NCBI GenBank assembly: GCA_015233565.1
Contig: JADFXM010000003.1
Coordinates: forward strand, 155,063 to 219,062
Reading direction: 5' to 3'
Length of the DNA stretch: 64,000 nucleotides
From: Candidatus Rifleibacteriota bacterium
GTDB lineage: Bacteria; Muiribacteriota; Ozemobacteria; Ozemobacterales; Ozemobacteraceae
Shown here: one piece after another, positions 1-64,000 of the stretch
How positions within the stretch are numbered: the stretch's first letter is position 1
How the letters are laid out: each line of letters begins with the position of its first letter
Translations under genes and position numbers: made by a program
Notes under the pieces: generated by a model
Seen by the model: the letters and a program-made list of their open reading frames with translations, nothing else
Databases searched by the model: none
What the model was told of the DNA's origin: nothing

Positions 1-628
1 TAAATGAAATCAATTCGGACAAGGGTGCATTACAATAATTTTGCAATAATGTGCAAGAACTGAAAATTCTTTCGAGATGTTTTTTCATTAGCAAAATATC
101 TTCTTTTTCTGGATAAAGGAACTTTCTGCTGGAATAATACAAAACCTCAAAAAGCAAGTTAAGTAAATCCCAGCCGTGTGGAACGGGTTTTTCATAAAAA
201 TGTTCCCAATCAAAAAAAACTACCTTTTTTTCGAGTAGAACTGCATTCCCTAACGAAAAATCACCATGTAAAAAGGAATTACCAGCGCTGTCTCTCGGCC
301 AACTGAGGAGATAGAAGTCAATAATTTTTTCAATATGGGGAAAATTTTTTTTATACCCATTAAAATAATGGGGGGAAAACCCCTCAAAATATTCAATTTC
401 AAGTCTAAAAAATTTTTCCTTTTTGTGAGTAATATTACAAATTTTTTCTTTTCTTTCTGGAAAATTCCAGCTTTGAAACCAAGTCCAGCCTCTATCTTCA
501 TTTTGCAAATTTCTTATTCCATCTGTTGAATCCGAGACTTTAATTATGGATTTCTTTTCTGAAATTTCCTCGCAAAGATAAGATTTAATTTCGCTTTGAT
601 GTTGGCAATTCCTTAATAAACAAATCAC
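1..628 (-). CDS. Small-molecule kinase/phosphotransferase of the protein-kinase-like (APH / choline-kinase) fold; C-terminus runs off the left edge of the window
   Basis: Absent from the ORF track because it has no stop in the window. My minus-strand translation is uninterrupted from a GTG at 628-626 (3 nt after the stop of the upstream methyltransferase) to position 1: ...DFYLLSWPRDSAGNSFLHGDFSLGNAVLLEKKVVFFDWEHFYEKPVPHGWDLLNLLFE... It carries the HGDxxxxN catalytic loop and the DWE metal-binding motif of APH/ChoK-type kinases. The start codon is uncertain and the N-lobe looks short. Confidence 0.55.
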   Translation of the reverse strand, partial: MICLLRNCQHQSEIKSYLCEEISEKKSIIKVSDSTDGIRNLQNEDRGWTWFQSWNFPERKEKICNITHKKEKFFRLEIEYFEGFSPHYFNGYKKNFPHIEKIIDFYLLSWPRDSAGNSFLHGDFSLGNAVLLEKKVVFFDWEHFYEKPVPHGWDLLNLLFEVLYYSSRKFLYPEKEDILLMKKHLERIFSSCTLLQNYCNAPLSELISF

Positions 629-631
629 GCT

Positions 632-1669
632 TTATTTGGTTCCAATTGCGATGATTGAAGGCGACACCGAAAGAAGTCGGAGTTTTCTGAAAATAAAATG
701 TTTGATTAGCCAACTAATCACTGATTGAAAAATGATTTTGTTTTCAGAATCCCTTATTTTAGAAGCCACTGGTATCAAATGCGTGAACTTTTTTCGAAAA
801 GGAATAATTATTTCAGGAAAACGATAATCCGGAAAAGCTGCGAATAACTCAACTCTACAAAAACCAACTGCTTTTAATAACCTCTTTATTTCATAGAAAG
901 AGTAAATCCAGTTTACATACGTTCTTCCAAGTTTCCATTTCGATATTAGATTTGCAAGCCATCGTGGAGCTATTGTTGAAAATGCCAGATTTGTATGTGG
1001 GTCTTTTGCACCAAAAAACATTTTCCAATCATACCTATTTTCAATAGCTAAGTAAATTTTTCCACCTGGATTCAATTGCCTTGAAACATAGCCGAGAAAA
1101 ATTTTTTGTTGCTCTCCTGGATTCTCAGAATAATTCACCTCTTGGAATTTTCCATAATATGAGCTTAATTCAATCATTCCTTTTTCTGGAATCCATTCAA
1201 GGACCCCGTTAACAATTGAAACATCAAATTTTTTCTCAAACTCAGGCAATCTTCTTAAATCAGCACAAACCAACTCAATATTATCTAGTTTTTCTTCGAC
1301 TGTCCTGACCTTCAATAATTCCAATGATTCCAGAGTTTGGTCAATTCCAATGACTGAGTTAGTCCTTTTTGCTAGGGGGATTGTCAATGCACCCCACATA
1401 CATCCGTAATCAATACAGTTTTCGTTTCCATTCAACCTTAACAATTCTAAACCTGCGCTGCGTTTTGGGGAAAAAATAACATCCTCAAGGTGTGGATAAA
1501 ATTGTTTTATCACTTTCGCAGAAGGCAAATTCTTCAAAAATTCGATCAATTTCTGATTTTCACATTTTGTCAGATTAGACCAATAACCTCTCGGATGATC
1601 TACTAAAAAGATCCCTGAAGAAGTAAAATTCCTGAAGTATTTATGCAATTCACTTTTCATTTTGTTCAA
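632..1669 (-). CDS. Class I SAM-dependent methyltransferase
   Basis: 345-aa ORF with a Rossmann SAM motif I (IDYGCMWGALT), an acidic post-I region (VCADLRRL) and motif III-like VSIVNGVLEWIP. It overlaps the upstream gene by 20 nt, which indicates an operon. Confidence 0.8.
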   Translation of the reverse strand: MNKMKSELHKYFRNFTSSGIFLVDHPRGYWSNLTKCENQKLIEFLKNLPSAKVIKQFYPHLEDVIFSPKRSAGLELLRLNGNENCIDYGCMWGALTIPLAKRTNSVIGIDQTLESLELLKVRTVEEKLDNIELVCADLRRLPEFEKKFDVSIVNGVLEWIPEKGMIELSSYYGKFQEVNYSENPGEQQKIFLGYVSRQLNPGGKIYLAIENRYDWKMFFGAKDPHTNLAFSTIAPRWLANLISKWKLGRTYVNWIYSFYEIKRLLKAVGFCRVELFAAFPDYRFPEIIIPFRKKFTHLIPVASKIRDSENKIIFQSVISWLIKHFIFRKLRLLSVSPSIIAIGTK

Positions 1670-2504
1670 AATGCGGCTTCATTAAAGAAGCTTTTTTCTC
1701 TGCCCATTTTAAGTGATATACGATTATAAAGCTAACAAGAAAAATGGAAACACCTCTAATCAGTAGAATAATAAAAATAATCCAAGTGAAAAAATAAGTA
1801 CTGAAGATTTCAAACAAAATGCAGAAACAGATGAAATCTTCTGATCTGGCACGCTCATCAAAAATGTTGGTAAATAAAATATATATTTTTTTTAAAAGCG
1901 GAAATCGGTTTTCCTTCAAATCTGAGGCGTTGTTTGTTTTAACATTGGAGTTGTTTGATTCTGGATTCTTTTTTGAAGCACATGCTGTCATATTTTCAAA
2001 CAAAATCCTTTTACTGAAAGACATTAGATTTGCAGCACAAAAAAATGGAATTAATGGAAGTACTATCAGAAAAAAAATGTCGTGTGATTTATTGAAAATG
2101 TAAAAGCCAAGGCCAATTTGTAAACCCAACTCATTAAGTAAAGCCCCATACTCATCCAAAATTTGCCCGGTAGCAGAAGTTTGATTTGTTAATCTGGCGA
2201 AATGGCCATCGCTCCAGTCAAGAATTCCTTTGAAGAAAAAGATAATTGTGGAAAGAATGACTGTAACTTTGCTTGGAATCGAGAGTAAAATTCCCCCAAT
2301 AATTCCGCACAGACAATAAGCCAAAGTGACCGTGTTAGGTTTTATTTTCGTTTTAAGTAATAAAAAAACCAGTATTGCTCCTGTCTCCATATAAAAAATC
2401 GATTTGATAAAAGTATACGGATTTTTTTTCCAATCAGAAAGATATGGGGCATAAGCACGATTATATTCGTATTGTTGTTTTCTAATTAGGTTATATGGTG
2501 TCAT
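1650..2504 (-). CDS. CDP-alcohol phosphatidyltransferase-family integral membrane transferase
   Basis: 284-aa multi-pass membrane ORF with DWSDGHFAR-x8-G-x3-D, the DG-x2-AR-x8-G-x3-D core of the CDP-alcohol phosphotransferase signature. The last Asp of the canonical motif is not obvious. Confidence 0.65.
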   Translation of the reverse strand: MTPYNLIRKQQYEYNRAYAPYLSDWKKNPYTFIKSIFYMETGAILVFLLLKTKIKPNTVTLAYCLCGIIGGILLSIPSKVTVILSTIIFFFKGILDWSDGHFARLTNQTSATGQILDEYGALLNELGLQIGLGFYIFNKSHDIFFLIVLPLIPFFCAANLMSFSKRILFENMTACASKKNPESNNSNVKTNNASDLKENRFPLLKKIYILFTNIFDERARSEDFICFCILFEIFSTYFFTWIIFIILLIRGVSIFLVSFIIVYHLKWAEKKASLMKPHFEQNEK

Positions 2505-2514
2505 GCTATTAATC

Positions 2515-3999
2515 TCAGGTCACCCTGCCTTTTATCAATTCCTCTTGGTTACTATATTTACGAAGAAAGAATTGGAATTTTTCCTCCCAGGCTTTTGGAT
2601 TTCTCTTCTTGGAAAACTCATTAAATTCATGGGTTTTTTTATCAACCAAGTCAACTAATTCTTTTCTGGATATAACAAAATCCGGAGAATCCTCGGGAAT
2701 AACTATCTCCGCTGATTTTACATCCATTTTAAGTCCATTTTCCGGGAGGTATCCTTTTTTTTGACATAATGTTTGGAGTTCAGAACCTGGCATAGGGTTT
2801 GCAATAAAGAATGAAACACTGTCAAATCCTGTATCAAATGGATATTGGAGTGTTTCCATTATTTCTTCTTTGGTTTCGCCTGGATAACCCAAAGAGAATA
2901 ATCCATGCATCTGGATCTTGTTTTCATGACATACTCTGATCAACTCTTTGATTTCTTCTTTTTCGGGAACTGACTTATGAATGATCTCTTGGAGTACACG
3001 TCTTGATGCACTCTCTATTCCTATTGCAAGCTGGTAAGCACCGGAATCAGCCATTAATTCAATCATTTCTTTATCAAGGGTTTTAGCCATTATTCCATGT
3101 GGTGTACACCAAACAAGATTATATCTTTTAAGGCATGAAAACAGCTCCATGGCTCTGTTGCGGTCAATTGTCATGTTATCGTCCATGAATTGGATCTCAT
3201 TTATTCCATATTTATTTACTAGTACATCAATTTCCTGAATAATATTCTTTACAGACCGGGCCCTGAATTTCCTTCCCCAAAAGTTTACAGTTGAACAGAA
3301 TACACAATTAAAAGGGCAACCTCGGGAGGTCATAACATGACTGACTCTATCTCTTCTTGCAAATGGAGCATAGGGTATTCCTATGACAATGTATTTTTCC
3401 ATATCAATTAGATCCCAGGCTGGGAAAGGAATAGAGTCAAGATCACTAATACGATTTTCCATTGGATTAACAATTATCTTTCCGCAATGTTTATAAGCAA
3501 TACCATCAAAATCAAATTCCACTTTTCCCTGGTTAAGCATGGAAAGCAGCCTTGGTAACCTGGTTTCCCCTTCTCCCATAATTACGAAATCTACGCTGTC
3601 GTTGAAAAGGGTCTTTTCGGGTTCTAAAGAGGGATGAACTCCACCCAATACGACTGGTACAGCTGGGTTAATTCTTTTTACCATCCTGCTGACGGCAAGG
3701 GCATTTTCTTGATGGGCAGAAAACATTGATTGGATACCTACAAGGTCAGGTGAAACAGCCTTTATTTTTTCAAATAATTCCTTCTCTGACAGACCGTATG
3801 TAATGTACCCGTTATTTTCTGCCGTGTTAAAGTAGCCTTCACAGGTTGAATCTATTATTGTGACTTTGAAACCATTTCCTTTCAAGGCAGCTCCGATATA
3901 TAGGAGGCCCAGGGGAATGGCAATTCTTCTAATACTGTCTGCTGCGATTGTATTCTGAGGATTGATAAGGAGTATAGAATTAATTTTTTTGCTAATCAT
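2515..3999 (-). CDS. B12-binding-domain radical SAM enzyme (class B rSAM, likely methyltransferase/tailoring enzyme)
   Basis: N-terminal cobalamin-binding-like Rossmann region (LLINPQ...PLGLLYIGAAL...VVLGGVHPS) followed by a radical-SAM core with SRGCPFNCVFC (CxxxCxxC). The track ORF begins at a GTG at 4017, and I prefer the first ATG at 3999. Confidence 0.8.
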   Translation of the reverse strand: MISKKINSILLINPQNTIAADSIRRIAIPLGLLYIGAALKGNGFKVTIIDSTCEGYFNTAENNGYITYGLSEKELFEKIKAVSPDLVGIQSMFSAHQENALAVSRMVKRINPAVPVVLGGVHPSLEPEKTLFNDSVDFVIMGEGETRLPRLLSMLNQGKVEFDFDGIAYKHCGKIIVNPMENRISDLDSIPFPAWDLIDMEKYIVIGIPYAPFARRDRVSHVMTSRGCPFNCVFCSTVNFWGRKFRARSVKNIIQEIDVLVNKYGINEIQFMDDNMTIDRNRAMELFSCLKRYNLVWCTPHGIMAKTLDKEMIELMADSGAYQLAIGIESASRRVLQEIIHKSVPEKEEIKELIRVCHENKIQMHGLFSLGYPGETKEEIMETLQYPFDTGFDSVSFFIANPMPGSELQTLCQKKGYLPENGLKMDVKSAEIVIPEDSPDFVISRKELVDLVDKKTHEFNEFSKKRNPKAWEEKFQFFLRKYSNQEELIKGRVT

Positions 4000-4027
4000 A
4001 ATTTTGTTTTGTACCACAGTTCATACG

Positions 4028-5962
4028 TCATAAGTTTAAACTGATTTTTGCCCTTTTCACTATTTCTTCGGCATTCAGCTTGTAATGCTTCACTAGGGTT
4101 TCAGGAGAGCCTGATTGACCAAATTCGTCATTCACCCCTACAATGAAAAATGATTTTGTTCTCAGATTTCCGGCTTTTAATATTTCTGCAGCAACAAGGT
4201 TGCCAAGGCCACCCGATTGATGTTCTTCCGCAACTATCACATGCTCTATCTCCTGAGCAGATCTGACAACAATTTTTTTGTCCAAGGGTTTTATCGTATG
4301 CATATTAACAATTCTAGTCTCAATGCCCCATTCAGATTTTAATACATATGCAGCCAACATGGCTTCTGCCACCATTATTCCGCAGGCAAAAATCGCCAAG
4401 GATTCATTTTCGGACTCATAATCCTCTGAAAGAAAAGTATCAAAAGAATCGGAAAACATTTTTTGCGCTTTCCGGAACCTAATAATATTTGCTTTTCCTA
4501 GTACAAACTTTGTTTCAGATTTTGTCACAATGGGTATTTTGGATTTTCCAAGTCTGATATATAAAGGTCCCTCCGCATTAATGGCTTCTTGGGTGGCTTT
4601 TCCCGTTTCGAAGGAATCGCAGGGTACAACTACTTTCATGTTTGGGAGACAGGTTGTAAGAAATATTTCCTCAAGGGCTTGGTGCGAGGCACCGTCTTTT
4701 CCAACGGTTAAACCACCAACACCTGCAATTTTGACATTAAAATTTGGTAGGCACACTGAGCTTCTTAACTGATCCCAATTTCGTCCGCACGCAAAAATCC
4801 CATAGGACCCAATGAATGGAATAAATCCCTCTTTGGCAAGACCTCCAGCAACATTTGTCATGTTTTGTTCTGCGATACCAAAGTTAATAACACCCTTTTT
4901 TTTGCTAAAATCAAAATTCTCAAATTCTGTACCGAAAATTGAATTACAAGAGTCTGCTGAGAGTTTTAATATTGCTAAATCATTGGTTTTTGCCAGGATT
5001 CGGCCGAACGCTTGCCTGGTGGTAGCCATTTCAACTCTCATGGTATCATGGCTATTCCATTTATATAATGAGGATCCATGATCAGTGTTCGGATAATAGC
5101 CCGCAGGAAAGGGTCTGCGGATATATTTTTCAAGATCACTCTTTTTCTGTTGTAATTCGCTTAATGCTGCTGAAAGTTGATCATAATCAGGGGCAGTGCT
5201 ATGCCACTTGTGATTATTTTCCATGAACGAAACATTTTTTCCCTTAATTGTCTGAGCAATAATAACACTTGGTTTTCCCTTAAAAGCTATGGCTTTTTCA
5301 TAGGCACATAATATCTTTTCCATATTATGTCCGTCGATTTCTATCACGTTCCATCCAAAAGATTTGTATTTGGAGGATAACTCCTCAAGCTTCATAACAT
5401 CTTCAGTACTGCCATCGATCTGTAGATGATTTCGATCGATAATTCCTATCAGATTATCAAGTCCGAAGTTAGAGGCGCTCATTGCTGCTTCCCAGATGCT
5501 TCCTTCCTGCTGTTCTCCATCACCCATAAGGCAGAAAACATTATAGTCTTGCCCTTTGATTTTTCCTGCCAAGGCAGAACCCACTGCAACTCCAAGCCCC
5601 TGACCCAGTGAACCTCCGGAAAATTCTACACCGTTGAGCCGTCTCATATCTGGGTGGCCCTGAAACCTGCTATGGAGTTCTCTGAAGCTCATCATATCTT
5701 CTACACTGCAATATCCTGTAGAAGCCAATGCCGCATACAGAGCAGGGCAGGCATGGGCCTTGGAAAGGAAGAACCTGTCCCTGTCGGGCCAACCAGGGTT
5801 TGATGGATCATGCTTTAACTTGTCAAAATACAATGCTGCAATCAGATCCATTGCAGAAAGAGAACCTCCGGGATGCCCAGAATTGGCATTATAAATCGCA
5901 ATGAGAGCATAAGCTCTCATTCTGTCGGCAATTTCAACTATTTGATCTGCAGGCAACCGCAT
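4028..5962 (-). CDS. tkt: Transketolase (single-chain, N-terminal ThDP + Pyr + C-terminal domains)
   Basis: SGHPGGSLS, the ThDP motif GDGEQQEGSIWEA...NLIGIIDRN, and the Pyr-domain motif FGIAEQNM. The length is typical for a full-length transketolase. Start chosen at the ATG at 5962, 1 nt after the transaldolase stop; the track start at 5989 is an alternative. Confidence 0.9.
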   Translation of the reverse strand: MRLPADQIVEIADRMRAYALIAIYNANSGHPGGSLSAMDLIAALYFDKLKHDPSNPGWPDRDRFFLSKAHACPALYAALASTGYCSVEDMMSFRELHSRFQGHPDMRRLNGVEFSGGSLGQGLGVAVGSALAGKIKGQDYNVFCLMGDGEQQEGSIWEAAMSASNFGLDNLIGIIDRNHLQIDGSTEDVMKLEELSSKYKSFGWNVIEIDGHNMEKILCAYEKAIAFKGKPSVIIAQTIKGKNVSFMENNHKWHSTAPDYDQLSAALSELQQKKSDLEKYIRRPFPAGYYPNTDHGSSLYKWNSHDTMRVEMATTRQAFGRILAKTNDLAILKLSADSCNSIFGTEFENFDFSKKKGVINFGIAEQNMTNVAGGLAKEGFIPFIGSYGIFACGRNWDQLRSSVCLPNFNVKIAGVGGLTVGKDGASHQALEEIFLTTCLPNMKVVVPCDSFETGKATQEAINAEGPLYIRLGKSKIPIVTKSETKFVLGKANIIRFRKAQKMFSDSFDTFLSEDYESENESLAIFACGIMVAEAMLAAYVLKSEWGIETRIVNMHTIKPLDKKIVVRSAQEIEHVIVAEEHQSGGLGNLVAAEILKAGNLRTKSFFIVGVNDEFGQSGSPETLVKHYKLNAEEIVKRAKISLNL

Positions 5963-5963
5963 T

Positions 5964-7322
5964 TTATCTGCACCACTGAAGCAGCTCATCGTAACTTTTT
6001 CTAAAACCGTTCAGTGTAATCAAAGTGGGTTTGAACGAATCAAATTCTTCTCTTTTTAACTTTTCTGGCTCATAAGCTTTAACAAATGTGTCGCTCTTCA
6101 TTAAGCGATCAAGAATGTGTTGATCTATTGGGTCAGAAAGGCACGGTGAATAGTCCCTGAGCTTCCCGTCAAATTCTGTAAGTTCAACAGGGTCAATCGT
6201 CATGTGTATCGGAATACTGCTGGCATCTGTAATCAAACGATCAACATGCCATGGTTTGTTGATAGAAGCTCCTAACAATAAACTGTTTCGGAAGCCCCTG
6301 TCTCGATAGAGAATTTTGTAGGCTCTTTTGGTAACTGCTGTGGATGACCAGGAACTTGCTTTTTCTCTGTGGTCGCAGACTCCTTCTCCAACCTCTTCCG
6401 CAACCGGAGCTTCAAGTCTGCTATTCATCTGAGTCAAATAACAGTGGTCTGCTTTTCCTTTTTCCAGAATTTCTCCAAATGCAAGTTGCTGGGAAACACT
6501 GTAATTGACGGTAATATTTACCCCTATCCCCTTCGATGTAAGCTCTGAAGCTACTTTCAAGCCTGCAAATGTTCCTGGGACTTTAAAAACAACATTAGGC
6601 TTTTCCCCGTTAAAAGCCTCCTTCAACCAAATGAAAATCATCTCCGCTTCGTTTATCATCGCTGTCGAATTATCTGAGATGTTTGGATTTAGCTGCAAAC
6701 TTACATAGCCAAAATTTTTGTTTCCAAAATTGAAGATGGGTCTGATTATGCGAGCTGATTCAAGTACTACTTCGGTGTAAATCCTTGCCGCCATTTGATC
6801 CAAGGTGTAGGAGGGGAATTTTTTCTTGATTTCGTCACGTTTTTTACCCCAGTATTCTGGGAATCTTTTTATGGTTTTATTGAAAATAGAGGGATTTGTG
6901 GTTACTGCGACTGCACCTTTTCTAAGGGCGTGTTTCAGCCCTGTTCCATCATTATGACTTAATCTGTTATTGATTAATTTCTGATCAGAATCTTGAGATA
7001 GCTTGCAGATCCTGGCATTCTTAATTATTGAGGCCTCATGGTCTATCATTTCTGTTAAGTTGGAATACCCAGCGTCTTTAAGAATCGAAAAGTTGGTTTT
7101 ACAAATATCTGAGATACTTTCATTTGAAAGGCAGGAGTTGCGTTCAGGGTTCTGGAGATTCCATTTGGGCAAACAAGAGTTAAGATCCATTGTTACTTCA
7201 GCCAACTGTTCCGCAAGTTCCCTTTCTTTTGTGCGCAAAAACTGTCGTCTTAATTCCATGAGTTGGTTTTCAAATTCTGAAGGCGGAGTCTCCAGTACCA
7301 ACATGTTTTTTTCCTTCTGCAT
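5964..7322 (-). CDS. tal: Transaldolase-family enzyme (long form with N-terminal extension)
   Basis: VTTNPSIF and VVFKVPGTFAGLKVASELTSKGIGVNITVNYSVSQ match the transaldolase signatures TTNPS and xKIPxT (Schiff-base Lys) ...GI..N.T..FS..Q. Confidence 0.8.
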   Translation of the reverse strand: MQKEKNMLVLETPPSEFENQLMELRRQFLRTKERELAEQLAEVTMDLNSCLPKWNLQNPERNSCLSNESISDICKTNFSILKDAGYSNLTEMIDHEASIIKNARICKLSQDSDQKLINNRLSHNDGTGLKHALRKGAVAVTTNPSIFNKTIKRFPEYWGKKRDEIKKKFPSYTLDQMAARIYTEVVLESARIIRPIFNFGNKNFGYVSLQLNPNISDNSTAMINEAEMIFIWLKEAFNGEKPNVVFKVPGTFAGLKVASELTSKGIGVNITVNYSVSQQLAFGEILEKGKADHCYLTQMNSRLEAPVAEEVGEGVCDHREKASSWSSTAVTKRAYKILYRDRGFRNSLLLGASINKPWHVDRLITDASSIPIHMTIDPVELTEFDGKLRDYSPCLSDPIDQHILDRLMKSDTFVKAYEPEKLKREEFDSFKPTLITLNGFRKSYDELLQWCR

Positions 7323-7379
7323 TTTTTTCCCCTTTTAAAATGTTGTTTTCTAGACTCCCTGTAAAGCTGTCTAAAAGTC

Positions 7380-8492
7380 CTACTTAAGTGAAAGGTTCAT
7401 CTGGAACATCACATCTTTCAATTCCTTCAGAAAATTTTCAATATCTCGGAAATCAATTGCCCCAAGGTTAGCCAACCTCAAGGTTTTCATTTTCCCAATC
7501 TTTCCTGGGTAAATTGTAAACTCTCTTTCAAAGAGAAGATCATGGAGTTTTTTAAAATCATAGTTCGGATGATCCGGTTCAATAAATGTTGTCAATATAT
7601 GGCTTTCCCATTCATCTTTGAGAAGCCTTTTAAAACCAAGCATTTCAACACCTTTTACCAACGTTTCCCAGCTTCGGGAGTATCTTCTATATCTAGCCTC
7701 CACGCCACCCTCTGCAAAAAATTCATCTATTGCTTTTCTGAGAGAATATATTACCTGAATTGGGGGCGTGAATCTCATTTCATGAGTCTTTAAGAACGTA
7801 TTATACTCATTGAAAAGGTTTAAATAAAAGGATCTTGGTGGATTGGTCGCTGTTTTTTCCAATTCCTCTTTTTTGCAAATGACAAACGCACAACCGGGCA
7901 TCCCCTGAATACATTTGTTACTTGAAGCCATCATAAAGTCAATGTTATATTCCTTGATATTAAATGGGATGCCGGCAAAACTTGAGATGGTGTCAAGAAT
8001 AAACACACAGTGGTACTTTTTTGCTATTGTTCCTATCTCTTTTGCTGGATTCAGTAACCCGGTGGTTGTTTCATGATGTACCGCAGCGACAAACTTAATA
8101 GATCTGTCATTTTTTAATGCGCTTTCAATCTGGTCAAGTACAGGTGGTTTGTCCCAATCACAGGTAATTTCAACATACGGAATGGAATATGCCTGAGCAA
8201 TTTTACACATTCTTTCGCCATATGCTCCGTTATTAACTACGAGGAGTTTGTGATCTTTATCCACCACTGAGTTAATTACCGCGTCTTGAGCAGATGTGCC
8301 AGAGCCCCCAATTAATACTGTAGTATAATTTTCATCTCCTCCAGCTATTTTCGTAAGGTCACTGATAATTGAGTCGACGATATTTACAAATTCTTTTTCC
8401 CTATGACAAATGTCTGGTACCACCTGTGCCATCTTTACACTGTCAGTAGTTGTAGCAGGCCCGGGGTTAAGAAGTATATTTCTTTTAATCAT
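7380..8492 (-). CDS. Class V aminotransferase, 2-aminoethylphosphonate:pyruvate transaminase (PhnW)-like / serine-pyruvate aminotransferase-like
   Basis: N-terminus ILLNPGPATTTDSV and the PLP-Lys motif SSNKCIQGMPG resemble PhnW-type enzymes. A GAGGG Shine-Dalgarno lies 5 nt upstream of the ATG at 8492, so I prefer that start over the track start at 8504. Confidence 0.7.
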   Translation of the reverse strand: MIKRNILLNPGPATTTDSVKMAQVVPDICHREKEFVNIVDSIISDLTKIAGGDENYTTVLIGGSGTSAQDAVINSVVDKDHKLLVVNNGAYGERMCKIAQAYSIPYVEITCDWDKPPVLDQIESALKNDRSIKFVAAVHHETTTGLLNPAKEIGTIAKKYHCVFILDTISSFAGIPFNIKEYNIDFMMASSNKCIQGMPGCAFVICKKEELEKTATNPPRSFYLNLFNEYNTFLKTHEMRFTPPIQVIYSLRKAIDEFFAEGGVEARYRRYSRSWETLVKGVEMLGFKRLLKDEWESHILTTFIEPDHPNYDFKKLHDLLFEREFTIYPGKIGKMKTLRLANLGAIDFRDIENFLKELKDVMFQMNLSLK

Positions 8493-8520
8493 AAATGCCC
8501 TCATTTGTTAGAAAATGATA

Positions 8521-9768
8521 TTACAGTGCGAAAAGTCTTTCTTTTAGTCTTGAAAACCCCTCTTCCAGTTCCTGCTTATCTGCTGAAAAAGTGAGTCGGA
8601 TATAATCATCACTGTTCGGACCGTAGGCAATTCCTGGTACACAACCTACCCCGGCATGATATAACATGTATTTGTACACTAGGATGGAATTATATCTCAT
8701 TGACAACTCAATTTCTTCTTCAGAAATATTTCTTTTTTTAGATTCCAACCTTACTTTTTCCATAAGCTTCTTTTTGTGTGCTTCTACAAACCTTCTGATA
8801 TTCGGGAATGCATAACTAGTTCCTTCAGGCATGGGACATGTAAAACCTTCAAGCTCATTAAGCCTGGGTATCAACCAGTTTCTCTTTTCCTCATATATCT
8901 GAAATTCCCTACCAAACTCTAAATTTTCATAATTATCCAGAACAAACCTGGCAAGTCTTTGAGCTCTTGTACAGGTGAATGGACTCTGTGCTATGAATGT
9001 TGAAGTAATATCAGGACTTTCAGGAAGAACTGCCCAACCGATTCTTTCACCTTGTAATCCCAGTCTGGCAAGACTTCCCAACATAATTGAAAATTTTCTT
9101 TTCCTATCAAAAAGATGCACTGGAAGATGTTTCTTTTTGTCATATATTTCAGGAAAATGATTTTCGTCATACATAATGAAAAAATCTTTTTCCTCTGCAA
9201 GGTCCACAAGCCCTGTGAGTGTTTCTTTATCATAAATAAAACCTGTTGGGTTATGAGGTGAAGTAAGAATCAGCATCTGCATATTATTTTTGATCAAAGG
9301 CCTGAGGTTATTTGCGGATACTTTATTGAAACCAAGCGGAAGTCTTGTAATATCTCTTCCGTCCAGTGAATGTGCTGCTGAAAGAGTGTAAAACGGATAA
9401 GAGGGATCAGGTATTACAATTTGATCTCCAAATTTTGTAAAGGTCTGCAAGGTTAGACTAATTGCACCTGTGCCTCCAACAGTTACAGCAATAGAGGCAG
9501 GATTAACCTCCAGATCAAACATCCGCCCATACCAAGAAGCGATTGATTTTCTCAGATCCTTGGCACCTGCGGATTTTTCATACCGGAAGATAGTTTTATC
9601 CTCCCTGGAAATAATCCTCTTTGCTTCATCATATATCTTTTGGCATGGTAGAAATCCGGCTTGTCCTCGGCTGAGATTAACTGCACCTGGTTCTGCAGCG
9701 GCTCCTTCAGAAATTTGTTTGGTCAGATAAAATGGAATCTCTTTGGCTATTGGGTTTATTTTGGCCAT
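8521..9768 (-). CDS. Class I/II aminotransferase-fold protein; canonical PLP-binding lysine apparently replaced (SLAR instead of SxSK)
   Basis: LTSPHNPTG and YDENHF (DExY-like) motifs are followed by IMLGSLARLGLQGERIGW, where fold-type I aminotransferases have SxSK-x(6-7)-GxRxG. The codon at 9064-9066 is AGA (Arg). Confidence 0.7.
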   Translation of the reverse strand: MAKINPIAKEIPFYLTKQISEGAAAEPGAVNLSRGQAGFLPCQKIYDEAKRIISREDKTIFRYEKSAGAKDLRKSIASWYGRMFDLEVNPASIAVTVGGTGAISLTLQTFTKFGDQIVIPDPSYPFYTLSAAHSLDGRDITRLPLGFNKVSANNLRPLIKNNMQMLILTSPHNPTGFIYDKETLTGLVDLAEEKDFFIMYDENHFPEIYDKKKHLPVHLFDRKRKFSIMLGSLARLGLQGERIGWAVLPESPDITSTFIAQSPFTCTRAQRLARFVLDNYENLEFGREFQIYEEKRNWLIPRLNELEGFTCPMPEGTSYAFPNIRRFVEAHKKKLMEKVRLESKKRNISEEEIELSMRYNSILVYKYMLYHAGVGCVPGIAYGPNSDDYIRLTFSADKQELEEGFSRLKERLFAL

Positions 9769-9804
9769 ATTTTCCTTTTTCTCCCTTTGTTATATCATTT
9801 TCGG

Positions 9805-11214
9805 TCAGGCATCTTTTTCATGACCCACTGACCTCTGGAGCTGATTTTCAGGATCATAGAACCTCTGGAATCTATTTATTTGTTCGGAAATATCCGGAAT
9901 AACGAATTCTTGTGAATTCATTTTATGTTTGATTTCCTCAAACAGATCCCAGATCAAGAATTCCAGGATCTTTTTGGAAAAATCACACAGTCTCTTATCA
10001 ATTTTTTCTATGTTTCCTGCGTTTGCAGCAAAAGCATCATAGGTACAACCCCCGCCACAGACTCCTATTGCACTGCATTTATTACATTCTTCCATAGTAA
10101 ACGGAGACCTTCTCGCCCATTTAATGAATTCAGTCTCTTTTGAAATATCCCTGTTAACTTCATCAGCAGCTTTGGATATTTTATCTGATACTAAAAGACT
10201 CTTACAGACTCCTATTTTTCCTCTGGAATCAATACAGAAGCCCCGCCCTTGAGCCTGACATTCATTATATCTTGGCACTTGTTGGGTAAAAGGTTCTATA
10301 AATCGGGAAATATTTTCTACAAATATTCCTCTTTCCCTGAAGGAAAGATATACCTTGATGAGGAAATCGGCATATTGTTCCATTGTGATGGCTGTGTGAT
10401 TATCTTTTTCAAGCAAGTGGTGACCAAAATTCAGACCGAGGCTCGAGATTCCAAGATTTACGAAATAATCTATCACCTCATCAATTTTTTCTATGTTGTG
10501 GACTCCTGTAACGGCGGAAATACCTGTCTTGCAGCCAGCGTCCCTTAAAAGTTTGTACCCTTCCAGGGAGGATTCAAATGTTCCAGTGCCATTTTTAAAA
10601 ACCCGGAACTTATTATGTACTTCAGCGGGGCCGTCCAGCGATACAAGCATAAGGGCCTTTGTTCTTGCAAAAAAGTCGGCCAGCTCTTTTGTAACCAATG
10701 AACCATTTGTAAAAATAATAACTCTTGATCCTTTGATTTTCATTACACGTTCCAGAATATACTTTACGGCGGGGATATTCATCAGGGGCTCTCCGCCAGT
10801 AATAGAAACTGTTTTTTTGTCATCAGGTTTGATATTTGCTTCAAAAAGATCCAGGGCCTTTTCAGCAGTATCAAGAGTCATGGAATGGCTCATCTGACTT
10901 TCATTCATGTTTTCTTCAATTTGACAATAGTCACATCTATAATTGCACCTGTTGTCAACAAGCATTACTATGTTTTTAATGCCTATGTGACCTGTACCGG
11001 ACTTGAGAATCTGATATCTCTGATTATCTTGTTCAGGTGTGGTGCAGAATCCATGCCGGCGCAGGGGGCTTTCCGAATTCTGTGCGGATTGTATCATTGA
11101 ATCAAGGTAATTTTTTTCTGAATAAATTTTTTGAAGGGTAAGTCCATTAAAGAGTGCAGAATAATTTCCTTTATCAAATCTTCTGACAAATTCTGATAAT
11201 CTATAATTGTCCAT
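9805..11214 (-). CDS. Radical SAM enzyme with C-terminal SPASM domain
   Basis: Radical-SAM cluster motif NRCNYRCDYC (CxxxCxxC). C-terminal Cys clusters are CQAQGRGFCIDSRGKIGVC and CNKCSAIGVCGGGC (SPASM). Confidence 0.85.
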   Translation of the reverse strand: MDNYRLSEFVRRFDKGNYSALFNGLTLQKIYSEKNYLDSMIQSAQNSESPLRRHGFCTTPEQDNQRYQILKSGTGHIGIKNIVMLVDNRCNYRCDYCQIEENMNESQMSHSMTLDTAEKALDLFEANIKPDDKKTVSITGGEPLMNIPAVKYILERVMKIKGSRVIIFTNGSLVTKELADFFARTKALMLVSLDGPAEVHNKFRVFKNGTGTFESSLEGYKLLRDAGCKTGISAVTGVHNIEKIDEVIDYFVNLGISSLGLNFGHHLLEKDNHTAITMEQYADFLIKVYLSFRERGIFVENISRFIEPFTQQVPRYNECQAQGRGFCIDSRGKIGVCKSLLVSDKISKAADEVNRDISKETEFIKWARRSPFTMEECNKCSAIGVCGGGCTYDAFAANAGNIEKIDKRLCDFSKKILEFLIWDLFEEIKHKMNSQEFVIPDISEQINRFQRFYDPENQLQRSVGHEKDA

Positions 11215-12333
11215 TTATTTCCGCCCTTGAAAAATCAGTGTACATAGATAAGAAGAATGGATAAGATCTTTTTGGTCCTGGGACTTGATTACTTCAATCT
11301 TGGGAATATCAAGTTTGCGGTAAATGGGACAATACTCATCCGGTTCATCCAATAATCCGTTAAGGTAGCGCCGGCCGGCGCAACCACCACCGCAGACATC
11401 AACCTTGTCGCATTGTTTTCTACAGAATTCAGGAATCGTCCGGATTCTTTTGAAGCTTTCATTTTCGTAGGCAGGGGCAAAGGATTCCTTGAGATCTTCA
11501 ATATGGACAGTGCTTTTTGTCCAGTATTCGGCAGGAATTGCCCTGCCATCACCAAGGGTTATCGTTTCGTTGCTGTTTATCCAATACACGCAGGGCATGA
11601 CTTCCCCATCAGGGTGAATTCTAAGGCTTTCAAGTCCACATGGAGATTGAGATACTGCGGGTATTATGTTTAACATCGCATTGATGATCGGTTCTGAACA
11701 GCTTATAAGGTTTCCATGTGTGAAAAGTAGCCCAACTGCCTCCCAAAACTGATCGTAACTAAGCTTGAATTCAAATATTCCAGCCTTCGGTACTGTTTTG
11801 AAGATGTTTACTCTCAAGTTGCAGTTTTCTTTTGCCGCCCTCTGCAACAGGCCTGGAATTTGTTTAAAATTGATATTCATCAAGGCAGTTGTAATGCTGA
11901 ATTCAATTCGGAGTTTCTGACATTTTTTTATGGCTTCATCAACAAAATTCCAGGATGCACCTTTTCTAAAAGTATTTTGTTCAATCTCATCTGGAAAATC
12001 CAGTGAAATGTCAACATCATTAAATCTCTTTAGAATAGCTTCATCCATTTGTCCTATGGTGTAGCCATTGGATGTAACTGACATCCTGATCCCCTTTTTG
12101 CAGCAGAGATCGACCATGTCTAAAAATTCAGGGTTAAGAATGTTCTCACCGGTTCCGAAATTTATTGAATGGATTTTTTTGTTTTTTCCTTCAATGATAT
12201 CTTCAAATTCAGAATATGTAAGGGTGTTCCCTCTGAGGGGTCGTGAATAGCAGTGCCCACAGTTGAGGTTGCAGTTTGCGGTAGAGCCAATACCAAGGGA
12301 AATGCCGTTATCTCTATTAGGTTCACAGTTCAT
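11215..12333 (-). CDS. Radical SAM enzyme with C-terminal SPASM domain
   Basis: NCNLNCGHC (CxxxCxxC); C-terminal CGLESLRIHPDGEVMPC and CRKQCDKVDVCGGGC. The gene abuts the downstream gene with no gap. Confidence 0.85.
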   Translation of the reverse strand: MNCEPNRDNGISLGIGSTANCNLNCGHCYSRPLRGNTLTYSEFEDIIEGKNKKIHSINFGTGENILNPEFLDMVDLCCKKGIRMSVTSNGYTIGQMDEAILKRFNDVDISLDFPDEIEQNTFRKGASWNFVDEAIKKCQKLRIEFSITTALMNINFKQIPGLLQRAAKENCNLRVNIFKTVPKAGIFEFKLSYDQFWEAVGLLFTHGNLISCSEPIINAMLNIIPAVSQSPCGLESLRIHPDGEVMPCVYWINSNETITLGDGRAIPAEYWTKSTVHIEDLKESFAPAYENESFKRIRTIPEFCRKQCDKVDVCGGGCAGRRYLNGLLDEPDEYCPIYRKLDIPKIEVIKSQDQKDLIHSSYLCTLIFQGRK

Positions 12334-13363
12334 TTGATTGATTTTCTCCAGTAGGGTTTCTGTAAGTATTTACTTCCCTGGGTATTTTATTCAGGTCGCA
12401 ATGAGAGCATAGGTCAAGATCGTCAGCCTCATAATTTATATGCATGCGCCTCAAAGAAGTCATTTTTTCGCCATGCCAAATATTCTTAATACTGTCTTTT
12501 TTTACATTTCCCAGAGGGAATCTACAGGCATTATCACCAGTGCAAGGGTATACGGTGCCATCCCAGGCAATTGTAAGCCTTTGCCAGAGTTGTGGACATG
12601 GAAAGATACTTTCAGGCTTATTTTGAGCTCTTCTCTTATCTCTGGGATTACCATCGGGGCTTTGGTAAATTGATATCCTGACCATATCAGCTCTGGTTCG
12701 CCAGTAATGAATAAATGCCATAAGTTCTTCATGGGTCTGCTTTTGATCTATGATTTGGACAATAATTTCAGGATTTCTGATACCCTGTTTTTCCTTTTCA
12801 TTTGTCAGAAATTCAATGTTTTTGAGTACCAGTTCCAAGTCCGAGCCGACCTTTATTTTTTGATAGGTCAGAGGGGATGCTGCATCAATAGAGAAAATAA
12901 TTCGATCCAGGTCACTTTCGATAATTTTGTGGGACATCTCCTTATTGATCAAAACTCCATTGGTGCTGATCCTTATATCCAAGATCCCCTTTTGTTTTGC
13001 ATAGGTGATCATTTCAATCAGTCTCGGGTTGAGAAATGATTCCCCAAGCCAGTCAGGATCTATGGAACATAAACCATTTTCCATTCCCTGATCAATTATC
13101 ATTTTGAAAAGGTCAAACTCCATATCTCCGATGTTCGTTCTCCTGGAGTGCCTTATGCAGTGCTGACACATGAGATTACATCGACCGGAAACTTCTATGT
13201 CCAGATGAAGCGGAAAATCAGATACAATGAATTGCCTTGGGTTCTGTTCCCATTTTCTTCTGTATTCAATTACCGCTGGATCGGCTTGTGGAAAAGGAAT
13301 ACTTGATTTCCCTATTATATCCAGGTGGTAGGCGTATATCTGAAGTTTTGAATGAGTATGCAT
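12323..13363 (-). CDS. Radical SAM enzyme with SPASM/twitch-like C-terminal Cys motifs
   Basis: GRCNLMCQHC (CxxxCxxC); C-terminal CPQLWQRLTIAWDGTVYPC and CSHC. It overlaps the next gene by 11 nt and is a paralogue of the gene at 23792-24796. Confidence 0.8.
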   Translation of the reverse strand: MHTHSKLQIYAYHLDIIGKSSIPFPQADPAVIEYRRKWEQNPRQFIVSDFPLHLDIEVSGRCNLMCQHCIRHSRRTNIGDMEFDLFKMIIDQGMENGLCSIDPDWLGESFLNPRLIEMITYAKQKGILDIRISTNGVLINKEMSHKIIESDLDRIIFSIDAASPLTYQKIKVGSDLELVLKNIEFLTNEKEKQGIRNPEIIVQIIDQKQTHEELMAFIHYWRTRADMVRISIYQSPDGNPRDKRRAQNKPESIFPCPQLWQRLTIAWDGTVYPCTGDNACRFPLGNVKKDSIKNIWHGEKMTSLRRMHINYEADDLDLCSHCDLNKIPREVNTYRNPTGENQSNEL

Positions 13364-13373
13364 GAAGGCAGTC

Positions 13374-14102
13374 CTACGTTAATTTTTCCGATGTTTTCCA
13401 GTAAGTGGTGATTACCTGTGTTGCTCGTTCGATATCGCTTTTTGAATCGATTTCAGACCACATTCCGGATTCTATTGCCAATCCGTGCCAAGGTATTGAT
13501 AATCCAGTTCTAATCGTTCCTGTTTCATACTGTTCTTTAAGATTTCCGGACTGTTTATATTGATTAATCAGTAATTCAGTAAACTGACCTGAAAGTTTGG
13601 TGATACCTGCGTATTCGTATTTAACAGGAATTCCTGGATGTTGTTTTCCTAGATAAGTGATTATGTTGTTTTCGTCTAATACAGTGAAAACCTCATCGCC
13701 GTTGCCGCTGCAAGGTAAAACAATACCTGTATTTTTTTCGGAATAATTAAACAGCTCACGAACAATATGCGGATTAAATACCAAGTCCCCATCAAAAACC
13801 ATGCAATCTGAGGGGGTTTCGAGGGCTAGTGCAAGAGAATGCATGCTGCCTGATTTATCATAGATTCCGTTTACAACATAAGTTATATTCAAGTTGTTGA
13901 AAAAATTTCCAAAAGTATTGAAAATTAAGTCATGCCTATAACCCGTAACTATTGTAACCTCTCTGATACCCGAAAGAGAAATAGCTTCCAGCATATAATG
14001 CAGTAAACTTTTACCGTTTATTGAAAATAATGGTTTTGGAAGGTCATTTGAAACGTCTTTCAGCCTGCTTCCAATTCCTGCTGCAAGGATAATTGCTTTC
14101 AC
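13374..14102 (-). CDS. LicC-like nucleotidyltransferase (sugar-/alcohol-phosphate cytidylyl/nucleotidyltransferase)
   Basis: GTG start. The N-terminus (V/M)KAIILAAGIGSRL...LPKPL is the NTP-transferase G-x-G-x-R-L loop. At 242 aa it has the size of LicC/PntC-type enzymes. Confidence 0.75.
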   Translation of the reverse strand: MKAIILAAGIGSRLKDVSNDLPKPLFSINGKSLLHYMLEAISLSGIREVTIVTGYRHDLIFNTFGNFFNNLNITYVVNGIYDKSGSMHSLALALETPSDCMVFDGDLVFNPHIVRELFNYSEKNTGIVLPCSGNGDEVFTVLDENNIITYLGKQHPGIPVKYEYAGITKLSGQFTELLINQYKQSGNLKEQYETGTIRTGLSIPWHGLAIESGMWSEIDSKSDIERATQVITTYWKTSEKLT

Positions 14103-14108
14103 ATGGGC

Positions 14109-14774
14109 TCAACTGTTTTTAATTATGTAACAAGGCCGGGTTACAAATGGAAATTTTCTTATCTGAACATCTTTGCCTTTGAAAAAATCGTCTATTCCTT
14201 TTGTGTCACCGTGAAATGCGGCATAATTATCAAGCAGGATAATACCGCCTTTGGAAACATGATCGTAAAAGTTTTCAAGAACGCATGTTGTTGATTCTAC
14301 AAAATCGATATCAATATTCAGAAGAGAAATCTTTAAAAACGGCCTTGCTTTGATATACTCAGGTATTGTCTGAAGGACATCCCCTTTAATCAGCTCAAAG
14401 TTTTTTATTCCTTTGTCATGGAAGATTGCTTCTAATTGTTTGATGTCAATGGAGCTTGAACCGGCTGTTTTTATCCAGTGTTCTCGCTGGGCCTTGTCTT
14501 CTTCAAATTTCGTGTCAGGATATTCATCACTGAAAACGTCAAACCCGATTATTTTTGTTGCCGCATGATTGGCTAGAAGTTCTCTGAACATGGCAAATCT
14601 GACAATCGATGTCCCCTTGAACACTCCGCATTCTACGATTTCCCCGGGGATATCCATGACCATTTTAAAGGCTTCATAGTGTGCAGCGAATTTTCCAAGT
14701 CGGCTTAAGTCCAAAGTCAAATGGAAAAAAGTCTCATATTCATACATTTTACTATTGTCTGGAAGTTTTATCAT
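14109..14774 (-). CDS. TylF/MycF-family SAM-dependent O-methyltransferase
   Basis: GEIVECGVFKGTS (SAM motif I) and NIDIDFVESTTCVLENFYDHVSKGGIILLDNY match the TylF pattern DGDLYEST...GG.i..DDY. Confidence 0.75.
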   Translation of the reverse strand: MIKLPDNSKMYEYETFFHLTLDLSRLGKFAAHYEAFKMVMDIPGEIVECGVFKGTSIVRFAMFRELLANHAATKIIGFDVFSDEYPDTKFEEDKAQREHWIKTAGSSSIDIKQLEAIFHDKGIKNFELIKGDVLQTIPEYIKARPFLKISLLNIDIDFVESTTCVLENFYDHVSKGGIILLDNYAAFHGDTKGIDDFFKGKDVQIRKFPFVTRPCYIIKNS

Positions 14775-15239
14775 CTCAGCTCCCCGGATAAATTGACTGC
14801 CTAGCCTTTTAAAATTGCCTCAGATTTCGCTCAATAATATTTGGTTTCTCATTCAAAAACTGATAAAATTTCAAGAAAGCTTTTCCAAGATGGAATTCGC
14901 AATAATCATCAACCAGTTTTATGCATCAGCCAAGCTTTTTCTAAATATAAATCATTTTCATTGATTGATGCAATGCTAAATCTTACGTTTAGTTTTTGAA
15001 AGTGGTTGGAACATTCATCTTGCGATGTTTTTCATATTTTTCACAACCATTTCCTTCCGTTAATATGCCATTTATATGGTATAGGATTATTTTAGCTTTT
15101 CGAAATAATGAAAGTTTAACAACTAAGATCCAAAAGCCATCCCGCAAAGCCATATTTAAACCGAAATTTCCAAAGTCTTTCCCTTTTGGTTTGACGGTTG
15201 AAATCTATTTTACCTAGCCTTGATGGGAATATTTGAAAA

Positions 15240-16934
15240 TTAAAGATTCCAAAGAAATTTAATCCAATCAATCCACCAAAACTTACTTGTAAGAGCGTAT
15301 TGATGGCACCAATCCAAACGGGCCATTTGAATTTCTTTGGTTTGCCACCAATCTTGAACGTTTTCCCAAATTTCATTTACTTTTCTTGCAGCCAAAGCGC
15401 CATTCTCAAAGAGGATTCCACATTTTTTAAAATTTTCAAAAAGATGGCTTGATTGCCGACACATGTGAAAAGCTTTTGGTTCCCAGAAACAAATTGTTGG
15501 GCAATTTGCTGCCAAGGAAATATTCAAAGTTGTTCCCGGATGATCAATTACAGCCAGTTTACATTCCAATAATTGAGAATGCAAATTTCCTTCACAAATT
15601 TGTAGATTTGGGAATTTTCTCTTGAAAAAGGAAATATCTTTTAAGCAACCCGGCCCCTCGGGGTAGGGTCTGTATAAGGTGTTTCGGAAAATATGGGGAG
15701 AAATTTGATTGAAAAATTGTTCTTTGCTTTTTCTATAACGAATTTGTTCATTTGATTGAAGAAGATTTGATTGGAGCCTAAAAAGAAATAAGTTCATTTT
15801 GTTTCCAACTTCGATTAAAACTTCGTTTCGCTTTTTGTGCTTCCCAGAAAATTGGGATAAAAAAGGAGAAGGAAGAGGGATAATGTTTCCCAAATAATCT
15901 TCTTGTCTTCTCCAACCCCAGCTTAGGAAGGCAAAATGTTTGAATTCTATTTCTGAAGCTATAGGAAAAATTTGGGATGTTCCGTATCCACCACCATGTT
16001 GAGTGACGATAACGTTTTCTCCTTTTTCTTCAGAGAAGGCGATCTTGATTTTATCTTTTTCGGAATTGAAAAGCAGTGGTCCAATCAATTGTAATTTTCC
16101 TTTTTTGCCTCTTTTTGGATTAGGCAAAAGAGGTTTTATATCAAGAAAAATTCTTGGAAGCGTCTTCATCCCCAATTTGAAAAAATCCATTCTTGAATTC
16201 AGATTTAAGCTGGGTTTTAATAAACCAGTTTTTTTGATGTTTATTCTTTTTTGTGGAGGTTTGATAGAAAGAAAAATTGAAAACAAAACAGAAACCCACC
16301 AGGAAAACCCATAAACCTTATTACATCGTTGAAAAAAACGGGAAAAAATTTTTTCCCGAAAAAAAAATTTCAAAGGTTTTTCCAGGGGTGGGGGATTTAC
16401 AGTGGGGGATATATTTACTGCCACATAGCTGACTTTCCAGGACGAAATGTCATATTTTTCGAGTATTCTTGAAAATAGCCACCATTCAAAAACGGGTGAA
16501 AGAGTGAAATTATCAAAGTCTGCAGTGTTCAAAAAGTTCCATTCAATGGTATCCGAAACAAGAGTTACCTCGAACGGTTCTTGAGGATGGTCTTCAAAAA
16601 ATTTTTGGATCCGGAGTTCCCTTTCCCAGGTATTTTCAATTAGTTGAAATAGCCATGGAAAAAGCAATACCCTCCAAAATTTCTGGGAAAATTTAATTGA
16701 GTTTCTTCCATTAAGAATTTGGGAGAAAAAAGGAAGTAGGGTCTCAGTCAAAAAAATGCATTGTTGGGTAGCTTGGATCATTTCTTGAGGTGTAGAGAAC
16801 GGATCTGGTGAAAAATTCAAATTTTCCCAATTGGGGAAAGATTCCTCTCTTTCGAGAAAACACCAAGGGCCTAAAACTACATCATGCTTAACTGAAAAAT
16901 CATCCGGAATAACAGATAAAAACAACCTTCTCAT
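15240..16934 (-). CDS. Large soluble protein of unknown function, possibly a glycan transferase
   Basis: 564-aa ORF with coding-like composition in the glycan island, directly upstream of the nonulosonic-acid genes. The QHGGGYG and VIDHPGTTLNISLAANCPTI segments are reminiscent of GT-B-like transferases, but I do not recognise the family with certainty. Confidence 0.45.
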   Translation of the reverse strand: MRRLFLSVIPDDFSVKHDVVLGPWCFLEREESFPNWENLNFSPDPFSTPQEMIQATQQCIFLTETLLPFFSQILNGRNSIKFSQKFWRVLLFPWLFQLIENTWERELRIQKFFEDHPQEPFEVTLVSDTIEWNFLNTADFDNFTLSPVFEWWLFSRILEKYDISSWKVSYVAVNISPTVNPPPLEKPLKFFFREKIFSRFFQRCNKVYGFSWWVSVLFSIFLSIKPPQKRINIKKTGLLKPSLNLNSRMDFFKLGMKTLPRIFLDIKPLLPNPKRGKKGKLQLIGPLLFNSEKDKIKIAFSEEKGENVIVTQHGGGYGTSQIFPIASEIEFKHFAFLSWGWRRQEDYLGNIIPLPSPFLSQFSGKHKKRNEVLIEVGNKMNLFLFRLQSNLLQSNEQIRYRKSKEQFFNQISPHIFRNTLYRPYPEGPGCLKDISFFKRKFPNLQICEGNLHSQLLECKLAVIDHPGTTLNISLAANCPTICFWEPKAFHMCRQSSHLFENFKKCGILFENGALAARKVNEIWENVQDWWQTKEIQMARLDWCHQYALTSKFWWIDWIKFLWNL

Positions 16935-16972
16935 TCGCGCATTCCACTATCCGATAAACCGAACTAAAAAAA

Positions 16973-18001
16973 TTACCAATTTTGGCCGTCATAGGAATTC
17001 TTTATATCGTCTATTTTTATCCAAGAGCCGCATTTTGAGCTTTCTTCCGCAGCAAAAAGTATATCAGAAAGATGCCGTTCTTCTTGCCAGGTTTTATTAT
17101 ACAGGTTTTTTCCTAAAAGCGCTGAATGAAAATTTTCCATTTCCCGGAAGTAAATTTCTTCAAAATTGAATGAATTCAGTGTTTTTGTACCGGGCATTTT
17201 AAGAAATTTCCATGAATCGGTTTCCAAGTCATATCGTTGGATTTCATGTTTTGCCAGATCGAGAGTTAGGGCAAGATTTTGACAGGATATTCGACCAATT
17301 CTAAAAGGGGCTGTTTGGTGCAATTCAATGTTTAGAGTGCCCTTTAAGCCAGACTCAAATTTTAAATGCAGAAAATATGAATCATCAATATCAGTTTTCC
17401 ACTTTGAAAATTGGCCGTGAATGGCATGAACACTTTCAACCTTTCCAAAAACGAAGCATAACCATTCCAATTCCCAAGGTACCATTTCTCTGGCTGCAGA
17501 AGTTTTTCTTTTCCCCGCATAAAAATCCCAATAATTTTCATAGGGATGCCAAAGTGGTAAATACCCCCCGTAATGATAATGAACAGAATTGACTTTTTCC
17601 ATTCCGTTTCTTTCCAAAATTTCTTTTGACATATGAAAAATGGGATGAGATCTCCATGTGGCAGATGGGAAGGCTCTCACTCCTGAACTTTTCTCTTGTT
17701 CCAAAAACCAGGTTTCGTTCGGACAAAATATATTGGCTTCGCTGAAAAAAGATATTTTGTTTTTAAAACATTTTTTGTAGTATTCAAAATGAATATCTGG
17801 TGGAGTTGATATAACTACTGCTTGAACTTTTTCGTCCAATATTTTTTCGAAAGAAGGAAGGAACTTAATATTATAAATTTCTTGTGTTTCCCGAGCTCTT
17901 TTTTCAGATATATCAAACCCAACAATTTCGCAATTTAACCGTAAAAGGTCTCTTACTCGTCTTTTTCCCATGGAACCCAATCCGATAACTGCTATTTTCA
18001 T
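16973..18001 (-). CDS. Gfo/Idh/MocA-family NAD(P)-dependent oxidoreductase
   Basis: N-terminal Rossmann MKIAVIGLGSMGKRR and the EAN(I)F (EKP-like) region. The length and architecture are typical of the family. Confidence 0.8.
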   Translation of the reverse strand: MKIAVIGLGSMGKRRVRDLLRLNCEIVGFDISEKRARETQEIYNIKFLPSFEKILDEKVQAVVISTPPDIHFEYYKKCFKNKISFFSEANIFCPNETWFLEQEKSSGVRAFPSATWRSHPIFHMSKEILERNGMEKVNSVHYHYGGYLPLWHPYENYWDFYAGKRKTSAAREMVPWELEWLCFVFGKVESVHAIHGQFSKWKTDIDDSYFLHLKFESGLKGTLNIELHQTAPFRIGRISCQNLALTLDLAKHEIQRYDLETDSWKFLKMPGTKTLNSFNFEEIYFREMENFHSALLGKNLYNKTWQEERHLSDILFAAEESSKCGSWIKIDDIKNSYDGQNW

Positions 18002-18003
18002 TC

Positions 18004-18804
18004 TTAAGCCTCTATCTTTTCAGTTTTTCCCTCAACAGTTCGGAATTCTAGCAACGCTCTTTCAGTTGTCCTTTTCCAGAAATCTTTGGAACGGAAAGCA
18101 TTAATCTCAACCAATTCCGGTTTGATATCTAACAGTTGGATAATCTCCTCTATTCCAAAAATTTTTCCCTCGTGATATAAGTTCTTAAAAAGATTGTTAA
18201 AAAAAATAAGGTCTTCCTCATAGTCAAGGGTCAATCTTGCCTTATCATTGATATGAGATTTTTGTTTGGGTAAAATAGCTTTCTTTTTTACAAGGTCAGT
18301 TTTTGTGAAATAATAAATAAATCCAGTATCATTTCGATTAGTCAAATGAGAATCCCATATTTTCTTCAACGCAGCGGTTCGAATAGCTTTGGTCCCTATT
18401 CCCAAAGGTAAACCCTGGCAAAAGGCAATTCCTAATTCTCGGTCATTGATCAGTTCTTCCACGCAAAAATCCATGTAAGATGGTTCTGAACACGGGTCAT
18501 CCCCATCAACTTCAATAAAAATGTCAATTTGATTTTCTTCTGCTGCTCCCCAAAAACGGTCAATAATATCATTTTCACTTCCACGAAAAAATCTAACACC
18601 ATTTTTTGTTGCTTCTTCGACGATGAGATCGTCTGATCGATTCAAAGTGGTACAAACGATTACATCCTTTGGCAGCAGGAATTTACTGGAAAACACACGG
18701 TCCAAAAGATGAGAAAACACAGACCTTCCACAGATCTCTTTTAGAATTTTTCCAGGCAATCTTTCGGATTCAAGTCTTATGGGGATTAAGGCACCTATTT
18801 TCAT
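18004..18804 (-). CDS. Cytidylyltransferase (SpsF / acylneuraminate cytidylyltransferase family)
   Basis: IGALIPIRLESERLPGKILKEICGRSV is the CTP-transferase-3 motif (P.R..S.R.P.K.L). The track start at 18819 is a TTG, and I prefer the ATG at 18804. Confidence 0.8.
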   Translation of the reverse strand: MKIGALIPIRLESERLPGKILKEICGRSVFSHLLDRVFSSKFLLPKDVIVCTTLNRSDDLIVEEATKNGVRFFRGSENDIIDRFWGAAEENQIDIFIEVDGDDPCSEPSYMDFCVEELINDRELGIAFCQGLPLGIGTKAIRTAALKKIWDSHLTNRNDTGFIYYFTKTDLVKKKAILPKQKSHINDKARLTLDYEEDLIFFNNLFKNLYHEGKIFGIEEIIQLLDIKPELVEINAFRSKDFWKRTTERALLEFRTVEGKTEKIEA

Positions 18805-19186
18805 GATATTCTCTGGCAAATGGTCATTTTGACAAAAAAACTATAAAATACAATTATTTGTGTTTTTCGAAATATTTTCCAAGTTTATATCGATCGAAAT
18901 TCGCAGCCGTAAAAAATGATCTTCGCGATGGCTCAACTAAAAAATCTTGTAATTTTTTTGGCGGAAGGTTAATCATTTTGATCATAATGTTCTTTTCGGA
19001 GGATAAGCTTTCGAAAGATCGGGGAAATTTTTGTTCATTTTATTTTACAAAGTTAGACATTCGATTTTTTTTGATAATTTTTCATTGCCTTTCTAAGAAT
19101 CCCAAAAAAATGAAAGTTCACTGTTACTCTTAGGTGATCATTTAATCTAATGAGGGTTTTTAATTTCTTTTAATAGTTCTTACGAC

Positions 19187-20200
19187 TCAATCAAGGAAAT
19201 TCCAAAATAGAATTTCATCTTTTTGAATTTTTCGATTAGCTTTCATCGTAAGCACCAGATCAATGTCCGCTGGAGAAATTCCGTGAGCTGGTCGCTTCCA
19301 GGTTATGTCTCCAATCTCAATTTGCTTTCCAGCTGGAATAAACTGAGAAGCAACAAGACTTCTCCGGGCATTTTCCCGAGCGGATTTTTCAGCATCTAAC
19401 GGCTGCTTTTTTTCAGATCCCAGAATTGAGATTACTTTTTGAAGATTATTTTTCAACAGTTTCAGATCGGTTTTATCCATAGAATGATAATGATCATTGC
19501 CGGGAAGGGTTTTGTCATGGGTAAAATGTTTTTCAAGTATAGTGGCTCCGAGCAGAAAGGCAACTTCAAGATTTTTCATGTCCCCAGGGAGTGTGTGATC
19601 CGAATAACCTATGCAAATTCCGGGAAATTTTGCCTTTAAGCCTTTGATCATAGCCAGATTGGCTTCCTCATCGGGCGTTGGATAGCATAAAACGCAGTGC
19701 ATTAAAGCAAATGGATTTGCTTTTTCGAACCATTCAATTGAAGATTCAATTTCAGAAAGAGTGGAAGCACCAGTTGAAAGTAATATTGGCTTATCAAAAG
19801 CACTTATGAACTGAATGAACGGCTTATTTGTGATATCTGAGGAAGAGATTTTAAAAACCTCCATTAAATCATTAAGAAAAACTGCGGATTCCTGATCAAA
19901 TGGGGTACTGAGAAATTCCACCCCAACTTTGTCGCAGTGTTCCTTCAATTTTTCAAAATCCTTTTTCCAGAATTTGTCATGCTTTTTAAAAAGCTGGTAT
20001 TGTGTATTGGTAGGTTCTTTTGATGTATCCCAATAGGCGGGAGAATTAACTGAAGCAAGAGTTTCAGCCCGATAAGTTTGAAATTTTACAGCATTTGCAC
20101 CCGCTTCGCTGGCTTCTTCAATTTGGCGGATTGCAAGATCCATTTTACATTCGTGGTTGACCCCTATTTCCGCAATCAGAAAAGGGGGACAAAACTTCAT
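19187..20200 (-). CDS. Nonulosonic acid synthase (NeuB/PseI/LegI/SpsE family) with C-terminal SAF domain
   Basis: PFLIAEIGVNHECKMDLAIRQIEEASEAGANAVKFQTY is the NeuB signature, and the C-terminal IEIGDITWKRPAHGISP is SAF-like. The track ORF is extended 43 codons upstream, and I prefer the ATG at 20200 (MKFCPPFLIAEIG). Confidence 0.85.
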   Translation of the reverse strand: MKFCPPFLIAEIGVNHECKMDLAIRQIEEASEAGANAVKFQTYRAETLASVNSPAYWDTSKEPTNTQYQLFKKHDKFWKKDFEKLKEHCDKVGVEFLSTPFDQESAVFLNDLMEVFKISSSDITNKPFIQFISAFDKPILLSTGASTLSEIESSIEWFEKANPFALMHCVLCYPTPDEEANLAMIKGLKAKFPGICIGYSDHTLPGDMKNLEVAFLLGATILEKHFTHDKTLPGNDHYHSMDKTDLKLLKNNLQKVISILGSEKKQPLDAEKSARENARRSLVASQFIPAGKQIEIGDITWKRPAHGISPADIDLVLTMKANRKIQKDEILFWNFLD

Positions 20201-20686
20201 CAAAGTAGAACACCCGCTGCCTGTAATTATTTCTTTTAATTTAATCACAATTAACTCCAACTTCTTCGTGTTTATCAAATTGCTGCAGCGAAAAAAAGTA
20301 AAAATACTTGACTTATAAACCTGCACCAACGCAAGTGCAGAAAATTTGGAAAAAATAATTTTTTGCGATTTTTTTGAATTGTATGGTTAATTGCCAACAT
20401 CAATATGAATTTATTCTTTGTTGCTGAATTTCTGGAGTCAATTTTTTTTTAAAACTACGCTTTTTTTAAGAAAATTTAATCAGTTACACATCAGAGTGTT
20501 CCAAAAATCTCCGATTTTTATTGATTCTGGTATTTCGATATTTGAAAAATAGAGGAGTTTTTAGGGACTATTTAGCTAGCCCTCTTGATCATTGGCCAAA
20601 TTCAAAAATTCCTGAAACTTCAACCTGAGAAAGTTCTGCAAATCAAAAAAATCGCAAAAATCAAACTAATGCAAGTATACTACAAT

Positions 20687-22306
20687 TTATTTTGAACTTT
20701 CAAGAAGTTGATTGATAAGGGAAACAATTCGTTTTCTTCGGTTAATAAAATTGTGACGTTTCATTCTATCCTTCAGTTCCTTGCGGAAATCAGGCTCAGA
20801 AATTAAGCGTTGACAAAAGTGTTGAAGTTGTAGAATCGAAGACTCGTTACAAAACCCTAGGTGAATAAAACCATTTTTTGGAGATGCAAAAGAATGTTCT
20901 AATTCTCTTTCATTTTGTGAAAAAACTAATGCAGGGATGCGCATGTGTGCGAGTTCAAAAACCGTTCGGCCATTGGCGCAAATTGCAAAGTCGACTTTTT
21001 CCATATACCCAGATATGGCGTCAACAGCAAAAGAGACATTGATTTTTGGAGAGCCTTGTTTTTTTATCCACTCCAACAAATCATTCTTAAATCTGTAGCC
21101 TTCCCCCAAGATAATATATACTTCAATTTTCGAACTCTGAAAAATTGAGAGAAGACTGTTCAGAACTTTAAAAGCAATATTGGAAGGGTCAGTTCCCCCA
21201 AAAGTAAGAAGAACGCTTCTTGGCTCTTTTCTGAATCGTCCCTTTCGTGCGTTGCAAAATTCTTCTCTGATAAAGAAGAATTTTGGGCCCCATAAAATAT
21301 TTTTTGAAACAGCTGTATTCTTCTCATAAAGATCGTTAATAGTAAGATCAGTAAAAGAGGCTCCAGGTCCCAAATCTTCAAAATTTAACGTTTTGATGCC
21401 TTTTTGCTTGAGTCTAAGAATATATTCTTTTTTGGTGTTTAAAATATCATTTACGACCAGATCTGGTTTTAGGTTAATTATTTCCTGCTCAATCGTGCAA
21501 GAGGGAAACTCTTTTATGATGTAGTCATAGACAGCTATGGTTTCTACCGCAAGAGCGCTTTTCTCATCACAAACAAACAAAACTTCGTGATCGGTAATTT
21601 CGTGGGCAAGTGAAAGGGAACGAAAAATGTGCCCCATTCCGACCTCTGGGTAACCGATAACTCGGAAAACAATTCGTTTCTTTTTTAGAAGCTTCTCGCA
21701 TATCCACCAATCTTGATAATTTTTTATTTCAACTGTTTCATTATCAAGGAGATATTTTCCAATTTTTAATTGCCGTTTCTCCCCTTCTACTAAAGTTGAG
21801 CGAAAAATCAGAAATCCCTTTATTTCTGTAAGGAAGGATTCTTGAACATCGGAAGACATTAGTTCTATAACATCGGCTTGAATTTCTCTGTAAACTCTTT
21901 TTTTTTCTTCTTTTACAGAAAGCAAAATGTCATAATCTGATTGAGAAAACTGGATAAATGCATTTTGAATCGTAGTGTGGGAAAGGGTGGGGCAGTATGG
22001 AAAAACAATTAAAAAATTATTATAGGAGCTTTTCAAACTTAGAAGAAATGTTTTTAGACTTTCTATTATATCAGGTTCGCTTAGCCTTAAATCTTGTTGG
22101 TAAAAGTATTTTACTTCGTTTCGTTCGCAAATTAAAGAGATCCCCTGTGAATCTGTAACAACAAAAATATTTTGAATATTTGTTAAATGTTTCGATTTGT
22201 TTATCGCATGCTGAATTAAAGTAATACCATTCAATTTTTTAATTAGATCATCAGCAAAAGCTACATTTTTCTTTACGGCAGGAATTATTATTGCGAATTG
22301 AAGCAT
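20687..22306 (-). CDS. Fusion protein: N-terminal CMP-nonulosonate cytidylyltransferase (NeuA-like) + C-terminal PseG-like UDP-sugar hydrolase/GT-B domain
   Basis: The N-terminus IIIPAVKKNVAFADDLIKKLNGITLIQHAINK is cytidylyltransferase-like. From about aa 210, FRVIGYPEVGMGHIFRSLSLAHEI resembles the PseG G-x-G-H-x-x-R-x-x-x-LA motif, and the rest is GT-B-like. Confidence 0.7.
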   Translation of the reverse strand: MLQFAIIIPAVKKNVAFADDLIKKLNGITLIQHAINKSKHLTNIQNIFVVTDSQGISLICERNEVKYFYQQDLRLSEPDIIESLKTFLLSLKSSYNNFLIVFPYCPTLSHTTIQNAFIQFSQSDYDILLSVKEEKKRVYREIQADVIELMSSDVQESFLTEIKGFLIFRSTLVEGEKRQLKIGKYLLDNETVEIKNYQDWWICEKLLKKKRIVFRVIGYPEVGMGHIFRSLSLAHEITDHEVLFVCDEKSALAVETIAVYDYIIKEFPSCTIEQEIINLKPDLVVNDILNTKKEYILRLKQKGIKTLNFEDLGPGASFTDLTINDLYEKNTAVSKNILWGPKFFFIREEFCNARKGRFRKEPRSVLLTFGGTDPSNIAFKVLNSLLSIFQSSKIEVYIILGEGYRFKNDLLEWIKKQGSPKINVSFAVDAISGYMEKVDFAICANGRTVFELAHMRIPALVFSQNERELEHSFASPKNGFIHLGFCNESSILQLQHFCQRLISEPDFRKELKDRMKRHNFINRRKRIVSLINQLLESSK

Positions 22307-22357
22307 AATCCTAATTATAACTCATCTTTTGCATTATTTTTTTTGCAAAACTGTATT

Positions 22358-23686
22358 TTACAAATTGTTATATTTACGAAAAACTGGCTTAATGGCTTTT
22401 CCGAAAAAAGATTTTTCCACAGTGCTTGTTTCCAATGCTTTTTGAACTTTTTTCATTCCCATTCTCAAAGCCTCAAAGGTAATCTCCAGCTCATTTTCAG
22501 TATGAGAATAAGTAATACTGGTCCAAGGAATTAATACACCGTTGGCAATTACTTCTTCGTGGAAACTTGTATGAAGTTCCGGCCAAAACGTTCCATCTTT
22601 TTTTGTACAAAGTATTTGAGGATTGCAATCAAAACCAATTACTCGAACAAAATCTTGGACTTTTTCAGCTTGTGCTAATTCTCGAACTCCTGAAACCAGT
22701 TTTTTGCCAATCTGGTTGATATATTGACTAATGTTCACTCTTTCACATTCTTTCAAGGTTGCCAATGTCGCTGCGAGACCAATTGTTTCGGAAGAATGAG
22801 TTTGAGAAAGCAAAAATACTTTAGGTTTTGAATGATGTAAACCGCCGAGTTCCATTATTTCCTTTTTTCCCGCAAGGACAGAACAAGAATAACCGTTGGC
22901 AATTGCCTTCCCAAAAGTGGCTAGGTCAGGCATTACTTTGTATAGGTGGTGAGCCCCCCTGATATCGAAGCGAAGCCCGGAAACTATTTCATCGAAAATT
23001 AGAATAGTTCCTTCCCTTGAGGTAATATTTCGGAGTTGCTGAAGATATCCAGGTTTTGGCTTGTCATTTTTAACAGGTTCGAGAATTATTGCGGCAATTT
23101 GCTTTGGGTATTTTGCAAAAAGTGTTTCCAAGCTGGTGATGTCATTGTACCCAAAACTTAGGGTCAATGAGCTTATCTCTTCTGGAATTCCTGAATTGCA
23201 CGGTGTAGTGCCAATGAACCAGTCCCCAACGCTAAAAAATGGATGGTCTTTGCACACTGCAACATATTTTCTCCCTGTGAAGGCTCTGGAAAGTTTTATT
23301 GCTGCTGTAGTTACATCAGAGCCATTTTTCCCAAATTTAACCATTTCAGCACAAGGCCAGAGATTGGTGAGATATTGCGCCAGTTCAAATTCTAAGATGC
23401 TGGGCCTGGTAAAATTTGTCCCAAGATCAATTTGTTTTTTGACTGCTTCATCAACTACAGGATAAGAGTGTCCCAAGACCGAAATACGAATTCCCATGCC
23501 CCAATCTAGAAATTTGTTTCCATCCATATCCCAGCAATAAGCACCTTTTGCATGGGAGATTATCTTCGGGGCGTGTTCTGGAAATTGGCTTTCCCCTTTA
23601 CTATATGTGTGACTCCCCCCGGGAACCATTTCTTCCAGCCTTTTTTGGATTTGGTCACCTTTGGCAAAATTTTTAATTCTCTTCAT
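22358..23686 (-). CDS. Class III aminotransferase (glutamate-1-semialdehyde aminomutase-like)
   Basis: GGSHTYSKG, IFDEIVSGLRF and DLATFGKAIANGYS (PLP Lys) match fold-type I class III / HemL-like enzymes. Confidence 0.8.
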   Translation of the reverse strand: MKRIKNFAKGDQIQKRLEEMVPGGSHTYSKGESQFPEHAPKIISHAKGAYCWDMDGNKFLDWGMGIRISVLGHSYPVVDEAVKKQIDLGTNFTRPSILEFELAQYLTNLWPCAEMVKFGKNGSDVTTAAIKLSRAFTGRKYVAVCKDHPFFSVGDWFIGTTPCNSGIPEEISSLTLSFGYNDITSLETLFAKYPKQIAAIILEPVKNDKPKPGYLQQLRNITSREGTILIFDEIVSGLRFDIRGAHHLYKVMPDLATFGKAIANGYSCSVLAGKKEIMELGGLHHSKPKVFLLSQTHSSETIGLAATLATLKECERVNISQYINQIGKKLVSGVRELAQAEKVQDFVRVIGFDCNPQILCTKKDGTFWPELHTSFHEEVIANGVLIPWTSITYSHTENELEITFEALRMGMKKVQKALETSTVEKSFFGKAIKPVFRKYNNL

Positions 23687-23791
23687 TTCAGCGTCCTTCT
23701 TCTCATTTAGTATGAATTAGTAATCACCTAAAGGAAAAAAAATTGTTAACGTAGACGGCTCTTCGATGAAAAACAGCTGCTAAATTTCAAA

Positions 23792-24796
23792 TCACTCAAA
23801 AAACTCTTTTCTTTCCTTAAGAAAACTTGTTAAATCGCCAATGGAAACCCAAACTATGCATTGTTCACAAACTTGATAATCAGTGAATTCTGCTTTCAAA
23901 TGGGCTTTTCTGATATTCTTAATTTCTTTAGAATTCCAGATTTCGGTAAGAGATTGATTCCTGATATTCCCCACTTTTAGCTCTGTGTTCCAATCAACTG
24001 AACAAACCGTTACTTCTCCATTCCAATTAATTGCAAGAGAATACCAGAGTAATCCACAGGGGAACCTTTTACCTGCTCTTTCATCGGTAATTTGAATATT
24101 CTTGATTTCTCCGCTCCAGGAGTGAACCCCTGTCACTTGTACCATATCAGCAATTGGTTCCCATTTTTCGTAAAATTCCCGAATCTCTTCTCGGGAAATT
24201 CCGGCAAACTCCATAATCTTTGCCCGAGCGAAAGGTCGTTTCAAGGCGAGTTCTTTTCTCTTTTCAAAAAATCGCTTAACTTGCCTTTCTATTCTTTCAA
24301 GGCAATCAACCCCCTTTAACCGTCTAAAAGTTTCTTGTCTAGCAGCGTCAATGCTAAGGGTAATATCATCAATTCCACAGTTCAAAATATTCTCTATAAC
24401 TGAATCAGTCCAACATAGGGCATTAGTGTTCAAATGTACAGTCTTGGCGACATTTTTTTGTTTCGCATACTTGACCATTTCAAAAAAATCTGCATGCAAA
24501 AAAGGTTCCCCGTCTTTGTGAAGATTTAGCATAATTAGTTTTTTAAAATGTGAAGCTTCATCAATTATCCTTCGAAAAACCTCGAAAGGCATGTCCCCAA
24601 AACCCTTTTCAGCTTTTTTACGAGGGCAATAGTAACAGCTCAAATTGCAACGATTTGTAGGTTCAATATTTAAAATCAAAGGAAAATCATTGTTTATTTG
24701 TTCTTTAATCGTGGCCTGCTTTAAACAGGTAAGAGTCCCTTCAACATAATCTTGATTAAGAACTTTATAATATTTTGTAGTTGGGCCGCGTCCCAT
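23792..24796 (-). CDS. Radical SAM enzyme with SPASM/twitch-like C-terminus
   Basis: NRCNLSCYYC (CxxxCxxC); C-terminal CGLLWYSLAINWNGEVTVC and CEQC. A GGAGG Shine-Dalgarno lies 4 nt upstream of the ATG at 24796, while the track start at 24820 is a TTG. Confidence 0.8.
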   Translation of the reverse strand: MGRGPTTKYYKVLNQDYVEGTLTCLKQATIKEQINNDFPLILNIEPTNRCNLSCYYCPRKKAEKGFGDMPFEVFRRIIDEASHFKKLIMLNLHKDGEPFLHADFFEMVKYAKQKNVAKTVHLNTNALCWTDSVIENILNCGIDDITLSIDAARQETFRRLKGVDCLERIERQVKRFFEKRKELALKRPFARAKIMEFAGISREEIREFYEKWEPIADMVQVTGVHSWSGEIKNIQITDERAGKRFPCGLLWYSLAINWNGEVTVCSVDWNTELKVGNIRNQSLTEIWNSKEIKNIRKAHLKAEFTDYQVCEQCIVWVSIGDLTSFLKERKEFFE

Positions 24797-25051
24797 TTTT
24801 CCTCCAAGGAATCTTGACAAAGTATTTATAATTTATTTTCTCCTATCGAAAATGTGCTATGTCATTCGGGACTGCCTGCTTTGATGATAAATTTTGAACC
24901 GGGGGTTTCACCAAAGAAAAAAACTGGTTGCTCAATCGGCCACGTGTACTCATTAGCAGTAGTTATTAAGTAACGTTTTTTCAAGATTTACACTCGAATT
25001 CAAGTTTAAAATTATCAAGAACCGCTATTGCTAAATGACTTGGGGGTGAAA

Positions 25052-25786
25052 TCATCCTTCAAGCCCCTCAAGCCCGCCCTCAAAAATAATTTTCCCTTTT
25101 TCCAAATGTATAATTTTTGAGCAGGTTTTCCTAATTTGTTCGAAATCATGGCTGACAACCAAAAAAGTTTTACCTGATTGAACGAAATGATCAATTTTTT
25201 CGGAAACCTTTTTTTTGAAATCGAGGTCACCTACTGCGAAAGTTTCATCCATTATTATAATATCCGGTTCAACTAAATTTATCGCAACCGAAAAACCCAG
25301 ACGGAGAAACATTCCGCTTGAAAAATGTTTTATTGGAATATCAATAAATTTCTTTACCCCTGCAAAATTTACAATTTCGTCAAAACGTTCATGAATTTTT
25401 TTCATTGATTGCCCAAAAATTACCCCATTTAGGAAGATATTCTCTCTTCCGGTCAAGTCCGGGTGAAATCCAGCTTCCAATTCAAGGAAAGAACACATAT
25501 TACCGAAAATAGTAACCCTTCCTTCGGTGGGGCAATAAATTCGGGAAAGAATTTTTAACAAAGTGGATTTGCCCGAGCCATTTGGGCCGATTAAACCTAT
25601 TCGGTCACCTTTTTTGATTTCAAATGAAATATTTCTTAAAGCCCAGAAATCTTCGTAATGCGTTGCGAAGATTTTCCTCTTAATTTTATGGAAAAAGTTT
25701 TTTAGCAAAGAACGTTTTGTTTCCACTTCGTGGAAAATTTTAAACTTCTTTCCGATTCCCTCAACTCTTATGGCAATTTCGTTCAT
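25052..25786 (-). CDS. wzt: Polysaccharide ABC exporter ATP-binding protein (Wzt/TagH-like, short form without C-terminal carbohydrate-binding domain)
   Basis: Walker A GPNGSGKST, signature-like FSSGMFLRLGF, and Walker B IIIMDE. It overlaps the upstream ABC-2 permease by 4 nt. Confidence 0.85.
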   Translation of the reverse strand: MNEIAIRVEGIGKKFKIFHEVETKRSLLKNFFHKIKRKIFATHYEDFWALRNISFEIKKGDRIGLIGPNGSGKSTLLKILSRIYCPTEGRVTIFGNMCSFLELEAGFHPDLTGRENIFLNGVIFGQSMKKIHERFDEIVNFAGVKKFIDIPIKHFSSGMFLRLGFSVAINLVEPDIIIMDETFAVGDLDFKKKVSEKIDHFVQSGKTFLVVSHDFEQIRKTCSKIIHLEKGKIIFEGGLEGLEG

Positions 25787-26607
25787 ACTTTTTCCGCAAA
25801 ATACTTTTCATAGTAATTAAAAATTAAGATTGAAAGAAGGAACATGCAAAAAGAAAAACATGTGGAAAGCACACAAACTCTTTTGGAAAAGAAACTGTTC
25901 AGATTTAATGCCCATCTAAAACCTTCAATATAAGATGAGACGGGGTTTAAATATAATACAAAATGCCATTTCTCTGAAATCATTGAAAAATCATAAATTA
26001 CCGGAGATGCATACATCCACAATTGCAGGAGGAAGGTTATACCATTTAGGAAGTCCCGAAAGAAAACAGTGATGGTACAAAAAAGTAGCCCAAAAGCTAA
26101 CGCTAGAATTATAGTTATCAAAATGAAAAAAGGAAGGAATAGAAATCGAATGGTAATATCCAGGTGAAAGAAAAAAATTAAAAAAATGATCAAAACCAGC
26201 GAAATCAGAAAATCAAAAAACGCTGGAAAGACATCAGCGATGGGAATAACTAATTTTGGGAAAAAAATTTTGGAAATCAAAGTGGCGTTAGAAACAAGAC
26301 AACCGGTATTTCTGACAATAATCTTGGAAAAAAGATTCCAAATCGCCATTCCACAGAACAATTTTAAAAAGTATTCCTGATTGGCTTTTTGAATATTTCC
26401 AAAAACCCCAAAAATAAAAAAAAAGGTTATTGTGGGAAGCAAGGGCTGAAGTATTATCCATAAAAACCCCAAAACAGCTTGTTTTACTCGAAGCTGAATG
26501 TCTCTCCACCCAATTAACCAAATCATTTCACGATATTTCCAAAATTCGGAAAAGTTGAAGGAGAAAAACTTATTTTCGGATCCTATTATTGTAACTTTTT
26601 CATCCAT
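25783..26607 (-). CDS. wzm: ABC-2 type polysaccharide exporter permease (Wzm-like)
   Basis: Six-TM ORF with the N-terminal EFWKYREMIWLIGWRDIQLRVKQAVLGFLWIILQP motif typical of Wzm/TagG. ATG at 26607; the track start at 26622 is a GTG. Confidence 0.8.
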   Translation of the reverse strand: MDEKVTIIGSENKFFSFNFSEFWKYREMIWLIGWRDIQLRVKQAVLGFLWIILQPLLPTITFFFIFGVFGNIQKANQEYFLKLFCGMAIWNLFSKIIVRNTGCLVSNATLISKIFFPKLVIPIADVFPAFFDFLISLVLIIFLIFFFHLDITIRFLFLPFFILITIILALAFGLLFCTITVFFRDFLNGITFLLQLWMYASPVIYDFSMISEKWHFVLYLNPVSSYIEGFRWALNLNSFFSKRVCVLSTCFSFCMFLLSILIFNYYEKYFAEKV

Positions 26608-26846
26608 AATTATTAATTGCACTCAAATAGGGTTATTGTAGCTCTAAACCTTTTTTGCAAGATGTTTTAATCGGACAAATTTCTCTTTTCTTAAAGGGTA
26701 AACTTTTCTATTCCACGGGATTCCTTTAACTTAGCTTAACACTTGCACCTTGATGGCCCTTCTTAATCCAAATGATAAAAAGGTATTTTTCTTTCCTTTA
26801 TAACCAATTCTTTACATTTTACCACTCAATAGTTTAACATTTACCC

Positions 26847-29024
26847 ATGGATCTTTCATATAAACTTCTCATGTATTTTTTAATCGCAAATGTTGCCTTT
26901 ATGATTTTTTCCCTGATCTCTAAAGGCGTCCGAGTTTATAAGGCTTATCTTTTCCAACTTTCTTTGGTTCTGTTTTTCATGTTGTTTTCGTTAAAATACG
27001 ATGAAGATGGTTCCAAATCAATACTTATTTCTGTTTTCCTGCTTTTTTTGTTTGTGATACTTCCCTATATTCTCCAAAAAAGAATTGAGCTTTTGCTTTT
27101 TGAACAACGTTTTGACGAACTTGAATGGCCGGCGAAGGTAAAATCTCTTCTTGCCTGGAGCGCGATGAACTACCATATTCTTGAGCTGGCACGAGCGGTT
27201 AAACCATTTAGTCTTGATCCTGCTGTTGCCGAGAAAAATATCCTATTACTCCTTGGACGCGGTGAGCCGTTTGAAAGTTTAACGCGAATTTGTCTTGCTC
27301 AGGTATATATTAATCAGAGGAAATTCCAGGGTATTATCGATTGCTTATTCCCTCCCAATGTGAAAATTAGTGAATTGTCTTCTGAAGAAATGATATTTAT
27401 CACTCGCAGTTTGCTTGAAACGGAAAGATTTGAACAAGCAATTGAACTTCAGATTGCGCTTGAAGAAAAAGTGCAAACTGAGACAAATAAATACTTTCTT
27501 GACAGTGTAGTTGTTTCAAGACTGCTTCTTTTTTCGTTTCTCGGTTGGAAAGAAGATTTTGAAAACCTTCTTAAACCTGGAAATCAGGATTTGCCTTCTT
27601 TGCCTCCATTGATAAAAGAATTCTGGAACGGTGTAACTCTTTATAATTCAGGGAAATGCGAAGAAGGTCTGGGAATCCTGCGAACGATATTAAATTCACA
27701 GGAACTTGAGTTCTTCCCTGAAAATTGGCAGGGAGGAATTCGTTCAAGATATGAAGAATTGAACCAACGTCATGAGCGATTCTTGAAAGAAGTTTTCCCT
27801 AAACTTGAAGAAATTAAACAAAAAAATCATACGATTTTTCTCGAAAAACTTCAAAAGTTCACTGTTCGAAAGGAACCTATAAAAGGTCCTGTTATTGCCA
27901 CTTATTCTTTGATTCTGCTTTTGTCTCTGAGTTTCGGAATTTCTCGAGCTATGGGAAATCTTTTTGATATCGGGGATTTAGTTACTTTTGGCGCTAACAA
28001 TGCAATTCTCGTAGAAAATGGCGACTACTTCAGACTTTTTTCTTGCCTTTTTTTGCACATGGGTTGGATTCACTTTTTGATGAATATTCTGGCTTTGTAC
28101 TACATTGGTCCTTCACTTGAAGCTCGAACCGGAACCAGCATTTTTCTGGGGATATTCCTGATTTCAGGATTATCCGGAAGCATTGCAACGGTCTATTTTC
28201 ATCCTGGAATCTCTGTAGGAGTTTCCGGGGCAATTCTTGGCCTGTTAACGGCTTCAGCTGCGCTTGAACTATTTCAGAAAAAAAAGCCCAGGATTCTGGG
28301 TCCTGGTAGCAAATTGTCAGCGCTATTTTTTATTATTTTCCTGAATATTCTTATTGGCTTCTTCGAAAAAGGTGTTGATAATAGCGCCCATATTGGTGGA
28401 ATGATTGGCGGATTCCTTTCAGGTTTGACAGCAAGAGTTTTTTTGAAATTTTCTATTTTACGATTATTTGCCAAATTGATCTCCTGGGTTGGATTTATAA
28501 TTGTTTTGTTCATTTTGTTATCAAGCATTTCCACAAGCAAGCTTGAACTACCTTATTTGTTTGGTGGAGGTTTTGAACGGAAAAATATTGAATCTCTCGG
28601 CTATAAACTCAAAGTTCCCCAGAGATGGCTCTTCCAGGAACCAACCAAAAAAGAGCCAGAAAAATTTTCTATGACGGGGCCTCTAGGTGAAAGAATGGAT
28701 TTCCTCCTGGGAGAATGGTATGAAAATGGGGATGTTCTGGCAAAGGAATATTCCGATAACAGAACCAAAGGAATTTTGAAAAATTCTGAGTTAGAACTGA
28801 AAGGCGTTTCTGATCCTGCTTCATTTTCAGATGGAATCTGGGAATGTTGGGGAATGAAATGGCGACTTGAAGCTTTTGGAAGGCCATTCGTCCAAAAGGA
28901 CTATATTTGTCTGGCATCACAAACAGTCCTTTTTGTGCAATGCCTTTTACCTACCGACCGGGATACCGTTTATGACAATTTCTTAAAAAATGTCATTGGC
29001 GCAATAAAGCCGCTTAAACCCTGA
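26847..29024 (+). CDS. Rhomboid-family intramembrane serine protease with long N-terminal (TM + helical-repeat) and C-terminal extensions
   Basis: The central region FLHMGWIHFLMNILALYYIGPSLE...GVSGAILGLL...AHIGGMIGGF contains the rhomboid HxxxN, GxSG (catalytic Ser) and H-x4-G motifs. Confidence 0.8.
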   Translation: MDLSYKLLMYFLIANVAFMIFSLISKGVRVYKAYLFQLSLVLFFMLFSLKYDEDGSKSILISVFLLFLFVILPYILQKRIELLLFEQRFDELEWPAKVKSLLAWSAMNYHILELARAVKPFSLDPAVAEKNILLLLGRGEPFESLTRICLAQVYINQRKFQGIIDCLFPPNVKISELSSEEMIFITRSLLETERFEQAIELQIALEEKVQTETNKYFLDSVVVSRLLLFSFLGWKEDFENLLKPGNQDLPSLPPLIKEFWNGVTLYNSGKCEEGLGILRTILNSQELEFFPENWQGGIRSRYEELNQRHERFLKEVFPKLEEIKQKNHTIFLEKLQKFTVRKEPIKGPVIATYSLILLLSLSFGISRAMGNLFDIGDLVTFGANNAILVENGDYFRLFSCLFLHMGWIHFLMNILALYYIGPSLEARTGTSIFLGIFLISGLSGSIATVYFHPGISVGVSGAILGLLTASAALELFQKKKPRILGPGSKLSALFFIIFLNILIGFFEKGVDNSAHIGGMIGGFLSGLTARVFLKFSILRLFAKLISWVGFIIVLFILLSSISTSKLELPYLFGGGFERKNIESLGYKLKVPQRWLFQEPTKKEPEKFSMTGPLGERMDFLLGEWYENGDVLAKEYSDNRTKGILKNSELELKGVSDPASFSDGIWECWGMKWRLEAFGRPFVQKDYICLASQTVLFVQCLLPTDRDTVYDNFLKNVIGAIKPLKP

Positions 29025-29042
29025 TGAAACAGAATCAAAAAA

Positions 29043-30062
29043 ATGGTTAAAGAACCTGAGAAGCTTGATAAAGTAGAAAAAATCAGCCGAATCTCTCTTA
29101 TCAATCTTAAACGTGAAATCGGAAAAGTCATAATTGGAAATGAGAACGTGATTGATCCGGTTCTGGTTTCCATCTTTGCCGGAGGACATGTGCTTTTGGA
29201 GGGTGTCCCCGGGCTAGGTAAAACTCTTTTGGTAAAAACCCTCTCAAGAATTCTTCAAATGAGCTTCAAAAGGATTCAATTTACCCCTGACCTCATGCCC
29301 GCTGATATTATTGGTACCCAAATAATTCAGGAAGATGAAAAGAATCGAAAAAGTTTCGTTTTCCAGGAGGGTCCGATTTTTTCGAATATTGTACTCGCTG
29401 ACGAAATTAATCGTGCGACTGCTAAGACTCAATCCGCTCTTCTTGAAGCGATGGCCGAAGGAACAGTCACATCCGGGAGCGAAACACATCTTCTTCCCAA
29501 GCCATTTTTTGTCCTAGCTACTCAAAATCCCATCGAAATGGAAGGGACTTACCCCTTACCTGAAGCTCAGTTAGACCGTTTCTTTTTCAAAGTTCTCATT
29601 GATTCTCCGACAAAAGAAATGCTGGAAAATATTCTTGAAAAGACCACTGGAAATGAAGAACCGGAACTATTGAAAATGTTGGGTGGCGGTGAGTTGCTCG
29701 AGGGCCGAAAAACAATCAGAGAAATTCCCATCGCGAAACATCTGCGGGAAGCAATTGCACAGCTTATTTCTTCCACTCATCCAAAAAACCAATCATCTCC
29801 CCCACAAATTAAACGTTATGTTGCATATGGCAGTTCGCCCCGGGGCCTTCAAGCAATAGCACTTGGCGCAAAATCCATGGCGTTCCTTCGTGGTCGGAAT
29901 CATGTTTCTTTTGAGGAGATTAAGCTTGTTTGTAAACCAGCCTTGAGGCATCGGTTAATCCTGAATTTCGAAGGTGAAGCAGAAGGAATTTCTGTGGATG
30001 AGATTATCGATAAACTGGTTTCCCAAATTGAATCCAGCCTGGTTATCGGGAAGCCGGCATGA
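29043..30062 (+). CDS. MoxR-family AAA+ ATPase
   Basis: Walker A GVPGLGKT, Walker B VLADEINRA, and ATQNPIEMEGTYPLPEAQLDRF, which is diagnostic of MoxR/RavA-type AAA_3. Confidence 0.9.
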   Translation: MVKEPEKLDKVEKISRISLINLKREIGKVIIGNENVIDPVLVSIFAGGHVLLEGVPGLGKTLLVKTLSRILQMSFKRIQFTPDLMPADIIGTQIIQEDEKNRKSFVFQEGPIFSNIVLADEINRATAKTQSALLEAMAEGTVTSGSETHLLPKPFFVLATQNPIEMEGTYPLPEAQLDRFFFKVLIDSPTKEMLENILEKTTGNEEPELLKMLGGGELLEGRKTIREIPIAKHLREAIAQLISSTHPKNQSSPPQIKRYVAYGSSPRGLQAIALGAKSMAFLRGRNHVSFEEIKLVCKPALRHRLILNFEGEAEGISVDEIIDKLVSQIESSLVIGKPA

Positions 30063-30225
30063 AGTATCTCCGTCATTCGAGTTTTATTCGACATTGTACC
30101 GAATTTGTGCAGCCCATTTTTATAAATTTTACTTTTATCAGTATTGCGAAAATTTTCACAACCATGGACCAGGTAATTTTGAAAAAGCTGAATTTAATCC
30201 CCTTAAAATGATGCGAGATCTATAA

Positions 30226-30813
30226 GTGATAAATCTAAATTCTGAAATTGACACTAATACGCTGAAGCGCTTAAACGTTCCATTATTCTTAATTATTTGT
30301 CTCTTTTTTTTTCAGGGAATTCCTAAGCCCGAGCCACCGACTGCTGAAGAGCTGGTCGAGGTTGCATTTGGACAGTTAATGATGGATAACGTTTATGCTG
30401 CCGAAAAATTGTATTGTCAGGCTTATGAATTGGATAAAAATAACCCTGAGGCGATCAAAGGGTTGGGAATGGTAGCCATAATTAGAGAAAATCCGGAAGA
30501 AGCTTTTCAATATTTTTCAGTGCTTGAAGGAATAAAAAAAAGTGGTTTTAAAGATTTTCTTGATATTGGGCTTTTATTCGAGAAGCAGAAAAAATTTGAT
30601 AAAGCCGAAGAATTGTACAACTATGTTTTAAAAAACTATTCTGATTGCTTTCCGGCTTCTTATCGTCTCGCAAAAGTGGAATCTGAAACTGGTAGAAATA
30701 GCCAGGCATTGTCTCGCCTGGAAGAACTATTAAAAAAAATGCCAGAGGGTTTTGAGAAAAGCCAAGCTTCCGCAGGTTTAACCTTTTTACGCTCACAAAC
30801 TGGAACTAAATAA
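30226..30813 (+). CDS. Membrane-anchored TPR-repeat protein
   Basis: N-terminal TM segment (VPLFLIICLFFFQG) followed by TPR-like repeats (AEKLYCQAYELDKNNPEAIKGLG..., AEELYNYVLKNY). GTG start. The TAATG junction with the next gene is a 1-nt overlap. Confidence 0.65.
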   Translation: MINLNSEIDTNTLKRLNVPLFLIICLFFFQGIPKPEPPTAEELVEVAFGQLMMDNVYAAEKLYCQAYELDKNNPEAIKGLGMVAIIRENPEEAFQYFSVLEGIKKSGFKDFLDIGLLFEKQKKFDKAEELYNYVLKNYSDCFPASYRLAKVESETGRNSQALSRLEELLKKMPEGFEKSQASAGLTFLRSQTGTK

Positions 30814-32792
30814 TGTCAATTTCACCAAATGCACAAATGACAATCGATACCCAAATTACAGAGACTTCAAAACAGGATTTGCCAAGAGTTCTGGGAATTT
30901 CAGCTGTCAAAAATAAATTCCTGGGAATTCTTGCGTCGCTTCCTGATTTTCTTCTATTGCTCACGATTTTTCTTCCAATGATATTCCGTGAAAATGAAAT
31001 CGACGATTATCCCAGGCTTTGTACTGAATATTATTCTTTGTTTTTTGGAATGTTTTTTATTATTTCAGTTCAACTTCAGAATTTTTTTTCAGGTAGAAGC
31101 CTTTTTTCAGGAGCTTCATATTCCAAAACACGGATTTTTGTTATTCTTTTCTTTGTCTATTTGTTCTTTAATAGTTTCATGGCTTTTAATCCACTTCCGG
31201 CCCGGAAGCATCTTGCAGCAGTTTTGGGATTTTTCTTAATTGCCCAGAGTTTCCTTGACTGGCTTGAGTTTTCGCCCAAAAAGTTAAATAGAGCCATTTT
31301 TTTCATTGGTTTTGCCGTGGCATTTCAATTAGGAGTTGGATGCTTCGAATACAATGGTATTCCAAAACCGGTTGACCGGGAATATTCCAGTAAAGATTTG
31401 ATTTCTCCGGTGGGAGGTTTTTTTTCCACGAGGGCTTGGGGTTTTATTTGCTCGATTAAACCCGCTTCAGGATCAAAAGATAAAATATACGGGACCTTTA
31501 ACAATCAGAATTTTTTTGCAGAGTTTCTAATTTTAACTGTCCCACTAGTTGTTTTTTCGTTGTTTACTCAATCTAGAATTTTATATCGCTTGGCAATCTT
31601 CCTGTTTCTAATTCCTATGCAGGTTTTTCTTTACTATATTAACTGTCGCGCAGCCTGGATTGGATTGATTTCTGCTGGTGTGGCTGTGTTATTAACATTT
31701 AAATCTAAGTTAAGTAATTCAAGAAAATCACTTTTCCTTTTATTTTGCGTAATCTCAGTTTCCATAGCACTTTTGGCTTCTTATTTTTTCATTTTCTCAT
31801 CTCCTCAAAAACTTGCGGAGGACCCAAATATCGAAGGACGCCTCAGCAATTGGAAAGTTGCATTCCAGCTATGGCTTGATCATCCGATTTTCGGTTGTGG
31901 GTTGGGAAATTATAAATTGGTATCTGAAGATAAGGTAAGATCTCAGGTAAAGAGTGGAAAACTTCCGAAAATTTTTTCGGTTGCCCGATTTTTTCAAGTT
32001 CATAACGAGGTATTGCAAGCATTCGTTGAATTTGGCTTAATTGGCGGAATACTTATTTTTCTTGCTTTCGGGCTTTGGACTTACGAAACATTTCACAACC
32101 AATCATTGGAAGAGTATAAAAAAATTGGACTTTTTTGGGGAATTTTTGGCACGGTAATTGCCGGACAATTTGGATTCCCATTTCACATTTCTTCCACGGT
32201 ACTTTTTTTGCTTTTGTTCATTTGCATTGGCATTTCAAACAGTGAAAGAAAGCAAATTGAGCCCAATAGCGATAAAAAATCCATTTTTGTAATTAACTTT
32301 TTATCTATAATTTTACTGGTACTTGTTCTTGGAACGACATTTTTCCGTTCGATTTACCCGGTCTACCTTGGGGGATTGTATGAACGTCCAACTCCTTTTT
32401 TGGTTGAAAAACATCACTATGAGTGCGCGGAAAAAGCTATAGTTTTAGCGGATAGATTCATTAGATATAGAGGTGATTTAAGAATTGCTCTTCTCGAGTG
32501 TTTTGTTCATTTAGGAAAATTTCGCGAGGCGGCAATTCTATTTGAATTAAGTAAAAAGGAGGGTTTGCCTATTAATTCATTTTTTTGGGTGGCGACTTCG
32601 TATGCTTTGCTTGGCCGCTTTTTTGAATCTGCATTTTATTTTTGTGAGTTAATGAAATTTTATGACGACCAATCAAAACTTGCTGAAACGGTTGCTCGGG
32701 TTTCTCCTAAATTGGAATTTAATTTTGAATTACCTACTATTATTGAAAACTTGAATTACATAGGTTTTCTAAAACTTTTGAGATTGTTTTGA
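30813..32792 (+). CDS. Wzy_C (O-antigen ligase / PglL-PilO-like) polytopic membrane protein with C-terminal helical-repeat domain
   Basis: Multi-TM protein with FFQVHNEVLQAFVEFGLIGGILIF, the H-N-x-x-L-x-x-x-x-E-x-G-x-x-G loop motif of the Wzy_C family. Confidence 0.75.
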   Translation: MSISPNAQMTIDTQITETSKQDLPRVLGISAVKNKFLGILASLPDFLLLLTIFLPMIFRENEIDDYPRLCTEYYSLFFGMFFIISVQLQNFFSGRSLFSGASYSKTRIFVILFFVYLFFNSFMAFNPLPARKHLAAVLGFFLIAQSFLDWLEFSPKKLNRAIFFIGFAVAFQLGVGCFEYNGIPKPVDREYSSKDLISPVGGFFSTRAWGFICSIKPASGSKDKIYGTFNNQNFFAEFLILTVPLVVFSLFTQSRILYRLAIFLFLIPMQVFLYYINCRAAWIGLISAGVAVLLTFKSKLSNSRKSLFLLFCVISVSIALLASYFFIFSSPQKLAEDPNIEGRLSNWKVAFQLWLDHPIFGCGLGNYKLVSEDKVRSQVKSGKLPKIFSVARFFQVHNEVLQAFVEFGLIGGILIFLAFGLWTYETFHNQSLEEYKKIGLFWGIFGTVIAGQFGFPFHISSTVLFLLLFICIGISNSERKQIEPNSDKKSIFVINFLSIILLVLVLGTTFFRSIYPVYLGGLYERPTPFLVEKHHYECAEKAIVLADRFIRYRGDLRIALLECFVHLGKFREAAILFELSKKEGLPINSFFWVATSYALLGRFFESAFYFCELMKFYDDQSKLAETVARVSPKLEFNFELPTIIENLNYIGFLKLLRLF

Positions 32793-32803
32793 GATAAAAA
32801 AAA

Positions 32804-34465
32804 ATGCCTGAAAGACTTCTGATTGTTGGGTTGTTAATTGGAGTTGCATTTTTCTTTCCAAGTTTTCTGATTGCATTTCTTGAATCAAAAGAAGCTTTTT
32901 TAGCTGTTTTTTCTTTTGTTATTCTACTCAGGTTGTTTTTTTTACCTTCAATTAAGATAAAAAAGAATTTCTTTTTTCCTGTTTTTGTAATTTTTCTGGT
33001 TTCATTGGTTTTTTTTCTTCACCAACGCTTGGCAGGAAGTTTTATTTCGCTCAATTTTTATTATATTGCATTGTTCATGTTTGTTTTGATTTTGTTAAAC
33101 CAAGCTGAAAATCTAAACCCAGATGATGATTCCAGGCTTTTTGTTATTTTCTATAGCTTTTTTGTGATTCTGGGTCTTTTGGAATTCTTTGGTGTCACAT
33201 TATTTAATCATCCATTTCAGGGAACGACGCTTTTTGGAAACACCGAATTCTTTTCCTCTTTCTTTTCTCCCTTGTCAGTAATAGTTATTCCATTTTATCT
33301 CGCTTCCTCTAAAAATGGAAAATTGCTTTCCCTTTCATTATTAATAACTTCGGTTTTCTTTTATTTCTTACTTGGAAGCAGAATCGGCTTCATTTCAATG
33401 TTTTGTGGCTATCTTGTTTTTTTCATTGCCGGGGGAATTTCCCTTGATTTTGAAACCAAGAAATCATTAAAAAAACTGTTTTTAGTGTTTGGGATTTCTT
33501 TCTTTTTAGCAATTCTAGTTATCCCTAAGCTGACTTCCCACAGCAATGTAATCGAAAAATCTTTTCAGGAAGGGGGAAGCCAAAATATCCAAGTAAGGTT
33601 TGTTTTTTGGAAATTTGCTTTTGAAATGTTCCTCCAAAACCCGATTCTGGGCGTTTCTCCAGAAGGATTCAGATTTAATTACCCTTCGTTTCTTGACAAA
33701 TTTTTAAGCTTGAACCCTGACAAAAAGACATTGTTTGAATCAGGGGTTGCTGGAAATGTCCATTGCGAGCCACTTCAATTTTTAACTGAATATGGATTTC
33801 TAGTTTTTGTGCTTGTCTTTTTCTTGATTTTTAGAGGAATAATAAGATCCTTCAAGTTGCTTCAAAAAGCAACAAATGAAGAAAAAATCCGAGGTGTTGC
33901 TTCTTTCTCTATTATTATTTCTTTTTTCATCAATTCTCTTACCGGTCCGTCCTTTCATCTTTTTCCTACGACATTGTTAACCTTTTTCCTAGCTTACCGG
34001 TTTTTTAAAGACGAAGAAATAGAAATTCAACTTCCCCTGGATAAAAAATATTTAAGAATTTTGTTCTTTCTAATCGGATTGATTATTTCCGGGCAAATAT
34101 TTCTTTATTCGCTTTCTTCGCATTATTTCTACTTAGGGAGCTTTGAAAATGATTTTGCTTCAAGGGAAATTCTTTTTAAAAGAGCCCTGGACCTTAAACC
34201 GTTTGAACCCAGATATAGCGATGCCTTAGCCAACTTATACCTTGACCAGGGAAAACTGGATTTAGCTGCTGATAATTTAAGCTCAGCTTTGAAATTTTCA
34301 AATAACCCTGGTTTACTATTTACACTTGGAAGACTTAAGTTTGAGCAAAAAGATTATCGCGAAGCAACAAAAGCTTTTATTATTTTTTCACGATTGCAAC
34401 CGAATTCTAGTCTTGCGGAAAATTATCTGACCGAGATTCTGAAAAGAACTGGTCCTGCAAAATGA
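32804..34465 (+). CDS. Wzy_C (O-antigen ligase / PglL-PilO-like) polytopic membrane protein with C-terminal TPR domain
   Basis: Multi-TM protein with the Wzy_C-like loop GNVHCEPLQFLTEYGFLVF and C-terminal TPR-like repeats (ALANLYLDQGKLDLA..., FEQKDYREATKAF). Confidence 0.7.
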   Translation: MPERLLIVGLLIGVAFFFPSFLIAFLESKEAFLAVFSFVILLRLFFLPSIKIKKNFFFPVFVIFLVSLVFFLHQRLAGSFISLNFYYIALFMFVLILLNQAENLNPDDDSRLFVIFYSFFVILGLLEFFGVTLFNHPFQGTTLFGNTEFFSSFFSPLSVIVIPFYLASSKNGKLLSLSLLITSVFFYFLLGSRIGFISMFCGYLVFFIAGGISLDFETKKSLKKLFLVFGISFFLAILVIPKLTSHSNVIEKSFQEGGSQNIQVRFVFWKFAFEMFLQNPILGVSPEGFRFNYPSFLDKFLSLNPDKKTLFESGVAGNVHCEPLQFLTEYGFLVFVLVFFLIFRGIIRSFKLLQKATNEEKIRGVASFSIIISFFINSLTGPSFHLFPTTLLTFFLAYRFFKDEEIEIQLPLDKKYLRILFFLIGLIISGQIFLYSLSSHYFYLGSFENDFASREILFKRALDLKPFEPRYSDALANLYLDQGKLDLAADNLSSALKFSNNPGLLFTLGRLKFEQKDYREATKAFIIFSRLQPNSSLAENYLTEILKRTGPAK

Positions 34466-34532
34466 ATCCCTTTAAGGTTTCTGGGTGACACCTGGTCGTT
34501 GAGCGGAGCCGAAGCGCTTCCAATGGTGGTTA

Positions 34533-35405
34533 CTACCACTGATACCAATAAGAAGTTGTTACTGTTGCTGGAACGATATTTCCTGGTGAAGCAGCTAATA
34601 AATAACTTCCAAATTGGCTCCAGTGCTGAAGTGATTGCATCGCGCAGGAAGCAGCCACACCGGTGGATTCAGTCCAGGCTGATGGAAAAATGCCGGTTGC
34701 TGGGATACCGTTGATTTCAGCCCATTTTTCGATCATTACGTTGTCTAATAACCCGGTTCCGGTGGTCGAAAAAGACATTTCCAAGTCAGTCGCTCCAATA
34801 AGGGTAAAATATTGGGAAAAGCGGCACCATTCCGTGGAAGTCGAATGTATTTCTGCCAAGGGAGTCGGATCAAATTTTTTTGTTACTTTGGCAATGAACT
34901 CGTTGGTCGAAGTCCCTTTAAACCAATAGCTGAGGACATAGGTAGCAGGAGGTATCGGAAATAACGAAACGTATTGAGAAATTGCAGATTGAGTGACTAA
35001 CCACCCGTCTGGAATTCCATTTCCGGCAGTATAATCTCCTTGGTTTTTGTAGTCGAACCCTACATCTGTTTCAAGGCTCGGGTTTTTTACACAATTTATT
35101 ACTGTCCTCCAATTGAAAGGGAAATCCAATGAATTGAAGTTTGCTGAAGCACGGGGATACCTGCAAAGGGCAACAGTTGCAAGATTTGTAATTAAGTTTG
35201 AGGAATCTTGGTCGCTGAGTTTATCGGGATAACTTGCTAAAGCAGTTTTAATTCCACTTCTGAGATTATTAAGGTCTTCCTGTAGAATTTTTTCCTGAAG
35301 CCGTTTTTGAATGTTGGATTCATCAGGAAGAGAGAGCATTGCTTCAAGTACTAGAATACCGAAAAAAATGATCAGCAAAAAAATAATATTTCCCTTGCGA
35401 TTCAT
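34533..35405 (-). CDS. Signal-anchored secreted protein with C-terminal beta-sandwich (CBM/jelly-roll-like) region; function unknown
   Basis: 290-aa ORF with the N-terminal hydrophobic helix NIIFLLIIFFGILVL and then a pseudopilin-like helix (LNNLRSGIKTALASY). The C-terminal pattern YVLSYWFKG...EWCRFSQYF...LEMSF is reminiscent of carbohydrate-binding jelly-rolls. It is divergent from the pilin array. Confidence 0.5.
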   Translation of the reverse strand: MNRKGNIIFLLIIFFGILVLEAMLSLPDESNIQKRLQEKILQEDLNNLRSGIKTALASYPDKLSDQDSSNLITNLATVALCRYPRASANFNSLDFPFNWRTVINCVKNPSLETDVGFDYKNQGDYTAGNGIPDGWLVTQSAISQYVSLFPIPPATYVLSYWFKGTSTNEFIAKVTKKFDPTPLAEIHSTSTEWCRFSQYFTLIGATDLEMSFSTTGTGLLDNVMIEKWAEINGIPATGIFPSAWTESTGVAASCAMQSLQHWSQFGSYLLAASPGNIVPATVTTSYWYQW

Positions 35406-35422
35406 ATTCGCTTATTATATAT
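35394..35422 (+). promoter_or_regulatory. Sigma-70-type promoter of pilin gene A (-35 TTGCGA, 17-nt spacer, -10 TATATT)
   Basis: TTGCGA at 35394-35399 and TATATT at 35417-35422. The same hexamers with the same spacing precede copies B and C. The -35 element overlaps the first codons of the divergent gene. Confidence 0.5.
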
Positions 35423-35469
35423 TATCTGTGGGAGTTTGTGAATTTTTTAATCCCCCAAGGGAGGAAAAT

Positions 35470-36312
35470 ATGAATTTCTTGTCGAGAAAGCGCGGCTTTA
35501 CACTATTGGAGTTATTGATAGTCGTGGCGATTATCGCAGTTTTGATTGCTTTAGCTTTGCCGTTTTACCAAGATTATATTACAAAATCTAAATATACTGC
35601 TGCTCTGGCTGACTTGTCAAACATTCGCAAAGCAGTTCAGATGTATGAGCAGGTAGAACAAAGCTCATTGACAGTCTTCGATTTGCGGCCTCTGATCGGT
35701 GACTATCTCGAAGACTTCAGAAAAAGCGATTTGACTCAGACAACTCCGCGTGATCCCTATGGAAATGACTATTCCTTTAATCCTGAACGCGGTCTTCTAA
35801 TCTCTTATGGCCCGAACCATATGTGTGAAATGACAACAGCTGACTTGAAAGCAAGACGAGCTACCGGAGACGACATCTGTGTGACATATCTTCCGCCGTT
35901 TTATTTAATGAGGGTTTCTACTTTGAATAACCGCGAACTTGAACTTGAATTTTCTAGAAGAGTTAATGATAGTCTTATCAGCTCTGGGATGTTCGGATTT
36001 TATGTTCTTGACACTACCACTGGACAACCCAAAAATCCGGCTACAGGTGCAAACTTTAGTGGAAATGCTGAGATTTATCGAATTTCTTCGACAGTTTATC
36101 GTCTTCGATTTCAAGATGCTGACAAGCTTCAATCGGGTGCCTATTATCGCGCCTATGCGAATGGTGTAAAATCCCAAGGGGGAAGAAATCTTACAAGCGA
36201 CCCTGGAACTGTTGGAAACTGTGATGCTGACGACCGACCAGGAAGCGAAACAAAAACTAGCATGAACACAAATAATGGCGCTTGGCTTGATTTCAGCGCG
36301 CCTGCTTCATAA
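35470..36312 (+). CDS. Prepilin-type protein A: GspG-like pseudopilin/type IV pilin core + ~130-aa C-terminal Ig-like extension
   Basis: Class III signal KRG|FTLLELLIVVAIIAVLIALALP (Gly-1, Phe+1, Glu+5) and a GspG-like core ...PRDPYGNDYSF...ISYGPN. GGGAGG Shine-Dalgarno before the ATG at 35470; the track ORF is over-extended to 35311. The protein ends ...DFSAPAS. Confidence 0.85.
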   Translation: MNFLSRKRGFTLLELLIVVAIIAVLIALALPFYQDYITKSKYTAALADLSNIRKAVQMYEQVEQSSLTVFDLRPLIGDYLEDFRKSDLTQTTPRDPYGNDYSFNPERGLLISYGPNHMCEMTTADLKARRATGDDICVTYLPPFYLMRVSTLNNRELELEFSRRVNDSLISSGMFGFYVLDTTTGQPKNPATGANFSGNAEIYRISSTVYRLRFQDADKLQSGAYYRAYANGVKSQGGRNLTSDPGTVGNCDADDRPGSETKTSMNTNNGAWLDFSAPAS

Positions 36313-36326
36313 TTGAAAAAAAATTG

Positions 36327-36351
36327 GCCCTCCATAAAGGAGGGCTTTTTT
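36327..36351 (+). terminator. Intrinsic terminator after pilin gene A
   Basis: GCCCTCC (36327-36333), loop ATAAA, GGAGGGC (36339-36345), then TTTTTT. Confidence 0.8.
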
Positions 36352-36391
36352 GCTTTTAGGAAAAAAAATCTTCTTAAATAATAATTTTCCC

Positions 36392-36420
36392 TTGCGATTC
36401 ATAATTGTTTGCTATATATT
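36392..36420 (+). promoter_or_regulatory. Sigma-70-type promoter of pilin gene B
   Basis: TTGCGA at 36392-36397, 17-nt spacer, TATATT at 36415-36420, inside the conserved repeat. Confidence 0.5.
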
Positions 36421-36465
36421 TCTTATAGAGTAAATTAGCTTTCTTAATCTCCAAGGGGGGAATAC

Positions 36466-37308
36466 ATGAAACATTTTTTGAATAAACGCGGCTTTACACT
36501 ACTTGAATTGTTGATTGTCGTTGCGATTATCGCTGTACTGATTGCTTTGGCATTGCCCTATTATCAAGATTATATCGAAAAATCAAAATATTCCGGTACT
36601 CTTGCAGATTTGTCGAACCTTCGCAAAGCTGTTCAAATGTATGAACAGATGGAATCGAAATCTCTTAGTACTTTTGATATGAGACCTCTTATCGGTAGAT
36701 ATATCGAAGATTTTCGAAAAAATGACCTTACCCAGACTACTCCCCGGGACCCCTATGGTAACGATTATTCCTTCAACCCAATGTACGGAATTATCTTTTC
36801 CTACGGTCCGAATCATATTGCAGATATGAATAACGCTGCTATGAAGGCGAGATATGCAACTGGTGACGATATAATAACTACCTTTCTCCCCCCATTTTTT
36901 TTGAAGAGGGCGATTGCACTTGATAATAAAGAAGTTGAAGTGGAATTTTCTCGGAAAGTAAACGAGTCTACTGTCATACCAACAACATTCTATTGGCATA
37001 AAGATCAGACATGGACTCACAATGGCGGAACTGCAGTGGGAGCAGGAAATGGTAAATGTGGGGATAACGCAGGTGGTTCTCCGACTGTAACAAAAATTTC
37101 CCCAACCGTTTTTCGTTTCCGTTTTGATGACAATAATTTGCTAACAGCGGGCTCATACTATTGTCTCTATATTTCTGGAATTTCATCAGCACAAGGGCGC
37201 TATATGGGAGCCACCGAATGTGATGACCGCCCGGGACTTGAAGCCAGCAGCGATATCGGTGGTGGAACCAACAGCGGTTGTTGGCGCGAATTTACCATGC
37301 CTGATTAA
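36466..37308 (+). CDS. Prepilin-type protein B (paralogue of A)
   Basis: KRG|FTLLELLIVVAIIAVLIALALP and PRDPYGNDYSF. The N-terminal ~165 aa are highly similar to A and C while the C-terminal extension diverges. The protein ends ...EFTMPD. Confidence 0.85.
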   Translation: MKHFLNKRGFTLLELLIVVAIIAVLIALALPYYQDYIEKSKYSGTLADLSNLRKAVQMYEQMESKSLSTFDMRPLIGRYIEDFRKNDLTQTTPRDPYGNDYSFNPMYGIIFSYGPNHIADMNNAAMKARYATGDDIITTFLPPFFLKRAIALDNKEVEVEFSRKVNESTVIPTTFYWHKDQTWTHNGGTAVGAGNGKCGDNAGGSPTVTKISPTVFRFRFDDNNLLTAGSYYCLYISGISSAQGRYMGATECDDRPGLEASSDIGGGTNSGCWREFTMPD

Positions 37309-37333
37309 TTCTTTTTCATAAAATCTTTTGATG

Positions 37334-37355
37334 CCCTCCTTTTGGAGGGTTTTTT
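37334..37355 (+). terminator. Intrinsic terminator after pilin gene B
   Basis: CCCTCC (37334-37339), loop TTTT, GGAGGG (37344-37349), then TTTTTT. Confidence 0.8.
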
Positions 37356-37412
37356 GATTTCGAAAAAAAATGAAAACAATGCAAAATCACTTCAAAAAAA
37401 TTAATATTTCCC

Positions 37413-37441
37413 TTGCGATTCATAATTGTTTGCTATATATT
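37413..37441 (+). promoter_or_regulatory. Sigma-70-type promoter of pilin gene C
   Basis: TTGCGA at 37413-37418, 17-nt spacer, TATATT at 37436-37441, inside the conserved repeat. Confidence 0.5.
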
Positions 37442-37488
37442 TCTTAATAGTGGGAATTACCTTTCTTAATCTCCATCGGGGGGGAAAT

Positions 37489-38307
37489 ATGAAACATCGT
37501 TTGAATAAACGCGGCTTTACGCTTCTTGAGTTGCTGATTGTCGTTGCAATTATCGCAGTTTTGATTGCTTTGGCCTTGCCGTTTTACCAAGACTATATTG
37601 AAAAATCCAAATATACTGCTACTTTGGCTGATTTGTCGAGTCTTCGAAAAGCTGTACAAATGTATGAGCAAGTTGAACAAGCCTCTCTCACTCTTTCTGA
37701 TTTGAGACCCTTGATTGGTAAATACATAGAAGATTTCCGAAAAAATAATCTACTCCAATTATTACCACGTGATGCATACGGAAATGATTATTCAATAAAT
37801 CCGACATATGGTTTGATAATATCTTATGGTCCTGATCATAAATTGAATATGACTGCCTCTGATTGGAAAGCAAGACGATCTAGAGGTGATGACCTTGTAA
37901 CCGCTTATCTTCCTCCATTTTATTTGATGAGGGTTTCCCCTTTGAACAGGCGCGAATTTGAGGTCGAGTTCTCTCGCAAAATTCTTACCTCTTCCATTTC
38001 AACGACCAATTTTTATTGGTTACATTGGGGAACTCACACCATTGTTAATGCGGGTGATGCAACTGAACGCCCTGATGGTCGACTTTTCAGGATTTCTCCG
38101 ACTATCTTCCGTTTCCGTTTTACCAGTGATACTGGCTCTCTCACTGCGGGAGGAGACTACCGCCTTTACGTAGATGGAATTAGTGCTCAAACAGGCCGAA
38201 GCCTGTCGACTGCCGATTCTGATGACCAACCTGGATATGAATCGTCAAGTAGTGGGGGTGGTTCAAACAGCGGTTGCTGGGTTGATTTCAGTGTTCCGGC
38301 TTCATAA
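37489..38307 (+). CDS. Prepilin-type protein C (paralogue of A/B)
   Basis: KRG|FTLLELLIVVAIIAVLIALALP and PRDAYGNDYSI. ATG at 37489, preceded by a G7 Shine-Dalgarno tract; the track ORF is over-extended to 37426. The protein ends ...DFSVPAS. Confidence 0.85.
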   Translation: MKHRLNKRGFTLLELLIVVAIIAVLIALALPFYQDYIEKSKYTATLADLSSLRKAVQMYEQVEQASLTLSDLRPLIGKYIEDFRKNNLLQLLPRDAYGNDYSINPTYGLIISYGPDHKLNMTASDWKARRSRGDDLVTAYLPPFYLMRVSPLNRREFEVEFSRKILTSSISTTNFYWLHWGTHTIVNAGDATERPDGRLFRISPTIFRFRFTSDTGSLTAGGDYRLYVDGISAQTGRSLSTADSDDQPGYESSSSGGGSNSGCWVDFSVPAS

Positions 38308-38323
38308 TTTCAAATGTCCAATC

Positions 38324-38349
38324 GCCCCCATTTTGGGGGCTTTTCTTTT
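38324..38349 (+). terminator. Intrinsic terminator after pilin gene C
   Basis: GCCCCC (38324-38329), loop ATTTT, GGGGGC (38335-38340), then TTTTCTTTT. Confidence 0.75.
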
Positions 38350-38360
38350 ATTTTCCAATT

Positions 38361-38882
38361 ATGAGTTTTAATTCAAAACCGCATTCAATTCAAGCTGGAT
38401 TGACCCTTCTTGAAGTCATTTTTGCCACTGCACTTCTTTTGGTTTTTTCGCTCGTGATTTTCACTCCGCAGGAGATAATCCAACGAAGGCAAGCGGAATA
38501 TGAATTGAAAACAGCGCTCCACGATATGAGGGGGGCACTAGACCAATTCTACCTTGATCGGGGAGAGAGGGCCACTTCAATATATTCTTTGATGACTATT
38601 CCCAGAAAAGATGGCGGGGGTTTTTATTTGCGAAATTTTCCCCTTAACCCTTTTACGGCAAGCACCCAATGGTCAATCCGGGCTACTGATGCCGATGAGG
38701 CTGCAACAATTGACTTGGGTTGGACATTCATTTGCTCTCCCCAAGCCACTTTACCTCTTGATGCGGGAATTATTAACATTCGTGTACCAAGTATCCCTGC
38801 GACCACCCTTTCTGGGGTAGCATCCTGCGTTTTTGACGACAATTTTGTAAGCCTGAATGGAATTCCTTATTATAAGTGGTAG
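38361..38882 (+). CDS. Prepilin-type N-terminal cleavage/methylation-domain protein (minor pseudopilin-like)
   Basis: QAG|LTLLEVIFATALLLVF (Gly-1, Glu+5) followed by a helix ending ...ALDQFYLDRGE, as in GspG/H-type pseudopilins. Confidence 0.7.
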   Translation: MSFNSKPHSIQAGLTLLEVIFATALLLVFSLVIFTPQEIIQRRQAEYELKTALHDMRGALDQFYLDRGERATSIYSLMTIPRKDGGGFYLRNFPLNPFTASTQWSIRATDADEAATIDLGWTFICSPQATLPLDAGIINIRVPSIPATTLSGVASCVFDDNFVSLNGIPYYKW

Positions 38883-38911
38883 AAGCAAAGTAGAAAAAAA
38901 TGGGGTACAGT

Positions 38912-39101
38912 ATGATATTCACCGCAGTTGTTGATAAATGTTCCGAAACAGGCCTTTATATTGGTTATGTACCAGGTTTTCCAGGGGCGCATTCCAGTTG
39001 GTAGAACCTTAGATGAACTCAACGAAAATTTGAAAGAGGTCATTGAAATGCTTATTTCTTTCCCCAGATGGCGTATTGATCGCCACTTGTCAGAAGCTTG
39101 A
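38912..39101 (+). pseudogene. HicB-like (UPF0150) antitoxin-family gene interrupted by a +1 frameshift
   Basis: Frame 1 reads MIFTAVVDKCSETGLYIGYVPGFPGAHSSW* with its stop at 39002-39004. The next frame continues PVGRTLDELNENLKEVIEML... Joined, these match the conserved family pattern ...PG.H..G.TLDE...NLKE.IE. One extra T near 38991-38995 would explain the shift. The 3' end overlaps the convergent amylase gene. Confidence 0.5.
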
Positions 39102-40329
39102 ATGAAGAGTCGGGACACCAGTCGGCGGAACCAAGTTTGATCGCTATTTTTTCATCAATGAAAGCTGCATATAGCCCTTGGTCGGCTTTTTCGATTCTAA
39201 GTGAGCTGTCGGCTTTAATTCCATAGTTTTGCCTGATCGCCATCAATGTTTTAATGGTCTCCATTAGTTTCCAATCGTAAATATGTTCCCATAATACACA
39301 GGGAATTCCAGGGTGAGTCATAATGTAGGCATATCCCTGACAGACTTTATCGGCGGGAAAAGGCCACAAATTTTGTTGCGACCCGGTGTCGTGATTGTCG
39401 ATGAAAGTCACAGCTCGCTGAGGGTTCCAACCGATTAACCCGGGTGCTTTCCCTTGCTGGTCGCGAAGTCGCCAATATTCACCTTTTACCGCTTCTTGAA
39501 GGATTCCTTTAGTGGTAACGTCGAAAACCGTTACGTTTCCTGCTGCCCCATTAAGGTAGTCGCAGAGCACTTGGCGATGTGCATCTTGATTGTATTGAGG
39601 TTTGCTTTGATCATAGGCCATGTTCGTAAATACCTCGGCCACTGAAAATTGTGAGTCTGTACCTTTGTCAAAAATTGTGACAAATTTCGGAGCGTAGCCT
39701 TTGGCGAAGTCATATCGCCATCCGACAAAACCAAGTGTTTTAAGCCAGTTAAGATATGCAATTATATCTTGTTGAATGTTCGGGTTTGTATGATCAATGT
39801 CTGGGGCTGCTTCAAAATTATCACCTGTGTCGGGGTTGCCGGTTCCTCCAAATTCTCCCTTTACTATTGCGGATTGATTCCATGCTGCTTTTCCGCTGGG
39901 GAAAATAAACTGATTCCAAAGCCCGCTACAGTCCTGCTTCCCGGCACAACGATGGTTTAAGACTGCATCGGCAAGAGGTTTGATGCCCGCTTTGTTCATC
40001 TTATCCAGGGTAGCCTTTAATTGATCTGCTGTCCCGTAAAATGTTGGATTCTGTTGAGTTCCTAAATCGTAATAATCGCCAGGTAAATATCCTGGGTCGT
40101 CGACCGATCTGCTCGGAGGAGGAAACCACGCGAGCGTGAACCCCATTTTGCCAAGCTCTTCAGCATGCTCAGCAATTAAGTTATACCAATTTCCAGGGGA
40201 TCCTGCATTTTTCAGCTTCCACCCAAATACTTGGATCATTATTTCGGTGTTTGAACGTGTTCGGGCGGAAATAGCAAGACTTAAAGTCAGAAAAAATAAA
40301 ACAAAAAATGAAACAAATATTTTTTTCAT
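39052..40329 (-). CDS. Secreted GH13 alpha-amylase (plant/archaeal-like subfamily)
   Basis: GH13 conserved regions DAVLNHR (I), GWRYDFAKGY (II), AEVF (III) and FIDNHDTGS (IV). Signal peptide MKKIFVSFFVLFFLTLSLAISA from the ATG at 40329; the track start is 40368. Confidence 0.85.
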   Translation of the reverse strand: MKKIFVSFFVLFFLTLSLAISARTRSNTEIMIQVFGWKLKNAGSPGNWYNLIAEHAEELGKMGFTLAWFPPPSRSVDDPGYLPGDYYDLGTQQNPTFYGTADQLKATLDKMNKAGIKPLADAVLNHRCAGKQDCSGLWNQFIFPSGKAAWNQSAIVKGEFGGTGNPDTGDNFEAAPDIDHTNPNIQQDIIAYLNWLKTLGFVGWRYDFAKGYAPKFVTIFDKGTDSQFSVAEVFTNMAYDQSKPQYNQDAHRQVLCDYLNGAAGNVTVFDVTTKGILQEAVKGEYWRLRDQQGKAPGLIGWNPQRAVTFIDNHDTGSQQNLWPFPADKVCQGYAYIMTHPGIPCVLWEHIYDWKLMETIKTLMAIRQNYGIKADSSLRIEKADQGLYAAFIDEKIAIKLGSADWCPDSSFKLLTSGDQYAIWGKK

Positions 40330-40469
40330 GTTAATCCCTTTCTTGAAGGCCTTTTGGGAAAATGCCAATCATGCCAATAATTAAAATATAGCAAAATTTA
40401 TAGGTTTGATCAAGCCTCTGGTGTTGTAAACCGTCTAATATATTAAGTAATTATTTCGTGGGATTGATA

Positions 40470-41348
40470 TTACCCGTTTAACTGTTTAATTATCTCTTTC
40501 ACGATTTTGTCTGCGTCTTGATTGGCGACTTGGCATGTTGCAGCGCCCTTATGCCCGCCCCCACCGTATTGATTGCACAATGCACCTACATCTACTTGGC
40601 ATGTGCGATTAAAAATGCTGTGCCCGATTGCGATTACTGTGAATTCTCCGCCTTTGCCATTGAAAACCCTTACTTGAACGCTTCCTTCCGGAAAAATCGT
40701 GAATATCAGAAATCTATTTCCAGCTGGCACTTTTGGGGTTTTCCTCAAATCAGTAAAAATCACTTTGCCTTCGACTCTTGAAGTCTCCCTCATTAATTTT
40801 TCGAACTCTTTCTGCTGTTGGAATAGGTCAGTGCAACGCTTTTTTACTTCAGGAATTTCAAGTATTTCACTTATTGGTTTGAAAATGATCCAATCCATTA
40901 ATTTTAAAAAGTAATCTTTGAATGGTCCGAGCCCGGAACGGGGATCGAGAGTGTAAAATAGAAGTATGTAATCTTTGGGATCAGTAACATCTGGGATACT
41001 GAGTTGCGCAGAGTCCAACATATCAGTTGCTTCCAACAAATCAAGAAATGGTTTCAATTCAGAGCAATCATAATGCTCAAAAATGACTCTGGCAGCACTG
41101 GGGGCAATTTTAAATTTTCCTTTGAAAGGTTTATTGGCATCCTTTTCACTGGAGGCATGATGATCGAACCACATTCCACAGTCCGGATGATAGGGAAGAT
41201 TTGCGATTATATCGTTTGTTGTTACCATAACTTTTCCATCCTGCATGTCTTTAGGATGAACAAATTCGATAGAATCAATTGATTCCATAATTCTTAAAAA
41301 TACGGCGCAGCAGAGTCCATCTGCATCACCTCTTGTAATTAGTCGCAT
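40470..41348 (-). CDS. DHH-family phosphoesterase
   Basis: N-terminus TRGDADGLCCAVFL (DxD motif) and WFDHHAS (DHH motif). Confidence 0.65.
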   Translation of the reverse strand: MRLITRGDADGLCCAVFLRIMESIDSIEFVHPKDMQDGKVMVTTNDIIANLPYHPDCGMWFDHHASSEKDANKPFKGKFKIAPSAARVIFEHYDCSELKPFLDLLEATDMLDSAQLSIPDVTDPKDYILLFYTLDPRSGLGPFKDYFLKLMDWIIFKPISEILEIPEVKKRCTDLFQQQKEFEKLMRETSRVEGKVIFTDLRKTPKVPAGNRFLIFTIFPEGSVQVRVFNGKGGEFTVIAIGHSIFNRTCQVDVGALCNQYGGGGHKGAATCQVANQDADKIVKEIIKQLNG

Positions 41349-41467
41349 TTTTTTCCCTCCGGTATTTGATTTTTAATTGGTCTTTCATTGTGTGCCGATA
41401 AATTATAGTAGACATTTATCCTATTCAAATTTGCTTCCTTTTTCAAGAGGAAAGTGGAAAGGAATCT

Positions 41468-42718
41468 ATGAAAAGACTGTTTTCAGCCGTTCAGGTTAAG
41501 GAAGAGGGTGCCCTTTTAAAATTTTTTGAGGAATCCTTCAATCTCAAGATTATCAACGGTTTAATTGAATTCAAGGAAAAGGAATCTCCTGATAACTATT
41601 TACCCTTCTATATGAGAGGATACTCTCTGCCCATCAATAAGGCCTTTGGTGGAAAAGTATATTCAGTGTGTTCCAAAATTTCCGAAATGTTGGGCTATAC
41701 TGAGAAGGAAATCGAATTCTACGTTTCAAATGAAGCGGAATTCAATTCGTCATCGATTCTAAGCAGTATCAGAGGAAAACCCCACATTGTAATAATTAAT
41801 CGAGGATTAATTGAAAAAGTTTCATTAGCTGAACTGGAGTTTATTATTGGGCATGAAATTGGTCATCTTATCTTTCGTCATGCTTATGTGACAAGGGTTA
41901 TTCAATATGTTTATCCAACCTATGAGAATCTTCCGCCGCTGCTGCAAAAACTTTACGATGTATGGAGCAAGCTTTGCGAAATTTCTGCTGATCGAGTCGG
42001 CCTTCTTGCTTGTGGAGATTTAGAAACTGCAGTCAGAGGGCTTTTTAAGCTTTCTTCCGCTCTTGATGAAAAATATTTCGATTTGAGCTTAGAGAATATG
42101 GTGAGAATTGCTGATTTAACTTATACCGAAATGCGCGAACATCCCTCTTATGTTTCGGCGACACATCCAGCCAATCCAATCAGAATTAAAGCTTTGATGG
42201 AATTTTCCAGATCAACTCTTTGGGATGGAATTGTAAATGGCGACAAGAAAGCTTTTCCTCACGATCCATTGCTGGAAGAAAAAATGAACGACATTCTTTA
42301 TCTGATCAAGAAAGCGCCTTTCGATGAACAGGAAGAGGTTGAACTCATGTTTCTTGCTTCGGCTGGAATGCTTCTGTTATCAGCTCAGGAAGAACATAAA
42401 GATGACGAATACAATTATTTGATCAACGTATTGGCACAATATGTGCATTGGCCGCCTGCTTATCTTGACGAACTTAACAAAAACAATATTTACGAAATGA
42501 TGGAAAAAGCCTCTGCGACTATCATGGAATTTTATCCTCAGCGTACCAGGGATCTGGTGAAACAACTTTTCCCGATCATTGTTCGAGACCGAAAACTCGC
42601 CGATGCTGAAGTTGGAGTGTTTTTGAAGATTTCTACAGAAGAGCTGAAAATTCCCTATTCCGAAATTGTGGACATTTTTCTTCAGGGCATCAGAGAGCTT
42701 TATCAGCCATTTGGTTGA
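41468..42718 (+). CDS. M48-family zinc metallopeptidase with C-terminal helical (TerB-like?) domain
   Basis: IIGHEIGHLIFRH (HExxH) with a downstream E in EISADRVG, in an M48/Ste24-like arrangement. Confidence 0.65.
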   Translation: MKRLFSAVQVKEEGALLKFFEESFNLKIINGLIEFKEKESPDNYLPFYMRGYSLPINKAFGGKVYSVCSKISEMLGYTEKEIEFYVSNEAEFNSSSILSSIRGKPHIVIINRGLIEKVSLAELEFIIGHEIGHLIFRHAYVTRVIQYVYPTYENLPPLLQKLYDVWSKLCEISADRVGLLACGDLETAVRGLFKLSSALDEKYFDLSLENMVRIADLTYTEMREHPSYVSATHPANPIRIKALMEFSRSTLWDGIVNGDKKAFPHDPLLEEKMNDILYLIKKAPFDEQEEVELMFLASAGMLLLSAQEEHKDDEYNYLINVLAQYVHWPPAYLDELNKNNIYEMMEKASATIMEFYPQRTRDLVKQLFPIIVRDRKLADAEVGVFLKISTEELKIPYSEIVDIFLQGIRELYQPFG

Positions 42719-42776
42719 CTGACCTTGCAGGATGATAGAGATAATACTCTATACATAAAATAAAATCGTATTCTTT

Positions 42777-42812
42777 GCGGCGAATTAAAGCTCTGGGAGT
42801 CTAATTCGCCGC
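42777..42812. terminator. Perfect 11-bp-stem hairpin between convergent genes (possible bidirectional terminator)
   Basis: GCGGCGAATTA (42777-42787), 14-nt loop, TAATTCGCCGC (42802-42812). It lies 59 nt after the M48 peptidase stop. The downstream sequence is only moderately T-rich. Confidence 0.4.
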
Positions 42813-43086
42813 ATTTCTATTCATTAGGATAAAAGTTAAATTTTCACCAGAATTCCTTCCCTCGGGAATTTTATTCTGGCAACATTTTTTTGAGGCCTAT
42901 ATAGATAGTTGGGTTATGAAGGGATTACTTGGTTAATAAATTTGGTTAATCGATCTCAAGAGATTATCCAGCGATAAATATTTCGAATGCCATCAAAATT
43001 GATTTTGAAGTTAAGTTTACAGTTGGATTTAGCGGATGTGAACAGGAAATCTTAGCCGGTTCTCCTGAGAGGCATTTTTTTAATGA

Positions 43087-45057
43087 TCAGGAAGACCCAT
43101 TCCCTGCTTCATTTGAGAAGTTTGCTAGTTCTTCACTTAGGATTTCCCATTTTTCAAGTGCGGCATTGAGCTCATCTTTTAGTGTTGCATGGTTTTGAGA
43201 GTATTCCGCAATTTTTTCTCTGGAAATTTCGGGGCCGGTGTTGGAAAGTAGCTTCTCAATTTCCTTCTGCTGCTGCTCAAGCATTGCGATTCGGCTTTCC
43301 ACATCGCTGATTTCTCGCTCAATTTTTTGGGCTCTATTATTGTCTTTTCGCCGATTTTTCCATTGTTCACGTTTTGCGTCTTCACTTGTTGAGGATTCAG
43401 ATAAGTTTTCTGAAGAACCTGTCTCTTCCGGTGAACGATGCTCTTTGGCCCATAAATATTCGCTATAATTCCCATCGTAGTATTCAGCTTGTCCGTTGGA
43501 TAAAGCAATTATCCTGGTTGCAAGCGCATCCACAAAAAATCTGTCATGCGAGACGTAAACAATTGTTCCTGGAAATTCACTTAAAGCTTCTAAAAGAGCT
43601 TCTCTGCTATTTATGTCAAGATGATTTGTGGGTTCATCAAGTAAAAGGAGGTTTGCAGGGCGCAAGAGCATTCTGGCCAGACCTAGGCGGCTTTTTTCAC
43701 CGCCCGATAAAACTCGGACAGGCTTTTCAACAGCATCTCCCGAAAAAAGGAAGATTCCGAGAAGTTTTCGTAATTGGGGAACCATTTCGAATGGAGCTTC
43801 TCTAGCCAGCCTTTGATATACAGTTTCTTCGTTCTCATAACTTATTTCTTCATCCTGGGCGAAATAGGCGAATGAAACTCTATATCCGATGGCGGTTTCA
43901 CCCTGAAATTGACGGTCTTGCTCTGCAAGAATTCTCATTAACGTTGATTTACCTGTTCCATTCTCACCCACAATGGCTAGGCGATCGCCTTTGTATACGC
44001 TAAATTGAATTTCTTTAAGAACGTGGTTTGATCCGTAACTTTTATTAAGTTTTTTCGCTTCCAGGACAGTTTGCCCACTCTCGGGGCAGGGAGGAAACCT
44101 AAAATCCAGACTCCGCTGCTCAAATGGCCTATCAACTGTTTTTATTTTATCAAGGGTTTTAATTCGACTCTGGACCTGTGAAGCTTTGGTGGCTTTATAT
44201 CGAAATCTTTCTATGAATTTTTCTATTCTGGCAATCTCTTTACTCTGGCGTTTTTGTGCGGCCTCAGCTTCCTCGCTCCAAGCCTTTCTGGCTTCAAGGA
44301 AATCTTCGTAATTTCCTCGATAGACACGGGCTCCCTCAGGCATGAGTGCCACGACTGAAGTTGCCAGGTTGTCCAGGAAATAGCGATCATGTGACACCAT
44401 AAGTATTCCGCCGGGATAAGACTCCAGATAATCTTCCAGAAACCTTATTGAAGCAATGTCCAGATAGTTTGTTGGCTCATCCAGCAACAGATAATCTGGT
44501 TCGCTCAAAAGCAATCTGGCAAAGTAGCCACGCATTTGCCATCCACCTGAAAATGTTGAAAGGGGATCATTAAACCGGGATTCGGGGAATCCAAGGCCTT
44601 TCAGCACTCGAACTGTTTTTGCCTGCCAGGTATATCCACCCTTTCTTTCAAATTCGTTTATCAATCTGTCATGAGTTTCCTGTAATTGTGCTGTTATATT
44701 ACCTTCAGCAAACCCTTTCTCAATCGTTGTGATTTTTTTCTGGATTTCTTGTAGCGGGGAAAAAGCTTCCGAAGCTAAGTCCCAGATTCCGGTTTCTTTA
44801 TTAACCTCGGTTAGTGTAACTTCATTGGCGAAAAAAATTTCTTGTGGCATATACCCAATTTTGGCTTCTCTGGGATAAACAACGCTTCCCTCATCTGGGT
44901 GTTCTTTTCCAAGGATAATACGCATCATAGTAGTTTTCCCCGAGCCATTGGGGCCTACGAGTGCAATTTTTTCTCCCGGATTTAAAGCAAAATTTACTTT
45001 GGAAAAAAGTGTCCGAATACTAAAACTTTTCTTAAGTTCTCTTATCTGCAATGACAT
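43087..45057 (-). CDS. ABC-F family ATPase (two ABC domains, C-terminal coiled coil; translation-factor type)
   Basis: Two Walker A motifs (GPNGSGKTT, GENGTGKST), two signature motifs (FSGGWQMR, LSGGEKSR), no TM domains, and a K/E-rich C-terminal tail. Confidence 0.9.
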   Translation of the reverse strand: MSLQIRELKKSFSIRTLFSKVNFALNPGEKIALVGPNGSGKTTMMRIILGKEHPDEGSVVYPREAKIGYMPQEIFFANEVTLTEVNKETGIWDLASEAFSPLQEIQKKITTIEKGFAEGNITAQLQETHDRLINEFERKGGYTWQAKTVRVLKGLGFPESRFNDPLSTFSGGWQMRGYFARLLLSEPDYLLLDEPTNYLDIASIRFLEDYLESYPGGILMVSHDRYFLDNLATSVVALMPEGARVYRGNYEDFLEARKAWSEEAEAAQKRQSKEIARIEKFIERFRYKATKASQVQSRIKTLDKIKTVDRPFEQRSLDFRFPPCPESGQTVLEAKKLNKSYGSNHVLKEIQFSVYKGDRLAIVGENGTGKSTLMRILAEQDRQFQGETAIGYRVSFAYFAQDEEISYENEETVYQRLAREAPFEMVPQLRKLLGIFLFSGDAVEKPVRVLSGGEKSRLGLARMLLRPANLLLLDEPTNHLDINSREALLEALSEFPGTIVYVSHDRFFVDALATRIIALSNGQAEYYDGNYSEYLWAKEHRSPEETGSSENLSESSTSEDAKREQWKNRRKDNNRAQKIEREISDVESRIAMLEQQQKEIEKLLSNTGPEISREKIAEYSQNHATLKDELNAALEKWEILSEELANFSNEAGNGSS

Positions 45058-45165
45058 TCGGTTATCTTAGAAAGAACCCGGTTCATTGTCAAGTTTTGTC
45101 GATTGTAATTTCATCTTTGAAATGGTATTTATTTTAGCTCTCCTAAAAAGGAGCAACACGAGAAA

Positions 45166-46539
45166 ATGCAAAGTTTGATACCTGAAAACCACTGGAAATA
45201 TATTTTTTTTGCCTTTGCAATTAATATTTTTTTGAGGGGAATCCTCTTTTTTGCAGTTTTTCCTGAGGATCATGTTCTTCGATTGGATGACCAAGGGGAA
45301 TACCTTTCCCTTGCTGAAGCAATTGAAAAAACTGGTTTTGATGAGAATTTCAAAGTTGGAAGAACCCCGACCTATCCTTTGTTTTTATACATTTGCTCCC
45401 ATATTTCAAAGAGTCTTTTCTTTCCGATAATTGTCCAACATGGCATTGGATTAGGTGCCATTTTTTTTGTTTATTTATCGGGATTCTTGTTTTCCGAAAA
45501 AATTGCCTTGTTTTCGTTATTCCTGGGAGCTCTGAATTTCAATTTTATTGTACTAAGTAATTATTTATTGTCTGATTCTCTATATTATCCAATGTTTTGC
45601 GTCCTTTATTTTTTTATCTTACGATTTTATTTGCTGGGTTCGACTGTCACAAATTCGGTTGCATTGGGTGTAGTTCTTGGGTTTTCCATTTTAATCCGTC
45701 CTGTCTCAATGTACATGCCGTTTTTTATTATCCCCTTTATTATTTGGACCAATAGGAAAATGTTTCGAAAGGGAATTATACATTCGTTAATATTCCTTTT
45801 TTCTGTTTCCATAATTCTTTGTCCATGGTTTTATAGAAACTATAAGGTATATCATGCTTTCGGATTGACTAACTTCGGCTATTATCAATTGATGACCGGG
45901 ATTATTCCGGGAGTGATGATGGGTGTACAAAATATTTCTTTCCGTGAGGCCCAGGAAAAAGCATGGGCAGGATGGGAAAAAGAGAAAACCAAGATTCCTA
46001 TGGAAATCCAAAAAAATCCTTTTGAAATAGATAGCATCGGGAAGGAATATGCTCTTAAGACTCTTTGGAGTTACCCTATTACCAATCTACTTTTTGCTTG
46101 GGGTTGGGGAGCTGCAAGAAATTTATTTTCTCCTGAAATTATTGAAATATCGCACCTGACAAATTGGGAATGGTCTCGGTTCGCTGATACTAAAGGATCA
46201 AACTACCTTGAAAAATCGTGGAATTTTATTTTTTCCAATAAAAACAGTTGGTATTCAGCACTGTTTTGCTTCGGGTGCTTTGTAGTCATCCTTCTGCGAA
46301 TTGTTCAAACAATTGGAGCTACTGTTTGGATGAAGCAGGATCCTGTAATGGTAATATTTTTGTTAGTAAATATTGTGTATTTCCTTCTTTTAATGGGACC
46401 TTATGGAAGTCCAAAATATCGACTTCCTTTTGAACCAATATTAATCATTTTTGGCGCATTTGGCATTCAAAAATTATTTTTGAAAGATTACAAGGCTAGC
46501 GAAAATAATGAAAAATTTTTAAGTGGCTCTAGGAGTTAA
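45166..46539 (+). CDS. GT-C fold membrane glycosyltransferase (ArnT/PMT, GT39/GT83-like)
   Basis: About 11 TM segments. The first loop DDQGEYLSLAEAIEKTGF resembles the D-E/D-x-x-Y-x-x-x-A motif of ArnT/PMT-type enzymes. Confidence 0.5.
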   Translation: MQSLIPENHWKYIFFAFAINIFLRGILFFAVFPEDHVLRLDDQGEYLSLAEAIEKTGFDENFKVGRTPTYPLFLYICSHISKSLFFPIIVQHGIGLGAIFFVYLSGFLFSEKIALFSLFLGALNFNFIVLSNYLLSDSLYYPMFCVLYFFILRFYLLGSTVTNSVALGVVLGFSILIRPVSMYMPFFIIPFIIWTNRKMFRKGIIHSLIFLFSVSIILCPWFYRNYKVYHAFGLTNFGYYQLMTGIIPGVMMGVQNISFREAQEKAWAGWEKEKTKIPMEIQKNPFEIDSIGKEYALKTLWSYPITNLLFAWGWGAARNLFSPEIIEISHLTNWEWSRFADTKGSNYLEKSWNFIFSNKNSWYSALFCFGCFVVILLRIVQTIGATVWMKQDPVMVIFLLVNIVYFLLLMGPYGSPKYRLPFEPILIIFGAFGIQKLFLKDYKASENNEKFLSGSRS

Positions 46540-46563
46540 TTTTTTCATTTTGGGAGTAACGAA

Positions 46564-47961
46564 GTGAAATTTGTTTTTATTAATCCTTCCAGAAATTTTT
46601 TCAAGAAAAATGTTTGGAAATTGATTAATTCGGTTACTCCACCCATTGGAATTGCTATTCTTGCAGCAGTTTTGGAAAGAGCCGGAATTGAATCAGACCT
46701 TATCGACGCTGTCGCGTTAAATCTAAATGAAGACCAGATTTTGGATAAAATCGATCCTCAAGCTGACTATGTGGGTATTTCGGCCACTACTCCTGAAATT
46801 GATGTTGTGCTAAACCTTGCCGGGAATATTGCAAAACGATTTCCCCAAATCCAGATTATTTTGGGAGGTGTCCATCCGACAATTTTCCAGGAGTCCCTAG
46901 TTGAAGGACGGTTCTGTGATTTGGTGATCAGGGGAGAGGGCGAAACACCCATTCTTGAGTTGGCGAAAAAAAAGCCAATTGAAACCATTTGCAACCTAAC
47001 TTGGCGCTCGTCTGATGGTAAAGTTATTGTCAATCCTATGAGTGAAACTTTTATCGACTTGGACACCCTTCCTGTGCCTGCATACCACAAACTTCCAATG
47101 GAAAAATACCATTCCGCTCTTGGTGCTGCTAAATATCAGCCTTCTATCGGAATGATTACTTCACGCGGATGTCCCGGAGCTTGTACATTTTGTTTTTCAG
47201 GAATGTTTGGTCGGAAAATTCGGTTTCTTTCTTTCCCAAAAATTCTTGAACAGATTGATTTATTACAAACTTCTTATGGAATCAGAGAAATCTCTTTTTA
47301 TGATGACACATTTACAGCCGACCGAAAACGAGTACAGGATCTCTGCGAAGGTTTAATTCAGAGGAAGAAAAAGTTAAGCTGGTCTTGTTTTGCCCGAGTT
47401 GACACGGTTAATAAGGATTTGTTGATGGTCATGAAGCATGCAGGATGTCATCAAATCATGTATGGGTTTGAATCAGCAGATGAAACGGTTTTAAAAACTA
47501 TCAATAAAAGAATTGCCCTGAGACAAGTTAAAGAAGTTGTTAACTGGACAGAAGATGCGGGGATAGATATTCGCGGCGCTTTTATGTTTGGCAATCCTGG
47601 AGAGACAGAAGGGCATTTGAAGAAAACTATCGAATATGCTATTAGCCTGGGAATTCAATATGCAATATTTAACATTACCACTCCTTTTCCGGGAACCTCC
47701 TTATTCAATTGGGCTGAAGAGAATAATTTACTAAGGCATACTGATTGGCAATCATATGATCTTTCTCATGCTATTCTAAGTATTCCTGGATTACCTTATC
47801 AAACCATTGAATCGTATTATCAAAAAGCCTTCAGTAGTTTTTATTTTCGACCTCGCTATTTGCTTGAAAGGCTTTTTGCCAAGCATACGAAATTTGAAAC
47901 TAAATCTTATTTTAAAGCCTTTTCAGGATTGCTCCTACAAATGATTTCTGCAAGGTATTAA
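46564..47961 (+). CDS. B12-binding-domain radical SAM enzyme
   Basis: N-terminal B12-like domain (FINPS...PPIGIAILAAVL...IILGGVHPT) and SRGCPGACTFC (CxxxCxxC). GTG start with a GGGAG Shine-Dalgarno. Confidence 0.8.
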   Translation: MKFVFINPSRNFFKKNVWKLINSVTPPIGIAILAAVLERAGIESDLIDAVALNLNEDQILDKIDPQADYVGISATTPEIDVVLNLAGNIAKRFPQIQIILGGVHPTIFQESLVEGRFCDLVIRGEGETPILELAKKKPIETICNLTWRSSDGKVIVNPMSETFIDLDTLPVPAYHKLPMEKYHSALGAAKYQPSIGMITSRGCPGACTFCFSGMFGRKIRFLSFPKILEQIDLLQTSYGIREISFYDDTFTADRKRVQDLCEGLIQRKKKLSWSCFARVDTVNKDLLMVMKHAGCHQIMYGFESADETVLKTINKRIALRQVKEVVNWTEDAGIDIRGAFMFGNPGETEGHLKKTIEYAISLGIQYAIFNITTPFPGTSLFNWAEENNLLRHTDWQSYDLSHAILSIPGLPYQTIESYYQKAFSSFYFRPRYLLERLFAKHTKFETKSYFKAFSGLLLQMISARY

Positions 47962-48016
47962 TTCACCCCTGTTCCAAATTGTTGCATTAGAAAAAGTGAA
48001 ATGTTAAGATAAAAAC

Positions 48017-48502
48017 ATGAAGAACACAAAAAAGACCAGTGCCAGGCAGGAAATTCAGGTTGTGGGATTTTACATCGGAACTGATGAATATGCCCTTGGA
48101 ATTTCCGACGTTCGCGAAATTGTTGCTATGACTGATATCAGAAAAGTTCCCAAGGCACCTAAATTTGTCGAGGGAGTAATAAACCTTCGCGGCAAAATAG
48201 TTCCTATCCTTGATCTTCGTAAACGGTTCGATATTACGCCTGCAGCCGAAATGTCCCAGGCGAAAATTTTGATAATTGAGTTCCATTCCAATCTTTTAGG
48301 AATGATTGTTGATAATGTTTCAGAGGTTTTTAAATTGTCTTCCGACCAACTGGAAAGGACTCCCCCTATCCTGGGAAGTGCTATCGATTCCCAATATATC
48401 TGGGGTGTCGGAAAAGTTGAAAACCGCTTGGTTATACTTTTGGATACCGAAAAGCTTCTTTCTTTCGAAGAAAAAAATCAACTAGCGAGTATGCGCCCGT
48501 GA
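48017..48502 (+). CDS. cheW: CheW-like chemotaxis coupling protein
   Basis: VVGFYIGTDEYALGISDVREIV...VPKAPKFVEGVINLRGKIVPILDLRKRF is the canonical CheW-domain pattern. Confidence 0.85.
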   Translation: MKNTKKTSARQEIQVVGFYIGTDEYALGISDVREIVAMTDIRKVPKAPKFVEGVINLRGKIVPILDLRKRFDITPAAEMSQAKILIIEFHSNLLGMIVDNVSEVFKLSSDQLERTPPILGSAIDSQYIWGVGKVENRLVILLDTEKLLSFEEKNQLASMRP

Positions 48503-49230
48503 CAGCTCCCAACCCAGTTCCCACCCCAGCTCCAAAACTGGCTCCCAAACCTACTTCTAAACCTGCTGTGAAAACAGCTTCCAAAACTTCTGTTTTTTCA
48601 AAGGGATGTGGTTGCTTTTTCGGAGTTTTAATTTCCCCGATATTAATTGCTCTGATTCTGTCAGGTATTTTTTTCCTATTTATGCCCGATTGGATTCAAA
48701 TTTCTCAGCGTCCACCCAATCAAAAATTTCAAATTTTACCCCCAAGTAACTCAGACAAATTAAGCCTTGAGGAAAAATTATCCGTAGCGTTTCCTTCTGA
48801 CGCATCTTTTTCCGAAACCTTAACACTCTCTTATGGCGAACTCAACGGCCTCCTCGGATCACTGAAATCTGATCCTTGTAGAGGTTTGATAATTGATAAA
48901 ATGGCTTTTTTCTATGAGGAGGGCAAAGTCTTCTTCTTTGCAAATGCCTCAGGTTTTTTTCAACCCCAATTATATATCCTCCTGGAGCTCGTGAACTCGA
49001 CGACTAGTTTGTCTTATCCGCCAAAGTTAGTTTCAGGAAAATTGAACAGTCTTAGCATTTCTGAGGGCTGGCGGCTTTCAGCCCTCCAGAAATACTATCT
49101 TGACCAAGTTGCAACTATGACTGAATCAGCTTTCGCTGCCAAACCCTTTTTCCCAAAAGAAATTGAATTTGCCTCAAGTGGAGTCAAAATCAAACTTTCT
49201 TCAAAAATTAAATCCGGAGGAAAGAAATGA
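48499..49230 (+). CDS. Membrane protein, Pro/Lys-rich N-terminus + one TM + extracytoplasmic domain; unknown function
   Basis: The GTG start overlaps the cheW stop (GTGA). Low-complexity PNPVPTPAPKLAPKPTSKPAVK is followed by the TM segment FFGVLISPILIALILSGIFFLF. Confidence 0.5.
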   Translation: MTAPNPVPTPAPKLAPKPTSKPAVKTASKTSVFSKGCGCFFGVLISPILIALILSGIFFLFMPDWIQISQRPPNQKFQILPPSNSDKLSLEEKLSVAFPSDASFSETLTLSYGELNGLLGSLKSDPCRGLIIDKMAFFYEEGKVFFFANASGFFQPQLYILLELVNSTTSLSYPPKLVSGKLNSLSISEGWRLSALQKYYLDQVATMTESAFAAKPFFPKEIEFASSGVKIKLSSKIKSGGKK

Positions 49231-50237
49231 AGGAAAATGAAATTCCCCAAAACCTTCTGACCAAGTTGAAAACTGAAAAAATTTCTCCGGAAAGAATTCT
49301 GTTTCTTTGTCAATCTGACACTGTAAAGGGTGGGGGAACCGGTGAGTCCTGGCTTTTGGGTTTGCCAAACAGAATCGTAATGTATTCCAGTCCTCCATTT
49401 GGTGATATTGAACAGGTTTTTGATGCTCCCAAAGAAAAAATTGCTCAGATTATCGCCTCTCGAACTTTTTTAAGAAACTTGGTTTTGAAATTTTTTACAT
49501 CGACCGGAGAAGAAGTTCTGACTTTTGAGGTTTCTTCGCTATTTGAACAAAATTGGGAAGCTTATAAAAATTATTTGAAGGAATTGTTCCCAGGTAAAAT
49601 GGATGAATCTGAAGAGCTTTCCACACTTGAAACATCCCTCAATTTTACTGTTCCTCCACCAATGTCTGTTGATACAAGATTGGATACGGCAGATACTTTG
49701 AGCATTGGGTCAAAATTAATCTCCGCTGACCTTCAACAGCATCCCTTGCCTTCTAATCCCAATCCTGAAGATTCAGTTAAGAATGTAGATTTTTCCCAGG
49801 ATATGCTGAATATGCAATCAAGCGTTCAGAATTTTCAGATGCCTGACATTTCTTCCTCGGTAAACCAGAATGTTACAGAATCTACCCCTGAAACTGTAAA
49901 AACTTTTGAGAAAAATGATTCCCGGTCTTCAAAACAGTTGCCAAAACCAAAAAATAAACCAGCAGTCCCGGCAGTTCAAACTAAAAAACCCGCAAAACTT
50001 TCTGAAATAAAATGCCAGAAATGTGGATCGCAAAATTCTGTCGATTATGATTATTGCTTGAATTGTGGGGAACAACTCCGAAAAGAGAACGAAAAATATA
50101 GCCGCGCTAAACGCACAGCTTTTGGGTCATCAGCAACTTCTGCAACTAACCCAGAGGATGTTAGCGGATGTATTACTGGAATTTTTAAGTTCGCATTTTG
50201 GATAATGGTTGCATATGCTATTTTGAAGGCACTTTAG
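49227..50237 (+). CDS. Unknown protein: N-terminal PH/GRAM-like region, disordered linker, zinc-ribbon (CxxC...CxxC), C-terminal TM anchor
   Basis: ATGA overlap with the upstream gene. Zinc ribbon CQKCGSQNSVDYDYCLNCG and the C-terminal TM segment ITGIFKFAFWIMVAYAIL. Confidence 0.5.
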   Translation: MKENEIPQNLLTKLKTEKISPERILFLCQSDTVKGGGTGESWLLGLPNRIVMYSSPPFGDIEQVFDAPKEKIAQIIASRTFLRNLVLKFFTSTGEEVLTFEVSSLFEQNWEAYKNYLKELFPGKMDESEELSTLETSLNFTVPPPMSVDTRLDTADTLSIGSKLISADLQQHPLPSNPNPEDSVKNVDFSQDMLNMQSSVQNFQMPDISSSVNQNVTESTPETVKTFEKNDSRSSKQLPKPKNKPAVPAVQTKKPAKLSEIKCQKCGSQNSVDYDYCLNCGEQLRKENEKYSRAKRTAFGSSATSATNPEDVSGCITGIFKFAFWIMVAYAILKAL

Positions 50238-50258
50238 GCTTTTCAAATCCCAAATTTC

Positions 50259-51293
50259 TCAAAAGTATTCCAATTCTTCCTCCCCTTCCATTTTTAGGAA
50301 TGAGGGGAGATGATTTTTCATTTTTTCAACCATTTCCGAAAGATTGAAATCTGACCATTCCTGCGGACCAATAACAAATTCAAAGTCATTTCCCAAAAGA
50401 GTTACCAGGAATGGTGAAGGGAAATTCGGTCTTCTGGGGATTTCAACTACAATTCTTTTTTCTTTAACACTTATTATTCGGCCTGTTTCACCTGAGACTC
50501 TGATGACGGGGCGTGCTTTGGTAAAAATTCCATCTCGCCATCCCACATCTGAAGTTATGAGGAATCCCTTTTCTGTTTCAGAAAGTGGGTAACCCCATAA
50601 CTTAATGCTTAGGGTCGAGGTCAATGGTGGATTACTAGGAATGAGTCCTAGGATTGAATCACTTATTATTTTGATTTGTTTGAATCTGACTGGAATAGGG
50701 CCGTTTCCAGCCCCTAGTATCATCATTGACCTGGTTTCGGGAAGATGTTTCGAGACCGCACGACTCAACTGATCACACTGAATGCGAGTTGAAAATGGTT
50801 CATCCAGGAATACCCCGATTACTTCAAGCATTGGTAGAGTTCGAATTTTTTCAATCAAAGGAAGAAAGCCACTTGGACCTGAATCAAGGGAAAGATTTCC
50901 ACCTCGGATTCGTAGCAAAACCTTCTGAGGGCGCCTCATTGCTTGTGCTTCGTTTGAGGCAAGGATTCCTTCCCCGATGTGCCCGATGCAGGGAATCAAT
51001 CCTAGACGGATGGTTTCGCGCAAGATTCCACTGTCAAAAGGGGGTGCAAGAAAACCCGAAAACTTTGATAAACGCTCATTCCAGGTTGGGAAATTCGAAC
51101 TTGCAAGATAGCCAACTATTCCACGCCTGACAAATTCACTGGAAAACTTGGGTGCAATTGCACCTAGAATGGGAGATCTAAGGTCGATCAGTGAATCTGT
51201 GGAATCTAACTTATCCAGATTCGCCAAAAGCGCCGGCCCGTCAAGTACTATTACGCCGGGGGAATCCCAAGGTGGATGAATTGAATCTTCCAT
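50259..51293 (-). CDS. Alanine-racemase-fold-like protein (degenerate; no recognisable PLP-lysine motif)
   Basis: The C-terminal half (SDVGWRDGIF...VIRVSGETGRIISV...VVEI...LVTLLG) parallels the Alr pattern IGYADG..R...V.I.G....VG.I.MD...V. The N-terminal region lacks the (V/A)KANAYGHG motif. The alignment was done by eye only. Confidence 0.3.
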   Translation of the reverse strand: MEDSIHPPWDSPGVIVLDGPALLANLDKLDSTDSLIDLRSPILGAIAPKFSSEFVRRGIVGYLASSNFPTWNERLSKFSGFLAPPFDSGILRETIRLGLIPCIGHIGEGILASNEAQAMRRPQKVLLRIRGGNLSLDSGPSGFLPLIEKIRTLPMLEVIGVFLDEPFSTRIQCDQLSRAVSKHLPETRSMMILGAGNGPIPVRFKQIKIISDSILGLIPSNPPLTSTLSIKLWGYPLSETEKGFLITSDVGWRDGIFTKARPVIRVSGETGRIISVKEKRIVVEIPRRPNFPSPFLVTLLGNDFEFVIGPQEWSDFNLSEMVEKMKNHLPSFLKMEGEEELEYF

Positions 51294-51295
51294 TT

Positions 51296-52570
51296 TTAGG
51301 TGGCCGGAAATTTCTGGGAAAATTCCGAATCCCTGACATCTGTTCCGGTTATTTTTGCTCCTTGTTCACACACTGCTTGATAAACTAGTTCCCCAATTTC
51401 ATCCTCGGTTTTTCCGGATTTTTGAAGGCCTGAAACATCAATTGGCTCTCCAAAGCGAAGTTTCAATGTAACCGGACGGGGAAAAATCGCTCCAGTTGGC
51501 ATCAGTAGATGTGAATTGGCAATAAACGCCGGAACAATTGGAACCGCGTGCTTGGTTGCAAGCTTAAGTGCTCCCGGTTTAAATGATCTAACCTTGCCCT
51601 CAGGGTTTCTTGTCCCTTCCGGAAACAAGGCCAAGGGCTGTCCTTCTTTTAAAAGTTTGAAAACCATCTTGATAGTGGTTGGTTCCGGTTTTTCCCGGTC
51701 AATTGGAAAAGAAAAACATTTCCTCAAAAACCATCCCGCAAAAGGATTTTCAAAAGCTTCCTTTTTTACCATTATGTGAATCGGCCTGCCAATTGCTGTT
51801 CCGATCAGAAAACCATCAATCATGCTGGCGTGATTTGCTACTACAACCATTGCACCATTCTGTGGGACTTTTTCCAATCCTTCAAAAGTTAGTCTATTGT
51901 ACAAACCCAGCGAGATTTTCAAAATCACTTTCACAATTCTTACAAAGAAATAGGAGGGTAGGGTTTTTGAGATTTCACCTTTATTTCCGCCAGATTTTCC
52001 AAATACCCATTTGAAAAATTTAATTAGTAAAAAAAGGAGAATGAGGCCTGAAAGTAATGGAATAATTATGGACAAAAAAGTTCCCAAAACTGCTATTATT
52101 TCTTCCATCAAACTTAAAGCGGGGTTCATAACTCCTCCGGTTGCTGCTGTAGAAGTGGCTCTTAATGCTGCTTTCCCGCCATGTACAGTTAACCCGGTTC
52201 CTCCTCCGATAATAATTGCCAGGATGAAGTAGATCCAGGCATGTTCACCGGATTGAGGAATTATTGAGTAGGTTAATAATGAAGAGATAAAAAATTTAAT
52301 CGGAGCGTGAATTAAATCAAGTAAGTGGTCTATATAGGGCACTTTATCCCCGATGAACTCAACAACCACGGCGACTCCCAGTGCAATCAGGACGGGATCT
52401 CGAGTTAATATTTCCAGGGAAAGTAGATATTTGAAAGGAATTAGCCAGTTAGGTCCAAATTTTAATGCCAATCCAAGGAGAAAGGGTGGAAGAAAAGCTC
52501 TGAATCCTGTACATGCCGACAAAGAAATGCCTGTTAATACCGCGAGAGAAAAAGTCCAATATTCATTCAT
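51296..52570 (-). CDS. Fusion: N-terminal DUF4126-like membrane domain + C-terminal lysophospholipid acyltransferase (PlsC/AGPAT family)
   Basis: The N-terminal ~190 aa contain TGFRAFLPPFLLGL and GDKVPYIDHLLD (DUF4126-like). The C-terminal domain has VVVANHASMIDG (HxxxxD) and LFPEGTRN, which are acyltransferase motifs I and III. Confidence 0.7.
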   Translation of the reverse strand: MNEYWTFSLAVLTGISLSACTGFRAFLPPFLLGLALKFGPNWLIPFKYLLSLEILTRDPVLIALGVAVVVEFIGDKVPYIDHLLDLIHAPIKFFISSLLTYSIIPQSGEHAWIYFILAIIIGGGTGLTVHGGKAALRATSTAATGGVMNPALSLMEEIIAVLGTFLSIIIPLLSGLILLFLLIKFFKWVFGKSGGNKGEISKTLPSYFFVRIVKVILKISLGLYNRLTFEGLEKVPQNGAMVVVANHASMIDGFLIGTAIGRPIHIMVKKEAFENPFAGWFLRKCFSFPIDREKPEPTTIKMVFKLLKEGQPLALFPEGTRNPEGKVRSFKPGALKLATKHAVPIVPAFIANSHLLMPTGAIFPRPVTLKLRFGEPIDVSGLQKSGKTEDEIGELVYQAVCEQGAKITGTDVRDSEFSQKFPAT

Positions 52571-52946
52571 TTTTAAAACCCTTATCCTAAATAAAATATT
52601 TCACTTGCAAGATTCAAATCATTTCATTTGGAAACCAAAATTCTACAATATTTTTGCCGAAGTGTCGAATTGAAGTTGCCATTTAAAGTGAAAATAGTTT
52701 AAATTGTTTACGAGTATTTAAAAATATTCGTCGTAGCAAAATTACTGAAAAAACAATTTGGTAAACCAGTAGTGCTCATAAATTAAGTTTAAGTGAGTTC
52801 CTGGTGAGGGAAGGAATTAGCTTACTTGGAACCCAGAGCTGGATAGAATTATCCCTCAAACTGTTACAGGATCGAAAATGGTTTTGTGGTTTCTGAATTT
52901 TTCAGTTGTAATCTTGAGGAGTAACGTTGTGAAAAAGAGTGAAAAA

Positions 52947-53531
52947 ATGTCCTTATTCGAGGATATGCCAATTAATGAACTTCCATTGGCAATACTGGAT
53001 CTTGAAACCACTGGTTTTAAACCTCCGGAGGCCAAAATTACCGAGGTGGCCATAATTTGTCCCAATTCCTCTCCAGAAGAAGTTTTTCATTCCCTGGTTG
53101 ACCCTGAAGTTAGAATTCCGGCAGAAATTACTGCCCTTACGGGGATCACAAATTCCATGGTAAAAGGAAAACCTAAAATTGGGCAACTAGCTGAAAAAAT
53201 CGCGGAAATTCTTGAAGGCAAAATTTTTGTTGCTCACAATGTCCCCTTTGATTTGGCTTTTATCAGCCATTTATTTTCCAGTGTTCTCGATAGAGAACTT
53301 CAGATTCCATCCCTCTGCACGTTACGTTTATCCCGAAAATTTTTTGCCTTGCCTTCTAACTCTCTTGGTGCGGTTGCAAAACATTTTAACATCCAAACCG
53401 TGGGGGCACATAGAGCTATGGCTGATACTCTGACAGTCAAATTGCTAATGCCCGTTTTTATTGAACGGCTTGACAGGGAAGGTTATAAAAACGGTGGGGA
53501 TTTGATTCGTGCAAAGCTGATAAAGACATAA
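52947..53531 (+). CDS. DnaQ-like 3'-5' exonuclease (DNA polymerase III epsilon family)
   Basis: ExoI LAILDLETTG, ExoII FVAHNVPFDLAFI and ExoIII HRAMADT. I prefer the ATG at 52947 over the track start at 52878. Confidence 0.85.
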   Translation: MSLFEDMPINELPLAILDLETTGFKPPEAKITEVAIICPNSSPEEVFHSLVDPEVRIPAEITALTGITNSMVKGKPKIGQLAEKIAEILEGKIFVAHNVPFDLAFISHLFSSVLDRELQIPSLCTLRLSRKFFALPSNSLGAVAKHFNIQTVGAHRAMADTLTVKLLMPVFIERLDREGYKNGGDLIRAKLIKT

Positions 53532-53913
53532 GTTTGAGCCCAGAGGGTCTAGCAAAATCAATCGATCTCTGCTTGTTAAACCCTTCTCAGCACTGATTAA
53601 TGTGCCTGTCGAAAAATCCCCGAAAATTCACTTTTTTGGGTACCCATTCAATTTATCGCCCCGCTTTCTCGCATCAACAACGAGCCGATTTGTACCGAAT
53701 AAAATGTACCGAGATTAATCGACAGCTTCTAATGCGAAACCTCACTTGAGGTTCCCAAATTCAAATTGTTGCCGGTAGGGCTTTTGGCAAAATTACATTA
53801 TTCTTGATTGAGAAAAATTTCACAACCTGAGTGAATGTCGAATTTTTTGTTGAGTTTGCAAAGTTTCTTAAATACTGCAAGAACCTCAGTTTTTTATTGA
53901 AATCCAAAAAAAG

Positions 53914-53931
53914 TGTGACACAATTGTCACA
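53914..53931. promoter_or_regulatory. Perfect inverted repeat TGTGACA-N4-TGTCACA (candidate operator) upstream of the VIT-VWA gene
   Basis: TGTGACA at 53914-53920, CAAT, TGTCACA at 53925-53931, with a third half-site CGTGAC at 53935-53940. The repeat lies 168 nt upstream of the ATG at 54099. Confidence 0.4.
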
Positions 53932-54098
53932 TAACGTGACGAATTAAGCTTCCCCCCAACCCACTGGAAGTTACAAAAGGGCCTTACAGAGCTGGTTTTA
54001 AAGCTTGGTATGGCTCTTGTGTTATTTAGTACTATCATTATTAATCCAAAACGGGTCACATTATTGATTATTGCCCGTAAGGAAAAAAGGAGGGAAGT

Positions 54099-56576
54099 AT
54101 GAGTTACAGGAATCTATTTATCGTAGTTCTGTTGGTCTCTATTTTCATTCCCGGAGAATCGCTGTCAGCAATTTTCTCAAGCAATGGAAGTGCCTTCCCG
54201 GTAGTTCAACAAAAGGCGGAAATTACCATTAATAACCAGGTTGCACTTGTTAAGCTTGAGCAGAAATTTTTTAATCCGACGGATTCAACTGTGGAATGTG
54301 AATTAAGTCTTCCGCTTAATGAGAAAGCCTCGATTCAAGAATTTGGCATGACTGACTCATTAGGGAATCGTAAAGCAGGTGTAATTGAGGAAAAAGGAAA
54401 AGCCGCCCAAACTTTTTCTTCCGCTCAGATGAAGGGTGTATCAGCAGCTATGGGAAGACAGACAGATGCAAATTCCTTTGAAACAAAGGTTGGAATTGTT
54501 CCACCAAGAAGTTATGCGGTTGTGGATGTAAGTTATAGTGAAATCTTAGTGTACAAAAGTGGTAAGATATTCTTCTCTCTTCCATTGAATTTGAAAAATA
54601 TTCAGGAAAAATCGTTGGATCTAATAAGTGTGACAGTTTCTCTTCATGATCAGAAAAAAATAGTTAGCTTTTCTTCTCCATCACATTCGGTTTCGGCGAA
54701 AAAAAAGAGTGAACATGAATGTAATATGGTTTTCGAAAAGACTTCCTACCTCCCTGATGCAGATTTTCAAATGGTTTACGAGGTTCAAGCTGAAAATATG
54801 GGATTCAATTTTCTTACGACCCGGCCGGAACAGAGTGAGAATGGCTATTTCATGATGCTTCTTGCTCCCCAGGAAATCATTAAGGCAGAAGATATAGCTG
54901 CCCGGGATATTGTTTTTGTAATGGATGTTTCAGGAAGTATGCAAGGGCAAAAAATTGAACAAACGAAATCGGCTTTCAGGTTTTTCATTGAGCAGCTTAA
55001 TGCTGATGACAATTTTAATGTAGTTGCGTTTTCAGATAGCATCCACCCTTGGTCAAATTTTATGAAATCTGCGACGGTAGATAATCGAACGGAAGCTTTA
55101 AAATATATTGATTCTCTCAATGCATGTGGCGGGACGAATATCCAGCAGGCTCTTGATTTTTCGCTAAACTCCTTTCAGGAGAATAATAGAACAAAAGCGA
55201 TTATTTTTCTGACAGATGGTCAACCAACGGTTGGGAACACGAACATTTGGGATATTGCGAATAGTTACACCGCACTGAACGCGGGAAGAGTCAGAACCTT
55301 TGTGTACGGAGTAGGCGAGGATGTAAGTACAACTTTATTGGACCAAATTTCTGGAAAAAATATGGGTGAAGTTATATATGTTCGACCAAACGAGGATTTA
55401 AAAGAAAAGTTAATTAGTTTTTATGAAACGATAAGCAAGCCACTTTTGACAGATGTTTCAGTAAATTGGGGCGGAATGGAAACCAAAGAAGTATATCCAT
55501 CTGAAAAAGTGAATATTTACAAGGGCTCGCAAGTCAGCATTTTTGGACGTTATTCTGGATCTGGAGCAGTTAAATTAATTGTCTCAGGTAATTTAAATGG
55601 GAAAAGGCAGGAATATCCTCTGGAAGCAGTTTTCCCCGAGCAAAAAAAATCTGATGGTTTTATTGCACGTCTTTGGGCTAAGACGCGAGCCGACGTTTTG
55701 ATAAAAGAAATTCGGTCTACTGGAATTCAGGACCAACAAAAAATTGATGAAGTTATCAATCTAAGTAAAGCTTTCCAATTTACCACCCCCTATACTTCAT
55801 TTATTGCTGTTGATCAACCAAAACTTGCTGTTAATAATTCTTTTGGGAAAAATCAATATGGGTTTGTACCACCGCAGCATAATATGAATTCTAACTTCCA
55901 ATCAAATACCCCAACTTCTCCTTATCCATCACCAGTTGTTGCTCAACCACAAGTTCCTGTTCCATCGTCAATCGTAGCTCCATCAGCAAATCCTCAGGTA
56001 ACCGTGGTCCAGGAAACCCCTGCAAAGCCCTTTGAATTGTGGGGTGCTGCCGGATTTTTCCCTGCGGCTTTGTTGGTTCCCAATTTCCGAAAAGCTCGAG
56101 AGCAAGCCAGGGAAAAAGCCTGTTATGCAAATATGCGCGTTTTACTTGGAGCAGTTGAAATGTACAATCTTGACAATGCGACTGGCTCCCAGATGCATCA
56201 AATTGACGAGGAAGCGATGAAAAATCTTACTTCGTTAGGTTATCTGAAGGGAAATCTAAATAGACCGGAAACCTTTTGTGGCTATTATAGTGCTGGTGAT
56301 TTGGCAAGCCCTAGTGGTTACCTAGCATGCCTGGCCCATGGAACGGTTGAATCTGACTCTGGTATAGTTCCAATTCCTTCGAATCCCAACATAAAGATAA
56401 TTGACAAAACACCTTTGAATACTAGAATTTGGAACCAGTACCATGGTTTGATTGAACTTGCTATTAATATTCCTATTTTGATCATCGGTCTCTATTTTTC
56501 CTACCTAATGTTTATTAAATTGCCTCTTTCAATTTTCATGGCGATTTTTACACCTCAGTCGGCAAATAGGAAGTAA
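54099..56576 (+). CDS. Secreted VIT + von Willebrand factor A (VWA) domain protein with Pro-rich linker, a pilin-like globular module and a C-terminal TM anchor
   Basis: AGGAGG Shine-Dalgarno and a signal peptide ending ...ESLSA. An N-terminal VIT-like region is followed by the MIDAS motif DVSGSM (D-x-S-x-S) with FLTDGQPT. At aa ~645-752, AAGFFPAALLVPNFRKAREQAREKACYANMRVLLGAVEMYNLDN...GYLKG...C...C..HG resembles ComGC/GspG-type pilin heads. The C-terminus has hydrophobic helices. Confidence 0.8.
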   Translation: MSYRNLFIVVLLVSIFIPGESLSAIFSSNGSAFPVVQQKAEITINNQVALVKLEQKFFNPTDSTVECELSLPLNEKASIQEFGMTDSLGNRKAGVIEEKGKAAQTFSSAQMKGVSAAMGRQTDANSFETKVGIVPPRSYAVVDVSYSEILVYKSGKIFFSLPLNLKNIQEKSLDLISVTVSLHDQKKIVSFSSPSHSVSAKKKSEHECNMVFEKTSYLPDADFQMVYEVQAENMGFNFLTTRPEQSENGYFMMLLAPQEIIKAEDIAARDIVFVMDVSGSMQGQKIEQTKSAFRFFIEQLNADDNFNVVAFSDSIHPWSNFMKSATVDNRTEALKYIDSLNACGGTNIQQALDFSLNSFQENNRTKAIIFLTDGQPTVGNTNIWDIANSYTALNAGRVRTFVYGVGEDVSTTLLDQISGKNMGEVIYVRPNEDLKEKLISFYETISKPLLTDVSVNWGGMETKEVYPSEKVNIYKGSQVSIFGRYSGSGAVKLIVSGNLNGKRQEYPLEAVFPEQKKSDGFIARLWAKTRADVLIKEIRSTGIQDQQKIDEVINLSKAFQFTTPYTSFIAVDQPKLAVNNSFGKNQYGFVPPQHNMNSNFQSNTPTSPYPSPVVAQPQVPVPSSIVAPSANPQVTVVQETPAKPFELWGAAGFFPAALLVPNFRKAREQAREKACYANMRVLLGAVEMYNLDNATGSQMHQIDEEAMKNLTSLGYLKGNLNRPETFCGYYSAGDLASPSGYLACLAHGTVESDSGIVPIPSNPNIKIIDKTPLNTRIWNQYHGLIELAINIPILIIGLYFSYLMFIKLPLSIFMAIFTPQSANRK

Positions 56577-56791
56577 AACGAATCCGATTTAATTCAACCC
56601 CCAAATTCCTCTCAGTAAATGGGTTGCCACTGGTTGCTGTGAAGGTGTGAAAAAATGCTCTGTTTTGCCACATTGCCCTATGAAAGACCTATCAACAGCG
56701 GGTTGATTTTCGAGAAACCAAATATTTCACAGCTTGTGAGCGAAGTAGAAGCGACTAAGTAATCAAGTTTGCCTTTCCCTCTGTGAGCTCT

Positions 56792-56821
56792 GCGAATTAA
56801 GCGCTTTATGGCTTAATTCGC
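56792..56821. other. Perfect 11-bp-stem hairpin in the intergenic region downstream of the VIT-VWA gene
   Basis: GCGAATTAAGC (56792-56802), 8-nt loop, GCTTAATTCGC (56811-56821). No T-run follows. Confidence 0.35.
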
Positions 56822-56993
56822 ACCAGGGAGGGCCTAATTTAAGGGTATAGGGATTTCCATTTTTTTTAAGCGGTTTTGCGACTCTTTACGTTTTTCCCCT
56901 CTCCTCGGCGGCTTCGGGAGAGAGGGCAGAGTGAGGATCTATTTTGTCCGAGCGAAGGACGTTAACTCAATGACTGATATAAGGAGTGGAAAC

Positions 56994-57944
56994 ATGAATA
57001 CTCAAAAGAGAACATTGATCACATTCGTGGCTTTTGCTATCAACTACTACCTGATAATGCTCGCCCATCGGGGAACACTTATGACACTCGAACAAAACGT
57101 ATTAGTATGGCTGGTTTTCGTGACTTTCTGCGTTTTTTCATATATAGCCTGGGATATTAGCTTTCTTTTCGGCGCAATGGCTTCTTTGTATGTATTTTTT
57201 CTGGTTTTCAAATCGGTGTTTTCTTTTTACACGATCGTTTCGGTTTTGGTTATCTCCACTATGTATTTCCTCCTTTTTCGGGAAAAGATTTCTCTGGAAG
57301 TTTCCTTGCCGAATTGGAAAAAATTAGCCGCAATTTATTCAGCAAAATCCCTCAAAGAAAGAATAAAAAAAATTGCAGGTGTCAAAGCTCAAGGCTGTGA
57401 GTTTGGGGAAAATCAAATCGAGCGTTTTTCCCTTTTGGAATCTGAAGTCAAAAGAATCAATGGCTTTTTTGATGGGTCTGATACGGTTTTGGAAGAAAGT
57501 GTATTCGGAACAAAGAAAATGATTGGCGATTTGTTGAAAGATTATTGCAGATTGATTTTAAGAGAATCGCATCTGAAAAAATTGATAAATAACTCGGGGA
57601 AAGCAAATTTACAAAAAGAAAAGGAAGAAATTAGTCAGAAAATTCAGAACGAAAATGATTTAGTGGCAAAAGAAGAAATGCGCCATACTCTTGAAATGAA
57701 AGGCAATAGAATCACTGAAGTCGAAAAACTTGAAACATGCCTTGGACGGGAAATGGCAAGAAAAACACAGATTGAGGAAATAGTTTTTAGTACCTATAAC
57801 CGCCTGAATTCTCTCAAGTTTTCTGATATTCAGACCTTGGATAGTTCTTTGAATCTTTTGGATAGTCAAGTTCAATTATTACGTGACGAGCTTGATGAAA
57901 CTGCAAATAGCATAATTTTGGTGGAAAAACAGGGATTGCGATAG
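56994..57944 (+). CDS. Membrane-anchored coiled-coil protein, unknown function
   Basis: AAGGAG Shine-Dalgarno 7 nt upstream of the ATG at 56994; the track start at 56931 is a GTG. Three N-terminal TM helices are followed by a long K/E-rich helical region. Confidence 0.5.
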   Translation: MNTQKRTLITFVAFAINYYLIMLAHRGTLMTLEQNVLVWLVFVTFCVFSYIAWDISFLFGAMASLYVFFLVFKSVFSFYTIVSVLVISTMYFLLFREKISLEVSLPNWKKLAAIYSAKSLKERIKKIAGVKAQGCEFGENQIERFSLLESEVKRINGFFDGSDTVLEESVFGTKKMIGDLLKDYCRLILRESHLKKLINNSGKANLQKEKEEISQKIQNENDLVAKEEMRHTLEMKGNRITEVEKLETCLGREMARKTQIEEIVFSTYNRLNSLKFSDIQTLDSSLNLLDSQVQLLRDELDETANSIILVEKQGLR

Positions 57945-57951
57945 GTTCTTC

Positions 57952-58722
57952 TCAGGGTAAACTCACACTTCCAAATCTTCCAAATACTAAAAAAAGCAAT
58001 GAAATTGAAATAGTCCAAGTCAGAAAATCTGTTACTTTAAAACCGAATTGGTTAAAGCTTGTTCTATTACAATTTAATCGATAGCATCTTGAACTCATTG
58101 CAGTTGCCAGCTCCTCGGCTCTTTTTAGGGAAAGAGTTATAAGCGGAATTAGTATTGAAACCAGGCTTTTCAAATTTACAAATACCCCCTGCTTTTTTGA
58201 TAATTTTGCTCCACGTGATTGTTGAGCCATTTTAATTTTTTCGATTTCTTCGAAAATTACTGGGAAAAAGCGAATTGAAATAGCCATGGCAAGAGCTGTT
58301 TCTTTTGATGGAAAACCAAATGGGGAAAAAGGTGAGAGAGTTTTTTCCCAAAAAAACAGAAGCTCCGAATGTGAAATAATTGAAATAAACAATGAGGAAG
58401 CCAAAAAGACTCCTGCAATTCTAAATGCTGAATCCAGGGCTGTTTTGATGGTTCCACAATCCGTTGACAAGTATTGAACGAGGAAAACAAAAAGGAGGAG
58501 AAATTTAATTTTTTTCAATCCAATAATCGCGGGAAGAACAGAAATTTGGTTGCTCCAGAAAACCAGAAAAATTAGGAGTACAACCGAAAGAGTTATTTGA
58601 ATTCCGTTAGGATGAAGAGATAAAATTAAAATCAGAAAAAGGCAGAAAAAACCTTTGGTTAATGGATTTAACAAGTGAAGAGGACTTGTCCCCGGTTGAT
58701 AGGAAATAAGAGGTTCAGTCAT
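57952..58722 (-). CDS. ecfT: Energy-coupling-factor transporter transmembrane subunit (EcfT/CbiQ family)
   Basis: Polytopic protein with AISIRFFPVIFEEIEKIKMAQQSRGA, the conserved EcfT coupling-helix region ending in the A-x-x-x-R-G motif. Confidence 0.75.
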   Translation of the reverse strand: MTEPLISYQPGTSPLHLLNPLTKGFFCLFLILILSLHPNGIQITLSVVLLIFLVFWSNQISVLPAIIGLKKIKFLLLFVFLVQYLSTDCGTIKTALDSAFRIAGVFLASSLFISIISHSELLFFWEKTLSPFSPFGFPSKETALAMAISIRFFPVIFEEIEKIKMAQQSRGAKLSKKQGVFVNLKSLVSILIPLITLSLKRAEELATAMSSRCYRLNCNRTSFNQFGFKVTDFLTWTISISLLFLVFGRFGSVSLP

Positions 58723-58833
58723 GAATTTGAACTTCCTGACTCGTGATCGAATTGATCATTGCTTCTGAAAAAATCCAGAATTGATGGTGTGTACCATTTC
58801 ATTGTTGAGCTAGGACAAAATTTTTCATTTGTT

Positions 58834-59652
58834 TTACTCTCCTGGTATTTTCTTTTCATGCATATTTCGAAAGTAGTCTTTAATACTTTGAATATTTGGC
58901 CAAGGAGGGGGGACTTCAGAGGAAAATTGTGGTGTGAGTTGTAGATACCAATCTGGTAAAGGATATAATTCAGGTTTTGCCAAGACTGCCTTAATAAATT
59001 TAACCGGACAGTCAAAGGAATAATAGTCCTTTCCATGGATAAGAGAAACTGATTTCGCTAACGGCAGCAAGTTCTCAATATCATGGGTGACCGTAAGAAC
59101 CAAGCTGTCCTCAGATAATTTTCCCAGTGTTGCCAGGATTTTCTTTTGAGATATTGGGTCTAAACCAGAGAGTGGTTCATCGAGAAGAATAACATCAGGT
59201 CTCAATACTGTTGCTGTTGCAAGTGCGAGTCGTCGTTTTTCGCCGCCAGAAAGAAAAAATGGTGGCTTCTCCCAGAATGATTCAGGGTTTAACCCCCAGG
59301 CTTCCAACCACTGTTTGCCCTTTTTTATAGATTCATTGCTATCTATGCCGCTTTCCAGCAGGCCGAAGGTGATTTCTTCCCCAGCGGTAGCAAGAAAAAA
59401 CATATTTTCAGGGTTTTGAAAAGCAATACTGGCCTGGGGTAGTTCGTTCACTGGGCTGTCAGTATTATAGAAAATTATTTTCCCCGAAATTGGTATTAAG
59501 AATCCACAAATTGTTAACAGAAGTGATGTTTTTCCTGAGCCGGAAGGCCCAAGTATCAAGTTTAATCCACCACTGGAAAATTGAAAATTCAGCTTTGCTA
59601 AAATTGGAATTGATTTATATCCAACGCTCAATTCGCTCAATTCTATTCTCAT
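58834..59652 (-). CDS. ecfA: ECF/ABC transporter ATP-binding subunit (EcfA/CbiO family)
   Basis: Walker A GPSGSGKTS, signature LSGGEKRRLALA, Walker B ILLDEP, and the H-loop VTHD. Confidence 0.85.
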   Translation of the reverse strand: MRIELSELSVGYKSIPILAKLNFQFSSGGLNLILGPSGSGKTSLLLTICGFLIPISGKIIFYNTDSPVNELPQASIAFQNPENMFFLATAGEEITFGLLESGIDSNESIKKGKQWLEAWGLNPESFWEKPPFFLSGGEKRRLALATATVLRPDVILLDEPLSGLDPISQKKILATLGKLSEDSLVLTVTHDIENLLPLAKSVSLIHGKDYYSFDCPVKFIKAVLAKPELYPLPDWYLQLTPQFSSEVPPPWPNIQSIKDYFRNMHEKKIPGE

Positions 59653-60032
59653 GGAAAAATTCTCCGCCTGGTTTCTGAAAGAAAAATTTTGTGAGATTCT
59701 AACCCAAAATTAACTCTAATGGGCAAAACCTTAACATAATAAAAATCTTTTGTTAAAGAAAGTTTTAGGGGGAAATTCCAAACCAGGAATTTTAATTCGC
59801 TTTCCCTGATTAATTTTCCGAAACATAGATTGTTTTGCTTAGCTAACAATGGAATATATCCAACATTAAAATTCTTAAAAAATCGTGATGATGCTTTTTT
59901 GCCAATCATTAAGTTTAAACCAGCTTTTCAAGAGAAAAAAGTTTTTTTTTGAAAAAAAAATTAAAAATGTTTACAGAAAAGTTGGTGTTTGATAAGATAC
60001 ACCTCATAATTTCTATCATGGGAGAAGAAGCC

Positions 60033-60272
60033 ATGTGGTTTATTAAAAAAGTTTTCTGGATTGTTACTTTACCCTTTCTGGCTTTGTGTGGGGTATTAAT
60101 GTTTGCTTTTCCTGAAGAGATGAAGGAATTTAAGAAGGATCTCGTCGACATGGTTGAAAACACTTGGCTTCGTTGGGCCGGGTTTATTGTTTTCATTTTT
60201 TCCATGGTTCATCTGGTAAAGTTTTTTGACGGAAAGCATACTTTGGTCCATTTGACCGCCCCCAAGGAATAG
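60033..60272 (+). CDS. Small two-TM membrane protein, unknown function
   Basis: The track ORF 59949-60272 starts at a TTG inside an A/T homopolymer. GGAG lies upstream of the ATG at 60033 (MWFIKKVFWIVTLPFLALCGVLMF...). A strong intrinsic terminator follows directly. The start is uncertain. Confidence 0.45.
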   Translation: MWFIKKVFWIVTLPFLALCGVLMFAFPEEMKEFKKDLVDMVENTWLRWAGFIVFIFSMVHLVKFFDGKHTLVHLTAPKE

Positions 60273-60289
60273 TTTTTAGAAAATCAACT

Positions 60290-60314
60290 GAGAGCTGAGG
60301 CTCTCTTTTTTTTT
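60290..60314 (+). terminator. Intrinsic terminator after the small membrane-protein gene
   Basis: GAGAGC (60290-60295), loop TGAG, GCTCTC (60300-60305), then a T9 run. Confidence 0.8.
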
Positions 60315-60581
60315 GCCCTTTTGCCCGGATGATTCAGGAATAAATTTAATATTTTCAATAAATTAGACACGAAAGTGTTTTGACTGGCAATTTATTTTCC
60401 AAACTTTTGTTGCAGTCGAGTTTATTCTTTCGTTCCCAAGGTGGACACACTTACACATCTTTTTTTCGAGGTCATTCCGAGTTCCTTCGACAGGGGTTCG
60501 ACAAGTTGTTTTTTCACAATGTCTGCCGCAGTAGCAACAATTATCTAGTAATTCTATATATTTAATAGACTGTAATTGGTT

Positions 60582-61259
60582 CTACTCGAAGTTGGAAACT
60601 CGTATTCGGTAAGATTTTATCCCGATGGGGGGATTAGGGAAGGGAATTTCAAATAGAGAGCTTTCGTTTGGAAATAATCCCCGGTCTTTTAAAGTTAACG
60701 GGGTCGAAGATCTGCGCAATTCCTGTCGGTTCTCATCGTAAAGAGTCGCGGAAAGTTCTATTTCGTTTTTTAACGTGCCCGAAATGTTCTTCAATTCCCC
60801 AACGATGTAGAGAGTACCAAAGGAATAATACATTTCACCTTTTTCAATAGAAAAATTCGGCTTAAAAACGCCCTCAAGTGCTGGATTTGTTTTTTCATCA
60901 GTTAATCTGTTGGTGTACAGTGATTCTGTGGCGCGATCGTAAAGACCCCAGGCTTCCAGGCTCATGGGGTCCAATCTAATGGCCGTTCGAAGTGCTTCTT
61001 TTGCCTCGGAAATCCTCCCGTCGCTTAGGAGAGATTGTCCTTGGTTAATAAACTGCCGAGCTGGTGAATCTACAACTGTGGTTTTTTTTGAAGGAGCAGA
61101 TTTGTCAGCGTTATCTTTTTCTTTTTCCTTCTCTTTCTCATCAGCTGAAAATGCACAGAGGTTTAATAATCCCAAATTAATTAACCCAACAAAAATCAAT
61201 AAGAAAAAAAAATCTTTAGTTGAGAAATCTCGCCTTTTCATTTGTTTACAGGGATACAT
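60582..61259 (-). CDS. Secreted TPR-containing protein with C-terminal beta-rich (FxLYD-like?) domain
   Basis: Signal-like FFFLLIFVGLINLGLLNLCAFSA, an (EK)n low-complexity stretch, a TPR-like repeat (AKEALRTAIRLDPMSLEAW) and a C-terminus with ...SATLYDEN... An alternative start is the ATG at 61241. Confidence 0.5.
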   Translation of the reverse strand: MYPCKQMKRRDFSTKDFFFLLIFVGLINLGLLNLCAFSADEKEKEKEKDNADKSAPSKKTTVVDSPARQFINQGQSLLSDGRISEAKEALRTAIRLDPMSLEAWGLYDRATESLYTNRLTDEKTNPALEGVFKPNFSIEKGEMYYSFGTLYIVGELKNISGTLKNEIELSATLYDENRQELRRSSTPLTLKDRGLFPNESSLFEIPFPNPPIGIKSYRIRVSNFE

Positions 61260-61327
61260 AAATCATTAGCCCCTAGTTCTTGAGATGATATTAAAAATGT
61301 TTTTTCTATTTCGCGAAAAAGTTAGAG

Positions 61328-61984
61328 CTACAGATTTGGGGAAGGGAAAGCTTTCATAACAAGGCTGAAAAAGCGCTCAAAACCAGTGATTAATAAGCCT
61401 TTTCGCAACATCTGATAAGCAAGAAGTCCGGCGTCATTTTCCTTTTCGCTTAACATTCCGAGCAATGTTGTTGGGGTTACGATTTGAATTGAGCTAGCTC
61501 CTGCTGAAATTAATTCAGATTCTAGGTATGGAGGATTGTTTTTATCCTGGGGAAGGATGAGAAAAAAATCCAATGCTTGATAACTCTCATCTAATAAGAT
61601 CTCTTTTGTGGGTTCCGAAATTTGCAAAGATTCGGGATTTAAAAGGATCGCGGAATGTACGTGATCTATAAGACGGCTTTCGAAGACATCTTTGAGTTTG
61701 GAAAACCTTGAAGACAATTCTTTTTGAACGGTAAAAAACTTGGATGTTTTCCTTGCAGCTCCCAGGGCAAGTATGGAAGAGGCCATAGGGTTTGATGGGT
61801 TTATAACACAAAGTTTGGCTTTTCCATGGGGGACGATTCTAACAACCCCCATTTCTGCAAGTTGATGAATCCGGTTATAGGCTGTTCCGTAGGGGATATC
61901 GAGCTTCTTGGATATCTGAAGAATCGAAAGAACCGCCCCTGGAGATTCAATAAAAGCTTCGGCTAATTGAATATATAATTCCAT
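61328..61984 (-). CDS. Winged-helix (HTH) transcriptional regulator with C-terminal uncharacterised domain
   Basis: The N-terminus ISKKLDIPYGTAYNRIHQLAEMGVVRIV shows a typical HTH recognition-helix pattern. The gene is divergent from rpoB. Confidence 0.55.
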   Translation of the reverse strand: MELYIQLAEAFIESPGAVLSILQISKKLDIPYGTAYNRIHQLAEMGVVRIVPHGKAKLCVINPSNPMASSILALGAARKTSKFFTVQKELSSRFSKLKDVFESRLIDHVHSAILLNPESLQISEPTKEILLDESYQALDFFLILPQDKNNPPYLESELISAGASSIQIVTPTTLLGMLSEKENDAGLLAYQMLRKGLLITGFERFFSLVMKAFPSPNL

Positions 61985-62080
61985 ATTTGTTCCAAATTAT
62001 ATCGTACTTTTGTTTTTTGGGAAAAAAAATCTAATAAAAGAATTAAAAAAAGATTCTAGCATAATTTTTGCTAGAAAAGC

Positions 62081-62109
62081 TTGACCTTCTCAAGGCATCA
62101 TGATATAAT
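62081..62109 (+). promoter_or_regulatory. Near-consensus sigma-70 promoter upstream of rpoB
   Basis: TTGACC at 62081-62086, 17-nt spacer, TATAAT at 62104-62109, about 180 nt upstream of the rpoB ATG. Confidence 0.6.
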
Positions 62110-62185
62110 GCCCCCTCATTGTTTTGGGTTTGGTACATACGGAGCGGCTTCATTAGAAAAAAAATTTTCACGAAAAAGAGTAAAT

Positions 62186-62235
62186 TGACAGAAAGGGTGA
62201 TACCTTCTCCCTTTGTGTCTGGTTTTTGTCATTTT
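62186..62235 (+). terminator. Terminator-like hairpin + T-rich tract inside the rpoB leader (possible attenuator)
   Basis: GACAGAAAGGG (62186-62196) pairs with CCCTTTGTGTC (62208-62218) with one mismatch over an 11-nt loop, followed by TGGTTTTTGTCATTTTT. Confidence 0.35.
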
Positions 62236-62289
62236 TCCCCCATTTAGAATGAATGCGGGACAATATTTTTTTAAGGAGTAAGGCAGAAA

Positions 62290-64000
62290 ATGGTGACAAT
62301 GCTGCAGCCTGGAACCGATCGACTCCTAATGGCGGACAAGCGAGTTTTTAGGGACATCCCCAACCTCATCGACATTCAACTGAAATCTTTTGAATGGTTT
62401 ATTCAGCCCAACAAAAACCCATCCGAAAGAAAAAAGCAAGGGTTGCAGGAAGTGTTTCTCGAAATTTTTCCAATTCAGGATTATGTTGGAAATCTTTGTC
62501 TAGAGTTCATTGATTATAACCTTGGTCTGGGGATGTGTAAAAATTGTCCCCAAATCAGGCTCAACAAAAAATGCCTTTATGATGATTGTTCTTTCCCCGA
62601 AAAAGAATGCGAAATAGCCTTTATTGGCGACACTCCATTTCGAGTAAAACACAGTCCTGATCAATGCAGAAAGAAGGATTTGACTTATTCAATTCCACTT
62701 AATATCAGGGTTCAATTAATTATGCAACAAACAGGGGAAGTTAAAGAACAGGAAATTTTCCTGGTTAACTTACCATGCATGACTGAACGTGGAACTTTTA
62801 TCATCAACGGAGCTGAAAGAGTTGTTGTGAGCCAATTACATCGGTCGCCCGGAGTTTATTTCTCCTTTAATAGGGCGAAGAAAATGTATTCTGCGAAAAT
62901 TGTTCCTTATCGCGGAGCCTGGATGGAATTCGAACTTGATCTGATGAAAGATGCTATTTTCGTCAGATTGGACAGAAAAAGAAAGATCCCAATTACCACT
63001 CTTCTTCGCTCTCTTGGTTATGCGGCGGATGAAGAAATTCTTGAATTGTTTGATTCCAATGAAACCATTGTGTCCTCTTTGAAGTTTGATAAGCACTCTG
63101 TGAGCAGAAATGATCCTTCCGATAAAATTGCCGCTGCTGTCACTGATTCTTTGAAGATTATTTTTTCAAAGCTTCGACAGGGCGATTTGTTCGTTGAAGA
63201 AAATGCTCGGACACTTTTGCGGGGTTTGTTCTTTGATACAAAGAAATATGATTTGGGTGATGTCGGTCGCTATAAAATGAATAAGAAGTTGAGATTAGCT
63301 GATCGCCTCTCTGACCAAATCGCTTTCAAAGAGATTATTAATCCTGTTAACGGTGAAGTTTTTCTGAAGATGGGAGAAAAGGTTTCTAAGAAACTTGCTT
63401 CACTTCTGGAAGAATTGATGATTCCGGTATATATCAAACTGGGTGAGGCAAAGACCGGCTATAGAGTAATGTACAATCCTGCATTTGCTTCAGTCAAAAT
63501 GGCTGATTTGGACAGAAATCTCATCAGTCTCCAGGCAAGATTCGCCTATCAGAGCATTCTTGATCCCAAATCTGGTGAAGTGATTGTCGAAAGTGGGGCA
63601 GAAATCAGAGATGAAAAAGGAAAAGTCTTTAAAAATCTTGGAGTCCAGGAATTAAAAATCCATAAAGACCGTGTCCTTTGTTTCGAAGACGTTATTGGGG
63701 TTGTCAGATATTTGATTGACCTTTCCAACGGAATTGGAAGACTTGATGATATTGACCATCTCTCCAATAGAAGAATTCGCAGATGTGGAGAATTATTACA
63801 AAATCAGTTCCGAATTTCTCTCTCTAGAATGGAAAGAGTAATTAAAGAAAGAATGACCATCCATGATTTAGATTCTTACACACCTCAACTTTTGATAAAT
63901 ACACGCCCTGTTACTGCTGTAGTTGAAGAATTCTTCGGATCATCCCAGCTCTCTCAATTCATGGATCAAACTAACCCACTTGCCGAGTTGACCCACAAAA
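62290..64000 (+). CDS. rpoB: DNA-directed RNA polymerase beta subunit, 5' portion (continues past the right edge)
   Basis: Absent from the track because it has no stop in the window. AAGGAG Shine-Dalgarno, then ATG at 62290. My translation reads ...[17 protein letters not shown]...FPIQDY...DLTYSIPL...[28 protein letters not shown]..., all conserved RpoB N-terminal blocks. Confidence 0.95.

What the first reader, a model, noticed from the sequence alone, without database searches (positions are those of the whole stretch)
1..2504. Kinase + CDP-alcohol phosphotransferase + methyltransferase, with a LicC-like nucleotidyltransferase at 13374-14102: a Lic-like phospho-head-group activation and transfer module
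Seen in sequence: an APH/choline-kinase-fold gene (HGDFSLGN...FFDWE), a membrane protein with the DG-x2-AR-x8-G-x3-D CDP-alcohol phosphotransferase core, SAM methyltransferases (632-1669, 14109-14774) and a small NTP-transferase (LAAGIGSRL), all in the same operon series. Established knowledge: the sequence kinase -> cytidylyltransferase -> phosphotransferase is how phosphocholine (LicA/LicC), CDP-alcohol head groups, di-myo-inositol phosphate and CMP-aminoethylphosphonate are activated and transferred. Inference: the product of the transketolase/transaldolase/aminotransferase/rSAM genes may be phosphorylated, CDP-activated and transferred as a phosphodiester-linked substituent onto a glycan or lipid. 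It could alternatively form a phosphodiester compatible solute. The kinase is cut by the window edge, so the island continues to the left.
Basis: partly seen in the sequence, partly recalled or inferred. Interest (0 to 1): 0.65.

Follow-up and report, generated by a model that had tools for sequence, protein, structure and literature searches.

The report
Phosph(on)ate head-group transfer module
The three genes at the window's left edge are a conserved but uncharacterised set (an unusual membrane phosphotransferase, a methyltransferase and a miniature kinase) that elsewhere sits beside phosphonate-making genes, so this surface-sugar operon probably attaches a small CMP-activated aminoethylphosphonate-like group, not phosphocholine by the Lic route.

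Summary
On the minus strand, 1-2504 encodes a kinase-like protein cut by the edge, a SAM methyltransferase and a CDP-alcohol phosphotransferase (PT). 13374-14102 encodes a LicC/PntC-clade nucleotidyltransferase. All lie in one tightly packed 13-gene unit inside a nonulosonic-acid/O-antigen locus.

The Lic-like reading is only partly right. The PT + methyltransferase + kinase trio recurs in many uncultured bacteria, including SAR11, often with a B12-radical-SAM enzyme and a LIC12162-family transferase. In 11 of 19 related loci it sits next to Fom1/Fom2/FomC-like phosphonate genes: a cytidylyltransferase-PEP mutase fusion, phosphonopyruvate decarboxylase and an Fe-ADH. A phosphonate head group needs no activating kinase.

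The window's nucleotidyltransferase and class-V aminotransferase match the two halves of Treponema denticola Tde1415, which makes CMP-aminoethylphosphonate. The window has no PEP mutase. At that syntenic position it has a recurrent transketolase/transaldolase/three-rSAM/aminotransferase cassette.

The PT family lacks the fourth Asp of the family signature. The head group's identity and the kinase's substrate remain inferred. I rate it a new variant of nucleotide-activated head-group tailoring.

The parts
1..628 (-). Miniature protein-kinase-fold (APH/RIO-like) kinase. GTG start at 628. The C-terminal 33-36 residues are cut by the window edge.
   Evidence: The family shows invariant K, HGD-x4-N and DWE. 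The model has pLDDT 95 and Foldseek matches RIO and APH kinases. The gene is in the same frame as the methyltransferase, separated by one TAA at 632-634.
632..1669 (-). Class I SAM-dependent methyltransferase, the constant partner of the kinase.
   Evidence: Pfam Methyltransf_31/25/11. 72% identical to the Riflebacteria ortholog and 34% to the N-terminal half of the 720-aa methyltransferase-kinase fusions.
1650..2504 (-). Integral-membrane CDP-alcohol phosphotransferase-family protein of an atypical subfamily (D96xxD99GxxAR-x8-G113xxxD117xxxA121).
   Evidence: PF01066 at 48 bits. 198 homologs of about 290 aa. HMM alignment to AF2299 and PIPS puts Ala at the fourth Asp. At least 5 hydrophobic segments.
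2515..4017 (-). B12-binding radical-SAM methyltransferase, related to SD_1168 and Fom3.
   Evidence: Pfam B12-binding + Radical_SAM. Best NCBIfam NF038361 at 360 bits, cut-off 575. 34-40% identical to the B12-rSAMs that follow the module in related loci.
4028..5989 (-). Transketolase, part of the recurrent cassette.
   Evidence: NF004559 at 569 bits, cut-off 488. 61-65% identical in L018, L019 and L022.
5964..7322 (-). Long (452 aa) transaldolase/FSA-family protein.
   Evidence: PF00923. FKVPGT lysine is invariant. 48-56% identical orthologs lie next to the cassette genes or to PntC/AEPT homologs in L018, L019, L020 and L022.
7380..8504 (-). 2-aminoethylphosphonate transaminase (AEPT, PhnW/AepZ) family aminotransferase.
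   Evidence: TIGR03301 at 447.5 bits, cut-off 360.8. Best PDB match is the C-terminal domain of 6pd1, E 2e-103, then PhnW structures. The next family is at E 1e-32.
8521..9768 (-). Class I/II PLP-dependent aminotransferase-family enzyme of the cassette.
   Evidence: PF00155. 58-65% identical in L018 and L019.
9805..13363 (-). Three radical-SAM (SPASM/twitch-type) enzymes: 9805-11214, 11215-12333 and 12323-13363.
   Evidence: Pfam Radical_SAM, SPASM and Fer4_12. 54-70% identical and in the same order in L018 and L019.
13374..14102 (-). LicC/PntC-clade nucleotidyl (probably cytidylyl) transferase.
   Evidence: PF12804 and PF00483. Best PDB match is the Tde1415 PntC domain, E 2.9e-21 over residues 2-241; LicC is second at E 3.8e-11.
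14109..14774 (-). TylF-type methyltransferase, first gene of the tightly packed unit.
   Evidence: PF05711. 61-62% identical to SAR11 genes that flank the same phosphotransferase family in L012-L014 and L016.
15240..16934 (-). LIC12162-family transferase, a frequent neighbour of the module.
   Evidence: TIGR04331 at 328 bits, cut-off 225. Present next to the module in L001, L002, L004, L010, L015, L028, L029 and the P0102 locus.

Best explanation
The finding is the downstream end of a 13-gene operon in a nonulosonic-acid/O-antigen locus. I propose that the operon makes a small aminoalkyl-phosph(on)ate head group, activates it with CTP, tailors it, and transfers it at the membrane.

Proposed steps, all inferred unless marked:
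1. The AEPT-family aminotransferase (7380-8504) makes the amine. The most likely product is 2-aminoethylphosphonate from phosphonoacetaldehyde. An alternative is a phospho-amino-alcohol from an aldehyde phosphate released by the adjacent transaldolase and transketolase.
2. The PntC/LicC-type nucleotidyltransferase (13374-14102) condenses the amine with CTP to give the CMP(CDP)-conjugate, as Tde1415 does.
3. The B12-radical-SAM enzyme methylates the nucleotide-bound head group, by analogy with Fom3 acting on CMP-hydroxyethylphosphonate.
4. The atypical CDP-alcohol phosphotransferase transfers the phosph(on)yl head group to a membrane-proximal acceptor and releases CMP.
5. The methyltransferase and the mini-kinase are always paired or fused. 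I read them as tailoring enzymes for the product, or as preparing a phosphorylated acceptor, as in PgsA, PIPS and DIPPS chemistry. I do not read the kinase as a LicA-type activating kinase.

Shown by the evidence: the family assignments, the conserved trio, its association with PEP-mutase genes, and the replacement of those genes here by the cassette. Inferred: the chemical identity of the head group, the acceptor, and the order of steps.
For: -
- The nucleotidyltransferase and the aminotransferase match the two domains of Tde1415, the CMP-AEP-forming enzyme (E 2.9e-21 and 2e-103; PMC6697681).
- The phosphotransferase family has 198 homologs. Contexts were recovered for 19 distinct loci.
- PEP mutase lies within 10 kb in 11 of the 19. 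It is usually arranged as LIC12162 - CyTase-PEP mutase - Ppd - Fe-ADH - phosphotransferase - methyltransferase - kinase - B12-rSAM.
- The L001 proteins pass the PEP mutase and Ppd equivalog cut-offs (413 vs 320 bits; 427 vs 313 bits).
- L007 has PepM, two PntC, AEPT (50% identical to the window's) and Ppd next to the same module.
- In the window, the slot between LIC12162 and the module is filled by PntC + cassette + AEPT.
- The kinase family has a complete catalytic motif set and a confident kinase-fold model.
- The methyltransferase and kinase are fused in L001, L002 and L005, and overlap by ATGA in the P0206 contig.
- Fom1 CyTase and Fom3 chemistry on CMP-HEP is established (PMC6697681, PMC9204698).
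Against: - No PEP mutase or phosphonopyruvate decarboxylase is in the 64-kb window. None is in about 80 kb of five cassette-bearing loci either, so a phosphonate head group is unproven here.
- The module also occurs without PEP mutase within 10 kb in L004 and L015.
- The phosphotransferase lacks the fourth Asp, the proposed catalytic base, so its chemistry may differ from classical transfer to a hydroxyl.
- The PntC match is modest (79 bits). One of the two amine-contacting residues is Asp, as in LicC, rather than Glu.
- The roles of the three rSAMs, the class I/II aminotransferase, the methyltransferase and the kinase are unassigned.
- Nothing was tested biochemically.
Confidence: 0.55

Rival explanations
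1. Lic-like scheme. The transketolase/transaldolase/aminotransferase/rSAM cassette makes a free amino-alcohol or amino-sugar. The mini-kinase phosphorylates it. The LicC-like enzyme makes the CDP-alcohol. The phosphotransferase installs it as a phosphodiester substituent.
For: - The kinase has all catalytic residues and an APH/choline-kinase-type fold.
- The nucleotidyltransferase is in the LicC/PntC clade and has the LicC-like Asp at the position of Tde Glu104.
- No PEP mutase is near any of the five cassette loci.
- The module exists without PEP mutase in L004 and L015.
Against: - The methyltransferase-kinase pair is equally conserved where the head group is a PEP-mutase-derived phosphonate that needs no kinase.
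- Cassette loci L018 and L019 have a cytidylyltransferase (L018) but no such kinase in the recovered sequence.
- Transketolase and transaldolase products already carry phosphate.
- Only 3 of 64 family members touch the Pfam choline-kinase model.
- There is no LicB or LicD.
Confidence: 0.2
2. Phosphonolipid or phospholipid synthesis rather than glycan decoration. The phosphotransferase transfers the head group from its CMP-conjugate to diacylglycerol or ceramide, as eukaryotic CEPT/EPT does and as predicted for the Burkholderiales 'CDP-OH' phosphonate clusters.
For: - PF01066 enzymes typically have lipid substrates. Solved relatives detected include PIPS, CEPT1 and CHPT1.
- Phosphonate clusters with CDP-OH genes are already predicted to make phosphonolipids (PMC8942020).
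Against: - In most loci with enough flanking sequence the family sits among glycan genes: LIC12162, flippases, Wzy, glycosyltransferases, deoxy-sugar and nonulosonic-acid genes, and Wzm/Wzt here.
- It is far below the cut-offs of all phospholipid-synthase equivalogs.
- It lacks the fourth Asp that those enzymes keep.
Confidence: 0.15
3. The CDP-alcohol-phosphotransferase-like protein is not a transferase. Having lost the catalytic Asp, it would be a scaffold, a transporter-like protein, or a hydrolase that releases the head group from CMP (a FomD-like role).
For: The fourth Asp is Ala, Gly or Asn in every member examined. Loci of the Fom1/2/C/3 type lack an obvious FomD.
Against: D1, D2, G, A, R, G and D3 are invariant in the 33-member alignment, and apart from Ser for that Ala in L007/L009 they are kept down to 30% identity. 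Further invariant acidic residues (E40, D216, D223, E232) could supply a base. Such conservation argues for catalysis.
Confidence: 0.05

Closest known systems
Phosphonyl tailoring (Pnt) pathway: Ppm-Ppd-AEPT-PntC, exemplified by Treponema denticola Tde1413-1415 (Rice et al. 2019, PMC6697681)
   Same: A LicC-like cytidylyltransferase and an AEP transaminase are encoded together in a cell-surface glycan context. Both window proteins have Tde1415 as their best solved relative.
   Different: No Ppm or Ppd is in the window. The two activities are separate genes 5 kb apart. A transketolase/transaldolase/rSAM cassette lies between them. A CDP-OH phosphotransferase + methyltransferase + kinase + B12-rSAM set follows. 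Tde Glu104 is Asp here.
Early fosfomycin pathway of Streptomyces: Fom1 (CyTase-PEP mutase), Fom2 (Ppd), FomC (Fe-ADH), Fom3 (B12-rSAM acting on CMP-HEP)
   Same: Related loci L001, L002, L005 and the P0102 locus carry exactly this gene set next to the module; L028 and L029 carry the Fom1/Fom2/FomC-like genes without an adjacent B12-rSAM. The window keeps a homologous B12-rSAM.
   Different: No FomD or Fom4 is present. Instead a membrane phosphotransferase follows, so the CMP-conjugate is probably transferred rather than hydrolysed. The window itself lacks Fom1/2/C homologs. The B12-rSAM is closest to the SD_1168 family, whose physiological substrate is unknown (PMC9204698), and is below that family's cut-off.
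Lic phosphocholine pathway (LicA kinase, LicB permease, LicC cytidylyltransferase, LicD transferase)
   Same: There is a kinase-fold protein plus a LicC-clade nucleotidyltransferase in a glycan locus, with cytidylyl activation of a small head group.
   Different: There is no LicB or LicD. The transferase is a PF01066 membrane enzyme. The kinase is a 242-aa mini-kinase tied to a methyltransferase, not a LicA ortholog. Relatives are linked to PEP mutase.
Burkholderiales 'CDP-OH' phosphonate gene-cluster family (Group 1 phosphonolipids; Yu et al. 2013 as cited in PMC8942020)
   Same: Phosphonate genes (AEPT, PntC) are clustered with a CDP-alcohol phosphatidyltransferase-family gene.
   Different: Those clusters carry Ppm, Ppd, an alpha-ketoglutarate oxygenase and phospholipid genes, and are predicted to make lipids. 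This module carries a methyltransferase-kinase pair, a B12-rSAM and LIC12162, and lies in glycan loci. I could not compare the phosphotransferase sequences.
Canonical CDP-alcohol phosphotransferases (AF2299, PIPS, DIPPS, PgsA, CEPT1)
   Same: Pfam family, membrane topology, and the D1xxD2GxxAR...G...D3 part of the signature.
   Different: The fourth Asp, proposed as the catalytic base, is replaced by Ala throughout the subfamily. There is a subfamily-specific invariant DxRARxxD...E block near the C-terminus.

Membership tests
CDP-alcohol phosphotransferase (PF01066) | Pfam model matched above the gathering score | tested here: met
   48.2 bits against a cut-off of 22. The profile hits AF2299 at E 2e-8.
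CDP-alcohol phosphotransferase (PF01066) | Complete signature D-x2-D-G-x2-A-R-x8-G-x3-D-x3-D | tested here: not met
   D96, D99, G100, A103, R104, G113 and D117 are present. The position of the fourth Asp is A121. It is Ala in all 33 aligned members, and Gly or Asn in three further relatives.
CDP-alcohol phosphotransferase (PF01066) | Polytopic membrane protein | tested here: met
   At least 5 hydrophobic segments by 19-residue Kyte-Doolittle scan.
Housekeeping phospholipid synthases (PgsA, PssA, PIPS, ClsA) | Score above the NCBIfam equivalog cut-off | tested here: not met
   Archaetidylinositol-P synthase 36.9 vs 180; pgsA 29.5 vs 109; PIPS 27.5 vs 170; ClsA 22.3 vs 240.
Protein-kinase-like / APH-fold kinases | Catalytic residues: beta3 Lys, alphaC Glu, H-x-D-x4-N loop, metal-binding Asp | tested here: met
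   K27, HGD118-120, N125 and D137 are invariant in 64 sequences; E41 is at least 90% conserved. All are present in the window fragment.
Protein-kinase-like / APH-fold kinases | Bilobal kinase fold | tested here: met
   Model of ortholog P0200 has pLDDT 95 and pTM 0.91. Foldseek top hits are RioK1, APH(3')-Ia, amicoumacin kinase and Eph kinase, probability 1.0, TM 0.3-0.46.
LicA / choline-ethanolamine kinase (PF01633) | Match to the choline-kinase model | tested here: not met
   Only 3 of 64 family members hit PF01633 (best E 6e-4), against 50 for APH. Choline kinase in the PDB scores E 0.22 with the family profile.
Lic pathway | LicB permease and LicD (PF04991) transferase in the locus | tested here: not met
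   No such Pfam hits among the 20 proteins encoded by 2-24820.
PntC (phosphonate-specific cytidylyltransferase, LicC clade) | Full-length similarity to a characterised PntC that exceeds similarity to LicC and to sugar-1-P nucleotidyltransferases | tested here: met
   6pd1 at E 2.9e-21 over residues 2-241; LicC at E 3.8e-11 over 1-110; sugar nucleotidyltransferases at or above E 4.5e-10.
PntC (phosphonate-specific cytidylyltransferase, LicC clade) | Amine-contacting Glu104 and Glu196 of Tde-PntC | tested here: inconclusive
   The Glu196 equivalent is kept (E193). The Glu104 equivalent is Asp (D104), as in LicC (PMC6697681 section 8).
PntC (phosphonate-specific cytidylyltransferase, LicC clade) | Located near ppm | tested here: not met
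   No EDKxxxxxNS motif or PEP_mutase hit in the window. The contig could not be extended.
AEP transaminase (PhnW/AepZ, TIGR03301) | Score above the equivalog cut-off | tested here: met
   447.5 bits against 360.8; NF010006 379 bits against 296. PDB matches: 6pd1 C-terminal domain E 2e-103, PhnW E 7e-86.
Pnt/AEP pathway (Ppm-Ppd-AEPT) | PEP mutase and phosphonopyruvate decarboxylase encoded with AEPT | tested here: not met
   Absent from the window. Whether they exist elsewhere in the genome cannot be tested with these tools.
SD_1168 / Fom3-type B12 radical-SAM methyltransferase | B12-binding + radical-SAM architecture, and a score above the NF038361 cut-off | tested here: inconclusive
   The architecture is met. 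NF038361 is by far the best model (360 bits; the next is 174) but is below its cut-off of 575.

The most novel reading that the evidence does not exclude
The transketolase / long transaldolase / three-radical-SAM / aminotransferase cassette, together with an AEPT-family transaminase and a PntC-type cytidylyltransferase, may be a PEP-mutase-independent route from pentose-phosphate intermediates to a CMP/CDP-activated aminoalkyl-phosph(on)ate head group.

The basis:
- In the window the cassette occupies the genomic slot that Fom1/Fom2/FomC-type phosphonate genes occupy in sister loci.
- The AEPT homolog is linked to the transaldolase in three independent loci: the window, L022 and L020.
- L018 carries a phosphonoacetate-hydrolase-like gene inside the cassette.
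- No PEP mutase is seen in about 80 kb around five such loci.

The more conservative version has transaldolase-type cleavage of a pentulose or hexulose phosphate give an aldehyde phosphate such as glycolaldehyde phosphate. The AEPT homolog would aminate this to phosphoethanolamine or a related amino-alcohol phosphate. The most radical version is that a genuine C-P compound is made without PEP mutase.
Probability: 0.3. Interest if true: 0.85.

Novelty: new variant of a known kind. Interest (0 to 1): 0.65.

Why it matters
How phosphonates and related head groups get from their CMP-conjugates onto bacterial surfaces is an acknowledged gap. Rice et al. 2019 call the downstream 'Pnt' steps enigmatic. 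Li & Horsman 2022 note that the products of the CDP-OH clusters have never been characterised.

This analysis defines a widespread, unannotated module that is the obvious candidate for those steps. It consists of a CDP-alcohol phosphotransferase lacking the catalytic Asp, a methyltransferase paired with a 240-aa kinase, often a B12-rSAM, and a LIC12162-family transferase.

The module occurs in SAR11 and SAR116 genomes next to hydroxyethylphosphonate genes. That bears on the origin of the phosphonate esters in marine dissolved organic matter.

In the window the phosphonate genes are replaced by an uncharacterised sugar-phosphate/radical-SAM cassette. This is either a new head group or a new route to one. 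Both possibilities can be tested directly with a handful of recombinant enzymes and 31P-NMR.

Tried and rejected
- Extending the contig leftwards failed. Exact look-ups of window proteins found nothing on record. The genome-contig scan did not return the window's own genome. Window proteins are singletons at 90% identity. The region left of base 1 therefore stays unknown.
- A structure prediction of the kinase from a two-sequence alignment was useless (pLDDT 43.5). It was replaced by the 64-sequence run.
- A word-index search for kinase homologs found only one. The exhaustive profile search was needed.
- I tested whether the long-transaldolase family as a whole is tied to this chemistry. It is not. 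The member at 37% identity sits among glycoside hydrolases (L021). I did not annotate the high-GC locus L024, whose member is 41% identical.
- LIC12162 has no detectable solved relative and essentially no literature.
- Rfam found nothing in 1-30000. Promoter and terminator scans were at chance level.
- I considered the in-frame TAA between the methyltransferase and the kinase as programmed read-through. I rejected this as the default because a GTG start follows two codons later. The Riflebacteria ortholog has a stop and then ATG. Another relative uses an out-of-frame ATGA overlap.
- I considered the transketolase as a substitute phosphonopyruvate decarboxylase. I set this aside because it passes a transketolase equivalog cut-off.

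Full report
**What is in the sequence**

Every sizeable ORF from 1 to 26622 is on the minus strand. Reading in the direction of transcription, the locus contains:

| Coordinates | Product |
|---|---|
| 26622-25052 | Wzm/Wzt-type ABC exporter genes |
| 24820-16973 | Nonulosonic-acid genes: NeuB, two CMP-transferase-like proteins (one fused to a PseG-like domain), aminotransferases, an oxidoreductase |
| 16934-15240 | LIC12162-family transferase |
| 15239-14775 | 465-nt gap |
| 14774-1 | Thirteen genes with gaps of at most 57 nt, several overlapping |

The thirteen genes are, in order:

1. TylF-type methyltransferase
2. NTP transferase
3. three radical-SAM enzymes
4. class I/II aminotransferase
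5. class V aminotransferase
6. transaldolase-like protein
7. transketolase
8. B12-radical-SAM enzyme
9. CDP-alcohol phosphotransferase (PT)
10. SAM methyltransferase
11. kinase-like frame that runs off the left edge

**The kinase-like gene**

- The window fragment alone is only a weak APH hit (E 0.0027, below Pfam's cut-off).
- A word-index search found one homolog, a 242-aa Riflebacteria protein that is 62% identical.
- An exhaustive profile search found 254 cluster representatives. Nearly all are stand-alone proteins of 235-255 aa.
- In a 64-sequence alignment, K27, H118-G119-D120, N125, D137-W138-E139 and D151 are invariant. E41 is nearly invariant. This is the full lysine / glutamate / HxDxxxxN / metal-Asp set of active protein-kinase-fold enzymes.
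- Fifty of the 64 members hit Pfam APH, 35 hit TCAD9, 15 hit RIO1, and only 3 hit choline kinase.
- The family profile finds the ACAD11 kinase domain, APH(3'), Rio2, methylthioribose kinase and choline kinase among solved structures.
- With that alignment AlphaFold gives pLDDT 95 and pTM 0.91. Foldseek returns RIO kinases, APH(3')-Ia and amicoumacin kinase at probability 1.0.

It is therefore a real miniature kinase. Only about 33-36 C-terminal residues lie beyond the window.

It shares a reading frame with the methyltransferase and is separated from it by one TAA (632-634), with a GTG two codons later. In L001, L002 and L005 the two are one 720-aa fusion protein. In the Riflebacteria MAG and in the P0206 contig they are adjacent genes.

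**The phosphotransferase**

- It passes PF01066 (48 bits) and has at least five hydrophobic segments.
- It is far below every phospholipid-synthase equivalog cut-off.
- It belongs to a distinct family of about 290 aa, with 198 members found, the closest 55% identical.
- HMM alignment to AF2299 and to mycobacterial PIPS shows D96xxD99GxxAR-x8-G113xxxD117. Ala occupies the position of the fourth Asp.
- That position is Ala in all 33 aligned members and in members down to 30% identity. It is Gly in L007 and L009, and Asn in a shorter relative in L020.
- From general knowledge of this family, the fourth Asp is the proposed catalytic base. Its loss across the subfamily is a real difference. Other invariant acidic residues (E40, D216, D223, E232) could substitute for it.

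**Genomic context of the trio**

I recovered 19 distinct loci that carry the phosphotransferase family. They come from Riflebacteria, Victivallales, Magnetococcales, Bacillota, Omnitrophota, SAR11 and SAR116 genomes, and from metagenomes.

- The methyltransferase-kinase pair, fused or adjacent, accompanies the phosphotransferase in at least nine loci.
- A B12-radical-SAM enzyme and a LIC12162-family transferase are frequent companions.
- In eleven loci a PEP mutase lies within 10 kb.

The usual order is LIC12162 - (flippase) - cytidylyltransferase-PEP mutase fusion - phosphonopyruvate decarboxylase - Fe-alcohol dehydrogenase - phosphotransferase - methyltransferase - kinase - B12-rSAM. The L001 proteins pass the PEP mutase and Ppd equivalog cut-offs. 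This is the Fom1/Fom2/FomC/Fom3 gene set of fosfomycin biosynthesis. There, the CyTase domain makes CMP-hydroxyethylphosphonate and Fom3 methylates it (PMC6697681, PMC9204698).

L007 instead carries PepM, two PntC genes, an AEP transaminase 50% identical to the window's, and Ppd. The module is therefore strongly associated with CMP-activated phosphonates, which need no kinase for activation. It also occurs with LIC12162 but without PEP mutase within 10 kb in L004 and L015.

**The activating enzymes in the window**

- The nucleotidyltransferase's best solved relative is the PntC domain of Tde1415 (E 2.9e-21, full length). LicC is next (E 3.8e-11, N-terminal half). Sugar-1-phosphate nucleotidyltransferases are weaker.
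- Rice et al. name two residues that contact the AEP amine. The Glu196 equivalent is kept here. The Glu104 equivalent is Asp, as in LicC (PMC6697681).
- The class V aminotransferase passes the AEP-transaminase equivalog cut-off (447 vs 361 bits).
- Its best solved relative is the C-terminal domain of the same Tde1415 (E 2e-103), followed by PhnW structures. The next family is seventy orders of magnitude weaker.

The window thus encodes, as two genes, the two activities of the enzyme that makes CMP-AEP.

**What replaces PEP mutase**

There is no PEP mutase or Ppd anywhere in the window. Between LIC12162 and the module lies a six-gene set: three rSAMs, a class I/II aminotransferase, a long transaldolase and a transketolase.

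| Locus | Cassette-related content |
|---|---|
| L018, L019 | The six-gene set at 54-70% identity, in glycan loci; L018 also has a small cytidylyltransferase |
| L022 | AEPT homolog (58%) - transaldolase - transketolase, in the window's order |
| L020 | Transaldolase - PntC-like - B12-rSAM (40%) ... AEPT (66%), plus a D4-less phosphotransferase |
| L018 | A phosphonoacetate-hydrolase-like gene within the cassette (315 bits, below cut-off) |

None of these five loci, about 80 kb in all, shows a PEP mutase.

The cassette is therefore a positional substitute for the phosphonate triad, and by inference a functional one. I cannot decide between three options:

- It elaborates phosphonoacetaldehyde or AEP made elsewhere in the genome.
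- It yields an aldehyde phosphate that the AEPT homolog aminates to a phospho-amino-alcohol.
- It does something more unusual.

**Verdict**

The 'Lic-like' interpretation is partly supported. Nucleotide activation and membrane transfer of a small P-containing head group in a glycan operon is the best reading. The nearest known system, however, is the phosphonyl-tailoring/Fom-type logic rather than LicA-LicC-LicD, and the kinase is unlikely to be the activating step.

CDP-OH genes in phosphonate clusters are known in Burkholderiales and are predicted to make lipids (PMC8942020). The trio described here, its D4-less phosphotransferase and the cassette displacement are not described in the papers I could search.

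**What failed**

- The contig could not be extended.
- LIC12162 has no solved relative.
- Rfam and the promoter/terminator scans were uninformative.

Noticed in passing
window 626-640 (minus strand): The methyltransferase and the kinase are in the same reading frame, separated by a single TAA (632-634), with a GTG start two codons later. In L001, L002 and L005 the two are one 720-aa protein that also has an N-terminal Trm112-like zinc ribbon. This looks like a domain fission at the exact domain boundary.
   Followed up: partly
window 23792-24820 and 12323-13363: Two paralogous radical-SAM/SPASM proteins of about 345 aa have the same best NCBIfam models (W_rSAM_matur, spiro-SPASM). One is in the nonulosonic-acid part and one in the cassette. 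Similar genes sit beside NeuB or LIC12162 in L019, L028 and the P0102 locus.
   Followed up: partly
window 14109-14774; L012-L014, L016: The TylF-type methyltransferase is 61-62% identical to SAR11 (Pelagibacteraceae) genes that flank the same phosphotransferase family. That is much higher than the 37-39% identity of the phosphotransferases themselves, which suggests lateral exchange of this gene.
   Followed up: no
L018 6797-8056: Inside the cassette of L018 there is an alkaline-phosphatase-superfamily gene. Its only NCBIfam match is phosphonoacetate hydrolase PhnA (315 bits, cut-off 408). It is a second phosphonate-type family linked to the cassette without any PEP mutase in view.
   Followed up: no
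window 16973-24820: The nonulosonic-acid gene set comprises NeuB (19187-20329), a CMP-transferase-like gene (18004-18819), a 539-aa cytidylyltransferase-PseG-like fusion (20687-22306), a GSA-aminomutase-like aminotransferase passing NF004856 (22358-23686), and a GFO/IDH/MocA oxidoreductase. All are upstream of the operon.
   Followed up: no
window 25052-26622: Wzt-like ATPase and Wzm-like permease genes overlap by 4 nt at the head of the minus-strand gene series. This implies ABC-transporter-dependent export of the glycan, which would require cytoplasmic decoration or a lipid-linked donor.
   Followed up: no
L011 1104-2540 and 14419-18730: An Omnitrophota locus carries four B12-radical-SAM paralogs around the phosphotransferase + methyltransferase pair and no PEP mutase within 10 kb.
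   Followed up: no
whole window: The five window proteins that were found in the 15-billion-protein collection (four housekeeping, plus the transketolase) are all singletons at 90% identity. The genome-contig scan did not find this genome. The source organism, at about 38% GC, has no close sequenced relative in these collections and could not be named.
   Followed up: partly

Follow-up and report, generated by a model that had tools for sequence, protein, structure and literature searches.

The window (the whole 64-kb stretch of DNA analysed, part of a 261-kb contig) contains a tight block of 12 co-directional genes at positions 632-14774, which on our best reading an uncultivated Riflebacteria-like bacterium carries as a single operon within a surface-glycan island. 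The block is larger than first thought. The original prediction placed nine genes within 2515-13363; minus-strand ORFs were found at exactly the coordinates noted, but their count is eight, and the block gains two further genes at each end: upstream a TylF-type methyltransferase and an NTP-transferase, downstream a CDP-alcohol phosphotransferase and a methyltransferase. The tight packing described earlier holds, although the spacing ranges from -26 to +57 nt and not from 0 to 40 nt with overlaps. The domain calls were confirmed by Pfam and NCBIfam profile searches. The genes are listed from the upstream end:

14109-14774, minus strand: TylF-type (macrocin-O-methyltransferase-like) SAM methyltransferase (Pfam PF05711, 63 bits), which opens the 12-gene block after a 465-nt gap (14775-15239) and is followed by a gap of 6 nt
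13374-14102, minus strand: PntC/LicC-type nucleotidyltransferase (NTase; Pfam NTP_transf_3 and NTP_transferase)
12323-13363, minus strand: rSAM1, radical-SAM enzyme with SPASM/twitch domain (Pfam Radical_SAM and SPASM)
11215-12333, minus strand: rSAM2, radical-SAM/SPASM enzyme (CNLNCGHC and CRKQCDKVDVCGGGC motifs)
9805-11214, minus strand: rSAM3, radical-SAM/SPASM enzyme of the anSME/RiPP-maturase type (CNYRCDYC and CNKCSAIGVCGGGC motifs)
8521-9768, minus strand: AT12, class-I/II PLP aminotransferase (Pfam PF00155, 123 bits)
7380-8504, minus strand: AT5, class-V aminotransferase of the 2-aminoethylphosphonate (AEP) transaminase type (TIGR03301 and NF010006)
5964-7322, minus strand: TAL-like, transaldolase-family (class-I aldolase) protein (Pfam PF00923, 95 bits)
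4028-5989, minus strand: TK, full-length transketolase (NF004559 and three Pfam TK domains)
2515-4017, minus strand: B12-binding radical-SAM enzyme (B12-rSAM), presumed methyltransferase (Pfam B12-binding and Radical_SAM)
1650-2504, minus strand: CDP-alcohol phosphotransferase-family membrane protein, presumed head-group transferase (Pfam PF01066, 48 bits)
632-1669, minus strand: class-I SAM methyltransferase (Pfam Methyltransf_31, _25 and _11), which ends the block, overlapping the CDP-alcohol phosphotransferase gene by 20 nt
15240-26622, minus strand: rest of the glycan island, context outside the conserved cassette (LIC12162-family transferase, GFO oxidoreductase, CMP-sugar synthetase, NeuB, PseG-like fusion, class-III aminotransferase, rSAM1 paralogue, ABC-2 exporter)

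The genes for the ABC-2 exporter, NeuB, the CMP-sugar synthetase, the PseG-like protein and the LIC12162-family transferase bear out the surface-glycan setting proposed for the block.

The AEP-type transaminase, the PntC-type NTase, the B12-rSAM, the CDP-alcohol phosphotransferase and the two SAM methyltransferases match the enzyme set of canonical PEP-mutase (PepM) clusters that decorate surfaces with 2-aminoethylphosphonate. By every sequence test AT5 is an AEP transaminase (AEPT). Its scores are 447 bits for TIGR03301 (cut-off 361) and 379 bits for NF010006 (cut-off 296); the PepM-linked AEPTs sampled reach 370-373 bits on TIGR03301, below AT5. Its best solved relative is the Treponema denticola PntC-AEPT (6pd1; 349 bits to the AEPT domain), compared with 272-292 bits for PhnW structures. 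Among the 68 columns conserved in PepM-linked or crystallised AEPTs, 57 are identical in all aminotransferases of the TAL-linked clade (the window and loci L003, L007, L094 and L095), and no clade-specific or systematic substitution was found across the conserved columns.

Of the solved structures, the one nearest to the NTase, a putative cytidylyltransferase for a phosph(on)ate head group, is the T. denticola PntC domain (6pd1; 79 bits over the full length), with LicC behind it (46 bits); the NTase is 28-34% identical to AEPT-adjacent NTases of both PepM-type and TAL-type loci. Glu196 of the T. denticola enzyme is kept, but Glu104 is replaced by Asp, a LicC feature that speaks against the main reading developed below. 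Among NCBIfam models the B12-rSAM best matches the Sden_1168 P-methyltransferase family, with a score of 360 bits (cut-off 575) that is twice that of any other family. The B12-rSAMs of two PepM-AEPT-PntC clusters (L110 and L116) score 341-353 bits on the same model and are 36-38% identical to that of the window, which is of this Sden_1168-related type and presumably a methyltransferase. Against the main reading, the closest solved relatives of both the B12-rSAM and rSAM3 are peptide- or protein-modifying enzymes. The CDP-alcohol phosphotransferase has about six hydrophobic segments and the motif DWSDGHFAR-x8-G-x3-D-x3-A, whose final Asp is replaced by Ala, also an unfavourable feature; transferases of this family are found in L007, L092, L103, L112 and L124. 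All parts of the set stand together with PepM in L103 (PMT_2, GT2, B12-rSAM, a CDP-alcohol phosphotransferase-like protein, PepM::NTase and AEPT::NTase).

To our knowledge PEP mutase is the only enzyme that starts phosphonate synthesis, and we know of no source of the C-P bond without it. Among window ORFs of at least 120 aa there is no EDKX5NS motif and no match to PF13714 or to phosphonopyruvate decarboxylase (Ppd); this search covers 64 kb of the 261-kb contig, and a PepM may still lie in trans. The motif scan likewise found no PepM in L001-L010, L092, L094 and L095, and no Ppd is present in the 64-kb window or any sister locus. The identical scan recovers PepM in 15 loci with more distant AEPTs, and its motif is validated in the literature (PMC6697681). 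Every AT5 relative with a known context and 58-69% identity is TAL-linked: in the window, L007 and L095 the aminotransferase adjoins TAL-TK, in L003 it is near TAL, and L094 is a short contig without PepM. Relatives at 35-50% identity adjoin PepM. Judged by sequence and gene position, the coupled TAL-like/TK pair takes the place of PepM and Ppd in the clade of AT5's closest relatives.

The two genes of this pair are translationally coupled, the start of TK overlapping the stop of the TAL-like gene by 26 nt, and the overlap is kept in L001, L006, L007 and L095. The motifs read earlier from the sequence are present, TTNPS (aa 141) and FKVPGT (aa 246) in the TAL-like protein and SGHPGG (aa 37) and GDGEQQEG (aa 156) in TK. 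The TAL-like protein is extended by some 130 aa at its N-terminus and falls far below the cut-offs of all TAL and FSA equivalogs of NCBIfam. It keeps the Schiff-base Lys, Asn35, Thr156 and Arg181; throughout the family the catalytic Glu96 is replaced by Gln, an FSA-like feature, and Phe178 by Met, and in the cassette clade only Arg228 is replaced by Asn. The family is small (55 representative clusters at E<=1e-30 among 1.84 billion) and also occurs in sugar-catabolic loci without radical-SAM genes. TK scores 569 bits on NF004559 (cut-off 488) and keeps its ThDP and catalytic residues, but in every cassette orthologue Val or Ile stands in place of the phosphate-binding His461. These non-canonical active-site and phosphate-site residues indicate that neither gene is an ordinary housekeeping copy, in line with the dedicated copies proposed earlier.

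The remaining genes, rSAM1-3 and AT12, form a core that is also found, with identities of 37-70%, in six or more independent metagenomic contigs. CX3CX2C is present in all four radical-SAM enzymes. The full SPASM motif announced for two of them stands for rSAM3 (CNKCSAIGVCGGGC), while in rSAM2 (CRKQCDKVDVCGGGC) the spacing is CX3C and not CX2C. rSAM1 (CNLMCQHC) has no CGGGC, yet matches Pfam SPASM at 57.8 bits; its auxiliary domain resembles BtrN's most closely, and its orthologues in L001, L006, L009 and L092 are 60-64% identical. rSAM2 is the best-conserved member of the core (orthologues at 51-70% identity). The best solved relatives of rSAM3 (orthologues at 45-59%) are cyclopropylglycine synthase (8vpo), CteB and anSME. 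AT12 reaches no NCBIfam equivalog but always accompanies rSAM1-3, with orthologues at 37-65% identity in L001, L006, L007, L009 and L092. A nucleotide-linked substrate is supported by the fusion of rSAM2 to an NTP-transferase in P0120, by the NTase gene that heads the radical-SAM genes in the window and L001, and by the fold neighbours of the rSAM2 AF2 model (pLDDT 87), which are BlsE, anSME, viperin-like (CTP) enzymes and DesII.

Because the genes co-occur in the same arrangement, at 37-70% identity, in independent metagenomic contigs, the arrangement is not due to chance. Besides the window, L001/L002, L006, L092 and L009 keep rSAM1-3 and AT12 and L010 keeps part of them, and across phyla the radical-SAM genes are syntenic with aminotransferase, nucleotidyltransferase and TK genes. 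The gene set is described in no paper of the literature library searched. The view of a conserved, dedicated and uncharacterised cassette is upheld. Two features of the sister loci speak against the main reading: L009 has the core without TK, TAL or AT5, so that the core may make an unrelated moiety, and a PhnA-like C-P hydrolase gene is a catabolic signature. Sister loci also encode sulfatase-like and alkaline-phosphatase-family proteins; neither a sulfatase nor a PhnA-like gene is found within the window.

The AEPT, the PntC-like NTase, the type of B12-rSAM and the CDP-alcohol phosphotransferase make a nucleotide-activated amino-phosph(on)ate likelier than the tailored keto-sugar of a carbohydrate/aminopolyol pathway, and the chemistry of the original prediction is probably wrong in kind. 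We give somewhat better than even credence to an operon for a small amino-phosph(on)ate head group, covering its synthesis, tailoring, nucleotide activation and transfer; this judgement applies to the general statement only and not to any single version of the phosphorus chemistry. On our best reading the head group would be attached to a nonulosonic-acid glycan or lipid. TK and TAL, which both handle aldehydes, would deliver a short phosph(on)o-aldehyde for amination by the transaminase; alternatively, the transaminase might convert AEP, imported or made in trans, into phosphonoacetaldehyde, which the pair would use as acceptor for a longer hydroxylated phosphonate. The nucleotidyltransferase would then give a CMP/CDP conjugate, and the radical-SAM enzymes would work on this nucleotide-linked intermediate. 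The B12 enzyme may C-methylate it, like Fom3 on CMP-hydroxyethylphosphonate, while rSAM1-3 and the class-I aminotransferase may oxidise and aminate it following BtrN/BtrS logic, before the CDP-alcohol phosphotransferase hands the head group on to its acceptor, either lipid or glycan.

Among the versions of this scheme we rank first, tentatively and at less than even probability, a genuine phosphonate with a C-P bond formed or obtained elsewhere than in the operon. The second, possible but more doubtful, is a phosphate-ester analogue. TK would supply xylulose-5-phosphate, which an FSA-like TAL would cut between C3 and C4, releasing glycolaldehyde-2-phosphate and a dihydroxyacetone unit; glycolaldehyde-2-phosphate, the C-O-P counterpart of phosphonoacetaldehyde, would be transaminated by the AEPT-like enzyme to phosphoethanolamine, the PntC/LicC-like enzyme would form CDP-ethanolamine for methylation, tailoring and transfer, and phosphoglycolate would be cleared by the PhnA-like enzyme that sister loci encode. 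Such a route accounts for TAL-TK in place of PepM/Ppd and needs no new C-P chemistry; the FSA-type Gln and the cassette-clade-only loss of the distal phosphate-binding Arg228 fit a shorter donor, and the LicC-type Asp of the NTase agrees with it. A further AEPT-like group without PepM (L112, L118, L124) pairs with CDP-alcohol phosphotransferases but, unlike AT5, scores under the AEPT cut-off. AT5 itself bears no sign of adaptation, since it outscores PepM-linked AEPTs and keeps every conserved AEPT residue; moreover, the B12-rSAM and NTase are of PepM-cluster type, and we know of no transaldolase-family enzyme with xylulose-5-phosphate as donor. A new PepM-independent C-P route, ranked third, is unlikely. 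ArsS and ArsL couple carbon radicals to arsenic, and by analogy a radical-SAM enzyme could join a reduced phosphorus species to the 5'-deoxyadenosyl or another carbon radical; the phosphono-sugar would then be trimmed to phosphonoacetaldehyde by nucleosidase, class-II aldolase and TAL/TK steps resembling the DHAP shunt that salvages 5'-deoxyadenosine, and would pass to the transaminase and PntC. The genuine look of AEPT, PntC-like enzyme and B12-rSAM with PepM absent from 7/7 cassette loci would be explained, as would TAL-TK in the PepM-Ppd position beside the transaminase, the class-II aldolase (FucA/MtnB-like) of sister loci, the PNP_UDP_1 nucleosidase/phosphorylase-like gene beside the L009 rSAMs, and the altered TAL and TK phosphate sites, expected for C-P instead of C-O-P substrates. 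The reaction, however, is without precedent for phosphorus, no phosphite uptake or oxidation genes were seen, no rSAM resembles ArsS, HpnH or MqnE among the NCBIfam matches listed, L009 with its rSAM core and nucleosidase-like gene has neither transaminase nor PntC, and the proposal is drawn wholly from gene association.

Two readings outside this scheme appear less probable still. It is improbable that the SPASM trio matures peptides or proteins (a RiPP or a co-encoded enzyme) with the sugar and aminotransferase genes as mere neighbours. The best families and structures of rSAM3 are RiPP maturases and anSME (FibroRumin, 167 bits; PapB, 141 bits; 8vpo; CteB), rSAM1 and rSAM2 weakly match metalloenzyme-maturase families, and the sulfatase-like and alkaline-phosphatase-family proteins of sister loci could need formylglycine, but no family cut-off is reached. 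No precursor-peptide gene accompanies the rSAMs, the gaps of 0-57 nt within the block leaving it no room; the sole conserved small ORF of the sister loci, an RHH-like protein by the sulfatase gene, is absent from the window along with the sulfatase; and the cross-phylum synteny and the NTase fusion also oppose maturation. Equally hard to favour is a disposal role, in which TK and TAL-like, with the class-II aldolase and nucleosidase of sister loci, would dispose of or recycle 5'-deoxyadenosine/5-deoxyribose, a by-product of the island's five or six radical-SAM enzymes, and would not be biosynthetic. Several rSAMs always stand alongside these genes, the class-II aldolase and the PNP_UDP_1 family are DHAP-shunt enzyme types, transketolase reportedly turns 5-deoxyribose into 7-deoxysedoheptulose, and the loss of the phosphate-binding His in TK fits unphosphorylated sugars. 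Left unexplained are the close linkage of TAL-TK to the AEPT-type transaminase and the TAL-NTase-B12rSAM-AT5 arrangement of L003; in addition, a shunt kinase or isomerase is absent, and the TAL-like family occurs in rSAM-free loci.

The operon is rare yet conserved; it combines a TAL-like/TK pair and three radical-SAM enzymes with the enzymes that normally complete AEP and fix it to cell surfaces. With AEP-finishing enzymes but no PepM, it would either follow a new route or yield a new head group.

The block is a tightly packed unit of 12 genes (window positions 632-14774, minus strand), with intergenic spacing of −26 to +57 nt and a gap of 465 nt ahead of it. The gene coordinates of the original prediction on the minus strand were exact, its domain calls were upheld by Pfam and NCBIfam, and the motifs it quoted were all found in the encoded proteins; it had counted nine genes where eight are present. 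The features are listed below, with the labels used in the text.

Features of the operon block (window coordinates)
2515-4017, minus strand: B12-binding radical-SAM enzyme (B12-rSAM; Pfam, NCBIfam)
4028-5989, minus strand: full-length transketolase (TK; NF004559, 569 bits, cut-off 488)
5964-7322, minus strand: transaldolase-family protein (TAL; Pfam)
7380-8504, minus strand: class-V aminotransferase (AT5; Pfam, NCBIfam)
8521-9768, minus strand: class-I/II aminotransferase (class-I AT; Pfam, NCBIfam)
9805-11214 (rSAM3), 11215-12333 (rSAM2) and 12323-13363 (rSAM1), minus strand: three radical-SAM/SPASM enzymes (Pfam, NCBIfam)
Upstream end of the block, minus strand: TylF-type methyltransferase and NTP-transferase (NTase, 13374-14102; Pfam)
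Downstream end of the block, minus strand: CDP-alcohol phosphotransferase-family protein (CDP-OH transferase, 1650-2504) and class-I methyltransferase (Pfam)

The glycan island continues from the block to position 26622 and encodes a LIC12162-family transferase, NeuB, a CMP-sugar synthetase, a PseG-like fusion, a class-III aminotransferase, a radical-SAM paralogue and an ABC-2 exporter. Searches for riboswitches, tRNAs, promoters and terminators gave nothing above chance. Elsewhere in the window, two Wzy_C (O-antigen ligase-like) genes in tandem are followed by three prepilin N-methylation-motif proteins (30813-38307, plus strand). An ABC-F protein encoded in another part of the window shares 73% identity with one from a Candidatus Riflebacteria MAG and 59-60% with Ozemobacteraceae proteins, which assigns the DNA to an uncultivated Riflebacteria-like organism.

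Judged by its sequence, AT5 is a 2-aminoethylphosphonate (AEP) transaminase (AEPT), an identity that the original prediction had missed. The protein scores 447 bits on TIGR03301 (cut-off 360.8) and 379 bits on NF010006 (cut-off 296). Among solved structures it comes nearest to the AEPT domain of the T. denticola PntC-AEPT fusion (349 bits) and then to four PhnW structures, and the PLP lysine (SNK197C), the PLP aspartate D171 and the C-terminal arginine R343 are all present. Transaminases linked to TAL genes reach 435-455 bits on TIGR03301 against 370-373 bits for those linked to PEP mutase (PepM), and 371 bits against 253-312 bits on the catabolic PhnW model, whose cut-off is 401. Comparison was extended to the 68 columns that are at least 85% conserved among 18 PepM-linked or crystallised AEPTs. 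Identity is found in every TAL-linked sequence at 57 of the 68, the other differences are conservative, and no clade-specific or specificity-determining substitution occurs in these columns. The scores and the alignment give no sign that the substrate of the TAL-linked transaminase would have changed. No gene for a source or a sink of phosphonoacetaldehyde (PepM/Ppd, PhnX, PhnY/PhnA) was found in the window.

The synteny check proposed in the original prediction showed that the same genes recur in independent, low-GC metagenomic contigs, whose proteins are 37-70% identical to those of the window. These sister loci are the contexts of the closest relatives of TAL (48-59% identity) and of rSAM2 (51-70%).

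Gene order in sister loci and in a PepM cluster (L103)
L001/L002: NTase (PF01467) - rSAM1 - rSAM2 - rSAM3 - PhnA-like - class-I AT - class-II aldolase - TAL - TK
L006: TAL - TK - His-phosphatase - EamA - rSAM1-3 - methyltransferase - class-I AT - class-II aldolase; NeuB genes adjoin
L007: PhnA-like - class-I AT - aldolase - TAL - TK - EamA - AT5 - NTase - rSAM - B12-rSAM - CDP-OH transferase
L003+L092 (a single contig of 36.5 kb from NCBI MAG GCA_053532595.1): all cassette parts
L009 (Omnitrophota): rSAM1 - rSAM2 - aldolase - rSAM3 - class-I AT - PNP_UDP_1; no TK, no TAL
L010: NTase::rSAM2 fusion (P0120, 104-2050) - aldolase - rSAM3 - NTase - TK
L103: PMT_2 - GT2 - B12-rSAM - CDP-OH-like - PepM::NTase - AEPT::NTase

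A triad recurs beside the cassette (L001 1-2431, L092 18398-20617, L094 1650-3206) and is not in the window: a PAPS-reductase-family protein, an RHH-like ORF of 70-73 aa and a sulfatase-like protein of the alkaline-phosphatase superfamily. No published link between these gene families was found in the literature searched.

When metagenome contigs were scanned with AT5, its nearest relatives (58% identity; L094 and L095) were found in the order AT5 - TAL - TK - His-phosphatase - rSAM1, with PepM absent. Relatives at 35-50% identity belong to classical clusters of the type PepM - (Ppd) - PntC - AEPT - PntC, several of which also encode a B12-rSAM 33-38% identical to that of the window. A third, AEPT-like group without PepM (L112, L118, L124) scores 327-353 bits, under the TIGR03301 cut-off. 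It lies in a recurrent module BacA - AEPT-like - CDP-alcohol phosphatidyltransferase - LPG_synthase_TM (L112 834-3614, L118 494-3994, L124 9213-12731), which looks like a lipid head-group pathway.

None of the window ORFs of at least 120 aa has a Pfam match to PEP mutase (PF13714) or phosphonopyruvate decarboxylase (Ppd), and Pfam searches of the cassette loci were likewise negative for PEP mutase. The motif EDKX5NS, validated as PepM-specific (PMC6697681), is absent from the six frames of the window and from all cassette sister loci; the scan works, because it detected PepM in 15 control loci. This absence and the comparison of the AT5 loci together indicate that the window encodes one half of a canonical phosphonate cluster, the tailoring half. 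In the TAL-linked transaminase clade the position of PepM-Ppd is taken by the TAL/TK pair.

TAL belongs to an extremely rare family, with 80 homologues among 5.8 billion clustered proteins and 55 clusters at E<=1e-30 when 1.84 billion representatives were searched exhaustively with HMMER; an exact-sequence look-up of the window protein gave no match. Its assignment to PF00923 (95 bits, cut-off 27) holds at family level only. The best transaldolase equivalog gives 79 bits, where the cut-offs are 214-712, and the fructose-6-phosphate aldolase-type (FSA) model TIGR00875 gives 29 bits (cut-off 246). The residue numbers that follow refer to TalB, FSA and E. coli TktA reference sequences and are approximate, while the motif-level conclusions are robust. 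The Schiff-base Lys132, Asn35, Thr156 and Arg181 are retained in all 72 full-length family members. Across the same 72 sequences Glu96 of TalB is replaced by Gln, as in FSA (Gln59), and Phe178 (Tyr131 in FSA) by Met. The distal phosphate-binding Arg228 is retained in members from sugar-catabolic loci (e.g., Christensenella); the cassette clade has Asn or Ser in its place. The protein therefore does not classify as a transaldolase (EC 2.2.1.2), as it keeps the lysine but has the catalytic Glu96 and Phe178 replaced and misses the equivalog cut-offs, nor as an FSA, having the Gln but Met at the catalytic Tyr131 position. It shares the PF00923 fold with FSA and TalB and differs from both also by its length of 450 aa with an N-terminal extension.

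TK retains the ThDP-binding GDG...N motif, the catalytic His26/66/100/261/473 and Asp469. From the sugar-phosphate set it keeps the Arg358 equivalent, Ser385 and Lys/Arg520, while His461 is Val or Ile in 6 of 6 cassette transketolases. The TAL stop codon overlaps the TK start in the window and in every sister locus with the pair (L001, L006, L007, L095). A housekeeping pair was rejected on account of the active-site residues, the missed equivalog cut-offs, the rarity and the conserved gene order, which bears out the earlier suspicion that both enzymes are dedicated. A TAL-like member (35% identity), with Arg228 kept, occurs in Christensenella tenuis (L004/L005; 10001-11395, 19188-20935) in one locus with a split transketolase in which His461 is missing too; this locus also encodes an ABC transporter, several dehydrogenases and a glycerate kinase. 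From this sugar-catabolic locus it follows that the TAL/TK pairing is older than the cassette. Phosphonothrixin biosynthesis likewise recruits a transketolase-family enzyme into phosphonate metabolism: its substrate there is a phosphonate, and the enzyme is a ThDP-dependent transketolase homologue (Zhu et al. 2022, Bown et al. 2023, cited in PMC11387542). In contrast to the window, that pathway starts with PepM, uses a split TK homologue and an acetolactate-synthase homologue without TAL or radical-SAM enzymes, and yields a secreted herbicide and not a surface decoration.

Three further proteins, which the original prediction had not recognised as a phosphonyl tailoring set, accompany AT5: the PntC-like NTase, the B12-rSAM and the CDP-OH transferase. 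Together with AT5 they make up the enzyme set of ‘phosphonyl tailoring’ clusters, which place AEP on cell surfaces (PMC6697681). The best solved relative of the NTase is the Tde-PntC domain of the T. denticola PntC-AEPT crystal structure (79 bits, full-length alignment over residues 2-241); LicC (1jyk) aligns only over residues 1-110 (46 bits). Glu104 and Glu196 contact the amine in Tde-PntC (PMC6697681). The equivalent of Glu196 is kept in the NTase (QYE) and that of Glu104 is Asp, like D105 of LicC. The B12-rSAM has both the B12-binding and the radical-SAM domains and scores 360 bits on the Sden_1168 P-methyltransferase family (NF038361), below the cut-off of 575, the next family reaching 174. 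The B12-rSAMs of PepM clusters L110 and L116 are level with it (341-353 bits) and share with it a subfamily related to the Sden_1168 family. The CDP-OH transferase, a membrane protein (PF01066, 48 bits), was compared with the motif D-x2-D-G-x2-A-R-x8-G-x3-D-x3-D of this family of multi-span membrane proteins. It reads DWSDGHFAR-x8-G-x3-D-x3-A and keeps 7 of the 8 motif residues; unlike in CDP-alcohol phosphatidyltransferases, the fourth and last Asp is replaced, by Ala. A second B12-binding radical-SAM gene follows a PMT_2 (GT-C) glycosyltransferase gene (45166-46539) elsewhere in the window (45166-47961, plus strand). Its product is 32% identical to the B12-rSAMs of L003/L092, whose cassette is likewise flanked by a PMT - B12-rSAM pair; PepM cluster L103 likewise has PMT_2 - GT2 - B12-rSAM.

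The closest described system is Pnt/AepXYZ of T. denticola (Tde1413-1415) and Bacteroides fragilis, composed of PepM, Ppd, AEP transaminase and the PntC cytidylyltransferase (Rice et al. 2019, PMC6697681). The window shares with it a class-V aminotransferase of the AEPT type, which gives 349 bits against the AEPT domain of Tde1415, an NTase of the PntC type, the nucleotide-activation logic and the setting in a cell-surface glycan locus; with metagenomic PepM clusters L103, L110 and L116 it shares the type of B12-rSAM and a CDP-OH transferase-like protein. It differs by the TAL/TK pair standing in place of PepM and Ppd, by the additional three SPASM enzymes and class-I AT, and by the Asp at the Glu104 position. 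In fosfomycin biosynthesis the cytidylyltransferase Fom1 is paired with the B12 radical-SAM enzyme Fom3, which C-methylates CMP-hydroxyethylphosphonate (cited in PMC6697681 and PMC12931638). The NTase (13374-14102) and the B12-rSAM (2515-4017) may by analogy have Fom1/Fom3-like roles on a CMP-activated phosphonate. Unlike Fom3, however, the B12-rSAM is nearest to the Sden_1168 family, and the window, which has no PepM, is a setting of glycan decoration and not of antibiotic synthesis. The Lic/Kennedy pathway also has the LicC-family NTase fold and a CDP-alcohol phosphotransferase-family membrane protein, and serves to attach a small charged head group to surface polymers. The window differs from it in having no choline kinase, choline transporter or LicD, and its head group would be made de novo via the transaminase.

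In the radical-SAM core, rSAM3 resembles anSME and RiPP maturases, and the auxiliary domain of rSAM1 resembles that of BtrN. The predicted model of rSAM2 (pLDDT 87) has BlsE, anSME, SuiB, viperin-like (CTP) enzymes and DesII as fold neighbours. None of rSAM1-3 reaches any family cut-off, the maturase models being far under. The original prediction had named a nearby peptide precursor as an argument against itself; no precursor gene was found in the block, which offers no ORF space for one. No small ORF is shared by the window and the sister loci: the only one conserved among the sisters is the RHH-like ORF, which adjoins the sulfatase-like gene. A RiPP system was rejected for the lack of a precursor and of any score above a maturase cut-off. 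Among the matches listed in a scan of the genome collection with the rSAM2 alignment there were only paralogues (22-40% identity) in unrelated contexts, and no orthologue from an isolate. An rSAM2 homologue (43%) is found in an Oscillospiraceae MAG (L011 9236-19552) with a Tyr-phosphatase, a NUDIX hydrolase, four more radical-SAM genes and a SAM synthetase. The NTase::rSAM2 fusion of L010, the NTase heading the rSAM genes and the constant class-I AT partner indicate nucleotide-linked small-molecule substrates.

In 2-deoxystreptamine synthesis the radical-SAM dehydrogenase BtrN works together with the aminotransferase BtrS. The cassette resembles this couple in associating SPASM/twitch enzymes with an aminotransferase, and rSAM3 and the fold of rSAM2 match anSME. 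It differs in the low similarity (43-48 bits), the three consecutive radical-SAM genes, the absence of an aminocyclitol synthase and an aminotransferase of class I, not of the DegT type. An rSAM1 paralogue (33% identity) and a class-III aminotransferase (NF004856, 539 bits) adjoin the PseG-like, NeuB and CMP-synthetase genes of the window (22358-24820, minus strand), a second radical-SAM and aminotransferase pair, in the nonulosonic-acid pathway; a radical-SAM/SPASM gene also adjoins a NeuB fusion in L006. By analogy, this second pair would support a role in oxidation followed by transamination, as for BtrN/BtrS.

Supply of heptose or sedoheptulose-7-P for ADP/GDP-heptose was rejected as there is no GmhA, kinase or phosphatase; weak HddC and RfaE-domain matches reflect the nucleotidyltransferase fold only. 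Precursor supply for the nonulosonic-acid genes was rejected as the cassette is also present without NeuB (L001, L007, L009). A link to the dissimilatory phosphite-oxidation genes ptdH/ptdI was dropped, the papers found giving no family information. On balance we lean towards a general reading in which the operon would build a small amino-phosph(on)ate head group. The PntC-type NTase would activate it as a CMP/CDP conjugate, which the B12 and SPASM radical-SAM enzymes, the class-I AT and the methyltransferases would tailor; the CDP-OH transferase would then pass the head group to a lipid or glycan acceptor. The PMT_2 GT-C transferase found beside such modules (L092, L103 and window 45166-46539) may complete the transfer outside the membrane. 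Since transketolase and transaldolase both release or accept aldehydes, the TAL/TK pair would be functionally tied to the aldehyde substrate of the transaminase.

How the head group arises can be envisaged in several ways. It is possible, and we propose it tentatively, that it is a true phosphonate whose C-P bond comes from outside the operon (imported AEP or PepM in trans), the transaminase running in the PhnW direction and TAL/TK extending phosphonoacetaldehyde. This agrees with an AEPT pocket that shows no change, with the proximity of the transaminase to catabolic PhnW, and with the presence of PhnA-like and EamA genes in sister loci. The PhnA-like protein (L001 6797-8056, L007 3-1235) is 43% identical to S. 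meliloti PhnA and is encoded inside a biosynthetic-looking operon, with rSAM3 and class-I AT on either side. In L007 it aligns over its full length with the S. meliloti phosphonoacetate hydrolase; the TNPNN nucleophile is retained, as are the KDK lysines, which stabilise the aci-carboxylate leaving group. We consider it rather unlikely that the product is instead a phosphate-ester analogue, made from xylulose-5-P through glycolaldehyde-2-P and phosphoethanolamine to CDP-ethanolamine. Decidedly improbable is a PepM-independent natural phosphonate route. A radical-SAM enzyme would form the C-P bond and TAL/TK, with the class-II aldolase in the sister loci, would trim phosphono-sugars to phosphonoacetaldehyde, to be transaminated, cytidylylated, methylated and attached to the cell surface. 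In kind, the cassette would be a variant of known phosphonyl or phospho-alcohol head-group tailoring, with a modest chance of being categorically new.

PEP mutase starts nearly all known biological phosphonates and is the sole handle for their genome mining (PMC6697681, PMC8942020); surveys anchored on PepM would have missed this cassette, which has intact AEP-type enzymes for the downstream steps and, consistently, the TAL/TK pair in the place of PEP mutase. Depending on the route, phosphonate head groups would be built or elaborated out of sight of PepM-based mining, or AEP-family enzymes would be re-used for a phosphate-ester head group drawn straight from pentose-phosphate intermediates, or C-P bonds would be formable without PepM, a long-standing question. 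Each outcome is directly testable with the 12-gene operon. The cassette gives new functional contexts for the well-known transketolase and transaldolase families and for three SPASM radical-SAM families, among candidate phyla that include Riflebacteria and Omnitrophota.

Follow-up and report, generated by a model that had tools for sequence, protein, structure and literature searches.

The question raised by this locus is whether two Wzy_C-family membrane proteins, encoded upstream of an array of pilin genes, transfer a glycan to these pilins. This was proposed in a preliminary description, which took a nearby glycan island as the source of the sugar and the terminal serine of the pilins as its acceptor. 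The window (the whole stretch of DNA analyzed, 64,000 nucleotides, from a relative of Candidatus Riflebacteria) contains the following relevant features:

15240..22306, minus strand: nonulosonic-acid module (Pfam NeuB, E 6.5e-72; CTP_transf_3)
25052..26622, minus strand: Wzm/Wzt-type ABC-2 glycan exporter (Pfam ABC2_membrane, ABC_tran)
30226..30813, plus strand: TPR195, small TPR protein with an N-terminal transmembrane anchor (Pfam TPR_19 and other TPR families)
30813..32792, plus strand: Wzy1, 659-aa polytopic Wzy_C-family membrane protein with a TPR-like C-terminal tail (Pfam Wzy_C, E 1.8e-19)
32804..34465, plus strand: Wzy2, 553-aa Wzy_C-family membrane protein with a TPR tail at residues ~435-550 (Pfam Wzy_C, E 2.1e-13)
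34533..35405, minus strand: pseudopilin-like pilin partner, 290 aa, divergently encoded (27-32% identity to its counterparts in other loci)
35473..36312, plus strand: pilin A, 279 aa, ending ..WLDFSAPAS (N_methyl, E 2.8e-8)
36466..37308, plus strand: pilin B, 280 aa, ending ..EFTMPD (prepilin N_methyl motif)
37486..38307, plus strand: pilin C, 273 aa, ending ..WVDFSVPAS (prepilin N_methyl motif)
38361..38882, plus strand: minor pilin, 173 aa, with G-L-T-L-L-E (weak N_methyl match)
45166..46539, plus strand: PMT_2-family GT-C glycosyltransferase, 457 aa, fifth member of the module discussed below (Pfam PMT_2)

The presence of two adjoining Wzy_C proteins was borne out, both of them passing the curated cut-off of Pfam Wzy_C. 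Wzy1 contains VHNEVLQAFVEFGLIGG (His397), with the exact motif H[NSQ]x9Gxx[GTY] at this histidine, and its R279, R343 and H397 align with R215, R288 and H338 of E. coli WaaL. Wzy2 contains VHCEPLQFLTEYGF (His320), and its R193, R265 and H320 are conserved. The catalytic residues reported to be needed in WaaL and PglL (PMC3643930) are, therefore, kept in both proteins. Wzy1 is 46% identical to its orthologue P0002, and Wzy2 is 41% identical to a 596-aa protein of the related locus L001; with only 24-27% identity to Wzy1, Wzy2 is its anciently diverged paralogue. As to the tails, both of which had been described as TPR-like, that of Wzy2 is a real TPR (E 3.6e-10 against consensus TPR proteins), whereas that of Wzy1, taken on its own, has no TPR match by sequence. 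The model of the latter, however, consists of five helical hairpins and matches TPR folds, and weak or faint TPR matches are present in members of the Wzy1 family, so that "TPR-like" is a fair term for it. Relative to the WaaL core, the Wzy proteins have one additional transmembrane helix, which, together with the positive-inside rule, allows us to predict that their tails are periplasmic; with the conserved catalytic residues, this counts in favor of pilin glycosylation. The stop codon of TPR195 overlaps the start of Wzy1 (ATGA), and Lys-Arg ahead of its hydrophobic segment suggests that its TPR domain is periplasmic as well. TPR195 is 50% identical to TPR202 of L001, and its homologues, TPR proteins of ~190 aa, directly precede the Wzy1 family members of L032, L033 and L008 (E 3e-11 to 2e-8).

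Wzy1 is our prime candidate for an O-oligosaccharyltransferase; sequence and fold, however, do not tell such an enzyme apart from a WaaL ligase. Pfam PglL_A (PF15864) was not detected in Wzy1 or Wzy2, and WaaL of Cupriavidus metallidurans (7tpg) is the only solved structure matched (profile E 6e-5; fold probability 1.0, TM 0.52) and the sole significant PDB match of the Wzy1 model, which is of moderate quality (pLDDT 63). The "PglL-like" motif P-x-x-G-x-G is found in WaaL of 7tpg too. All of this counts against the action of these proteins on pilins.

The pilin ends are as previously described: copies A and C are Ser-terminated (..FSAPAS, ..FSVPAS), while copy B has a non-Ser end (..FTMPD), its 3' end differing from the PAS-stop sequence by GCT->GAT and loss of the TCA codon. 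In the AF2 model of pilin A (pLDDT 89) an N-terminal helix and a small head are accompanied by an Ig-like sandwich, the best match of which is to domains of the S-layer protein SbsC. The final strand comprises residues 271-275, and the APAS tail is free beyond the Ig-like domain, which favors its modification; a flexible Ser/Thr/Gly-rich loop (pLDDT 63-77) lies just before the last strand. Three repeated expression units span 35395..38340 on the plus strand, each with a promoter-like TTGCGA-17-TATATT (at 35395, 36392 and 37413) and followed by GC-rich hairpin terminators (36326-36346, 37333-37350 and 38324-38340), so that pilin A has a promoter-like site and a terminator of its own. The minor pilin is the conserved partner encoded downstream of the major pilin, with 32-36% identity to the product (151-171 aa) of the gene that follows the pilin in L003 and L005-L007. 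The divergent gene, described earlier as encoding a secreted protein, is indeed present, but its product is better identified as a conserved pseudopilin-like protein that accompanies the pilin. The N-terminus of this protein is hydrophobic and lacks Glu5, its ..WYQW end is conserved, and it is 27-32% identical to the ~300-aa products of divergent genes next to the pilin in L002, L003, L005, L006 and L007.

The only close relative of the locus, L001 (22 kb), keeps TPR, Wzy1, Wzy2, PMT_2 and pilin; these five gene families constitute a module conserved in two distantly related uncultured Riflebacteria. The other window genes have no counterparts in L001. There, the orthologue of Wzy2 is followed by that of Wzy1 and then, directly downstream, by a pilin ending ..FSSPAS, the order of the Wzy genes being swapped relative to the window. 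Thus, the terminal Ser, on whose conservation in orthologous loci the preliminary description had made its proposal depend, is kept beside both Wzy_C orthologues, and the persistence of this linkage despite rearrangement argues for pilin glycosylation. The Wzy_C pair is 41-46% identical between the two loci while all neighboring glycan-synthesis genes differ, which argues against glycan-specific Wzy polymerases. The major pilin belongs to a type IV pilus-like machine: all five other Riflebacteria pilin loci adjoin T2SSF, PilM, T2SSE and secretin genes. No Wzy_C gene lies within 10 kb of these five, and their pilins all end in residues other than Ser or Thr (F, Y, Q or L), which also supports pilin glycosylation. 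The final F-(S/T) strand aligns across the whole pilin family; in the Wzy-linked clade it is followed by an xPAS tail of 3-4 residues, and the Ser/Gly-rich loop of this clade is longer. A Ser end occurs in only 4 of the 57 family members; besides the pilins of the two Wzy_C-linked loci, a member on a 2.5-kb contig outside the locus comparison has one. The PAS tail appears to be confined to Wzy_C-linked loci among those sampled. Ser-terminated pilins were found in 2/2 Wzy_C-linked and 0/5 machine-linked loci (Fisher p = 0.048), the two positives being related and representing effectively one evolutionary event, subsequently maintained. The occurrence of the linkage in only two related genomes counts against the proposal.

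In other phyla, the TPR + Wzy1 unit recurs directly after arrays of 5-7 lipoproteins whose linkers are long stretches of Ala/Pro/Ser/Thr (L008, L010, L011, L032, L033), and an independent Wzy_C-TPR gene, P0077, belongs to a pilus locus, where it comes straight after a pilin gene. Both observations favor pilin glycosylation. On the other hand, the pilin beside P0077 ends ..VARK, a scan of Sericytochromatia and the other phyla found no prepilin gene near the Wzy1 family members, and further Wzy_C-TPR genes either belong to a classical polysaccharide cluster (L030) or have unrelated genes around them (L027, L029), all of which speaks against it. Polysaccharide-export scaffolds typically carry TPR domains too, and this, with the pLDDT of the Wzy1 model, weighs on the same side.

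The glycan island upstream is present as described (632-26622, minus strand), with its nonulosonic-acid genes and Wzm/Wzt pair; rhomboid, MoxR and TPR genes stand between it and the Wzy genes. The nonulosonic-acid module encodes a LIC12162-family transferase (TIGR04331, 327 bits, over its cut-off), an oxidoreductase, a NeuB-family synthase and two cytidylyltransferases, one with a fused PseG-like domain; the NCBIfam models NeuB_NnaB, PseI and PseG match below cut-off. The top NCBIfam models for the exporter are Wzt/RfbE, TagH, Wzm and KpsM, all under cut-off. The assignment of the island product as the pilin glycan gained no support: no specific tie was found, and the glycan cluster around the orthologous locus is a different one. 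The 64-kb window showed no initiating phosphoglycosyltransferase and no pilus machine, which counts against pilin glycosylation.

Wzy1 and/or Wzy2 could instead be envelope-glycan ligases or polymerases acting on a lipid acceptor (LPS core or another glycolipid), the pilins being neighbors by history. WaaL is their top solved-structure match and, in both 7tpg and E. coli K-12, has the same catalytic residues; the island is 4 kb away and its exporter would need a ligase; the L001 pair is embedded among glycosyltransferase and sugar-modification genes; the Wzy_C-TPR protein P0081 belongs to a standard polysaccharide cluster (Bac_transf, WecG, GT1, GT2); and the Wzy1-family gene of L033 has GT2, GT1 and GT4 genes downstream. 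However, the pair is retained though every flanking glycan gene differs, and only in the two genomes with the Wzy pair is the pilin located away from the pilus machine. WaaL proteins are of 400-420 aa, lack a TPR tail or partner and reside in LPS core or O-antigen loci, whereas the window Wzy genes travel with the pilin rather than with any particular glycan cluster, and their products exceed E. coli WaaL (419 aa) in length by 130-240 aa and have tails predicted to be periplasmic. Moreover, the ABC-transporter route requires no Wzy polymerase, no Wzx flippase was seen within the 64-kb window, and in Sericytochromatia-type loci the immediate upstream neighbors of TPR + Wzy1 are secreted lipoproteins, not sugar enzymes. 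We consider a lipid acceptor rather unlikely. Still less probable, in our opinion, is general O-glycosylation, in which TPR + Wzy1 would act, PglL-like, on many surface or periplasmic Ala/Pro/Ser-rich disordered segments, the pilin being one abundant substrate and the terminal place of its Ser incidental. The lipoprotein arrays adjoining the unit, the S-x-P-A-S pilin tail matching their linkers in composition and the flexible pilin loop agree with it, as does PglL itself, a protein of 550-600 aa (PMC9829042) with a reported C-terminal TPR motif (PMC2943079). PglL (Neisseria) and PglS resemble the window proteins in size, Wzy_C core and Arg/Arg/His, and the PglL family often adjoins pilin genes and prefers Ser within flexible segments rich in Ala, Pro and Ser (PMC3643930, PMC9829042). 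But the PglL_A motif was not detected in the window proteins, PglL and the ComP-specific PglS use internal sequons and not the C-terminus, and the tight pilin linkage in both Riflebacteria, together with the clade-specific tail, suggests a dedicated pair.

As for PMT_2, it could itself glycosylate the pilin at Ser/Thr from polyprenyl-phosphate donors, with the Wzy_C proteins serving another glycan. TfpW and the actinobacterial Pmt transfer sugars from such donors onto Ser or Thr. A preprint presents TfpW as a precedent for a non-Wzy_C pilin-modifying oligosaccharyltransferase (bioRxiv 10.1101/2020.04.19.049825). PMT_2 is the best conserved enzyme of the module (57.5% identity to the L001 gene, which precedes the Wzy pair by 2 kb) and lies 2-7 kb from the pilin in both genomes; yet it never directly adjoins the pilin, its family also includes ArnT-like lipid A modifiers, and none was seen beside Wzy1-family units in L032 or L033. 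We consider its role as the pilin glycosyltransferase quite improbable.

Pilin adjacency is known to predict O-oligosaccharyltransferases (PMC3643930). TfpO (PilO; Pseudomonas aeruginosa 1244, Acinetobacter) and TfpM (Moraxellaceae) are likewise Wzy_C enzymes encoded beside the pilin in the same orientation, share the catalytic His with the window proteins, and modify the final Ser or Thr of the pilin, carried on a short exposed tail (PMC9829042). They are, however, proteobacterial proteins of 420-470 aa without TPR, encoded downstream of the pilin, whereas in the window two enzymes of 553 and 659 aa (100-200 aa longer than TfpO, compared by description; PMC9829042) with TPR tails and a TPR protein are encoded upstream of a ~275-aa pilin with an extra Ig-like domain. 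The S-layer O-oligosaccharyltransferases have TPR in cis, as in WsfB of Paenibacillus alvei, where it is fused to Wzy_C as in Wzy1 and Wzy2, or in a small upstream protein, as in Geobacillus stearothermophilus (compared by description), where WsaA (168 aa) precedes WsaB like TPR195 precedes Wzy1; they depend on Wzm/Wzt export, also encoded in the window island, and their substrate is an abundant surface protein with Ig-like domains, like the window pilin (PMC2943079). In contrast to the window, these are Firmicutes systems acting on S-layer proteins, with P. alvei glycans on Tyr, while the candidate substrate here is a pilin in a Riflebacteria relative with an outer-membrane-type secretin encoded in its loci. 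The TPR + Wzy1 unit beside surface lipoproteins echoes WsaA/WsaB.

If pilins are indeed modified, the glycan would be built on undecaprenyl phosphate in the cytoplasm and brought to the periplasmic face, e.g., by a Wzm/Wzt-type exporter. Wzy1, with its presumed Arg-Arg-His active site in a large periplasmic loop, would then move it en bloc to a hydroxyl on the exposed Ser-rich pilin tail (S-x-P-A-S), probably that of the terminal Ser, with the Ser/Thr/Gly-rich loop before it as the other candidate acceptor. At this stage the pilin would not yet have left the inner membrane, and its Ig-like domain would face the periplasm. The TPR-like tail of Wzy1 and its translationally coupled TPR partner could grip the protein substrate. 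As to the division of labor, Wzy2 may be a second transferase, for another glycan or site, or the lipid-acceptor ligase of the cell, and pilin B would be left with an unmodified terminus. Of the original proposal, the conserved association of the Ser tail with the Wzy genes stands, while the absence of PglL_A and the likeness to WaaL tell against it. On the whole, Wzy_C-based O-glycosylation of pilins in these Riflebacteria is plausible as a variant of the known pilin systems, a reading that we put forward tentatively, as possible rather than probable.

The two Wzy_C genes of the locus follow a TPR gene and precede a divergent gene and an array of three pilins, in a window with a GC content of ~38% whose nearest protein relatives come from Candidatus Riflebacteria metagenome-assembled genomes. 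On account of these relatives, an origin in Leptospira, at first assumed on the basis of GC content, was rejected. The preliminary description, made from the sequence only, had pointed to the Wzy_C-TPR pair, the pilin termini and a glycan island, and every part of it was confirmed at the locus.

Features of the locus (window positions)
632-26622, minus strand: glycan island with a NeuB-family synthase, two cytidylyltransferases (one with a fused PseG-like domain), an LIC12162-family transferase and a Wzm/Wzt pair
26847-29024, plus strand: rhomboid-domain protein
29043-30062, plus strand: MoxR ATPase
30226-30813, plus strand: TPR195, TPR protein of 195 aa, membrane-anchored at its N-terminus
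30813-32792, plus strand: Wzy1, 659 aa, Pfam Wzy_C
32804-34465, plus strand: Wzy2, 553 aa, Pfam Wzy_C
34533-35405, minus strand: divergent 290-aa gene
35473-36312, plus strand: pilin A, prepilin motif G-F-T-L-L-E
36466-37308, plus strand: pilin B, prepilin motif G-F-T-L-L-E
37486-38307, plus strand: pilin C, prepilin motif G-F-T-L-L-E
38361-38882, plus strand: minor pilin, 173 aa

The LIC12162-family transferase of the island scores above its curated cut-off. Radical-SAM enzymes, which bear SPASM or B12-binding domains, are unusually numerous there and number at least six. The island also contains transketolase-like and transaldolase-like genes, together with three aminotransferases, a CDP-alcohol phosphatidyltransferase and a methyltransferase of the TylF type; this gene content points to extensive tailoring of a sugar or head group. 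Neither an initiating phosphoglycosyltransferase nor a Wzx-type flippase was seen in the 64-kb window. The rhomboid gene, in whose 725-aa product long extensions flank the central protease domain on the N- and C-terminal sides, and the adjacent gene of the MoxR-type AAA ATPase (together 26847-30062) stand directly 5' of the TPR195-Wzy1 pair, and neither is kept in L001, the sole orthologous locus. The window also carries the gene of a GT-C enzyme, PMT_2, followed by a B12-binding radical-SAM gene (45166-47961); the Wzy_C-TPR gene of another comparison locus, L029, is likewise flanked by B12-radical-SAM and methyltransferase genes.

To judge from sequence and models, Wzy1 and Wzy2 are members of the WaaL/O-OTase superfamily, within which neither sequence nor fold can tell to which side they belong, a situation described as normal in the literature (PMC3643930). 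The two proteins score 70.5 and 50.7 bits, respectively, against Pfam Wzy_C (PF04932; gathering cut-off 31.7 bits). R279/R343/H397 of Wzy1 and R193/R265/H320 of Wzy2 align with R215/R288/H338 of E. coli K-12 WaaL, the Arg/Arg/His spacing of 64 and 54 residues in Wzy1 being near the 73 and 50 of WaaL; these WaaL residues correspond to R224/R298/H349 of PglL and are required in both enzymes (PMC3643930). The mutual identity of Wzy1 and Wzy2 is only 24-27%, which makes them old paralogues. Wzy1 contains an exact H[NSQ]x9Gxx[GTY] motif, typical of ligases and PilO. In PDB searches each Wzy protein alone returned only its TPR tail or noise, and a four-sequence Wzy profile reached WaaL 7tpg only (E 6e-5). 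The model of Wzy1, moderate in quality (pLDDT 63; 70-90 in the core), had WaaL, 7tpg_B, as its top Foldseek match (probability 1.00, TM 0.52 on the target) and as the sole significant match of the whole model, its tail matching TPR folds; the tail of Wzy2 is a clear TPR. A WaaL-like fold is expected in O-OTases too.

Beyond the catalytic periplasmic loop, the hydrophobic segments of both proteins comprise three helices as in WaaL, a Lys/Arg-rich loop and one extra helix, which would place both tails in the periplasm; Lys-Arg on the N-side of the TPR195 anchor predicts a periplasmic TPR domain in that protein as well. No match to PglL_A (PF15864) at E <= 0.01 was obtained in Wzy1 or Wzy2; this motif is missing from PilO/TfpO too (PMC3643930), so that O-OTase activity is compatible with its absence. 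A motif P-x-x-G-x-G together with a second His had been considered as a discriminator between PglL and WaaL, as G316, G318 and H400 are reported to be conserved in PglL and not in enteric WaaL, and Wzy1 has P358/G361/G363 at the same distance from the Arg as well as His458, both features being absent from E. coli WaaL; we dropped it because the validated Cupriavidus WaaL carries P-x-x-G-x-G.

Pilins A, B and C match N_methyl with E 2-5e-8, and G-F-T-L-L-E forms part of a class III signal peptide. Their homologues number about 57 (230-298 aa), the named ones being nearly all from Riflebacteria, and among these 57 family members the terminal residue is Tyr in 22, Phe in 14, Pro in 6, Ser in 4, Leu in 4, Gln in 3, Asp in 2, and Trp and Thr in 1 each. 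The PAS ending occurs only in pilins A and C and in P0007, the pilin of L001 (61% identical); the fourth Ser-ended homologue (..APES) is encoded on a 2.5-kb contig, and pilin B ends without Ser (..MPD). According to the alignment, the last strand, F-S/T, is in register across the whole family, and the PAS clade has 3-4 residues past it plus a longer preceding Ser/Thr/Gly-rich loop. The AlphaFold model of pilin A (pLDDT 89) consists of a helix (11-61), a small head and an Ig-like beta-sandwich (145-275) with the last strand at 271-275, beyond which the APAS tail is free. S-layer SbsC domains were the best match of the sandwich; with its GspG-like head and an Ig-like domain resembling S-layer domains, the major-pilin family of Riflebacteria (235-298 aa) is atypical.

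The end of pilin B, ..MPD and stop (37294-37308), differs from the ..xPAS and stop of pilins A and C (36298-36312 and 38293-38307) by GCT->GAT and by the loss of the TCA Ser codon. One substitution and the loss of the Ser codon indicate that PAS is ancestral and pilin B derived, and the array thus codes for tagged and untagged pilin variants. An identical promoter-like TTGCGA-17-TATATT precedes each pilin (35395-35423, 36392-36420 and 37413-37441) as part of an upstream segment that is itself repeated, and a GC-rich strong hairpin terminator follows every pilin gene (36326-36346, 37333-37350 and 38324-38340). With a promoter-like site and a terminator of its own for each, the pilins are predicted to be three independently and strongly expressed genes, and the identical promoter blocks and separate terminators indicate tandem duplication of complete expression units.

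In the closest genome (GCA_015232575.1), the genes of L001 run from PMT_2 through a GT2-methyltransferase to the orthologues of Wzy2 (41% identity) and then Wzy1 (46%), the latter being followed directly by the pilin P0007 with its C-terminus ..FSSPAS. The C-terminal Ser, central to the preliminary description, is therefore conserved in the orthologous locus, beside both Wzy orthologues. The order of the Wzy genes is reversed with respect to the window, and both genes still adjoin the pilin. When every window gene was compared with L001 by tblastn, counterparts were found only for TPR195 (50%), Wzy1, Wzy2, the pilins and PMT_2 (57.5%), and no sugar-synthesis gene was common to the window and L001.

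A different and fixed layout is common to all five of the other pilin loci from Riflebacteria (L002, L003, L005, L006 and L007): a divergent partner of ~300 aa, the pilin, a minor pilin, a HEAT protein, T2SSF, a PilM-like protein with three small proteins, T2SSE and a secretin, the minor pilin having 151-171 aa in four of the five (L002 is without such a gene) and the secretin being called in L003 and L005-L007. None of the five has a Wzy_C gene within 10 kb or a pilin ended by Ser or Thr, the actual ends being F, Y, Q or L. The cassette of partner, pilin and minor pilin is kept in the window (34533-38882), where it lies beside the Wzy pair instead of a pilus machine. The association of the Ser terminus with Wzy linkage gives a Fisher p of 0.048 from two positive genomes that are related and so not independent; given this relatedness, the linkage of Wzy and pilin counts as one event, maintained through rearrangement. 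The ~300-aa partner is pseudopilin-like and ends in ..WWFQW, and the pilin stands at 10001 in each machine-linked locus; in L005-L007 a ~3300-aa Ig-repeat giant protein also adjoins the cassette.

For the wider family of Wzy1, an exhaustive search with a threshold of E <= 1e-30 returned 23 cluster representatives. The majority are full-length proteins of 600-670 aa that share 24-30% identity with Wzy1, and their alignments reach the tail region. In GTDB species-representative genomes, scanned with an 8-sequence alignment, the family was located in Candidatus Sericytochromatia (L008-L011) and in one Pirellulales fragment. That it is generally linked to pilins was rejected, the 19 GTDB loci being without a prepilin gene within 10 kb save one unrelated gene 8 kb off. 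Five loci from high-GC Sericytochromatia-type genomes have paralogous lipoproteins followed by a ~190-aa anchored TPR protein, whose gene directly precedes the Wzy1-family gene.

Lipoprotein-TPR-Wzy1 arrays (positions within each locus)
8180-12013: L008
1321-11004: L010
1081-11863: L011
1738-11926: L032
1710-12403: L033

Five to seven lipoproteins make up each array in L010, L011, L032 and L033, fewer being recognised in L008, and each combines a lipobox with a long linker rich in Ala/Pro/Ser/Thr and with beta-sandwich domains (CarboxypepD_reg or Big-like). The TPR stop overlaps the start of the Wzy1-family gene by 4 nt in L008 and L032 and by 1 nt (TAATG) in the window, and the ~190-aa TPR proteins of the other loci are homologous to TPR195 (E 3e-11 to 2e-8). 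This homology and the shared gene position argue that TPR + Wzy1 is a conserved unit, which in at least two phyla has abundant secreted surface proteins as neighbours. An HMM search for homology of the pilin Ig-like domain with the Sericytochromatia lipoproteins gave no significant match.

The Wzy_C-TPR architecture as such was rejected as diagnostic of protein substrates, since its gene contexts are mixed: one such protein, P0077, is encoded in a pilus locus (L028) directly after a 173-aa pilin ending in ..VARK, P0081 in a classical polysaccharide cluster, and P0005 and P0078 in neither kind of context. A prepilin peptidase and three further pilin-like genes, including one for a 792-aa pilin with Big_1/invasin domains, are encoded in L028 (388-10330) as well, and the locus is broken up by HEPN/nucleotidyltransferase and HicA/HicB toxin-antitoxin pairs.

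Among characterised systems, TfpO/TfpM resemble the locus in that the Wzy_C enzyme adjoins the pilin (directly in L001, with one divergent gene between in the window) and in that pilins A and C and the L001 pilin, though not pilin B, end in Ser (PAS). However, the Wzy genes of the window and L001 lie upstream, not downstream, of the pilin. TfpO/TfpM have 420-470 aa and no accessory domain (PMC9829042, Table 2); compared with this published description, Wzy1 (659 aa) and Wzy2 (553 aa) are larger and bear TPR-type tails. In Geobacillus, WsaA is a 168-aa TPR protein and WsaB a Wzy_C O-OTase; WsfB itself carries TPR. The targets of these systems are S-layer proteins, and export by Wzm/Wzt comes first (PMC2943079). 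The pair of TPR protein and Wzy1 mirrors WsaA with WsaB, and the TPR-bearing WsfB. By analogy, the locus is TfpO/TfpM-like in its adjacent Wzy_C enzyme and Ser-terminated pilin, and nearer to WsaA/WsaB and WsfB in architecture.

The best-supported reading, to which we would give somewhat less than an even chance, is that Wzy1 with TPR195 acts as an O-OTase on the S-x-P-A-S tail of pilins A and C. In this case the periplasmic transfer of a lipid-linked glycan onto the exposed tail would be the work of Wzy1 together with TPR195, and Wzy2 would be a second transferase or a lipid ligase. As the source of the glycan, the nonulosonic-acid island is suggested by proximity only, and L001 sits in an unrelated glycan cluster. 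Wzy1 and Wzy2 could also be a ligase or polymerase for an envelope glycan, their linkage to the pilin being fortuitous. The WaaL match is compatible with this, and glycan genes lie near the Wzy pair in both genomes, but none of these is common to both loci, whereas the pilin is; a Wzy polymerase does not fit a window with Wzm/Wzt and no visible Wzx-type flippase, or orthologues 41-46% identical across different glycan clusters. We regard this explanation as rather unlikely.

A general PglL-like O-glycosylation system, with the pilins as one substrate among others, would agree with the lipoprotein neighbours of the family elsewhere; at the present locus the pilins are the candidate substrate kept in L001, and we find such a system improbable. 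Still more improbable is that PMT_2 is the pilin-modifying enzyme: it is retained in L001, and it is the Wzy genes that adjoin the pilin in both loci.

More broadly, a membrane-anchored TPR protein of ~190 aa, translationally coupled to a Wzy1 with a TPR-like tail, might represent an unrecognised class of O-OTases outside Proteobacteria, glycosylating abundant surface proteins at short, disordered segments rich in Ala/Pro/Ser, namely the lipoprotein arrays of the Sericytochromatia type and the Riflebacteria major pilins with an acquired S-x-P-A-S C-terminal tag; this we offer as a speculation with perhaps one chance in a few. If it is true, the S-x-P-A-S tag would be a compact natural sequon. 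For the production of bioconjugate vaccines, O-OTases with short terminal sequons are in demand, and a tag of four to five residues with its cognate enzyme would be directly testable in glycoengineered E. coli.

To our knowledge, the characterised pilin O-OTases (TfpO, TfpM, PglL and PglS) are all from Proteobacteria. Should the proposed function be correct, the solution of a Wzy_C enzyme and a Ser-terminated pilin would exist in an uncultured candidate phylum too, with a different architecture, in which TPR occurs both in cis and in trans, the enzymes are a pair of paralogues and a GT-C enzyme is added, and with a mechanistic link to S-layer glycosylation in Firmicutes. The present result also offers a first functional handle on the large and poorly understood group of TPR-tailed 'O-antigen ligase family' proteins.
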